Positions 1 to 38,821 of a DNA stretch of 38,821 nucleotides are shown piece by piece. The notes under the pieces were generated by a model. It saw only the letters and a list, made by a program, of their open reading frames with translations, did not search any database and was not told where the DNA came from. Every line of letters begins with the position of its first letter. The stretch's first letter is position 1. The position numbers were made by a program, and so were the translations under genes. Source of the DNA: Jimgerdemannia flammicorona (lineage: Eukaryota); assembly GCA_003990765.1 (NCBI GenBank), contig RBNJ01000154.1:1-38821 (forward strand). The letters run 5' to 3'.

Positions 1-199
1 TTTTTTTTATAGTCCCTTGGACTCCATCTTTATTACCAATCTATGAATAAGTATACAATAACCCCACCCTCTACCCTATCCCCAACAGGGGACCCCTCCC
101 CACCTCTTCATGTGTAAAGACCACCCTCTCACCAATAACTCCAACTCTCCCACCACTCTGACCACAGATTTTCACCACCAAGTGATACCTCCGATCCCC

Positions 200-3100
200 C
201 TACAGCCCCCAACCAAGCCACCAGCCTGTCAAGGTATCCTCCATAAGGCACTGCCACTGCGATAACCGGCTCCCCAAGCTCTGTTGCCTCCCCTCCTCAA
301 ATACAAATAGCCAGTGACTGGCCAGCCCAACCCAAATAGCCAATGCCCAGCCTAGAGTAATCCACTCCTCCTCTACCCCTCCTATCAATCGATCCCTCAG
401 ATCCTCCCAGCTCTCCCGTACATCATCACCCCTATGCCTTACCCTCAAGCAGTCCCCAATAGCCCACCAAAAGTCACCCAACACCTCACACTCCCCAAGC
501 CAATGTTCTGGCGTCTGTACAAATCCCCCTTCCTGCCCTACATTATGGCACTCCTCGCAGTCAAAGCAGCCCCCTACAATAAGATGTCCTGAGCGGAAGT
601 TAAGCATCACATTCCTCCTTAGCATACACCACCAGACCACCCAGTACTTCAGCGGTATCCAATTTTTCACCACGGCACTCCAGGTCCAAACCCCCTACCA
701 GTCCCACTCCTCACCAATTCCTACTCCTTGCCAACCACTAGGCTACAGATCCTGGCCTGGTCCCCTTTGGCATTCGATTCCATCACCAATGTCGAACTCC
801 AGTAAAGGCATGCCTCCCAGAAGAATGCCGTCCCATCTCCACATTGCCAGGCCCCAAGCCCTCTCCCTCTCATCCCCTTGCCAGCGAATACCAATGCGGT
901 GTGCCCCCTCAGCTATCCCCCACCAGAAGCCTTTATATCGCAGTTGCCCAGTGTTCTGAAGCCCAACTAACGAAAGAAGATCACCAGTCAAGCCTCTTGG
1001 TGATGTCCGCCTCTCCCATACCTTCTGCAGCAGGGGAACCCAGCCCCCTCCACGCAACTCCACTACCCTCTGAAGCCACCATGCCCTCAAGCAGTGTAGT
1101 CTTTTGGGGAAGTCCACCAGCCTAAGACCACCTCTCACCACTGGTAGGGACAGTGTCTCTCAACCAATCTGACTCTGTCTGCCAGCCCAAATCCATCCCT
1201 TGGCCACCTTCACCAATCGCTTCACCACCCAGGCTGGGAAGTCCAGATGATAAGCCAAATACCACAGTTTTGGCAGCCAGTATACATTCAAAATCAAGAT
1301 CCTTCCTGTCAGAGAGAAGTGTCTTCCCCCCCAACCCCACAGGTCCTCCTCCCAAATTCCAATCCTCTGCTTCCACCACAGCCTGGGCAGAACAGACCCA
1401 TAGACTGACAAATATATGTCCAAGTACTACACTGCCTCTCTGGTGGGGACAATTGTTCCAATAACCTCTCTGCCCACTAGTCCATTACCTAGCACCATCA
1501 TTTTGCACTTGTGCCAATTCAGTTTCACTACAGAGTTCTCCTCATACCACTCCACTGTCTTCTTGAGCTTCTCGACATCCGCAGTTACTCCCAAACCAAC
1601 CACCATATCATCTGCAAAGGCTCCAACTTTCCAGCCAATTCCATAGATAGAAAGCCCCACAATCCTCCGCCAAATTCGGTCCATTAGAGGCTCTAAGGAA
1701 AGTGTATACAAAATGGGGGACAGTGGGTCCCCCTGGGGCACTCCCCTACCCAGAGGGAATGCTACCCCTCTATGCCCATTACACATGAGTGCAGCCCTAC
1801 TCCTTTCCAGTAGGCTGACCATCGCCGCCCGAAATGGGACCAGTACCCCAATCCTATCCAACACTTTTGCCAGCCAGACTCGCTGCACCCGGTCATAAGC
1901 CTTCTCCTGGTCCAAGAAGACAAGATGCCCATCTAGTCCACAGGCTCGAGCACCCTCAATAACTCTATGTACCCAGGCCGTGTCATCTCTAATAAGCCGA
2001 CCCCCTATGAAGCCCCTCTGCTCAACATCCACAATTTGCTGGGCCACCTTCTGCAGCCTTGCGACCACCATCTTAGTCACCAACTTTCTGTCCATATCTA
2101 GCAACATTATCAGCCACCAGTTCTTCCAATCCTCTCGCCTTCCCTTATTCTTATAAAGCAGTGTCACCAGCCCAAGATCCTGCTCTCCCACCCATCTCTC
2201 GGACTGCAATACGGAGTCACACATTGCCGTCAACTCTCCCAATATGCTGGGAACTCCAATCATTCTCTTCCAGAAGTCCCAGGGGAGGCCATCCTCCCCA
2301 GGCGCCATACCTGAGGCTGTTGCGGCAAGAACCTGGTGGATCTCGTCCTCCTTTACAGGCATCACCAGGTCACCTAATCCCTTAGCTCGTGGAGGGTACC
2401 AATCTTCTAATGTTTGTTCAATGGCTGTAGCATCTGCCCCACCCTCCTCCTCGCTCCACAATCCACTCCATCGCACCTTCAGTATTCCAAGGATATTCTG
2501 TACACCATGTACTAGTCTACCATCTGAGTCAAGTACCCCTTCCCACTGCTGCTGTACCCTTCTCGCTCAAAGCATCCTTGTAAGAAACTTGAAAGGCCTC
2601 TCCCCTTCCTCCAGCCCCTGCCAACGAAGCTGTGCCACCAGGCCTTGCACCCTTGACTCTTCCTCTTCCCACAGCACCTGTTGTAGTTCCCCAATCTCCA
2701 TCTTTGCCCTTGTTATTCTCCAATCCTCTTCTCCCTCCACTACTGCCAGACTCGCCCACTCCTCCAGAAGCCTAGCCAATCTAGTAGAAGCCCAATGCAA
2801 TCTCTGCCTTCGCTGCCTCCCAGCCACTCTGCCAGCCTCGCTCCAATACATCCTGGCCATCTCTTTCATCCTCCTCCACTGAACCCCAATTGTGGCCCCT
2901 TCCTGCCACCAATTTGCCACCTTCATCTGAATGTCATTTGCCCACTCCTCTCACCAGAACTTGTCATCCAATAAGGAGGAATTCAGATGCCAATGTCCAG
3001 GCCCATCACCACTTCCCCCAAAACACCCCTGGCCCAAAAGGTCCCAGTGGTCTGACCACAGACACCATTATACCTCTAGCCCCTTCCAAATGTCACAGCC

Positions 3101-3727
3101 CCAACAGTCGGCCATCAGGATCCAGTCAATTCTTGTCCCCAGACCTCCAGCCCAATGCATATATACCCTCCTATCCCTCCAGTATTCCCTACCAGCATCT
3201 ACCAGCGCTCCTAGCCTTTCGACCTCCTCCCACATTGCCAGCCCCCCACTCCTGCTCTCAGCACCCCATCCTTCATCAGTTCTATCCAGCCATACATCCC
3301 GAACTATATTGAAATTGCCTCCAAGTATATCCATCCCAGCTTCAGCAAGGATCCCACTCTCCAGGAGCCCTTTCACCCAATCCACATGCTCTCCCCACAC
3401 AGCAGGGCAGTAACAGGAGCCAACTGTAACTGGCTCCCACCCTGCATGAATCCACTCACCCCAGACCAGTCTCTCCCCCCAGCTCCTCACATTCTGTATC
3501 TCCCCTCTGCCTTTCCAAACCAGAATCCTGACCTTGCTGTTCCAAATTGCCATACCACCCCATTTCTTAGTCCATTCCATCCTATCATAATCATCCTTGC
3601 ACCTGACATCCTGCAAGAGGAAGAGATCAGCCTCCAATTCCTTCAACCAAATAAAAATGTTCCTGCATCTAACTATACTCCTTAGCCCATTCACATTCAA
3701 AGAAAAAAAGTTGGTTGTACTGTTCAT
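200..3727 (-). pseudogene. LINE ORF2 (AP endonuclease - reverse transcriptase - CCHC-like C-terminus), frameshifted
   Basis: APE motifs SLNVNGL, GGNFN, RIDWIL and WSDH (~3047-3058). RT motifs APGEDG, LDQEKAYDRV, GVPQGDPLSP and FADD in 1427..2476. C-x2-C...H-x4-C in 200..673. Split over several frames. Confidence 0.92.
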
Positions 3728-3757
3728 AATGAAATATGGTTTGTTTGCAATCAATCC

Positions 3758-5788
3758 CTACTGCTCCATGCCCCTCTCCTCCTGTGCCATGTCCAGAATG
3801 TGTTCAGCCATCACCTCCTCCTCTTCAGCCCTCTGAGCCTCCAGTCCAGCCAACAGCTCATTCATCTCCTCATCAGCCTTCTTCTCAAACTCCTCTCTGT
3901 ACTCAATGCAAGCCTCCTGCCAAAGCTGCAACCTATGACACCTGTTCCAACAGTACTCAGCCTTCTCCCCAGCAATAACCGCCAACTCTGCCTCCCTCTC
4001 CTTGTCTACCTCAAACCCTTCCTCCTCCAGATACACTGCAAGAATTTCTGCCTTCAGCACCATCGCCACTCCTTCCCCCTGCAAAATTCTTGCCCAGTAC
4101 TCGTCACTCATCCCATGCAAGTCCACCTCCCCCAGCTCTTCTGCTGCCAGGTTGTTCATCATCCAGTACATCCAAAGTAGGTTCCCCACCTCCTTCCCAC
4201 CAGGGGTCACTGGCCTCCCTCCATCCAGCATCATGGTGTCAGCCCCAGCACTCGCATCCTCATCCCACCCCTCCGGGACATCCACCAGTTCCTCCTCTCC
4301 GGCCGCCACTACCTGGTCCTCATCCATTATCTCCAGAATGCTGAATTTCACCTGCTGGGTCCCCAGCATCGTCACGTCCTCCCCAGATTTGTTCCTGGAA
4401 GCCAGGCCACACCTGATAAGAGGGGAAGGGGTGAGGGAGTTCTCCCAGACTTCCTCCCAAACCTCCAAGGTACCATCTGTATATGGGTTGTTAATCATTA
4501 CCTCTTTTGCCTTCCCTGTCTTTGCCCCATCATTCCCACTCCTCTCACCAGCCCAGACACTCGCTCTAGCCCCTTCTGCACCCATCTTCATGCTCGCATC
4601 CTTCTGTGGTCCACCCCCCAGTTTAGCCAGCAGATCCTTCTGCCTCTTCTGCCCCTGAGCCCTTTCCCACTGCACCTTGTCTACTCGAATCCTCTTCCCA
4701 TCCACTATCTCCAGGTGCGTTGACTCCTCGAAAGTCTTCCAGGCCTTGGCACGCCGTTCCACAGCCCCATCCAGCTCCTCCAGCACTTCCAATAAATCCT
4801 CCTCCTCTTCTTCACTTCCTTTCACCCACGTCACCTTGCACAGGAATGCACCCCAAGCCATCGCTGAAGGCCAGTCCCTCATCTTCCCAGTAGCCTCTTT
4901 TCCGGCCAGCTGAATCCTCACATCTATGTTCCCAGTCCTGAGTGTGGTCCCTTCCCAGACCCTGAATCCAATATCCACTACCTTGCCATACTCCGCCATG
5001 ACATCCTCCACTCTCTTCCTCATCTCCATCGCCATCACCATGGGGACTCCTTTCACCAGCAGTTGGACCACCCTCAGATCCCATCTCAAACACCTCACCA
5101 TCGGAACACACACCTCTTTAACCACCAGCCCAACCCTCAGTGCCTCCTCCAGCAGTTCAACCCCCTCAAAACCCACCTCCACCCCCTCCAGTCCCTTCAG
5201 GAACTTCACTGAAGCTGCTCCAGCCATCTGCTTAGCGATAAGCCTCAACACCATTTTTGCTATCACCGCTAAGCCCCAGAAACACAGCATGACTGCGATC
5301 ACCGAGATCAACTTCTTGAGTAATGGAGCCACCATCAGTCCCATTACACCATCTGCCAGGTTCCCAGGCCTCGTGCCCTTCCCACCATTTGGCTCACCAT
5401 CAGCAGTCCCATCTAGATTTTTTTCCAGATCACCCATCACACCCCCATCAGCAGTCCCTGCCCCAGCCGCTACCCCCCCAGCTCCACCTCTATGGCCCTC
5501 CAGAGAGGTACCCCCAAGAGGTTGCTGCCTGGCAGCCTTTACCGGTACCTTCCCCCCTCACAGCCAGCTCTCCAGTCCAGCCCCTTGCTGACCCCCCTTC
5601 ACCTTCTCCACAAAGCTCACCCTGCCAGACCCTTGACCTCCAGCTCTGCCCTCTCCTCCACTATGGCCTCCCACCAGCAGGCCCCTCATACTTCCCCCCA
5701 AGCCGGGGCCTCTCCCCACTTGCTGCCATCCAAATGCTCCAGGGCCACCCTGCCCAGTATGTACCTCTGGATGCTCATTGGTCGCCAT
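3758..5788 (-). pseudogene. LINE ORF1 (putative RNA-binding/chaperone protein), frameshifted near the N-terminus
   Basis: 560-aa ORF 3758..5440 ends 30 nt before the ORF2 ATG. Likely true start is MATNEHPE at 5788. Glu-rich coiled-coil-like C-terminus. Homologous decayed copy at 19706-20930. Confidence 0.8.
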
Positions 5789-5894
5789 AATACTAGTAGC
5801 TTTTCTCCAGAAACTATGTCAAAAGTGTTGCCAAAGATTGTGTAACCTGAATGTTACCAGAGAAAGATGTGTCAATTTGATTCATTGGGAGCAC

Positions 5895-6717
5895 TAACCC
5901 AGACCAATTCCTGTAAGGATTGATCTCAGTATTCTAAGGCCCAAGCATCTAGGTTAGACCTCTCCAAGACTCCACATTTGTTCCCTATTTTGTGGAAGAG
6001 AACATCATAGACTGGAGAGCTCCAGACCTCCTTCCCACCACCAAATGTGATGACATCATCGGCAATGATATCATCCTGTACAACATATGCAAGATGTGCA
6101 ATGAAGCACATGAAGTATATGAAATGTGTGATGATGATGAATTCATAGACCTCATCTCCTTCGAAGACATCCTGATCTCTGATGATGAAGTCTCATTGTC
6201 CTGAACATTCTACTCTAAGTCTCTTAGTTACACTGAATAATGCCAGCACTAGCATTCTGATGTAACACTGAATAATGCCAGTACTAGCATTCTGATATAA
6301 TACTGAATAATACCAGCACTGGCATTCTGATGTGATACCAAATTATACCAGTATCCTGAACCTATACAACTATCAGTACTGACTCTGGAACTTAGCAGTT
6401 TTTCCTATCCTGGCATTTTATTTTAGTTATTGGAATTTATATTTAGCTTTATATCTTAGCAACCATTGAATTATATTTTGTATAAATATTCCTCTTATTT
6501 TCTCTGAAATAAAGTCAATTTAGTGCAATACCTATACTTCCTTACAAGTAATCTAAGAGATAACAAGACAGTTTAAAGATAAGAAGTTTAAGGACTATAA
6601 GACCTTGGGAAGGTACTCAAATAAGAACTTGCTTATAACAAAACTTGAGTTAGTCTAAGAGATATATCTTGAAGAGAATCTGGTATATTTGAAGGACTCA
6701 GTGACTACTATGTGACA
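5895..6717 (+). repeat. 5' LTR of family A copy 1 (right half only; cut by the LINE)
   Basis: Collinear with 13169-13950 and ends ...tatgTGACA. TATAAAT at 6481, AATAAA at 6508-6513. Confidence 0.93.
6231..6355 (+). repeat. 35-bp tandem repeat (~3.5 units) with an internal 18-bp palindrome, 5' LTR
   Basis: Unit cactgaataatgccagcactagcattctgatgtaa at 6231, 6266 and 6301, plus a partial unit. Confidence 0.9.
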
Positions 6718-6720
6718 ACT

Positions 6721-6735
6721 TGGTGCCCATTGGCT
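6721..6735 (+). promoter_or_regulatory. Primer-binding site (tRNA identity uncertain; Lys-like if TGGTGCCC derives from TGGCGCCC)
   Basis: TGGTGCCCATTGGCT begins 4 nt after the LTR end (3-nt spacer). TGG is complementary to the tRNA CCA end. Confidence 0.75.
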
Positions 6736-6837
6736 AGTGATTCAAGACAAATCCCTCACTTTCAAGCTGAAAAATGAACAACCCCCACAACAACTACCCT
6801 GACTACAAGAGTCACCCCTGTAAGAATTCAAGATAAG

Positions 6838-9800
6838 ATGGAAATATGTTCCTCTATATTTTATGGATATACTACTAAAGAGTCAATCCTGATCTTTATT
6901 GAAGACTTTGAACAATTCACTGCTGTACAAGCCCTTGGTATAGATGCACAATTGGCCCTTCTACCAGTCAGCCTCAGAGGACCTGCCAGAGATAAGTTTA
7001 ATGTAGCCATTATTGCTGATAATGGTGCAGCCAAACTTGCTAACATGAAGGCCTTCCTCAGAACAATATACTATACTGAAGAAATTAAGCAAGCTCTCAA
7101 GGATCAACTCAATACTATCTGCTAGGAACTTAGTGAAGATTCCAACTCATTCTATACTTGAATCTGCCACCAGATTGTCTTGGCTGACTATGATGATGCC
7201 CTCAAGGAACAAATAGCAGATTCAATCTTCCTCAAAGGAGTTCACTCTGAAATTACTCTAATAATCCAGTCTACCCCAGCTATACTGACCCTTGATCAGA
7301 AAGTGGTCTTTGCACAGAGATATTAGACTGCCAGAAACCCTGCTGAACACTCAATAGAAAAAATAACTATTATCAAGATGGAGCCATCAAAGCCAACCAG
7401 TATTATATCTACTACAGTTGTAAACAGACAACCAATCCCACCTACCCCCAAGGTAATCAAAGCTGACCCAGTGGAAGAACTCACCAAGCAGTTTGCCAAG
7501 ATGACTGTACACCTTGGTAATGTTGTTAGAGAAGTCCAAAGTACCAACAGGAGACCAGTGCAGAGATTTGCAGCTGCTATAGAAGAACACAATATCACAT
7601 GCTTCAGATATGAAGAAGAAGGCCACTATGCAAAGAATTGTATGACTGAAATGAGATGCAAGGTCCAACCAAGCAATACTAGCAGAACTAGAGAACAAAC
7701 CAATACAGTAGTCATCAAGGAGATTGGTGATACTGATGATGAAGAATACTATAAGAAGCTCGAATTCTACCCTACTCCTAAAGGTACCAGAACCTGGTCC
7801 AAGCCCTATGACAAGAAGAGCAACAGCAAGCCAGTTAGAAGACCAAAGAAGACCCCAGCTATCACTATTCAAAGCAAGACTCAACCCGAGGAGATTGATC
7901 AAGACATGGAGTTAGATAAAGTTGCTTGCCAAATCATTGAAGGTACTACTCCAGTCTCAGGAGAAAGCAAAAGCAAGAAGGAACAGAAGCTACACAAGAC
8001 CAAGATCCATCAGTATAATATCTATAAGGACTTCAAGGAATAGAAGGTCAATGCCACTTTTGGACAACTAGCTGAAGTCCCTGCCTTTAGACAGCAGTTG
8101 AGAGTAGAACTTGCAACTATAGCCAAGAATCAAGAGTACAAGATTGTAGAAGCTTATAATGTACAGGAAGAATCTGAAAACTCAGGTAAAGAATCTGAAG
8201 ATTAGTGCAAGACATCAGCCTATACCCTATATCAGATTGAAGACTATATCATCATTGATACCAGTGCTGGAGGATGCCTTATGAGCAAGAAGGCAATTGA
8301 GTGCCTAGGTTGGGATATTGAAGAGTCCACCAAGATGGTCTATATTACAGCAGATGGTACATGAGCTACCCTCCTTGGCAAAATCTGAGAAGTCCCCATC
8401 AAGATAGAAGGAGCTACCATCCCAGTAGATGTGATTGTTATAAGCACTACCAACTATGACATTCTCATTGACAACTAATGGCTTTACAAGGCCAAGGCCA
8501 TCATTGACCTCAATGCCCAGAAGATGCAGATCAACTACAGAGGAAGAAAGGTATGAGTCTCTATCAATGTCCACAAAGAAGTTCTACCAGACATGGAGGA
8601 AGGAGATGAAGAGGACACAGAGATCTTCATGCACTCGGTGAATAAGAACAAGAACAAGAACAAGACACCCAAGCTCACAGATAAGCAGTGGTATAACAAG
8701 ATTATTGATGGCTATGCTCTTTAAGGAAGATACCCCCATGGTACTAGGATGTACTGCTCTGAATACCTGAATGACTGCTGGTCCTATATTAGTGAAGTTA
8801 GGAAAATTCATCAACAGAAACACAAGCAAGAAACTGCTGAAGAAAAAAGAAAAGCCAAAGAAGATGACCAGCTCTCAGAGCTTCAAGCCAACAGTGATGA
8901 TGAGGAGGAACAAGAATCAGACATCACCCTCAAGGTTAAGAAGTTTCACCCTGAAGCCAAGATCCCAGAATATAAGACTGAAGAAGCTATAGAAATAGAC
9001 CTTGCTAGCATTTAAGACACTATCCTCGAACCACAGACCACCACCCTACTTGGTACTGGAATTGGAGTCAAGCTGACAGAAAACTATGCCAGAATTATCA
9101 AGACCAGGAGCAGTCTGGCCAAAAGTGAAATCTCAGTTGAAGGAGGAGTAATTGACCCTGATTATACTGGTGAGATCTTTCTCATAGTCAGAAATCACAA
9201 CCCCACCACCCCATTTGAAGTCAAGAAGTATGACAGGATTGGCCAGATGCTGATCTACGAAATCAAGAAACCCAAGATCACTGAAGCCATCAAACTCATC
9301 AAGATCAAGAGAGGAGAACAAGGCTTTGGATCTACTGGAAGAGGAGTCTATGCTACTATCAAGATTACTGAACTTGAGCACAAGAAAGATAAGGACCAGA
9401 ACAAGCACACATATATAATTGAAGAAAACTTTCCCCTAGAGGAATAACTTCTCAAGATCCTACACCAGAATGAAGAGGTACTTGCTACAGACTTTAGAGA
9501 TATCCACAATCAAGAACCCAAGTACTATCACGAAGTTGACACTAGTGATACCCAGCCCATCTACCAGAAAGCCAGACCTATACCACCAGCCTACAGAGAA
9601 TGGCTGCAAGCAGAACTCAAGGAAATGGAAGAAGCCAGAATCATCAAGCAAGCTATCAGCCCCTGGGCTTCACCTATTGTCCTTACCCCAAAGAAAGGAA
9701 GCAAGCCTGGAGAGTTTGCACTAAGACTCTGCATTGACTACAGGAAGCTCAATACCATCACCAAGAAGGATAGACAGCCCTTGCCAAATATTCAAGAAAT

Positions 9801-10860
9801 CCTTACCACCCTTGGAAGTGAAGCTAAATACTACACCACCCTGGATCTGTTCTCAGGCTTCCATCAGATTAGTCTCACTCAAGATACCAGTGAGAAATCA
9901 GTCTTCATCATACCTGATGCCACCTATATCTAACTATAAATGCCATTTGGAATGTGCAATATCCCAGCAAGTTTCCAGTGAATAATGAACAGAGTCTTCA
10001 GTAATAAGATTGGAAAATGACTCTTTGTCTATATTGATGATGTGATCATCTTCAGCAACACTGCACAGGAATATGTCAATCATATACAGCTAGCTCTCAA
10101 GAAGCTCAAGGAGCATGGCCTCTATATTAATCCCAAGAAATATAAGTTTGCAGCTCAAGAAATCGCCTATCTAGGACACCTCATCAACCAGATCAGAATC
10201 TATACAGATCCCATGAAGATCGAGACTATTGCAGCCTACCCAAGACTCAGAACAACTACAGAAGTCCATGCCTTCCTTGGACTAGTCAGCTACTATAGAA
10301 GATTCATCAAAGGATACTCCAACATTGCAGCACCTATCTACAAGCTACTGAAGAAGGAAATCAAATTTGAATGGACCAAGAAGTACTAAGAAATCTTCAA
10401 TGACCTCAAGACCAGATTGACCCAGGCACCTATCCTCAGAAGACCAGATTGGAACCTAGAATTCATCCTGCAGACAGATGCAAGTGCTACAGGACTTAGA
10501 GTCATCTTAGCTCAGAAGAAAGATGGACATGAATATGTCATCTCCTATACAAGTTGAGGTACCCACAGAGCAGAACAGAACTATGAGTCATGCAAGCTCG
10601 AATGCTTAGCAGTAGTCTGAGCAGTAGACAAGTTCCACTACTATCTAGCCAAGAAACACTTCACCATTCAAACAGACCATTCTGCTCTTGCCTGGCTATT
10701 CCACACTCTGAACCCCAAAGGAATATATGCCAGATAGATCTATAGACTGCAAGAGTATAACTATACTGTCAAGCACTGCTCAGGAAGAATCAATACCAAT
10801 GCTGATGTACTCTCAAGGACACCCTGAAACACTCTCATCAAGATTACTCAATATGAATAA
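6838..10860 (+). pseudogene. Single-frame Gag-protease-dUTPase-RT-RNase H polyprotein with many point-mutation stops
   Basis: ORF fragments at 6838, 7378, 8749, 9247, 9625 and 10042 share one frame. Decayed zinc knuckle CFRYEEEGHYAKNC (~7600), protease IIDTSAG (~8250), RT SPWASP / LCIDYRKLN / YIDD (10030-10041), RNase H QTDAS, TDHSAL and ADVLSR. TAA at 10858-10860. Confidence 0.93.
8923..9339 (+). pseudogene. dut: Trimeric dUTPase domain between protease and RT
   Basis: All five motifs in order: AIEIDL (decayed AxGxDL), TRSSLA, GGVIDPDYTGEI, DRIGQM, RGEQGFGSTG. Confidence 0.95.
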
Positions 10861-12049
10861 GGAGCTATACTATGGATTAATTAGCTACCTTGGGCAGCAG
10901 AAGATATCCAACCATCTTGAACCCTGGACAATCACTATTATCAACTGAACTTAGAAATAGTTTGAACTAGACAACATTACACTCAGAAAAAGAGGAAAGC
11001 TAGTAATATCTGAATACAAGAAGTATCAAGTAATGAAGAAAGTACATGAGCAAGGATACCTAGGAGGAACTAACACATATGATAAGGTAAGAAGAATCAT
11101 ATGGTGGCCTAAGATGGAAGAAGACCTGTGCCAATTTGTCAAAGGGTGTGATAAGTGCTAAAAACAGAAACAAGATCAGCAAGACCAGGCACCTGGGTCA
11201 TCAAGAATTGAGCCTATCCCCTTTCACCATATTGCAATGGATATCATTGAGCCACTATCAGTAACACTATCAGGAAACCACTATATTATAGTTATTGTAG
11301 ACCTCTTTACCAAATGGATAGAAGCAGGAGTATTACAAGAAGCCAATGCCCTCTCTATAGCTGACTTCCTATACTAAGAAATCATCTACTACTATAAGAC
11401 ACCAAAGCAAATCACAACAGACTGTGGTACAGAATTTATCAATAGATTCCATGAGATAATATATCAGAAATACAAGATCCAGTACATCAAGACCACCGCA
11501 TACCACCCTCAAGGAAATGGACAGACAGAAAGAACTAACAAGACCCTCAAGAACATCCTGGTAAAAATATCAGAGACATATGAGAGTTGGGATAATTATC
11601 TCCCAACTGCCCTCTCTGTCCTATGAGATATATGATCACAGAGCATACACTTTACCCCAAGAGAACTGCTCTTTAGAGAAGAAGATTCTGATGGAACCTC
11701 AGCTACAAATCTAGACCTAACTTGGAGATAGGTTGATGCAGAAATCTGGAGACTACACCAAATCAGAAAGAAGGCTGAAGATTATATTATCAAGTCACAA
11801 GTGCTGACAAGAAAGAATGCAGAAAAGAATCACAAGACTCTAGAACCCATCTGAATCGGAGAAAAAGTCCTACTGTATTGAAATATGGTAGAAGCCTCAT
11901 GGTCACGAAAACTGGAGCCCAAATAGGAAGGACTCTTCTATGTGCAAGATATCAAGAGAACTATCTTCTGGCTTAGAAAAATCTCAGAGACTATACTGCC
12001 TACCATGGTACATAGGAACAGACTTAAGAAGTACCACAAACCTATATAA
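10853..12049 (+). pseudogene. Integrase in a separate (+1) reading frame with its own ATG
   Basis: MNKELYYGLISYLG start. H...WWPKM...CDKC zinc finger. Core PFHHIAMD, VDLFTKWIEA, TTDCGTEF and YHPQGNGQTERTN. GPF-like KLEPK(W)EG(P)F. TAA at 12047-12049. Confidence 0.92.
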
Positions 12050-12403
12050 GAGAAGCAAAACATGATGATTGCCTACAAGGTTCTAGTCCATGAATCATAA
12101 CAGCATGTCCTGTGACCAGCAGGCTATCTGTCTGAACCATTCTCTAAGAGATATGGCACCAGCAACTACTCATCCATGAGACTTTTGAAGCCAGAGGAGT
12201 TTGAACTATCAACTGATTGGTCAAGATCAGAATTAGGCCCTTGCTCTATATGAAGAGAGTGACTCTTCAACATCATGCCAAAATACAAAGAGAAGATGCC
12301 AGCCCATAAACACCACTTTTTGACTCCTTGCCAGAGGTTATGGGATCAGCAAATTTTTCAGGACTGGACCAATAAATAAGGATGCTCAAGAAGATCCTTA
12401 TTT

Positions 12404-12413
12404 AGGAGGAAGA
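12404..12413 (+). promoter_or_regulatory. Polypurine tract
   Basis: AGGAGGAAGA lies directly before TGTAATG. The same tract is in copy 2 at 28432-28441 (minus). Confidence 0.8.
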
Positions 12414-12656
12414 TGTAATGGTGACTCCAGAATGATGACATTAGTACAGGAGACAGTCTTTCCTTGCAAGTCACCAGATCAGAGCATAAGAAGATCATAT
12501 GGTATATGAGATGAGCAATGATGACCAACTGTAAGTCATTGTGACTACAGTACAAGTATCCTGAGGAATATAAAAGAAGGATTAAGGAACCACAGTAGCA
12601 GCAACCAACAAGACCCACTAATCTCAAAATAGCTCAAAGACTTACTACAAAATGAA

Positions 12657-13451
12657 ATGTCTGCTGCTCATCAAACCTTAAGATCAAGGAACCACCAAGG
12701 CATCTCAGTTGAAGAGAGAATGTTCCAAGACATCAGAAGAGCTATGAGGACCCGCTCAAGAAGGACTCCTAGTGTCAACCTGGGTACTGGTGACCCTTAT
12801 CACTATATTCTCTACTGCCACAAAATGGAAACAAGGATCACTATTGCTACTGAATACCTCCAAATGTGGCAGGAGTATGAAATAGGAAACCTCCTCTACT
12901 AGAAGTTCCCACAGGCCAGCCCTCAAGAGCTATAAGATACCACTTCCATGGATATATGCAAGGTAAGAATAGCTAAGAAGATCCATCAGATCTTCAGGCA
13001 TGCACCATGGTCAATCCCCAACTTGGAGTATGTTAGAGTCTCAGATTTCAGAGATCTGTTATCCCACCATATCAATGCACTAGAAGCTAGGGTGGTTATA
13101 GAAGCCCAGTTCACTATTACCCTCAATAGTGATGAAGTAGAAGACTTCTGGCATTCCATCTTTCAGAATAACCCAGACCAATTCCTGCAAGAATTGATCT
13201 CAGTATTCCAAGGCCCAAGCATCTAGATTAGATCTCCCCAAGACCCCACATTTGTTCTCTATTTTGTGGAAGAGAACCTCATAGACTGGAGAGCTCCAGA
13301 CCTCCTTCCTGCCACTGAATATGAGATGCATGATGAAGCATATGAAGTATGCGAAATATATAATAATGATGAATTTGCAGATCTCATCTCCTTCGAAGAT
13401 ATCCTGATCTCTGATAATGAAGCCCCCATGGTCCTGAATATTCTGCTCTAA
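12657..13451 (+). pseudogene. LTR-embedded ORF (~264 codons), unknown function
   Basis: ORFs 12657, 12948 and 13266 are one frame. The three internal stops (12900 TAG, 12933 TAA, 13224 TAG) are TGG, CAA and CAG in copy 2. Confidence 0.85.
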
Positions 13452-13463
13452 GTCTCTTGATTA

Positions 13464-13585
13464 TACTGAATAATGCTAGCACTGGCATTCTGATATAATA
13501 CTGAATAATGCCAGTATCGGCATTCTGATATAATACTGAATAATGCCAGCACCAGTATTCTGATGTAACACCAAATTATATCAGT
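13464..13585 (+). repeat. 35-bp palindrome-containing tandem repeat, 3' LTR
   Basis: Three units plus a partial one, homologous to 6231-6355. Confidence 0.9.
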
Positions 13586-14025
13586 ATCCTGAATCTGTAC
13601 AACCATCAGTACCAATCCTGGAACTTAGCCATTTTTTCTGTCCTGGCATTTTATTTTAGTTATTGGAATTTATATTTAGCTTTATATCTTAGCAACCATT
13701 GAATTATATTTTATATAAATACCCCTCTTATTTCCTCTGAAATAAAGTCAATTTAGTGTAATATACACACTTCCTTGCAAGCAATCTAAGAGATAACAAG
13801 ACAGTTTAAAGATAAGAAGTTTGAGGACTATAAGATCTTGAAAAGGCACTCCAATAAGAACTTGCTTATAACAAAACTTGAGTTAGTCTAGGAGATACAC
13901 CTTGAAGAGAATCTAGCATATTTGAAGGACTCAACAACCACTACATGACAGTATCTATAGTAGAACTCTCTGAGCTTTGGTGAGCTTTCTAGTAAGTATA
14001 ATTCTGATATAAGTGAGTAGAGTTG

Positions 14026-15118
14026 TATAAGTATACAACCTCCAAGCTACTAAAATTGCATATTACCCTTAGATCAAATCTAGAAATCATATGTAAGATC
14101 ATAAAGTTAAGTTAAACAAAAGTTATAGACTATAAAGCTAAGTCAACTCAAAATCATAGAATACAAAATAATAAAAATAGAACTTTATCAATCAAGACTG
14201 AAAGTATATATACTGAACATATAGTATATCAAAATAAAGAATCACAATAAAACCAAAACTATAACTATAACTCTCAAACATATATCCAGCTATGATTACT
14301 GAAATTTATAACTACATTTATATTAATATTTGGAAAATTATTATCAACTGGGCTATAGTACCTCTGTTTCTTATAAATATCCATAGTTTAGCACTTTTTT
14401 ACTTTATAAAAACTCAATAGAATACTTTGAACATATTTAGTGAGATTTTCCAAATTGGATAAATCTCAAGCTACTATCAGATCAGCTATCTTCTGGAAGA
14501 TATAATTAACCACTACTATGATACAGATATTACCAAGATATCATAATACTAGAAACTCAATCTGCAAATACTGAGAACTCTTCTATAAGTATAGTATCTT
14601 TATTCTCTATTTCTAAGTTACTATCACTAAAATGATTACTACTCTGATCTATAGCCAAATTGATAATATGGTATAAGAACTTAATCAGAAATATATCAAG
14701 TATATCCAAACTACAGACAGACTTTTCTTATATCTAGATGACTATATCCTGCAAATACCTTAAGTTGAATATACTATAAAGGATGTCTATAATATAATCT
14801 AGTTTGATAATGACAAAGCAAAAGACAATGATCCCTCTGATATCAATATAAGCTCCAGTTAAGAATCTCTGCCAATTCTAGTTATTCTCTCAATTTTATT
14901 AATGAACTTATAATAGTTTATAAATATCTATAAAATTTATTAAAATAATAATCACTGATATAAGTATCAATCTATATTTATACTTGACTACTTCAACTAT
15001 AATAAAGAAATAAGAGAATACAATCTGTACTTTCAGATAACTCTTGAACTAACAACTCTACCTTCTGAGTATGAGTGATATAAAAAACAACCACTAGCTT
15101 ACTATAACTCTATATTAT
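14026..15118 (+). repeat. Family B ~1.1-kb LTR-like repeat (probable solo LTR), copy A, heavily decayed; ORF relic at 14292-15078
   Basis: Homologous (inverted) to 15126-15994 and 16038-17074. Consensus termini approximately TG(C/T)AAG...ACA. Confidence 0.75.
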
Positions 15119-15125
15119 TGGCAGT

Positions 15126-15994
15126 ATTGGTAGAGTGATCAGAGTTAGCAGAGATTCTTGGCTTGAGGTCATATCAGCATCAGAGAGATCATTGTCTTCT
15201 GCTTCATTATCATCAAATCAGATTATATCATAGATATCCTTCATGGCATATCCTACTTGGGACATTTGCAGGATATGGTTATCAGAGTGTGGGAAGGTTC
15301 TATCTGTGGTCTGAATATACTTGATATACTTATGGTTGAGTTCTTATATCATGTCATCAATTTGGCCATAGGACAGAGTAATAACTATTTCAGTAGTAGT
15401 GACTTAGAGGCAGAGAATAAAGATGCTGTACTCATAGAAGAGTTCTTGATATTTTTGAGCAATGAGTTTCTAGTGTTGAGACATCTGGGTAATATCCATA
15501 TCATGGTAGTGTTTGACCATGTCTTCTAGGAGGCAGCTGATCTGGTAGTAGCTTGAGATTTGTCTGATTCAGTGGGTCTTGCTAAGTATGTTCAAGGCAT
15601 TCCATCAGGCTTCCATGAAGTAGAGGGGTGCTAGGCTATGGATATTTATGAGGAGCAGAGGGGGTGTAGCTTGATTGATAATGACATTCCAAATGTCAGC
15701 ACAGATGTAGTTATAGATCTCAGTAGTTATGTTTGTATATATTCAGAAGTTATAGTTATTTGTTTGGTTTGTTTTGGTTCTCTGTTTCGATGTATCTCAG
15801 TGCTCAGTATATATATTTGGTCCTGATTGGTAAGATTCTGTTTGTGTAAATCTTGTGTTCCATGACTTCATGTTGACTCAGCTTTGTATACTGTGACTTT
15901 GGTTTGACTCAGCTTTGTGATCTTGCATGTGATTTCAGTGGCTTGTTCAGAGGGTGATATGTGATTTCAGTAGCTTGAAGGTTGTGTGCTTGCA
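15126..15994 (-). repeat. Family B LTR-like repeat, copy B (least decayed, 3'-truncated); ORF relic from 15730 to ~15126
   Basis: Starts TGCAAGCACACAACC. CCAAT and TATATATA lie upstream of an ORF broken only by single-transition stops. Confidence 0.78.
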
Positions 15995-16037
15995 ATCAGA
16001 TTCACTATTAGTATATCTTTGATAGATTACAGTACTA

Positions 16038-17074
16038 TGTATTACAGAGTTGTAGTATACTAGTAGTTGTTCTTTATTTTACTTATACTTAGAAAGTAAG
16101 GTTATTAGTTCTATCTTGAGGGTTATCTGAAGGTATAGATTATATTCTCTAGGCTCTTCATTGTAGTTGAAGTAGTTAGATATAAATATAGGTTAATACT
16201 TATACCAGTGGTCATTATCTTAGTAGGTCTTATATGCAGTTATGAACTATTATAAGTTTATTAGTAAGATTGGTGAGGTGATCAGGATTGGTAGGAATCC
16301 TTAACTAGAGATTATATTAGTATCAGAGAGATTATTGTCTTCTACTTTATTAATATCAAACTAGATTATATCATAGATATTCTTCATAGTATATCCAACT
16401 TGATATATTTGTAGTTGAGTTCTTATACTATGTCATTGATTTGGCCATAAATTAGAGTAACAACCATTTTAGTAGTAGTAACTTGGAGGCAGAGAATAAT
16501 AGTGCTGTATTTATAAAAGAGCTCTCAGTGTTTACAAGTGATAAGTTTCTAGTATTAAGACATTTCAGTAATATCTGTATTATAGTGATGGTTAATTATA
16601 TCTTTCAGAAGGTAGCTAATCTAATAGTAGTTTAAAATTTGTCTAATTCAGTAGATCTCACTAAGTATATTCAGGGCATTCTATTGGACTTTTATAAAAT
16701 AGAGAAGTGCTAGGCTATGAATATTCATAAGGAATAGGAGTGCTGTGGCTCAATTGATAATAATATTTCAAATGTCAGTACAGATGCAGTTGTAGACTTC
16801 AGTGACTATATCTAGGTATATTTTTGAGAGTTGTGGTTATTTGTTTAGTTTGTTGTAATTCTCTATTTTGATATGCTATATATTTGATATATATACTTTT
16901 GGTCCTAATTAGTAAGATCTCATTTTTGTATATCTTATCTTCTATGACTTCAAGTTGACTCAGCTTTATGATCTGTGACTTTAGTTTGACTTGGCTTCAT
17001 GATCTGATAGATAATTTCTGAATTCATTCTGAGGGTAATGTGTAATTTCAGTAGCTTAGAGGTTGTATCTTATA
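16038..17074 (-). repeat. Family B LTR-like repeat, copy C
   Basis: Direct repeat of copy B and full-length inverse of copy A. ORF stop, then AATAAA, then terminal ...GTAATACA. Confidence 0.75.
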
Positions 17075-18300
17075 TGTATACATATATAGTACTGCTAGTC
17101 AGATTCTTCTTAAACTAGAACTACTCTAAGACTATCTTTAGAAGTATCTGTATATAAAATGAATGACTTCTATATGGTTGGACTATATAAAAATCAGTAC
17201 TATAGTCATATAATACTTGAGTTCTTTGAAGACTAGATCTTATGATTCCATCTATTTGTATAGTATTTCTTTCTTAAGAAGGATTTAGATTGGAGCAGCA
17301 ATTTGAGTAAAGTTCTTAATAAATTTTCTATAATAAGACACTAATATCAGAAATGATAGTGTTTTCTTTAGAATCTTAGGTTCTGATCAGTTGTTGATCT
17401 TCTCAGTTTTCTTTAGATCTATATGGGTTTCTTCTTTCAAAACTATAAATCTAAGAATTTTGAGTCTCTGTTTTCCAAAGTAGCATTTCTTGGTATTGAG
17501 TCTCAGGTGGTTCTTGCAGGTGAGCTTAAAGAATTTCTCTAGATATATATGTAGGTATTCTCTGAAATTTGCTAAATAGATATTAGTGTCATTTATATAT
17601 ACAATTAGACAGTAGTAGATCAATAGGTCATAAACTAAGTTTATCATTTTTTTGGAAGGTTTGGGATATATTGTAAAGTTCAAAGAATATTCTTTAAGTA
17701 AAAAAGACTATTTTTTAAATATTCTTAATCTATGGAAATCTTATAAAATCCTACGAAAAGGTCCATATTACTGAAGTATCTAGTCTTATAAGTAGTCTAA
17801 GAGGTCATCAATTCTGAGCAAGGGGTAGATATCTTTTTCTATAACTAGGTTGAGCTTTTTATAGTTTATATAGAGTTTTCATCCTTCTTTCTTAGATATA
17901 ATAAATATAGAACTGACCCAGAGGCTAATGGAGGATCAGATAACTCTATTGTCTAAGAGTTTCTGAATATATTTCTTTTTAAATATCTTTAGGTAATAAA
18001 GTATTCTATAAGACTTTAGTTAAATAGATATTAATTTTCCATATTAATACTATAGTAGTATGATGGGTTATATGTATGATAGATTAATATAGTCTATAGT
18101 AAAAATATCTAGATATTTATGAAGAAGTTCTACTAGTTATTATTATTGCTAAGATATCAATTCTTCTCTAATGTTTGTAGAAAGCTTTATTTCTTCTAGT
18201 TCATAGAGGGGTATTTTCTTTCTTTTAGAACCTTTTGCTATTTTCTAATAGATTTAGTTTATAAACTTCTCTGTAAGTTCAGTTGAGATAAAGTATCAGA
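17075..18300 (-). mobile_element. Heavily decayed Ty3/gypsy RT-RNase H relic (third internal region; may extend to ~19700)
   Basis: Minus strand reads INYKKLN...KDIYPLLRIDDLLD...YFSNMDL (decayed DYRKLN/YPLPRIDD), IVYIND (YIDD) and FILYTDTSKDSLRVVL (TDAS motif). Confidence 0.85.
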
Positions 18301-19705
18301 TGTCCTATGATAGTTCTTTTTGATAGAATGAGACTTTCTCAGCTTTGATTAATTGCTTAAGAATATACAAAATTTATCTTATCAGAAAATATATATCTTT
18401 TTATGTCTAGGTTTTTGATATCTTTATTGAGTTCAAAGAAAAGATTTCTAATGTCAGATAGTATAAAGATTTCAAAGATGGTCTGCTCTCCTAGTTCTAG
18501 AGTGAGGTTCTTATATAGCTTGACTGGTTGGCAGTATACTTACTGAGAGACTATAATAAATATATATATTATAGAGGACAATTATACTTATTAAAGTATA
18601 AGAGTGCTTTAATATAGTTAAGTCAGATAAAATCTGAGACTTGGACTATATATCAGCAAATGTCTAAATAGAAATATATAATTAGACTTAAGGAATAGAA
18701 CTTGAGAAGTTCAATTGCCTTTAGAAGATTTGAGTAAATGTATGATAACTAACTAGACTAAGCTTTATTGAAGTATTCAGAGAGAGTATTTATATAAGAG
18801 AAATAGTAAGAAAAAGAAACAGATAGAATATTTACTAAGTTAGATACTAAGCAATGAGTCATGCTTAGTAGAACTTAGTAGAACATTATAGAGAGTTACT
18901 AAGTATTAATTAATAATTAATATAATCTTGATAGAACTATTTAGGAAACAGGTTCTTGGTAAATAACTAAGTAATTCTATACTATTCTAAGCTATTTTGG
19001 AATTTTCTACTGAGTAATATAATAAAGAAAAGATAATAATTCAGTAAAAGAAAAATAGAATATAGAGAATTATTATATCTTTTTCTACTTGAAAGAGAAT
19101 ATTATTCTCAATATTTATATTCATAGAGAGCTTTTTGTGTATTCTTGAGGATTTCAATATATTCTCAAGTACTATCATACTTAGGATAGTCTACTCATTT
19201 GATAAGGTACTCAGTATAATTATAATATATATATTTGTTAAAAATCTTCTCAACTTCATACTTAATATAACTATCAATTAAAAGAGATACTAATAGCTAA
19301 GAAGTTCAGTTTAGATACTTATACAGACTATCATAGTATAGCTTAAGTAGAGAAATATGGAAAACAGAATATATACAGATAGTCTATAGTAGTATTAACT
19401 TGTATACTACTGAGAATACTTATTCAAGTATCTTATAGAGACTAATGTATCTTGTTTGAAGTTTCTTAAAAGGATAGTTGACTTGAGATATTAAATTGAG
19501 ATTTATAGTAGAAGAGTACTTGATTGCCAATCTTGAATTTAATCTTCTATCTCCTAGTATTAGTATATTTGACTTATTATGTCTGAGTCTTAAGTAGGTT
19601 ATCTTTGGCAACTTGAATTATTATAGCTATATTATTAATAATAGAAACTTTAGAGAGTTCTTTCTCAACTTACATAAGTAGATCCAGACCTCTTTCCAGT
19701 ACTAC

Positions 19706-20930
19706 TCAGGTTATACAAACTTCTAACAATACTTTCAGCATAACTTTTGAAGAAATGATGATAGTAATATAGAAACTAATAATTATTCTGAGATATATAC
19801 TAGGCAGGGTGGCTCTAGTATATTTAACTAGTAGTATATTAGGTAGAGTTATGGCTTGAGGGGGAGTCTGTTGGGCTCTCTTTCTGGTGAACATTAAGAA
19901 GAAAACAGTGGAGCTAGTGGGTAAGAGATAGAGAAGATGAGCTTTGCTATCAAGATCAAGGCTGAGCATCTATCAACAAGTTTGAAGGGTTAGCTATAGA
20001 GAGATAAGAGAAAGAAGAGAGCAGCCAGATCTGAGGGGGTGGCCTCAGATAGTGATAGTAATGGGGCTAAAAGAGTAATAGCTGGGAGAGAGAGGAGGAC
20101 TGCTGATAGAGAGAGAACTGTTAATCTAGAAAAAAAATCCAGATGTGATGGCTGATGGTAGGGCTGAATAAAGAGAGGGAGGGGTATGCGGTCTAGAGAC
20201 CTGGCTGATGGTATAATGGGTCTAGTGATAGTACTATTACTCAAGAAATCAGTGTCTAAATTCATCATCACATTATACTTCTGAGACTTAGTAGTTATAA
20301 CAAAAAGAGTTCTAGGGCTTCTGGCCCAGGAGGTAAAAGAAGCAGCCTCAGTGAAGTTCTTAAAGAGACTGAAAGAAGTAGAGATGAGTTTCAAGAAGAA
20401 GAAGAAGTTAATATTAAAAGTATTGGAGAAAGAAGTAATAGTGGGAGGAGTAGTGATCCCTATGACTTAGTACTTATACTGAAATCTCTGAGTGGTATAG
20501 CTGATAGTGTTAAATGTACCCATAGTGAAGGAGAAGACCAGGGCTGATTGTTAATATTATCAAGGAGTATAGAGATATAATAGATATTGAATTCCAGATT
20601 TGAGAGAGTACAGAGTTTAGAACTAGGAATGTGAATATCAGAATAAGACTAGCAGGTAAGGAGAATACTAAGAAAGAAAGAAATTGACCAGTAGTACTTA
20701 AGTGAGAACTAGTGGAGTATAAGGTCTTGAGAGTAAAGAGGATACTAGAGGAGGAGAAGAACTTGCTAGAGATATTAAAAGACCTGGCTAGAGCAGTAGA
20801 AAAGAGATAGTTGGCCTGAAAGAAGTTCAAGGCTAAGACAGTGAATGGTAAGAGAGTGTGACTGAATCAGGCTTCTGAGAGAGGGCATAAGAGAGACAGC
20901 ATCAGAAAGATTTGTTAGTAAATCTGAGAA
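19706..20930 (+). mobile_element. Decayed 5' fragment (UTR + ORF1 part) of the same LINE family
   Basis: tcaggttatacaaac... aligns to the reverse complement of ~5850-4620. Shared segments include gcagcctcagtgaagttctt and aggaatgtgaatatcagaata. Confidence 0.85.
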
Positions 20931-21215
20931 AGTGAGTAGAGAGACCAATTAGCTATATTGTAGTATAGATCTATAAGCCACTCAATTGTTCCATTCTCCC
21001 ATTGATGAATAGTCTCTACAATATTCTTTACTTAAGAAATAATAGTAAGAGTAAGTATACCTAAGATAATCTGTATTACAATTAATAATAGCTTGACTAT
21101 TTTGATGAATTCAAATATATCTGCTTATAAAGAAGTATTTCTGAAAGATCTCCAGACCTTATGGCAGTAATTATTATACATATGTGCAATCCTCAAAAGA
21201 CTTCTCAGATGCAGT

Positions 21216-21680
21216 TCAGTTTATATATTTAAGTATTTTATCATATCTATAATTGATTCTCAAAAACTCTAGATCCTTATAAACAGTGACAGAATCTTGA
21301 ATGTTTTTCACTAAACCACTATCCTTAAGCCCAAGAAACTTATACAACTGCTCCTGTAACTCATCTCTTTTTATATTTCTAGACAGCTTTACTCCTTTAG
21401 GTAATTTGCTATTTATTTGTTTAAGAAAATCTTTCAAAATACTCATATATAGATAACCAAGGAGGACATTGACAGGAATATTATACTTGTCTGTAAGGAA
21501 AGCTAATGATGAGCTGGTAGTGACTTGGGTAGACAAGAATGGGGTAACAATAACTTGGGTAGATAAAGAAAGACAAGAAAGAACTAGCAATAGCTTGAGA
21601 TAACAAAGATAGACCAGCAATAGCTTTAAATGATGAAGACAGATAAGTAATAGCTTGACTGAACAAGGAGGTAATAGCAA
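21216..21680 (-). other. Unclassified decayed coding relic with 30-bp (10-aa) imperfect repeats
   Basis: acttgggtaga at 21522 and 21552; agcaatagctt-like units at 21586, 21616 and 21646. CpG-free context, no recognisable domain. Confidence 0.35.
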
Positions 21681-23974
21681 GATATGGTTATGCTATCTGG
21701 AAATAGTAGTAGCTAATGTAGATATAAGAGTATTAGATGCAAGTAAGACAGATAAAGTAGAAGAAGATGATATCATATGAAAAACTCAGTTATATAAAAT
21801 TTGTATATATATAAGCTACAGAAAATATAGTTGTCAAAGAGATTAGAGTCTTACTGATTCTCAAAAAAGATCTTAATCTGGGTCTAGTTAGCTATAATAG
21901 ATCCTGTATCTCAAGATACTCATATGAACTTTAATTTTTTTTTTATAACCAAATCAGTATATCTTAGTGATAAAAATTAAGTATATATATACTCTATGAA
22001 TATTATATATGATATATGATTTTATAGTACTCCTTATGAATGTCTATTATTTTAATAATATATATTTGTAGTTTTGGTTATCTAAGTATTGAGAAGCTAT
22101 CAGACTGGTATAATATGTAATTGACTAAACTACTACAGCTATCTTACTGAGTTTGATAAAGGTAATATCTACATTTCTATCAGTCAAATGAGAATAGCAC
22201 CTTTATGAAAGAGTGACTCAATTGATAGCTTGAGTATGTCAATCAGTTATATAGAGAATTTTTTCTAAAATAGACAATTCTTATTTTAGACATATTTTCA
22301 ATAATGATACTAGATAATATCTGGTAAATAGAGATGACTGTTTAAAAGATACAGAAGGGTATAAGTAGACATTCTAAGTGAAGTTACAAATATATATACT
22401 TATATATATACTTAAGTTTTCATTTTTAAATATGATTATTTATATAGAATTAGTTTTATAATACTACTAATCTATATCAAGTGTCTTTCATATCTCATAC
22501 TTCTTATACTATTGCACAACATCTTTCAGCATGATGGTATAGTATAGCTAATCTATAACCTTATAAATTTTGAAGATATAGAATATTAAATATATATATA
22601 TATACATATATTAAAAACTAACTTTATAAAATAGCTCTCTGATTAATTTACTATAATGCTATAGAGTTAGAATTTTAATTTTTATTTTTTATTTTTGTAT
22701 TTCTCCAAAATTATTATATTTAGTTATAATGAGATGATAGAATGTAAAATAATGATTGAGATAATAGAATAATAATTGAGATATAGAAGAAAATTAGATA
22801 ATAAAAAAAAAAAAAAAAACAATTAGCTTCTCCTTTAGTATTTTTAACTTAGTTGCAATAACTCAAGAACTATCAACTTTAGCTTCAAAATATAAGTTCT
22901 GGCAAACAAACCTTTCTTATAAACTCAAAACTTATTCAAAAAAAAAAAAAAATTCAGCATAATTTCTTACAGTCTTACAAGGCAAATAGTAGTTTATTGT
23001 CAATAGTACTCAAAGAGGTTGACTTCAGATTAAGGTTCCAGCCCAGTACATATATATATATATCTAGTCAACTTTTGGTATTGCAAGATAATAGGGACAG
23101 TTCATTATAGACAATTTTTTACATGAAACGTCACAACAGATCACGTGTGGTCACATGTTGCCGAGGGTCGGATTATGGCCGCAGTCACATATAATTGGTC
23201 ACATGGTTAGGTTTATAGATTGGCCGTTCTGTATCAATACTAAAAATCCACTCCGGCAATTCGGCCTTCCGTTTCGGCGTTTCATGAACGAGCTCGGCTT
23301 CCTGAGATCTAGCTCTATGCGCTTTGGAGTTATTCTACCTGAGATCGGAATCTTAGTTCCGTAGGGGCCGGTGCAGAGGCCTTCCCTCGACCATGATCCC
23401 CGTCGATGAGGGCACTATGTTCGGGCTCAAGCGACGCGACTAGGCTACAAGGCGGCGGGCGCCATAGAGGGACCATTTCTGAAGCCTCCCCGGTCGTCGG
23501 TATTCTGTCCGCTCCCTACTCATGGGCGGTTAGTGCTCACCCCGAACCTCGGGTTGAAACGTACACGTAGACGAGATCAATATGAGGGCTGCCTGCAGTA
23601 TCCAGAAATTCCAGCAGCAATTTTCACTTCATGAACTTTTGATTTTTTGCAGCTTTAGTTAACTCACCGCGATGTATGCTAAGTCCGCTGCCAAGACGTT
23701 TTGTGTCAGCCAGGAACGCTCTTGAATTCGAGAAATAGAAGAGATACACATAATACTCTCAGAACCGTCAATTCCGATCCACGGACCTCCGGGTTTCGGG
23801 AACAATAAACCTTACTGTGTAAGGATTCAATGGCATTTAGGTAGCGGTGGTACCATCGGAGGCATAAAACTGCCTACTAAATGTTCTGATATTGATCCTC
23901 CCATTCGGTTTCTCCTCCTCATTCACCTTTCCCCCTCTCTCCACCATACCTCCCAAGAACGAAAACGCGAGACT

Positions 23975-25797
23975 ATGGACCAGCTCAACACTAAATTCAT
24001 CGTGAAAAAGCCTACCAAGTCGGATGATGAGGATAGCTTTCCGCCGCCGCCACCGGTCGGCACGCCACCGGAATTTACTTCGATGGATGGAAGGAGGTAT
24101 AATAGTAAGGGCAATGCTTCGTATGTCCTGCCGAACGACAACATCGAGTATGCTCGCCTGAACTCGCAACATTACCAGGTACGTGTTTGTAAATGATAAA
24201 TTGTTGCAAGGCAAACAAACTTTCGGCCCACTAACAACCACCTATTATTAACACTAGTGGAGGTAGGCTCGCCTTAGATGCAGTTTGGCATCACCGAGTT
24301 TGGGCTAAAGATTCAAACTTACTGTTGACCTTCTTCTCCCCTCATGCCGCCTTCCAGATATTTATTTCAGGGGTAAGTCGAACCGTTTGATCATCAAGGG
24401 GTTGAACGCCGTTAATGATAGAAACAGACTGTTCATATTTCGTATCTTCAACAGAAGTTTCAATTCCCCGATGACAGAAGAACTTAAGAAAGGTATCAAG
24501 GTCCTCGACGTTGGGTAAGCACCGCACAAAACTTTTGTCTTGTCCAACCCATCTGACTCTGACAATCCTTGACGAAGCTAATACTGATACCTTATTTTCT
24601 CACTAGTTGCGGAACTGGTGTATGGTGTGTGGTAGGTCTGACCGTTTTCGCAACATGCATCTATAACTGGGATGGCAACCCGGTTGGAATATGCACTTCG
24701 CCAATACCGCGCATCCTCCCAACGTGATCCAGAAACAAGAATCAACGGCGGGAGGATGACGGCGATTATCGCCAAGATGCATTTTTTTTTTATTTTTTTT
24801 ATTTTTTATTTTTTTTTCGTTATCAACGCCAGATGCATGGATGGGTCTTTAATATACGTTTCTCCCGATCAAAACAATAGGAAATGGCGACCGAATTTCA
24901 GGAGTCCAGCTTTATTGGCACGGATATCACCGAAGTCGTCGCGGCAACCCCTCTCGTCCCGTCCAACTGCAGCTTCATTCAGGCCGACACGCAGAAGGGA
25001 CTACCTTTCGAGGAGAACACATTCGACTTTGTGTTCATGAGGGCACAAACGCTGTGCTACCCCGAGAAAATTTGGCCGGACGTCATCAAGGAACTGGCGA
25101 GGGTGGCGAAAGTGAATGGCATGGTCGAGATCTGTGAGTATGCGTGGATGATTGACGACCGTCGTTTGCGATGCTTGAACGATATAAGGGTTCGCGTACT
25201 AATGCACTGTGCGGCTCGCTATTCTGGTAGTTGATACAACCCTGACTGTCCGTGATGGCGGACCATCCTTTACGACGCTAATAAACGAGTGGCGTACGTA
25301 TGCTACCATTGCATCTGATTGCTCTTGGCTATACAACGCCATTTTATCCTGGGGTACTTATCTCAAACACTACCATTTAGTCGCAACGGCCTTGAGGATG
25401 CGATATATCGATACAACTGTCACTGCGCGCCTAGAGCCAATGTTCGTATCGGCCGGCATCGGACCCGTCACGCATCTCTCCGCACAGTGGCCGCTCGGGT
25501 GGGACCCGACCAACACTCAATACACGAAAATGTCGAAGGAGGTGAGTAAATCGTTCGTTTCTGTACGGTCGAGAATGAACCCTAGATAATCATCACTAAC
25601 ATCGTGCGATCGCTCGTTAGAATGTCCTTTCGTTGCTGCAGGGCATCAAACCGCAGGTACTGGCCGCCCTGGGGATTGCCGACAAAGAATACACCGAACA
25701 CTTTGATAACGTGGAATTGGAATTCGGCGAGTACAAACCGCATTTTGACCTCGAGTTCTACTACGGAAGGAAAGACGACGCCTCGAAATCGTCCTAG
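23975..25797 (+). CDS. Class I SAM-dependent methyltransferase (fungal LaeA-like/Methyltransf_23/25 type), 9 exons, 320 aa. Exons 23975-24178, 24258-24262, 24358-24372, 24455-24514, 24607-24631, 24881-25133, 25231-25293, 25381-25541, 25621-25797
   Basis: YVLPND..E..RL..QHY, KVLDVGCGTGVW, EMATEF, LPFEENTFDFV and ELARVAK motifs are joined by GT-AG introns, several with CTAAC/CTAAT branch sites. Exon total is 963 nt, an open frame ending in TAG. AATAAA at ~26005. Confidence 0.9.
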
Positions 25798-26460
25798 GAC
25801 TTGTACCGGTTGGCTCTCTGAACCATCACACCCTTAGAAGCGATGAAGAATTGTTATTATATGGCCAATACCGGTTCCTTGGTGCCGCGTTGCTTTGACA
25901 TGGATGTGTGTATGCTGGTTTTCAGGGCAAGGACGACGCGTATGATATCATATGTTTATCTATGCAATCTTTGGCGTTTTCACTCCTGGCTCGACCGGGT
26001 TTTAAATAAATATCACACTACTTATGAGAGCTCTGAATCAACCTCCCAAATCAAATTGAAGGGCTTTGCTCAGAACAACAATTGACCTTTGACTCCCTAG
26101 CTCTCTCTGCCATAACATTTACCCTCACCTTCTCGTGCGCTACGGAATCGAAACGTCGTTTACGGGAATACAGTGCGACCAATCTATTGTGACGTGTGAT
26201 ATCTGAATCCAATCCCCAATAGACCTTTCTTCTTTACGCAGGTTTATATTAAACTCTGGATTAATCCACAAATCTGAAGCCTGGCCTTTCTTCTTTAATG
26301 TGGATTTAAACTGACAACCCTTATAATAATCAGAACTTTAAATTAATCTTGAGATAACATAGGTGGTAGCAACCACCTCCCTTAAGTTTGGATCAATCTT
26401 TACAAGTGACGTTGACACGAAATTCCTAACGTCTCTCACGCTTCATGCTTTGCTCTACGT

Positions 26461-26515
26461 GCTTCGCCCTACACGCTTCGCCTTACGCGCTTCGCCCTAC
26501 ACACTTCGCCCTTCG
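26461..26515 (+). repeat. 14-bp tandem repeat (GCTTCGCCCTACAC) x ~3.7
   Basis: gcttcgccctacac gcttcgccttacgc gcttcgccctacac acttcgccct. Confidence 0.8.
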
Positions 26516-26544
26516 TTCTCTCATGCATCACGCTCTATTCCCTC

Positions 26545-26858
26545 ATGATGGCAACCATGTTCCCCTCACCACTCTGCAATGGCACCCCTTCACCTCTTCC
26601 TGAAGTCAATGATGTCAGTGCCAGTGCCGGTGCTGGTGCTGGTGCTGGTGCTGGTGCTCAAGTAGTCCAGTATACTGCTCTTCAGTTTGATGAGTACCTA
26701 GAGTTTAGTGCTGAGTCCAATGAGTAGGCTCAGGCAAGAAGAGAAACATATAATGAATTGTTACATATATCTACAAGCTACTGGAAATTCTAACTAATAG
26801 TCAAAGTTACTCAAAGTAGTATAAATATATATAGATATATTCAGTACATCATATTTAG
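26545..26858 (+). pseudogene. Decaying ORF of unknown identity with a (GGTGCT)5 repeat, cut by the family A LTR
   Basis: MMATMFPSP...AGAGAGAGAGA... continues in frame past TAG 26725 up to the LTR junction. CpG content is lost along it. Confidence 0.35.
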
Positions 26859-28431
26859 TATTATGTAGTGGGCACTGAGTTCTTCAAATATATCAGATTC
26901 TCTTCAAGGTATATCTCTTAGACTAACTACAAGTTTGTTATAAGCAAGTTCTTAATAGAGTGCCTTCCCAAGGTCTTATAGTCCTCAAACTTCTTATCTT
27001 TAAACTGTCTTGTTATCTCTTAGATTGCTTGTATAGAATTGATAGTAAGTGAACTGAGGGAACTGACTTTATTTTCAAGAAAATGAGAGGAATATTTATA
27101 CAAAATATAATTCAATAGTTGCTAAGATATAAAGCTAAATATAAATTCTAATAACCAAATAAATAAGATACTGAAGCACAGAAAACTTCAGTTGTAAGTA
27201 CAAATTTAAGTACTTGTACAAATGATTGCACAAGTTCAGAATGCTAGTAGATTTCAGTTATATAGGAAAAGGATGCCAGAAGATTTAGATATTCAGATAA
27301 ACAGTTATACAAAGAACTCAGAGCAGAATTTTCAAACCCTGGAAACTTCATCTTCATTACTACTAGAGGTCAGAATGTCTTTAAAGAAAATGAGGTTGGT
27401 GAACATTTTGTCTGTTTCACATATGTTGTATATTTCATATGCTTCATACATATGTATCACCAATTAGCAGGATGATATTATCATCAATAATATTATTATA
27501 TTCAGTGATGGCAGAGAGGAGGGTAAGGAGATCTGGAGCTCTCCAATTTATAATATTCTCTTCTACAAAATAAGGGACAAATGTGGGGTCTTGAGGAGAT
27601 CTAACCTGGATGCAGAGACCTTAGAATACTGAGATCAATTCTTGTAGGAATTGATCTGGATTATTTTGGAGAATGGGATTCCAGAACTCTTCTATCTCAT
27701 CACTATTGAGGGTGATAGTGGATTGAGCTTCTGTGGCTACTATGGCCTCTAGTATATTTGTGTGGCAGGCTAATAATTTCTTGAAGTCTGAGACTCTGGT
27801 ATACTCTAAGTTAGAGATCAACTAAGGTATATGCCTGAAGATATGATAGATCTTTTTGGCTACTCTTATTTCATGTACATTCATGGGGGTGGCATCTTGT
27901 ATCTTGGGGACTGATCTGAGGAAATTCCCAGCAGAGGAGGTTTTCTATTTCATACTCTTACTATATCTAGAGACATTCAGTAGTAATAGTGATCCTTGTT
28001 TTCATTTCACAGCAGTAGAGAATAAAGTGATAAGAGTCACTAGTACTCAGATTGAGGCTAGGAGTCCTTCTGGTATAGGTCTTTATAGCTCTTCTGATGT
28101 CTTGGAACATTCTTTCTTAGACTAAGAATCCTTGGTAATTTCTGGACCTTGAGGTTTAGTAAGTGGTAGACATTTCATTTATAGTGAGTCTTTGAGCTAT
28201 TTTGAGATTTGTGAGTCTTTTTTGAGTTACTGCTGCTGTGGTTCCTTAGTCCTTCTTTTATATTCCTTGAGATATCTATCTTGTGGTTGTGATGACTTAT
28301 AGTTAATCATTATTACTTATCTTATAGTCTGGGTAAGTTATGTCATATGATCTTCTTGTGCTCTGATCTAATGACTTGTAAGGAAAGACTGTCTTCTGTA
28401 ATGATGTCACTATTTTGAGGTCACTATTATA
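26859..28431 (-). repeat. 3' LTR of family A copy 2 (~1573 bp) containing the LTR-ORF relic 28173-27318
   Basis: Begins TATAATAGTGAC after the PPT and ends CTACATAATA (decayed TGTAACGGTGAC...CTACGTGACA). Confidence 0.85.
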
Positions 28432-31400
28432 TCTTCCTCCTAAATAAGGATCTTCTCTTGAACATCTTTATTCATTAGTCTAGTCTGAAAAATTTACTAA
28501 TCTTATAATCTCTGATAGAGGGTCAAAAAGTAATATTTATGGGCTAGTATCTTTTTTATATATTTTGGTATAATAGTGAAGGATTACTCCCTTTATACAG
28601 AGTAAGGGCCTAATTCTGATCTTAACTAATCAGTTAATAGTTTGAACTTCTCTGGCTTCAAAAGTCTCATGAATAAGTAGTTGCTGATATCATATCTCTT
28701 AGAGAATAGTCTAGACAGATTATCTGCTAGTTATGGGATATGCTGTTATAATTTGCAGACTAGAACCTCATGGGCAGTTATTATATTTTGCTTCTCTTAT
28801 ATAGGTTTATAGTACTTCTTGGGTCTGTTCCTATATATTATAGTAGGTAGTATAGTTCCTGAGAGTTTTCTAAGCTAGAAGATAGTCCTTTTGATATTTT
28901 GCACATAGAAGGGTCCTTCCTATTTAGGCTCTAGTTTTTGTGATCATGAGACTTTTACTATATTTCAATATAGTAGAACTTTTTCTCAGATTTGAATGGG
29001 TTCTAAAGGTCTTGTGATTCTTTTCCACATTCTTTCTTATTAGTACTTGTGACTTGATGATGTAATCTTCTGCCTTCTTCCTGATTTGATATAGTCTTTA
29101 GATTTTTGAGTCAATCTATCACTAAGTTAGGTCTAAATTTGTAACTGAGGTTCTATCAGAATCTTCTTCTCCAAAGAGTAGTTCTCTTGGAGTAAAGTGT
29201 GTGCTCTATGACTATATATCTCATAAGACAGAGAGAGTGGTTAGGAGGTAGTTATCCCAATTCTTATATATTTTTGAGATCTTGGCCAGAATGTTCTTGA
29301 GGATCTTATCGGTTCTTTCTATCTGTCCATTTTCTTGAGAGTGATATGCAGTAGTCTTTATGTACTGAATCTTATATTTCTGATACATTATCTCATGGAA
29401 TCTGTTGACAAATTCTGTGCCAAGATCTGTAGTAATTTACCTTGGTATCTTATAGTAGCAGATGATTTCTTGATACAGAAAGTCAGCAATAGAGAAAGTA
29501 TTGGCTTCTTGTAATACTCCTGCTTCTATCTATTTAGTAAAGAGATCTATAATAACTATGATATAGTAGTTTTCTGATAGAGTTACTAGTAGTAGTCTAA
29601 TGATGTCTATTGTGATATAGTGGAAGGAGATAGATTTGATTCTTAATGACCTGGATGTCTGGTCTTACTGATCTTATTTCTGTTTTTGGTACTTATTATA
29701 CTCTTTGACAAATTGGTATAGATATTCTTCCATCTTAGGCCATTACATAGTTCTTCTTACCTTATTATATATATTGGTTCCTTCTAGATATTCTTGTTCA
29801 TGTACTTCCTTCATTACTTGATACTTCTTATATTTGGGTATTATAAGCTTTCCTTCTTTTTTGAGTATAGTGTTATCTAGTTTAAATTATTTTCAAGTCT
29901 AATTGATAATAGTGATAGTCTAGGGTTTGAGGTGGTTGGGCATTTTCTGCTGCTCAAGATAGCTAATTAATCTATAGTATAGCTCCTTATTTATATTGAA
30001 TAGTCTTGATGGGGGTGTTTTGGGATATCCTTGAAAGTATATTAGTATTGGTATTAGTTCTTCCTAAGCAGTATTTGACAGTACAGTCATACTCTTGCAG
30101 TCTGTAGATCTATCTGATATATATTCCTTTGAGGTTCAGAGCGTAAAATAGCCAAACAAGAGCAGAATGGTCTGTTTGAATAGTAAAGTATTTTCCAGCT
30201 AGATAGTAGTGAAACTTGTCTACTGCCTAGACTACTGCTAAGTATTCTAGCTTGTATAACTTGTAGTTCTGTTCTGCTCCAGCTTATATAGGAGATGACA
30301 TATTCATGTCTATCTTTCTTCTGAGCTAGCACAGCTCCAAGTTCTATAGCTTGTATCTGTCTGCAGGATGAACTCTAGATTCTAATCTGGTCTTCTGAAG
30401 ATGGATACTTGGGTCAATCTGATCTTGAGTTCATTGAAGGTTTCTTGTCATTTCTTAATCCATTCAAACTTGGTCTCCTTCTTCAGTAGCTCATAAATAG
30501 GTACTACAATATTAGAGTATTCTTTGATAAATCTTTTATAGTAGGAGGCCAGTCTAAGGAAGGCATGGACTTTTATGGTTGTTCTTGGTCTTAGATAGGC
30601 TGCAATAGCCTCAATCTTCATAGAGTTTATATGAATTCCAGTCTGATTGATGATGTGTTCTAAAGGTAGGTAATTTCTTAAGCTGTAAACTTGCACTTCT
30701 TGGGCTTGATGTAGAGGCCATACTCCTTGAGCTTCTTGAGGGCTAGCTGTATGTGGTTGATATGTTCTATATAGTATTACTGAAGTTGATCATAGATAAG
30801 GAGCCATTTTCCAATTTTGTTACTGAAGACTCTATTCATTATTTGCTGAAAACTTACTGGGGCATTGCACATTCCAAATGGCATTTGCAGGTAGACATAG
30901 GTAGTATCAGATATGATAAAGGCTGATTTCTCACTAACATCTTGAGTGAGATCAATCTGATAGAAGTCTGAGAACAGATCCAAGATAGTGTAGTATTTGG
31001 CTTCACTTCTAAGGATAGTAAGGATTTCTTGAATATTTGATAAGAGCTGTCTATCCTTCTTGGTGATTGCATTGAGCTTTCTATAGTCAATATAGAGTCT
31101 TAGGGCAAACTCTTCAGACTTGCTTTCCTTCTTTAGAGTAAGGATAATGAGTGAAGTCCAGGGGCTGATAGCTTGCTTGATGATACTGACTTCTTCTATT
31201 TTCTTGAGTTCTGCTTGCAGCCATTCTCTGTAGGCAGGTGGTATAGGTCTGGCTTTCTGGTAAATAGGCTTAGTATCACCAGTATCAACTTCATGGTAGT
31301 ACTTGAGTTCTTAATTGTGGATATTCCTAAAGTCTGTAAGTACTTCTTCATTCTGGTGTAGAATCTTAAGAAGTTGTTCTTCTAGGGGAAAGTTTTCTTC

Positions 31401-33809
31401 AATGGTATATGTGTACTTGTTCTGATTCAGGTAATCTTGATAGTAGTATAGGCTCCTCTTCTAGTAGATCTAAAGCCTTATTCTTCTCTCTTAGTCTTGA
31501 TGAGTTTGATGGCTTCAGTGATCTTAGGCTTCTTAACTTCATGGATCAGCATCTGGCTAATTCTGTCATGCTTCTTGACTTTGAATAGAGTGGTGAGGTT
31601 ATAATTTCTAACTATAAGAAAGATCTCATCAGTATAATCAGAATCAATAACTCCTCCTTCAACTGAGATTTCACTCTTGGCCAGACTGCTTCTGGTCTTG
31701 ATAATTCTGACATAGTTCTCTGATAACTTGACTCCAATTCCAGTGCCAAGTAGAGTGGTGATCTGTGGTTCAAGAATAGCATCTTGGATGCTGGTAAGGT
31801 CTATTCCTATGGCTCCTTTAGTCTTATATTCTGAGATCTTAGCTTTAGGGTGAAACTTCTTGATCTTGAGAGTAATGTCTGATTCTTATTCCTCCTCATC
31901 ATTACTATCAGCTTGAAGCTCTGGGGACTGGTCATCTTCTTCAGCTTTTTTTTTTACTTTAGCAGCTTCTTGCTCATGCCTTTGTTGATGGATTTTTCTG
32001 ACTTCACTGATATAGGACCAGCAGTCATTCAGGTGTTTAGAGTAGTACATCTTAGCACTATGGGGATATCTTTTTTGAGGGGCATAGCCATCAATGATCT
32101 TGTTATACTACTGCTCATCTATGAGCTTGGTTGTCTTGCTCTTATTCTTATACACTGAGTACATGAAGACTTCTGTATCCTCTTCATCTCCTTCCTCTAT
32201 ATCTGATAGTACCTCTTTGTAGATATTGATAGAGACTTATACCTTTCTTCCTCTATAGTTGATCTGTATTTTCTGAGCATTGAGGTCAATGATGGTCTTG
32301 GCCTTGTGAAGTCATTGGTTACCAATGAGGATTTCATAGTTAGTGATACTTATAATGATTACATCTACTAAGATAGTAGCTCCTCCAATCTTAATGGAGA
32401 CTTCTCAGATCTTGTCTAGAGGGGTAGCTTATATATCATCTACTATAATATAGACAATTTTGGTGGATTTATCAATGTCCTAGCCTAGGTCATCAATTAT
32501 CTTCTTGCTCATGAGACATCTTCTAGCACTAGTATCAATAATAGTATCAAAGATATAATCTTCAATCTGGTATTAAATATAAGTTGAGGTCTTATGCTGA
32601 TCTTCAGATTCTTTACCTGAGTCTTCTTATTCATATTCTTATATATTGTGAGCTTCTATGATCTTGTACTCTTAGTTCTTAACAGTAGTTACAAGTCCTA
32701 CTCTCAACTGCTGTCTGATGGCAGGGACTTCTGCTAGTTGTCCAAAAGTAGCAATGATCTTCTGTTCCTTGAGATCCTTATAGATATCATACTGGTAGAT
32801 CCAGATCTTGTACAGCTTCTGTGCTTTCTTGCTTTTGCTTTTTTTTGAGACTGGAGTAGTACCTTCAATAATTTGGTGAGCAGCTTTATCTAACTCCATG
32901 TCTTGATCAATCTCCTCAGGTTGGGTCTTACTTTAAATAGTGATGGTTGAGGTCTTTTTTGGTCTTCCAACTGGCATGCTGTTGTACTTCTTATCATAGA
33001 GCTTAGCTGGTAGCTTCAGTAACAGGGTAGAATTCAGACTCCTCATAGTATTCTTCATTATCAGTATTACCAATCTCCTTAATGACTACAGTATTAGTTT
33101 GTTCTCTAGTTCTAGTAGCATTACTTAGTTGGGCTCTGTGCCTTGTTTTGGTCATGTAATTCTTTACATAGTGGCCTTCTTCTCCATATTTGAAGTATAT
33201 GATAGTGTATTCCTCTGTAGTAGCTGCAAACTTCTGCACTGGTCTCCTGTTAGTACTTTGTACTTCTCTAATAATATCACTAAAATGTATAGTCATCTTG
33301 GCAAACTGCTGTACAAGTTCCTCCACTGGGTCAGCTTTGGTTATCTTAGGGATAAGTGGGGATGGTTGTCTGTTGATGGCTGTGGTGGGTATAATACTGG
33401 TTGGCTTTAATGGCTCCATCTTAATGCCAGTTATTCTTTCTATTAAGTATTTAGCAGAGTATCTAGCAGTCTAATATCTCTGTGTAAAGACTACTTTCTG
33501 ATCAAGAGTCAGAGCAGCTAGGGTAGACTAGATTGCTAGAGCAATTTCATGATGAACTCCTTTTAGGAAGATTGAATCAGCTATCTGTTCTTTAAGGACA
33601 TTATCATAGCCAGCTAAGACAATCTGGTAGCAGATTTAGATATAGAATGAGTTGGGATCTTCACTGAGTCTCTAGTAGATATGTAGTATTGAGTTGATCT
33701 TTGAAAGCTTGCTTGATCTCTTCAGTATAATATGCAGTTCTGAGGAAGTTCTTTATATTGGCAAGTTTGGCTGCACTAGCATCAGTAATAGTGGCTATAT
33801 TGAACTTAT

Positions 33810-33811
<2 letters not shown>
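26859..33811 (-). mobile_element. Ty3/gypsy family A copy 2 (3' LTR to mid-gag), more decayed; gag cut by a LINE
   Basis: Collinear reverse complement of ~6990-13950: IN ~28798-29994, RT-RH ~29987-31300, dUTPase ~31465-31880 (EGGVIDSDYTDEI at 31621-31660), PR ~32250-32600, gag to 33811. Confidence 0.95.
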
Positions 33812-33812
<1 letters not shown>

Positions 33813-33846
<34 letters not shown>

Positions 33847-34585
33847 GTCTTATAAACTTTGCCATTTATTATCAATCTATCAAATATAATTACATTACTT
33901 CTTCCTACTACCCAATCCCCCTAGGGGGCCCCCTTCTTACTCTTTTATATTTGAATCTATCTTATCACCCACTACTCTAACTTTTCCCTCACTCTACCTA
34001 TAAATTTTCTCTACCAAATGATACTACTAACTATCCTGCAGACCTCATCCCAGCCACCAGCCCATCAAGATATCCTCTATCAACTCTTCTCACCTCAATA
34101 ACTACTCCTCTAAACTCAAATACTTTCTTTCCTTAAAAACAAATAACCAGTAACCCACTAGCCCCATCTATATTGCCAATATTCAATTCAAAGTAAGTCA
34201 CTCCTTCTCAATCTCTCTCACCAATCTATCCCTCAGATCCTCCCATTGACTCCTCTCATCAACTATTGCCTTATCTCTGCACTCCAGGCCCAGACTCTAT
34301 TCTAATCCCACTTCTCTCCAATATCTATCAACTGTCAACTGCTAGGCCAAACATTCTGTCCCAACTCTCTCTAGCACTCAACCCTATCACCAATATTGAA
34401 GTCTATTAGAGAGATGCTCTTCAATAATACTTGATCTCATCTCTACATCACTAGGCCTCAAGGCATCTCTCCTTCATCCCCCTGTTAGTGAATTTCAATA
34501 TAATGGGTTCCATCAACTACTCTCCACTAGGAGTCCTTATACTGCATATGCTCACTATTTGGAAGTTTAACCAAGAACAGTAAAT
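33813..34585 (-). mobile_element. 3' fragment of the same LINE family with a 31-nt poly(A) tail
   Basis: T31 at 33813-33843, then atagtc...tttattatcaatctat matching 9-45. Similarity continues, with an internal gap, to the equivalent of ~975. Confidence 0.88.
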
Positions 34586-34588
34586 CTC

Positions 34589-34754
34589 TGTTGTGAACTC
34601 AGAAGGAATAGGAAGGATGGGAGAAGAAGAATATTTATTGATCACCTAATGTTATGCACTTTTACACAATTATTGATGATGTCACCCCAACGTCACTGCA
34701 CCACAAATTATCTATATCAAGTGCTATATCGAGTTGTAACCTATAATCTCAACA
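34589..34754 (-). repeat. Copia 3' LTR (166 bp) preceded by a PPT (34755-34766)
   Basis: Minus strand starts TGTTGAG and ends CACAACA. Internal AATAAA. ATTGAGCAGGAG lies directly upstream. Confidence 0.8.
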
Positions 34755-37700
34755 CTCCTGCTCAATGAGATAAAGAATGCAAATGCAAATAAAACTGATC
34801 AATCTCCAGCTAAATTAAGCAGAAAACAAAACATTACCAATGGGATACTATCTAGATGACTGAAAAAGGTCGAAATTCCCCGCTTATAAGTATAAAAATA
34901 GGTAAGAGAAGTAGTGAAAAAAAAATGGAAATCCTGAGCAATGTTATAAGTTTCCATCATAAATATTTGCCATAACACTCATTTTACCTGTCATTTTGCC
35001 ATAATATTTATTTTTACCTATTGTTTGCTATTATTTACTCGTCGCTCATCATTATACCTATTACTTACATGCAAAAATCAAACTTTGCCTTTGGAAGGGC
35101 CTTTGTTAGTGAATCTGCTGCCATTTGCTCCATAGGGGTGTATAATAGGTATATAGCCTCGTTTTCAACACATTCTTATATGTAATAGTGCTGTATATCG
35201 ATATGCTTAGTTCTTGCATAATGTATAGGGTTCTTTGTCAAAGCAATGGTGGATTGGTTATCCTGTTGTATAGTCATAGATTCTTGAGGGAATCTCAGAT
35301 CCTTTAGCAGTTCACAAAGCCAGATAGCCTCCTTCATCGCCATTGACAATACTTGATATTCTGCTTGCATAGATGATGTTGTCACTGATGATTACTTACA
35401 AGTTTGCCACAAAATGGCTCCACCATCATTGAGATAGAAGAAGTATCCTGTCATAGACCTTCTGTCATCTAAGTCCCCAGCCCAATCAGCATCACATATG
35501 CTAGAAAGGCTTACTGTAACAGTACTTCTACTTAATCTTTTAACTCCTTTATCACCCAAATTGAGCATATAGCTCTTTGTACCTTAATGTACCTGAATAT
35601 GCACTTGATTACCATCCAATACAAGTTGTCATAGCATGATGCATATTGTGCTACCTTATTAATTGTATGTGATAAGTTGGGTCTCGTCCCAAGCATTAGA
35701 TACATATATAAGGGATCCTACTACTTATCAATAGGGAATGTTATTGTCATTAGGTGTATCAGACTTCTTTAGTCTCACAGATGTCTCTATCAGTGTTCTG
35801 ACTGGCTTACACTCGCTCATACCAAATTGCTCGAGTATTGCCTGAATGTAGGCTTCTTGGCTTAGGTGTATAGTATACGTACTTCTGTTACATATGATGG
35901 ATATCCCCAAAAGGAAAGACACATCACCCATATCTGTCATCTTGAACTTCTTGCATAATGCTACCTTTACTTTATTGATCTCACTTGTCGTCCTGACCAG
36001 AATAATATCATCGACCCAAATTCTCAGGTACACTGTTCCTGAGAATGTATCATGAGTATATATACATGAGTCTGCTTTGCATCATTTGAACCTGTTCTCT
36101 TCTATGAGATAATCGTTGATCTTTCGATTCCATAACCTTGCTGCCTGTTTTATGCCATAGAGGCCTTTGCATAGTCTGCATACTAACTCCTTCTTATTGT
36201 CATAGAGTTCATATTCTTGTGGTTAAAGAATGTATAGTTTGGTATCCATGTCTCTATTTAGGAAGGCTGTCTTAACGTCTATTTGATGTATCTCATAGTC
36301 ATACTTGGCTCTGATTGTAAGAAGTATTCTAAGCAAAGTAAGCTCGAATACCAGGGAAAACATCTTGTCATAATCGACTCCAAAGTCTTGTGAATATCTC
36401 TTTACCATGAATTGGACCTTGTATCATTCTATGCCGCCATTGCTATTGCGCTTGATTTTATATACCCATCAAGATCCTATGGCTTGTTGATTTGCCAGAA
36501 GAGGGATCAAGTCCCATGTATCATTCTTGATGAGTGAGCCATACTCCTCATCCATAGCCTTTTTCCACTCCTTTTTATCACTTGAATGAATGGCTTCATT
36601 GTAGTGTACCAGCTCACTGGTCATTGCTATGTAAGCATATTCGCAGGTATAGTTCATATGATATTGCTTGTGACGAGATGACTTGGGTGAGTCCCAGTAA
36701 TTTCCCAGATCTATTTAGACTTCATTATCCATCCCAGATTTGCGCTTTTTCTTATCCTTTGGAGAGATGTCCTCTTCATTATCTGAAATCTCCATAATTC
36801 TCGGTTCAGGGGGTCTCATAGGTGCTTACACTATTGATCTCATAGACATTGGTTATATTGCTATTGCCGGAATCATTGGTGTAGTATTCGTGCTCACCAT
36901 TGGCGTAATTCCACTCGCCGTTGGATTGGTTATAGATATAGAAATTTCCACACAAATTTCCTTTGCTTTCTCTTTAAACTGAATATCATGAGAGATGATT
37001 ATACCACACTTTTGCGTATTCCACAACCTATATGCTGATCTGTCGTATCCAAGAAATATATGCTTATCTACCTTAGGCTCAAATTTTCCTCTATTTCCAC
37101 TTTTATCTAATACATAAGCCTCACTTCCGAATGTCTGTAAGTGTGAGACATCGGACTTGGATCTGCTCTACAGTTCTTCAGATGTAAGGTTATCATCCTT
37201 AGACTGTACATCACTCTCTTTGCATAAGGCTCGAGAAATACATCGATTACATATATACCACTGTATTCAATGCTTCAGCCCAGAAGTATTGCAGCAGACC
37301 AGCTGTATTTATCATCATTCGGGCTATCTCGATGATTGTTCAATTGAACCATTCCACCATGCTATTTTGTTGCAGTATATAGGGAACCATTCTAATATGT
37401 CATATTCCATGCTCTTTTAAAAAATGTTTAAAGGACTTATTTATGTATTCTATCCCATTATCTGAGCATAGCATCCCTATCCGATGTTTTGTATCATTCT
37501 CCATACTCACCTTAAATTCTTTGAATTTCTCGAATACTTCGCTCTTTGTAGAGAGGAAGTATACATGGGCCTTATAAGTATAGTTATCTATGAAAGTAAT
37601 GGAGTACTTCTTCCTAGAGTGTGATGACATATGCATGGGACCACAAATATCCATATGTATAAGGTTGAGTATACTGTTTGCTCACTTTGTCCATTCCTGA

Positions 37701-38821
37701 AAAGATTTCCGAGAAGTCTTATTTGCCATGCAGTCATCACAAAAGAAGTTCAGAGATATACAGTTCAACAATCCTTTCACTAAGCTATTCCTCATCATCT
37801 ATTCTAAGCTTATCTGGCCAATGTGTCCTAATCATTTGTGCCATATATGCCAGGTGTCATTTGTCATTGTGGAATATGCCGATATACCATTCGGCATACC
37901 ATTAATTGCATAAAGATTTCCTCTTTTCAATGCATACATTAATTCCTTATTGTTCTTTAGATCGATTACTATTACTCTATTCGGGCATATGTTTACTCCT
38001 TTGTCTCCTCGGGCCATCATTTGTCCTATCGAGAAGAGATTTTTGCCTATATCTGGAGCATATAGTACATCCGCAAAGGTGCCTGAGGGTTCTTCAACCT
38101 TTCCATACAGATGTATACTGACATTTTCTTTGCCCTGAGTGTAGATCACATTGTTGTTGCCTAGCTTAATAGGTATGAGATACTCGAACTTCTCATATGT
38201 AGAGAACCATTTGCGGTGCACCATCATATATTGTGTTGTACTGGAATCTATGAGCCAAACTTCTTCGCTGCACACATTAGTGCTGTCAGACATATAGCTT
38301 ATATCAGCATGTTGGCAGCTCTCTATCTCCATGAAAAACATTCTGTCGCCACCTTGATTGTTGGTGTCCATGACATTTACTTGACCATGTTGGTCTCTCT
38401 TTTCTTTCTTCTTAAGATTGCAGTCTTGGATGCAATGTCTGAGCTTATTACAGTAGAAGCACTTACCACCGAATTTGGCATATTGACTATTGTGTTGTCC
38501 TCATCCTTTGCTTGGCTTTTCTTTGTCTTGACCATGCACACCATAGAATGCTTTCTTGTCATAGTCTTCATTTATGCTGTTGTTCTGCCTTGATTCATCA
38601 TTTAATAGACTTATGATGATGTACTTATAGTCCAAGAGCTTATCAGATTCCCGCATAGCAGATACAACCATGTTAAATGCATTGGGAAGGCCTCGTATAA
38701 GGGCCAGGACCTTGTCTTCCTCCCTGATGAGGTCCGCCGGCATAGAAAGAGAATTCACCTAATTCGTCAGATTATTGATATGGTTGGCATACTCTTGAAT
38801 GCTCTCCTTGGGCTTCTTTTT
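34589..38821 (-). mobile_element. Ty1/copia LTR retrotransposon (gag-PR-IN-RT-RH), inactivated, continues beyond the window
   Basis: Zinc knuckle CFYCNKLRHCIQDC (~38420-38460), protease WLIDSSTTQYM, integrase HMDICGPM...SDNGIEY, RT HQIDVKTAFLN and IWVDDII, RNase H DADWAGD, DNQSTI, RTKHIDI and ADSLTKAL. Confidence 0.96.

What the first reader, a model, noticed from the sequence alone, without database searches (positions are those of the whole stretch)
10801..10875. Integrase split from Pol as a separate ORF coupled by an overlapping start/stop (ATGAATAA)
Seen in sequence: Gag through RNase H is one frame ending TAA at 10858-10860. The integrase frame is +1 and begins with ATG at 10853, overlapping that stop (caatATGAATAAggag). 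Copy 2 has the identical offset (caatATAAATAAggag, 29994-29987, ATG decayed), so this is unlikely to be a random post-insertion frameshift. Established: Ty3/gypsy integrase is normally part of Pol and any recoding sits at the gag/pol junction; overlapping stop-start signals drive termination-reinitiation in caliciviruses and victoriviruses. Inference: integrase is made by reinitiation, a +1 frameshift or a subgenomic RNA, which raises the question of how it is packaged.
Basis: partly seen in the sequence, partly recalled or inferred. Interest (0 to 1): 0.72.

Follow-up and report, generated by a model that had tools for sequence, protein, structure and literature searches.

The report
Retrotransposon integrase encoded as separate gene
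In this family of fungal-type jumping genes, and in many distant relatives, the integrase is not cut out of the usual long Pol protein but has its own start codon at or just after the end of the preceding gene, so it must be made and delivered in an unusual way.

Summary
Real and old, not a defect. ATG 10853 (+1 frame) overlaps TAA 10858. The offset holds in 85 of 87 other copies and in 38 of 38 copies of a sister family at 70% identity. Third-codon-position variation between the two families switches frame at the junction, so both frames were under selection. Outside this genome, 23 of 23 aligned integrases (41-51% identity) keep that Met, at the edge of the folded N-terminal domain. Ten foreign junctions have gaps of 2-521 nt; with this family, all three frames occur, and three short ones hold extra stops. 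That excludes a shared frameshift or readthrough: integrase is initiated on its own. Restart after termination is my best reading (about 0.55); a subgenomic RNA is the main rival (0.25). I found no TURBS motif or conserved structure here, and nothing is shown at RNA or protein level. A sister sub-clade has a covarying hairpin in a ~75-nt spacer before the AUG. Ten paper searches found no description; Repbase was not visible. This scan noted the same split earlier on other pieces of this genome.

The parts
5895..6717 (+). 5' LTR remnant (its 5' part is missing; ends ...ACA)
   Evidence: aligns to 13169-13950 at 691 of 781 identical, 83 of 90 mismatches transitions
6721..6735 (+). primer-binding-site-like stretch starting TGG, 3 nt after the LTR
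   Evidence: sequence; same stretch follows the 5' LTR in L061, L071, L072, L075, L079; the tRNA was not identified
6838..10860 (+). ORF1: Gag-protease-dUTPase-RT-RNase H in one frame, 21 decay stops in this copy
   Evidence: Gag part has no Pfam match in this copy, protease match weak (E 0.0036); unbroken in L061
9016..9339 (+). dUTPase domain between protease and RT
   Evidence: Pfam PF00692 E 6.8e-21
10806..10852 (+). RNase H tail; A/C-rich, unstructured leader before the integrase AUG
   Evidence: A+C 0.72-0.80 in the 40 nt upstream in 10 copies; no shared negative folding z-score; variable between families A and B
10853..10860 (+). overlapping start/stop ATGAATAA: integrase ATG in +1 frame, ORF1 TAA
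   Evidence: positions 10853-10866 all at least 0.93 identical between families A and B
10853..12100 (+). ORF2: complete stand-alone integrase (N-terminal extension, H2C2 finger, DDE core, GPY/F region), 12 decay stops in this copy
   Evidence: fold of the natural relative P0001 matches foamy-virus and Ty3 integrase
12404..12413 (+). polypurine tract
   Evidence: directly before TGT in the window and before the 3' LTR in L065
12414..13950 (+). 3' LTR, about 1.54 kb, TGT...ACA
   Evidence: 5' LTR of the C2031 copy begins at the equivalent of 12414; ends at 13950 in several copies
12657..13451 (+). ORF3 of unknown function inside the LTR (264 codons)
   Evidence: no conserved stop 12630-13449, ATG 12657 in 21 of 25 copies; 47% identical match in a family-B locus; no Pfam match above cut-off
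29987..29994 (-). same junction in copy 2 (start codon decayed to ATA)

Best explanation
The element is a decayed Ty3/gypsy-like LTR retrotransposon whose RNA is polycistronic. ORF1 gives one Gag-protease-dUTPase-RT-RNase H polyprotein that stops 13 codons after the RNase H end motif. Integrase is a separate protein starting at its own AUG (shown by conservation, not by protein data). The AUG replaces the protease cut that frees integrase in ordinary elements (inferred). Most likely some ribosomes that terminate ORF1 restart at the overlapping or nearby AUG, giving less integrase than Gag/RT (inferred). Having no Gag link, integrase must enter the particle by binding the genomic RNA or RT/Gag, or meet the cDNA after reverse transcription (inferred; not tested).
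For: Separate ORF: offset kept in 85 of 87 and 38 of 38 copies. The least conserved codon phase between families A and B switches from the RNase H frame (identity 0.53 against 0.77 and 0.85) to the integrase frame (0.53 against 0.85 and 0.81) at the junction. Met invariant in 23 of 23 aligned integrases; second residue N, D or E in 44 of 44 Met-starting proteins, the NatB acetylation pattern of true N-termini (NatB rule recalled). The 24 best single-domain hits among 148 representatives are all stand-alone. Model confidence rises to pLDDT 94 from two residues after the Met, and the fold aligns to foamy-virus integrase residues 8-10 there. The family's RT sits in a 13-member clade (support 1.0) whose proteins all stop 13-30 residues after RNase H. 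For restart: stop and AUG overlap here and lie within 77 nt in 8 of 10 outside junctions; those 8 spacers hold 1 ATG against 4.8 expected (P 0.035). The gap stays 72-77 nt where Pol gained a 214-356-residue tail (L091, L104). No YAG acceptor in the 47 nt before the AUG in 77 of 77 family-A and 26 of 35 family-B copies. Precedents tolerate such gaps: LINE-1 63 nt, SART1 overlap (PMC5972666, section 15 read).
Against: No RNA, ribosome or peptide evidence. No TURBS core (0 of 124), no conserved fold upstream or downstream, no Rfam match. Two outside junctions have gaps of 278 and 521 nt with 3 and 8 ATGs, and L092 has one upstream ATG; they were left out of the ATG test, which is post hoc and modest. 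Closeness of stop and AUG could be inherited from a fused ancestor. Strong start context (-3 A in 112 of 112 copies) fits scanning on a separate RNA as well. ORF3, 557 nt beyond the integrase stop, needs a route other than stop-start coupling, so the element may make internal RNAs. Gene callers start proteins at Met, and my profile was built from stand-alone proteins, which favours them.
Confidence: 0.55

Rival explanations
1. Integrase is translated from its own subgenomic RNA, made from an internal promoter in RNase H or by splicing from the 5' LTR, as foamy-virus Pol is.
For: Strong start context (purine at -3 in 8 of 10 outside junctions). Long spacers with ATGs in L082 and L095. ORF3 needs an internal RNA or similar. 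Precedents: spliced foamy-virus pol RNA (PMC7828637, passages) and spliced Copia gag RNA (PMC5580714, passages).
Against: No YAG in the last 47 nt before the AUG in family A and none in 26 of 35 family-B copies. An acceptor or start site further upstream would expose ATGs at 10727, 10734, 10757, 10799 and 10805. It does not explain why the stop sits on the AUG in two families with a diverged linker.
Confidence: 0.25
2. Internal ribosome entry: an unstructured A/C-rich leader (this family) or a small hairpin (sister sub-clade) recruits ribosomes to the integrase AUG whether or not ORF1 is translated.
For: A/C-rich unstructured leader. Hairpin with 4 of 8 pairs changed on both sides in 4 loci, 96.9% of cells paired, 1-2 of 500 shuffles as high.
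Against: The hairpin rests on four sequences picked by eye and is absent from this family. It could be a packaging or integrase-binding signal. In this family the leader is also coding sequence.
Confidence: 0.1
3. A +1 frameshift (or readthrough in in-frame relatives) still makes a full Pol, and the Met is incidental.
For: The integrase frame is open for 47 codons upstream of the ATG in 65 of 74 copies. L089, L098 and L103 have a single in-frame stop.
Against: Relative frame is +1 here and 0 or +2 elsewhere. L086, L091 and L104 have further stops, and in L091 and L104 the integrase frame is closed 18-24 nt before the AUG. No slippery heptamer or Ty1/Ty3 heptamer in 7 of 7 copies (motifs recalled). 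Invariant Met with N/D/E second residue.
Confidence: 0.05
4. All copies descend from a broken ancestor spread in trans by an intact, fused helper.
For: Copies are heavily decayed; the sample is of best matches only.
Against: Two families 70% identical show purifying selection on both frames around the same offset. No close fused relative: best 30% identity, or 36% over 60% of the query, among 15 hits of 728-2075 residues (the tool calls this weak evidence). A 41-member stand-alone integrase clade (support 0.953) includes the family. L086 and L103 have long unbroken ORFs on both sides of the split.
Confidence: 0.02

Closest known systems
Ty3/gypsy (Metaviridae) LTR retrotransposons, especially dUTPase-bearing fungal ones such as PosPlaTy3-5 (PMC2864245, passages read)
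   Same: TG...CA LTRs, PBS-like stretch, polypurine tract, order protease-(dUTPase)-RT-RNase H-integrase, H2C2 finger, GPY/F region; single Gag-to-RT frame.
   Different: Described elements carry integrase inside Pol in one or two ORFs. Here integrase has its own AUG, and the 1.5-kb LTR holds a further ORF.
Termination-reinitiation in caliciviruses, influenza B, victoriviruses, hypovirus CHV1, and non-LTR elements SART1 and LINE-1 (review PMC5972666, passages and section 15)
   Same: Stop of a long ORF overlapping or near the next AUG; caliciviral overlaps span 1-14 nt, here 8 nt.
   Different: No UGGGA core and no detected upstream or downstream structure. The downstream product is an enzyme normally cut from a polyprotein. 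The section read lists no LTR element.
Foamy viruses (PMC7828637, passages)
   Same: An enzyme precursor made apart from Gag and packaged through the genomic RNA; closest solved integrase by sequence and fold.
   Different: Foamy viruses separate all of Pol by splicing and still cut integrase from Pol. Here the break is between RNase H and integrase.
Ginger1 DNA transposons (PMC2836005, abstract, passages and one supplement search)
   Same: Stand-alone ~400-residue gypsy-type integrase with an N-terminal aromatic motif before the zinc finger. The paper places Ginger1 near Athila/Tat and lists a Rhizopus oryzae-coded element (Gypsy-1-I_RO; species read from the suffix) with that motif.
   Different: Ginger1 has terminal inverted repeats, no RT and extra protease domains. 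This element has LTRs and RT. No Ginger1 protein was in my tree.
Plant Tat elements with an additional RNase H in a separate ORF (PMC10508981, passages)
   Same: A Ty3/gypsy enzyme domain placed outside pol, raising the same delivery question.
   Different: That domain is accessory and lies upstream of gag or pol; here it is the essential integrase.

Membership tests
Ty3/gypsy (Metaviridae) | direct LTRs with TG...CA ends, PBS and polypurine tract | tested here: met
Ty3/gypsy (Metaviridae) | domain order protease-RT-RNase H-integrase | tested here: met
Ty3/gypsy (Metaviridae) | H2C2 finger, DDE core and GPY/F motif in integrase | tested here: met
   alignment A1, Pfam
Ty3/gypsy (Metaviridae) | integrase made as part of the Pol polyprotein | tested here: not met
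   hence filed as Ty3/gypsy-like
Ty3/gypsy (Metaviridae) | 4-6 bp target-site duplication | tested here: inconclusive
   one copy examined; 4-bp flanks match at 3 of 4 with one transition
Ty3/gypsy (Metaviridae) | RT groups with named reference clades | tested here: inconclusive
   tree holds database proteins with gypsy-type domains but no named reference elements
Calicivirus/influenza B TURBS reinitiation | UGGGA core 40-90 nt upstream of the stop | tested here: not met
   0 of 124 copies over 10770-10859
Calicivirus/influenza B TURBS reinitiation | stop and AUG overlap or nearly touch | tested here: met
   8-nt overlap
Victorivirus stop/restart | pseudoknot in the 32 nt upstream | tested here: inconclusive
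   no stable nested structure; pseudoknots not modelled
SART1-type coupling | structure downstream of the stop-start site | tested here: inconclusive
   no folding z-score below -1.0 in downstream windows of 17 loci; copies are decayed
Termination-reinitiation (any) | downstream translation depends on upstream termination nearby | not testable with these tools
   needs a reporter or ribosome profiling
Foamy-virus-type spliced enzyme RNA | splice acceptor and spliced RNA upstream of the AUG | tested here: inconclusive
   no YAG in the last 47 nt in most copies; no RNA examined
Ginger1 | terminal inverted repeats, no RT | tested here: not met
   LTRs and RT present
Ginger1 | YPYY motif before the zinc finger | tested here: inconclusive
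   aromatic at positions 5-8 in 42 of 44, strict Y-YL-[YF]P pattern in 6 of 44; the paper's alignment figure was not visible
Troyka | CG...CG ends, 3-bp duplication, single Gag-Pol | tested here: not met
   TG...CA ends; definition from PMC12440569 parts 1-2 of 5

The most novel reading that the evidence does not exclude
A widespread, undescribed branch of LTR retrotransposons, in early-diverging fungi and soil eukaryotes, replaced the protease cut before integrase by a translational restart. It uses cis signals unlike TURBS (an unstructured A/C-rich leader here, a covarying hairpin in a sister sub-clade) and delivers integrase to the particle or cDNA without a Gag link. Such self-starting integrase cistrons would be the ready-made intermediate between gypsy elements and Ginger1-type DNA transposons.
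Probability: 0.3. Interest if true: 0.85.

Novelty: new variant of a known kind. Interest (0 to 1): 0.7.

Why it matters
In described LTR retrotransposons and retroviruses, integrase reaches the particle because it is tied to Pol. A lineage that has done without this across families under 50% identical must have another way to set integrase levels and deliver it. It offers a short, testable junction for restart after a very long ORF in fungi, known so far mainly from viruses. It also gives a concrete path for the open question of how stand-alone gypsy-type transposases arose. In practice, pipelines would read these elements as broken or call their integrases separate transposase genes; four of the hits are named 'transposase InsO family protein', three of them stand-alone relatives.

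Tried and rejected
RNA data: no RNA holder was listed for window 5840-13950; this says nothing about expression, and no reads were laid. TURBS core: absent. Folding z-scores in 7 windows of 17 loci: isolated negatives (L191, L098, L103), nothing shared. Rfam: no match at the junction or in four hairpin loci. Frameshift heptamers: none in 7 copies. More hairpin examples: one pattern hit in viral contigs, in a phage with no retroelement ORF; two protein scans of viral contigs found nothing. I first took L084, L091, L096 and L104 for Ginger-like stand-alone transposons; rejected for L091 and L104, which carry the end of an extended Pol, while L084 and L096 have too little flank to tell. L117, L143 and L152 show a stop between RNase H and integrase but no Met at the profile start and look like decayed ordinary elements; L085 and L112 are split but too decayed to place the AUG; none of these five was counted. 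L024 joins the two frames by a 1-nt deletion, a lone event. A single origin of the split is not shown: the two IN-less RT clades are not joined, and fused plant-type integrases nest beside the stand-alone ones. Troyka rejected. ORF3 remains unassigned. Paper searches listed nothing describing the split; the library lacks most subscription papers and Repbase.

Full report
Observation. The window holds two decayed copies of one LTR element, at about 5895-13950 (+) and 26851-33813 (-). In copy 1 the Gag, protease, dUTPase, RT and RNase H remnants lie in one frame and the integrase in the +1 frame. ATG is at 10853 and TAA at 10858; copy 2 has ATA at 29994 and TAA at 29989-29987. The copy is dead: 21 premature stops in ORF1, including TGA 10825, and 12 in integrase. 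Its LTRs are 88.5% identical, and 83 of 90 differences are transitions. The claim therefore had to be tested on the family.

Family. The window is contig C154 of a 231-Mb assembly with at least 1674 candidate matches to the junction. I examined 155 fetched loci, all best-scoring matches; 14 did not cover the junction and 16 were duplicates. In family A (about 87-91% identical to the window) 85 of 87 have no net indel across 10798-10900, 81 of 87 keep ATG and 86 of 87 keep TAA. In a sister family B (70-72%) the figures are 38 of 38, 37 of 38 and 37 of 38. No conserved stop lies between 6670 and 10858 in the ORF1 frame, or between 10709 and 12098 in the integrase frame. L061 has an unbroken 1344-codon ORF ending at the junction TAA. 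Between families A and B the least conserved codon phase is the RNase H third position upstream (0.53 against 0.77 and 0.85) and the integrase third position downstream (0.53 against 0.85 and 0.81). Positions 10853-10866 are all at least 0.93 identical while the linker varies. Both frames were thus under selection in this offset, which refutes a single defective ancestor.

Element anatomy. The LTR is about 1.54 kb (12414-13950, TGT...ACA), with a polypurine tract before the 3' copy and a PBS-like TGG after the 5' copy. It contains a 264-codon ORF3, free of conserved stops and with a 47% match in family B. The window's 5' LTR has lost its left part beside a LINE.

Relatives. Of 73 hits to the integrase I aligned the 23 full-length best ones, 41-51% identical to the first. 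The Met is invariant and 21 of them begin there. A profile search of 50%-cluster representatives, re-ranked by best single domain, gave 24 stand-alone proteins before the first fused one, out of 148; the profile favours such proteins. A search for longer forms gave 15 hits, at best 30% identical or 36% over part, which is weak evidence by the tool's own note. On the RT side, L061 falls in a 13-member clade (support 1.0) whose proteins end 13-30 residues after the RNase H motif; its 11 database proteins all carry dUTPase. A second 30-member clade (0.975) has no fused member: 18 short tails and 12 tails of 214-356 residues without integrase. A few short tails among fused clades are probably truncated models. 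In the integrase tree of 199 rows, 41 stand-alone proteins including P0001 form a pure clade (0.953) and 19 another (0.962), with fused plant-type integrases nested nearby. One origin is not shown. One short-tail cluster contains Rhizopus microsporus proteins, so the layout probably reaches Mucoromycota. That the window's host is a fungus is inference.

DNA junctions elsewhere. Of 91 metagenome and viral loci, 11 lower-scoring ones are fused by my motif test, many lack flank, and ten split junctions could be measured. Gaps from stop to ATG are 2, 9, 15, 30, 63, 72, 74, 77, 278 and 521 nt, in frames 0 and +2; this family is +1. L086, L091 and L104 have further stops, and in L091 and L104 the integrase frame is closed 18-24 nt before the AUG. 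No single frameshift or readthrough fits, so integrase is initiated independently. In 44 of 44 Met-starting members of the two clades the second residue is N, D or E, the NatB pattern of real N-termini (rule recalled). A model of the natural relative P0001 is confident from two residues after the Met, and aligns from there to foamy-virus integrase residues 8-10 (Z about 17.7, high overall rmsd from domain packing). The AUG thus marks roughly where a mature integrase begins.

Mechanism. Restart after termination is favoured by three things. The overlap is kept in two families with a diverged linker. The gap stays under 80 nt even where Pol gained a long tail (L091, L104). The eight short spacers hold 1 ATG against 4.8 expected (P 0.035, post hoc, two long spacers left out). 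Known cases tolerate such gaps (PMC5972666, passages and section 15). Against it: no UGGGA in 124 copies, no shared structure in 17 loci, ATG-rich long spacers in two relatives, a strong start context, and ORF3, which needs another route. A subgenomic RNA has precedents (PMC7828637 and PMC5580714, passages). However, no YAG lies in the last 47 nt in family A or in 26 of 35 family-B copies, and a more distant 5' end would expose upstream ATGs, four of them in the integrase frame. In a sister sub-clade four loci share a motif and an 8-pair hairpin just before the AUG, four pairs changed on both sides. It points to an RNA-level signal but rests on four sequences and is absent here. How integrase reaches the particle is untested; RNA-dependent capture as for foamy-virus Pol is the nearest model. 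My odds: separate initiation about 0.92, split as restart 0.55, subgenomic RNA 0.25, internal entry 0.10; frameshift or readthrough 0.05; defect 0.02.

Comparison with what is known. The element has the LTRs, domain order and integrase motifs of Ty3/gypsy but fails the integrase-in-Pol feature given in the passages read (PMC2864245; PMC3248453; PMC12440569 parts 1-2; PMC3383448), so I call it Ty3/gypsy-like. Passages of PMC5911963, PMC2582038 and PMC4427930 on separate ORFs concern gag/pol or non-LTR elements. PMC10508981 reports an extra RNase H in a separate ORF. PMC2836005 places Ginger1 near Athila/Tat and leaves the route from gypsy to Ginger1 open; PMC6839031 (passages) restates this. 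Ten searches listed no description of the split. Repbase, subscription papers, figures and most supplements were not visible; the entry Gypsy-1-I_RO may already record it. This scan noted the same layout in 10 findings, the 8 shown all from other pieces of this genome. They were read after I had stated my reading; they gave me the paper PMC2864245 and the Mucor-like host lead, and they are not independent support.

Verdict. Observation confirmed; interpretation supported as to a separate integrase gene, open as to mechanism. New variant of a known kind; interest 0.70.

Noticed in passing
L104:465-545, L091:144-219, L096:1-49, L084:1-70: Shared motif and 8-pair hairpin with compensatory changes just upstream of the integrase AUG; in L104 and L091 it lies in a non-coding spacer after the Pol stop. 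No Rfam match.
   Followed up: partly
proteins P0258, P0261, P0262, P0268, P0271, P0275, P0280, P0295, P0297, P0300, P0312: Pol proteins of one sub-clade carry an acidic, then Cys/His-rich C-terminal domain after RNase H (tails of 214-356 residues, several ending in ADLD or AELD), with no precomputed Pfam family; possible zinc-binding domain.
   Followed up: partly
window 12657-13451: 264-codon ORF of unknown function inside the 1.5-kb LTR, kept in the sister family.
   Followed up: partly
window 12177-12522: 114-codon span without conserved stops and without a leading ATG, between integrase and the LTR start; no Pfam match.
   Followed up: partly
L081:2403-3121, L088:1257-1952, L089:2011-2484, L095:4384-6295, L103:5605-7345: Relatives also carry extra ORFs downstream of integrase, with no Pfam match in those tested and no match to ORF3.
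   Followed up: partly
L086:1-6266: Three unbroken cistrons: Gag frame (972 codons), protease-RT-RNase H (688) overlapping it in another frame, and integrase (429) 30 nt after the stop.
   Followed up: partly
window 200-5790, minus strand: GC-rich, far less decayed LINE-like element (599-codon ORF1, endonuclease, RT) abutting the truncated 5' LTR.
   Followed up: no
window 23726-25589: Probable intron-containing host methyltransferase gene (Methyltransf_25/11), the only non-mobile gene I recognised in the window.
   Followed up: no
window 35700-38500, minus strand: Decayed Ty1/copia element (Pol_BBD, RVT_2).
   Followed up: no
window 14250-17066: Cluster of ~1.1-kb direct and inverted repeats at 73-85% identity, AT-rich, next to an RT remnant at 17387-17707.
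   Followed up: no
window 6230-6350 and 13465-13580: Short head-to-tail repeats of about 30 nt inside the LTR.
   Followed up: no

Follow-up and report, generated by a model that had tools for sequence, protein, structure and literature searches.

Genes that lie in U3 or overlap it are familiar from retroviruses, where they include sag of MMTV, nef of HIV/SIV and tas/bet of the spumaviruses. In Tas, an acidic activating tail follows a folded part that mediates binding, and there is an internal promoter. Extra ORFs are also known in LTR retrotransposons; almost none of them has a function, and very few have been described in fungi. One review describes additional ORFs (aORFs) between pol and the 3' LTR of Ty3/gypsy elements, among them the env-like sense ORFs of plants, and also antisense aORFs, represented by Grande, RIRE2 and Retand and by brtn of the Botrytis element Boty (PMC7264820). 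A figure in PMC2864245 shows fungal gypsy elements that carry an 'add. ORF' of unknown function, and the paper also covers dUTPase-bearing fungal gypsy elements, namely PosPlaTy3-5 of Postia placenta and elements of Phanerochaete and Tuber.

The stretch of DNA analysed here, which we call the window, is 38,821 nt long and is as a whole a nest of decayed fungal retroelements (Table 1). Element A1 within it is a Ty3/gypsy (Metaviridae) LTR retrotransposon, as indicated by its PR-RT-RNase H-INT order and its flanking LTRs. In its internal region, Pfam matched RVP_2, dUTPase (3.9e-23), RVT_1 (1.1e-28), RT_RNaseH_2, Integrase_H2C2 and rve, in this order, while the ORF list revealed several stops and frame changes and a stop of the pol frame near 12065. 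The pol domains are flanked by direct repeats at 5895-6717 and 13169-13950, detected by BLAST and alignment. The dUTPase is placed between protease and RT (Pfam), which makes A1 similar to PosPlaTy3-5, the likeness being one of domain order (PMC2864245); an LTR-borne ORF is not described for the dUTPase-bearing elements in the section of that paper devoted to them.

Table 1. Features of the A1 element, the family A ORFs and the B repeats, with their positions in the window
Feature	Position	Strand	Details and basis
Cut 5' LTR of A1	5895..6717	+	aligns with 13169-13950, 84% identity (BLAST)
Internal region of A1	6778..12065	+	gag (CCHC), protease, dUTPase, RT, RNase H, integrase (Pfam, ORF list)
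3' LTR of A1	12414..13950	+	1537 nt; putative start, observed end
TATAAAAG, candidate internal promoter element	12569..12576	+	81 nt 5' of the ORF ATG
Family A extra ORF, in the 3' LTR region of A1	12657..13451	+	264 codons (translation)
TATAAATA, candidate TATA-like LTR promoter	13714-13721	+	263 nt 3' of the ORF stop
AATAAAG, candidate LTR poly(A) signal	13741-13747	+	sequence
Second family A ORF copy, in element A2	27326..28173	-	frameshifted; ~20 stops in the starting frame (translation)
B repeat copy B1	14024-15125	+	self-BLAST, alignment, ends
Family B frame	14945..15730	-	262 codons, 10 in-frame stops (translation)
B repeat copy B2	15995-15115	-	~220 nt short
B repeat copy B3	17078-16038	-	self-BLAST, alignment, ends

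Downstream of pol, A1 carries a further ORF, here termed family A, which begins 590 nt 3' of the pol stop and runs in the sense orientation. The frame has a stop upstream, at 12630, and its first ATG (12657) is kept in element A2. The reading frame is interrupted by three in-frame stops, TAG82, TAA93 and TAG190, all of the transition type; this copy (12657-13451) is a pseudogene: the gene is real but has decayed here. A family A profile matched 12720-13448 at 475 bits, and its positions 149-242 recurred at 5890-6192 in the cut 5' LTR, while in A2 it matched 28110-27898, 27914-27462 and 27448-27326 in three different frames. Since the ORF was found by profile in 3/3 LTR copies of the window and its region was covered by very many contigs in 4/4 sequencing runs, it is no one-off transduction. 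It is an aORF and a family-wide one, located inside the element, after pol, in all LTR copies of the window.

Relatives of the family A protein are few and conserved in frame. Five of 251 candidates sharing words with it reached E <= 0.01 (best 3.5e-110), and the relatives at this threshold included open frames of 271 and 247 aa with 67-73% identity. Searching 1.84 billion representative proteins with the family A profile yielded 5 matches at E <= 0.001, 138-342 aa long and with identity down to 29%, and no longer, host-like protein at any length. The open relatives in public collections (P0003-P0006, P0011-P0014), which span 138-342 aa and 29-80% identity, stem from gene calling on short contigs of 720-2375 nt, and because such calling lists open frames only, their openness is a matter of ascertainment. 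The gaps in the relatives from the profile search were all in-frame, and in the diverged members P0012-P0014 (29-47% identity) the frame was kept while conserved blocks alternated with variable stretches. Thus, on the evidence of open relatives and in-frame gaps, the frame is conserved as protein across diverged family A copies. Five close members shared 85 invariant columns; FRHAPWSIPNLEY is the invariant block of the family, and the C-terminal end (LNxLL) is common to the close members. Alignment A4 was made without P0007, which has an aberrant C-terminus, and alignment A5 comprised P0001, P0003-P0006 and P0011-P0014, with P0007-P0010 left out. A protein-pattern scan of metagenome contigs, in which 243 stretches matched, contained no relatives, nor did the 70 matching stretches of viral contigs, and the exact 32-nt LTR pattern had 0 matches in metagenome contigs.

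We considered whether the frame might have no function for the element, being open by chance, through constraint on LTR signals or as a recently captured host fragment. The origin of the database relatives as gene calls on short contigs, the lack of any known domain found and the presence of only 5 representative clusters in 1.84 billion proteins would all suit such an explanation, which we nevertheless regard as improbable, since P0012-P0014, at 29-47% identity, have in-frame gaps only and have kept the frame, the alternation of conserved and variable blocks and the shared acidic tail, which is unexpected of non-coding DNA; the recurrence of the ORF in all three LTR copies of the window and in very many contigs of all four runs argues against it as well, as does the lack of a longer host-like protein at any length. 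By sequence comparison, then, family A is a conserved, previously unnamed, small orphan family of ~250-270 residues, and its ORF is, on the same grounds, a genuine third gene of a gypsy-type element, positioned after pol.

In comparison with the described gypsy aORFs, the family A ORF is likewise an extra, family-wide ORF after pol, without similarity to known proteins and with a suspected regulatory role. It differs in orientation, being sense, in contrast to the antisense brtn and Grande type, and also in that no env features were seen in it and that it is probably inside U3 and duplicated with the LTR; with brtn and the 'add. ORF' elements (PMC2864245) the comparison is one of descriptions only. 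The family A ORF is a new orphan member of an already known class, the extra ORFs of LTR retrotransposons.

The sequence-only reading had placed the entire ORF inside the LTR. For its last 94 codons this was borne out, since they are repeated in the cut 5' LTR (match 5890-6192; alignment, profile match), where, of the whole ORF, only these ~94 codons are present and where LTR location can be read directly. A LINE-like element on the other strand lies directly upstream of the cut 5' LTR and ends at 5895; because the LTR is cut there, the placement of the rest of the ORF depends on the putative LTR start at 12414. The end of the 3' LTR, ...CATGACA at 13950, aligns with the end of the 5' LTR at 6717. 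At the proposed start, TGTAAT at 12414 comes directly after the purine run AGGAGGAAGA (12404-12413); both are kept in copy A2, and over the purine run and the TG the A1/A2 alignment is identical for 26 nt. Summed contig depth from bin 12448 onward was 2.2-2.9x the internal level in 4/4 sequencing runs, which is a weak hint; the contigs were of short length, and no joint or loose end at 12414 was found among the 24 of 623 loose ends listed. With an LTR start at 12414, the whole ORF, including its first ~170 codons, is most likely inside U3. It would begin 243 nt into the LTR and stop 263 nt short of the LTR's TATA-like box, and every full LTR would carry a copy of the gene.

Since 5895 is where the only 5' LTR is cut, the ORF could, formally, be internal over two thirds of its length and run into the LTR. 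The ORF would then be an internal 3' gene in the env position, its tail overlapping the LTR as HIV nef overlaps U3, and the LTR would start near 13169, the position with which the only 5' LTR copy of the window is aligned when it begins matching exactly at 5895. The position 5895, however, is the end of the opposite-strand LINE-like element and is therefore a secondary break. Moreover, neither a TG nor a purine run is found directly before 13169, and the depth increase, weak as it is, comes one bin after 12171-12447 and not at 13169. We judge a start near 13169 unlikely and retain the placement of the ORF wholly within U3.

The family A protein is predicted to have a mildly basic N-terminus and a conserved core, helical at low confidence, which are followed by a strongly acidic C-terminal tail that is probably disordered. 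The net charge of the tail is -11 to -20 in 8/9 members, the ninth being truncated, and two conserved motifs, DLISF and LNFLL, lie in it. An AlphaFold model based on 9 sequences has helices within residues 18-185, where pLDDT is 70-87 in places; after residue 217 it is <50. The mean pLDDT was 35 with 5 sequences and 52.9 with 9, and it is this poor prediction that makes the helical core a low-confidence one. A Pfam search at E <= 1 returned only two sub-threshold, unrelated families and no Sag, Nef or Tas family, and no PDB chain matched in a profile search at E <= 1. When the model (mean pLDDT 52.9) was compared with PDB by Foldseek, 0 matches were obtained at E <= 0.001; a wide VIA fold search gave a best Z of 3.9, with 0/48161 chains at Z >= 5, and an Atlas comparison a best feature score of 0.83 with TM <= 0.33. 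The Pfam, PDB and fold searches revealed no characterised domain; as evidence for a new fold, the structure prediction and the PDB, VIA and Atlas searches are uninformative.

Like sag, nef and tas, the family A ORF is 3'-terminal, in the sense orientation, in or running into U3, and in the range of ~250-300 residues. No sequence or fold match to them was seen in the Pfam and PDB searches at E <= 1 or in fold searches with the model of mean pLDDT 52.9, and, unlike the retroviral carriers of these genes, its element is a retrotransposon without env and its host is a fungus.

The sequence-only reading had further proposed that the family A ORF is homologous to a frame in a second repeat family, B, so that one ancient protein would be encoded in two LTR families. 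The translations behind this proposal are correct letter for letter: A reads MFQDIRR, EYEIGNLL, IAKKIHQIFRHAPWSIPNLEY..., and B reads ICADIWN, YYQISCLL, IAQKYQELFYEYSIFILCL, one TAA having been read as Q. The spacings of ~45 residues and then of 24 (A) vs 21 (B) are also right, an acidic patch is found late in both translated frames, and the A and B repeats are without DNA similarity (self-BLAST, E <= 1e-10). The equal length of the two ORFs, on the other hand, is an artefact, because B2 ends near 15115: only 15730-15115 of the B frame lies within B2, and 15114-14945, that is, the last 57/262 codons, is the antisense of the inverted copy B1. The three B copies (14024..17078), of ~0.9-1.1 kb each and with TGT...ACA ends, are all heavily decayed by C>T/G>A changes, with a GC content of 26-38%. 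When these changes were undone in B2 using the other two B copies (de-RIP), the stops in the B2 frame (205 codons) fell from 6 to 2 and those in its antisense partner from 6 to 3, and the four other B2 frames kept 8-17 stops. Relatives were found among 0/109 candidates for the B frame and 0/339 for its antisense partner. The B frame belongs to a pair of complementary, relatively open frames of an LTR-like repeat that is unrelated and far more decayed.

Direct comparison of A with B gave, by BLASTP, a best segment with E = 0.98, which differs from the alignment originally proposed. The Smith-Waterman score was 38 against 34.6 +/- 5.6 in shuffles, a value reached by 127/500 shuffles and by 10/120 control frames from neighbouring decayed DNA, so that the pattern said to be shared by A and B is no better than chance. 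When all six frames of the window were searched with the A profile (E <= 10, filters off), 5 stretches matched; every one is an A copy, and nothing matched between 14024 and 17078, where the B repeats lie. With HMMER, the repaired B2 frame scored 2.1 bits with the A profile and ranked first of 36 frames, and the path was the collinear alignment of the sequence-only reading (profile 39-144 to B 121-223, with one 3-residue gap). The repaired score was reached by 25/1000 shuffles for B2 and 46/1000 for B3, compared with 198/1000 for the raw frame, and the per-sequence E of 0.0058 becomes ~0.2 over 36 frames. The HHalign comparison that had been suggested as a check gave a probability of 0.7% and P = 0.08 for A against repaired B, and P = 0.41 for raw B. 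On the refuting condition that had been named with it, a non-significant profile alignment, the idea of one ancient protein in two LTR families fails. Pairwise, profile-sequence and profile-profile tests being all non-significant, A-B homology is not supported at the sequence level, and the motif match, as far as these scores tell, is what chance gives.

It might still be argued that both frames derive from one ancient LTR-borne accessory gene which diverged, and in B also decayed, almost beyond detection. The offset into the repeat is similar (~243 nt in A vs ~265 nt in B2), the B frame is among the two most open after de-RIP, the best path of the A profile on repaired B is the collinear alignment, first of 36 and matched by few shuffles of B2 or B3, and the acidic patch comes late in both. 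To these points we oppose the 2.1 bits with E ~0.2 over all frames, the HHalign values for repaired and raw B, the raw-frame shuffles and the BLASTP result, and, in addition, the absence from B of any counterpart to the invariant FRHAPWSIPNLEY, the lack of a B-like member among the 1.84 billion proteins searched by profile at all lengths, the choice of the alignment by eye and post hoc, and the putative nature of the B orientation as an LTR. Common descent of A and B therefore has, in our view, a slim chance. Of the conserved helical accessory protein that had been envisaged for both families, the A half stands, as a gypsy-borne protein at or in the LTR with a predicted helical core and an acidic tail, while the B half, without relatives, does not. 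We consider it probable that A is the real extra gene of the gypsy element, most likely wholly in U3, and that B is not a detectable relative of it.

How the family A protein might work can be modelled on Tas, whose layout of a binding part plus an acidic tail, with an internal promoter, we borrow by analogy. The protein could be a regulator encoded by the element, a specific role that we hold possible but doubtful. The ORF would be expressed either from the genomic transcript, in its 3' part, or from a separate short mRNA. Transcription of the latter would begin downstream of the conserved TATAAAAG at 12569, which is identical in A1 and A2 (alignment, 12569-12576), and terminate at the poly(A) signal of the LTR itself; the block containing TATAAATA and AATAAAG (13714..13747) is nearly identical across the three LTR copies. 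For the folded core we envisage binding to a partner or to nucleic acid, and for the acidic tail the recruitment of host machinery, in which it would serve as an activation domain in the manner of foamy-virus Tas or act against silencing. A bolder version, to which we give little credence, would have the U3 gene self-contained in gypsy-type elements of this fungal lineage, with its own TATA upstream and the LTR poly(A) downstream, so that every LTR, including solo ones that persist once the element is lost, would be an independent transcription unit for an acidic-tailed regulator, and the decayed B would be the relic of a very distant second member of this class of LTR genes, equally far from the start of its LTR.

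Among the extra ORFs of LTR retrotransposons, family A lends itself to testing as a clean and conserved orphan family, with the simple architecture of a predicted helical core and an acidic tail. Its probable position inside the LTR is unusual and would let the gene travel with solo LTRs. If the protein is a transactivator or an anti-silencing factor, it would represent a retrovirus-like accessory function in a fungal retrotransposon.

The extra ORF of A1, one of two copies of the Ty3/gypsy element A in the window, is on the evidence of its relatives a real gene. The sequence-only reading had translated it correctly, with three stops (12657-13451). Of 251 candidates from a word-seeded search with this frame, 5 matched at E <= 0.01; the top ones were an open 271-aa protein at 100% query coverage and 67% identity, and another of 247 aa with 73%. 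When 1.84 billion representatives, with no restriction on length, were searched with a profile built from five members (A4), 5 matches came up at E <= 0.001 (138-342 aa), among them members at 47, 41 and 29% identity. The distant members keep the frame, with only in-frame gaps, and have in common the blocks W-x-[ED]-YEI, AKK-x-HQ-x-FRH and F-[QE]-G-P-x-I as well as a hairpin-like stretch, PQDP...PYF...I-x-W; close members also share the tail motifs DLISF and LNxLL. Net charge in the tail after F-x-G-P-x-I lies between -11 and -20 for 8 members out of 9, the other one being truncated. The A protein resembles nothing known in Pfam, PDB, Foldseek, VIA or Atlas: Pfam gave only two sub-threshold chance rows, PDB sequences none at E <= 1, Foldseek on the model no match at E <= 0.001, VIA on the model a best Z of 3.9, and the Atlas search nothing exceeding 0.83. 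Since the predicted models are weak (pLDDT 35 and 52.9), we claim no new fold. Possible retroviral parallels to such an ORF are sag, nef and tas; the domain scans of the A protein were negative.

Features of the window, drawn from self-BLAST, repeat finding and Pfam scans
Feature	Position	Strand	Evidence
LINE-like element, GC-rich, almost intact	1-5894	minus	RVT_1 2.9e-24
Element A1	5895-13950	plus	
dUTPase domain of element A (PF00692)	8950-9350	plus	3.9e-23; residues 726-854, frame from 6778
Tandem units of ~35 nt (three)	13455-13575 and 6220-6340	plus	
Repeat B, three copies	14024-17078	mixed	
Gypsy fragments, very AT-rich	17079 to about 23000	minus	RT piece 17387-17647, integrase SH3 near 19400
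Host gene with methyltransferase domain	about 23700-25600	plus	Pfam scan (Methyltransf_25, 2.7e-08)
Element A2	33813-26863	minus	
Ty1/copia-type gag-pol frame, reaching the right window edge	34300-38821	minus	translation

The pol frame of A1 stops near 12065. In the frame of the A ORF a stop falls at 12630 and the first ATG at 12657, and A2 keeps both. The match of the 5' LTR to the 3' LTR begins only at 5895, aligned with 13169, and therefore profile positions 149-242 alone recur there; because the LINE-like element ends at this point, the 5895 limit is a secondary break. The sequence points to 12414 as the best candidate for the natural start of the LTR: there TGTAAT follows a purine run (AGGAGGAAGA, 12404-12413) inside 26 nt identical between A1 and A2, and it pairs with the LTR end ...CATGACA at 13950. 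Summed contig depth, a poor measure and a hint only, is 2.2-2.9x the internal level in three bins (12448-13278) in four public runs. With a start at 12414 the LTR would measure 1537 nt. The A ORF would then open 243 nt into the repeat, and 263 nt separate its end from a TATAAATA / AATAAAG pair, which belongs to a stretch almost unchanged across all three LTR copies; the ORF would accordingly lie in U3, and its position is probably LTR-internal, which is unusual. A conserved TATAAAAG 81 nt upstream of the ATG could, judging by motifs, drive a short mRNA contained in the LTR. Between the ORF stop and the TATA-like box lie the tandem units (TACTGAATAATGCCAGCA...GCATTCTGATATAA), which are absent from the LTR of A2 and in whose bin contig depth falls in 4/4 runs; this region looks like an enhancer-like variable part of U3.

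The internal region of element A has a CCHC knuckle in its gag frame and the Pfam order protease, dUTPase, RT, RNase H, integrase. A dUTPase between PR and RT is likewise reported for PosPlaTy3-5 of Postia placenta (PMC2864245). Reports of this arrangement are limited to a few fungal gypsy families.

The sequence-only reading had further joined the A frame to a frame in repeat B (15730-14945, minus) as one accessory protein family encoded within two kinds of LTR. This homology is refuted for now because the profile alignment, which that reading had itself taken as decisive, is non-significant. Against raw B, BLASTP gave E = 0.98, the Smith-Waterman score was reached by 127/500 shuffles and by 10 of 120 neighbouring control frames, and hhalign gave P = 0.41; the A profile, run without filters at E <= 10 on the raw window in six frames, matched five stretches, all A copies. 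For de-RIP, the undoing of C>T/G>A decay, C and G from the other two copies were projected onto copy B2. Among 36 de-RIP frames, the proposed one then came first with the A5 profile of A members, at 2.1 bits and a per-sequence E of 0.0058, about 0.2 over the 36 frames. Its score was reached by 25/1000 shuffles for de-RIP B2, 46/1000 for de-RIP B3 and 198/1000 for raw B2. The collinear alignment proposed earlier is the best HMMER path on the de-RIP frame, hhalign gave P = 0.08 (probability 0.7%), and the invariant FRHAPWSIPNLEY block of the A family found no match there. A faint signal remains in the sequences.

The B frame has 10 stops, and its 262 codons, earlier read as matching the A ORF in length, are an accident, since the last 57 read copy B1 in reverse. 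Relatives numbered 0/109 candidates for this frame and 0/339 for its antisense partner. De-RIP lowered stops from 6 to 2 in the frame (15115-15730) and from 6 to 3 in the antisense partner, leaving 8-17 in the remaining four B2 frames, so that a relic ORF on either strand is possible; at most, this frame represents a relic unrelated to the A gene. With TGT...ACA ends and lengths of 0.9-1.1 kb (n=3), the B copies are probably LTRs. No matching internal region adjoins any of the three; B3 borders on a broken RT/RNase H frame. B1 and B2 stand tail to tail with a short common flank, ATCAGA[AT]T...ACT[AT]...TAG, outside these ends (13951-14023 and 15996-16037). This flank, and the mere 73 nt from the 3' LTR end of A1 to B1, suggest that A1 landed within the internal part of a B-type element, immediately ahead of the LTR of that element.

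The window is a nest of retroelements, and the substitutions among copies, read from their alignment, are mostly transitions in a RIP-like pattern: A1 and A2 differ by 949 transitions and 104 transversions, with A as the next base in 251 of 419 C/T differences. Decay is uneven: A1 has a TpA/ApT of 0.83 and no more than 3 stops in its extra ORF, against a TpA/ApT of 1.04-1.17 and 25-29% GC for repeat B together with the fragments on its right (14024-23000). The LINE-like element (GC 52-55%, strong strand skew) has an open ORF1 of 599 codons (3758-5557), an ORF2 carrying RT with few stops, and an A-run at the first bases of the window. Because it is almost undecayed while copies of its ends (33836-34245 and about 19700-20250) are decayed, its sequence suggests activity after the transition-mutation episode. 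The host gene, multi-exon with a SAM-dependent methyltransferase domain, has a normal GC of 46-50% and decayed repeats on both sides. The Ty1/copia-type frame has a CCHC knuckle and, judged from motifs in translation, integrase before RT.

Good documentation exists for plant gypsy elements with extra ORFs located between pol and the 3' LTR, and likewise for Botrytis Boty, whose ORF brtn is in antisense (PMC7264820; 10.1101/2021.04.13.439636); a figure legend in PMC2864245 marks fungal gypsy elements with an 'add. ORF' of unknown function. In the open-access papers searched, we found no fungal gypsy element described as carrying a sense ORF within its LTR. The A frame is a new orphan member of an established class, the extra ORFs of retrotransposons.
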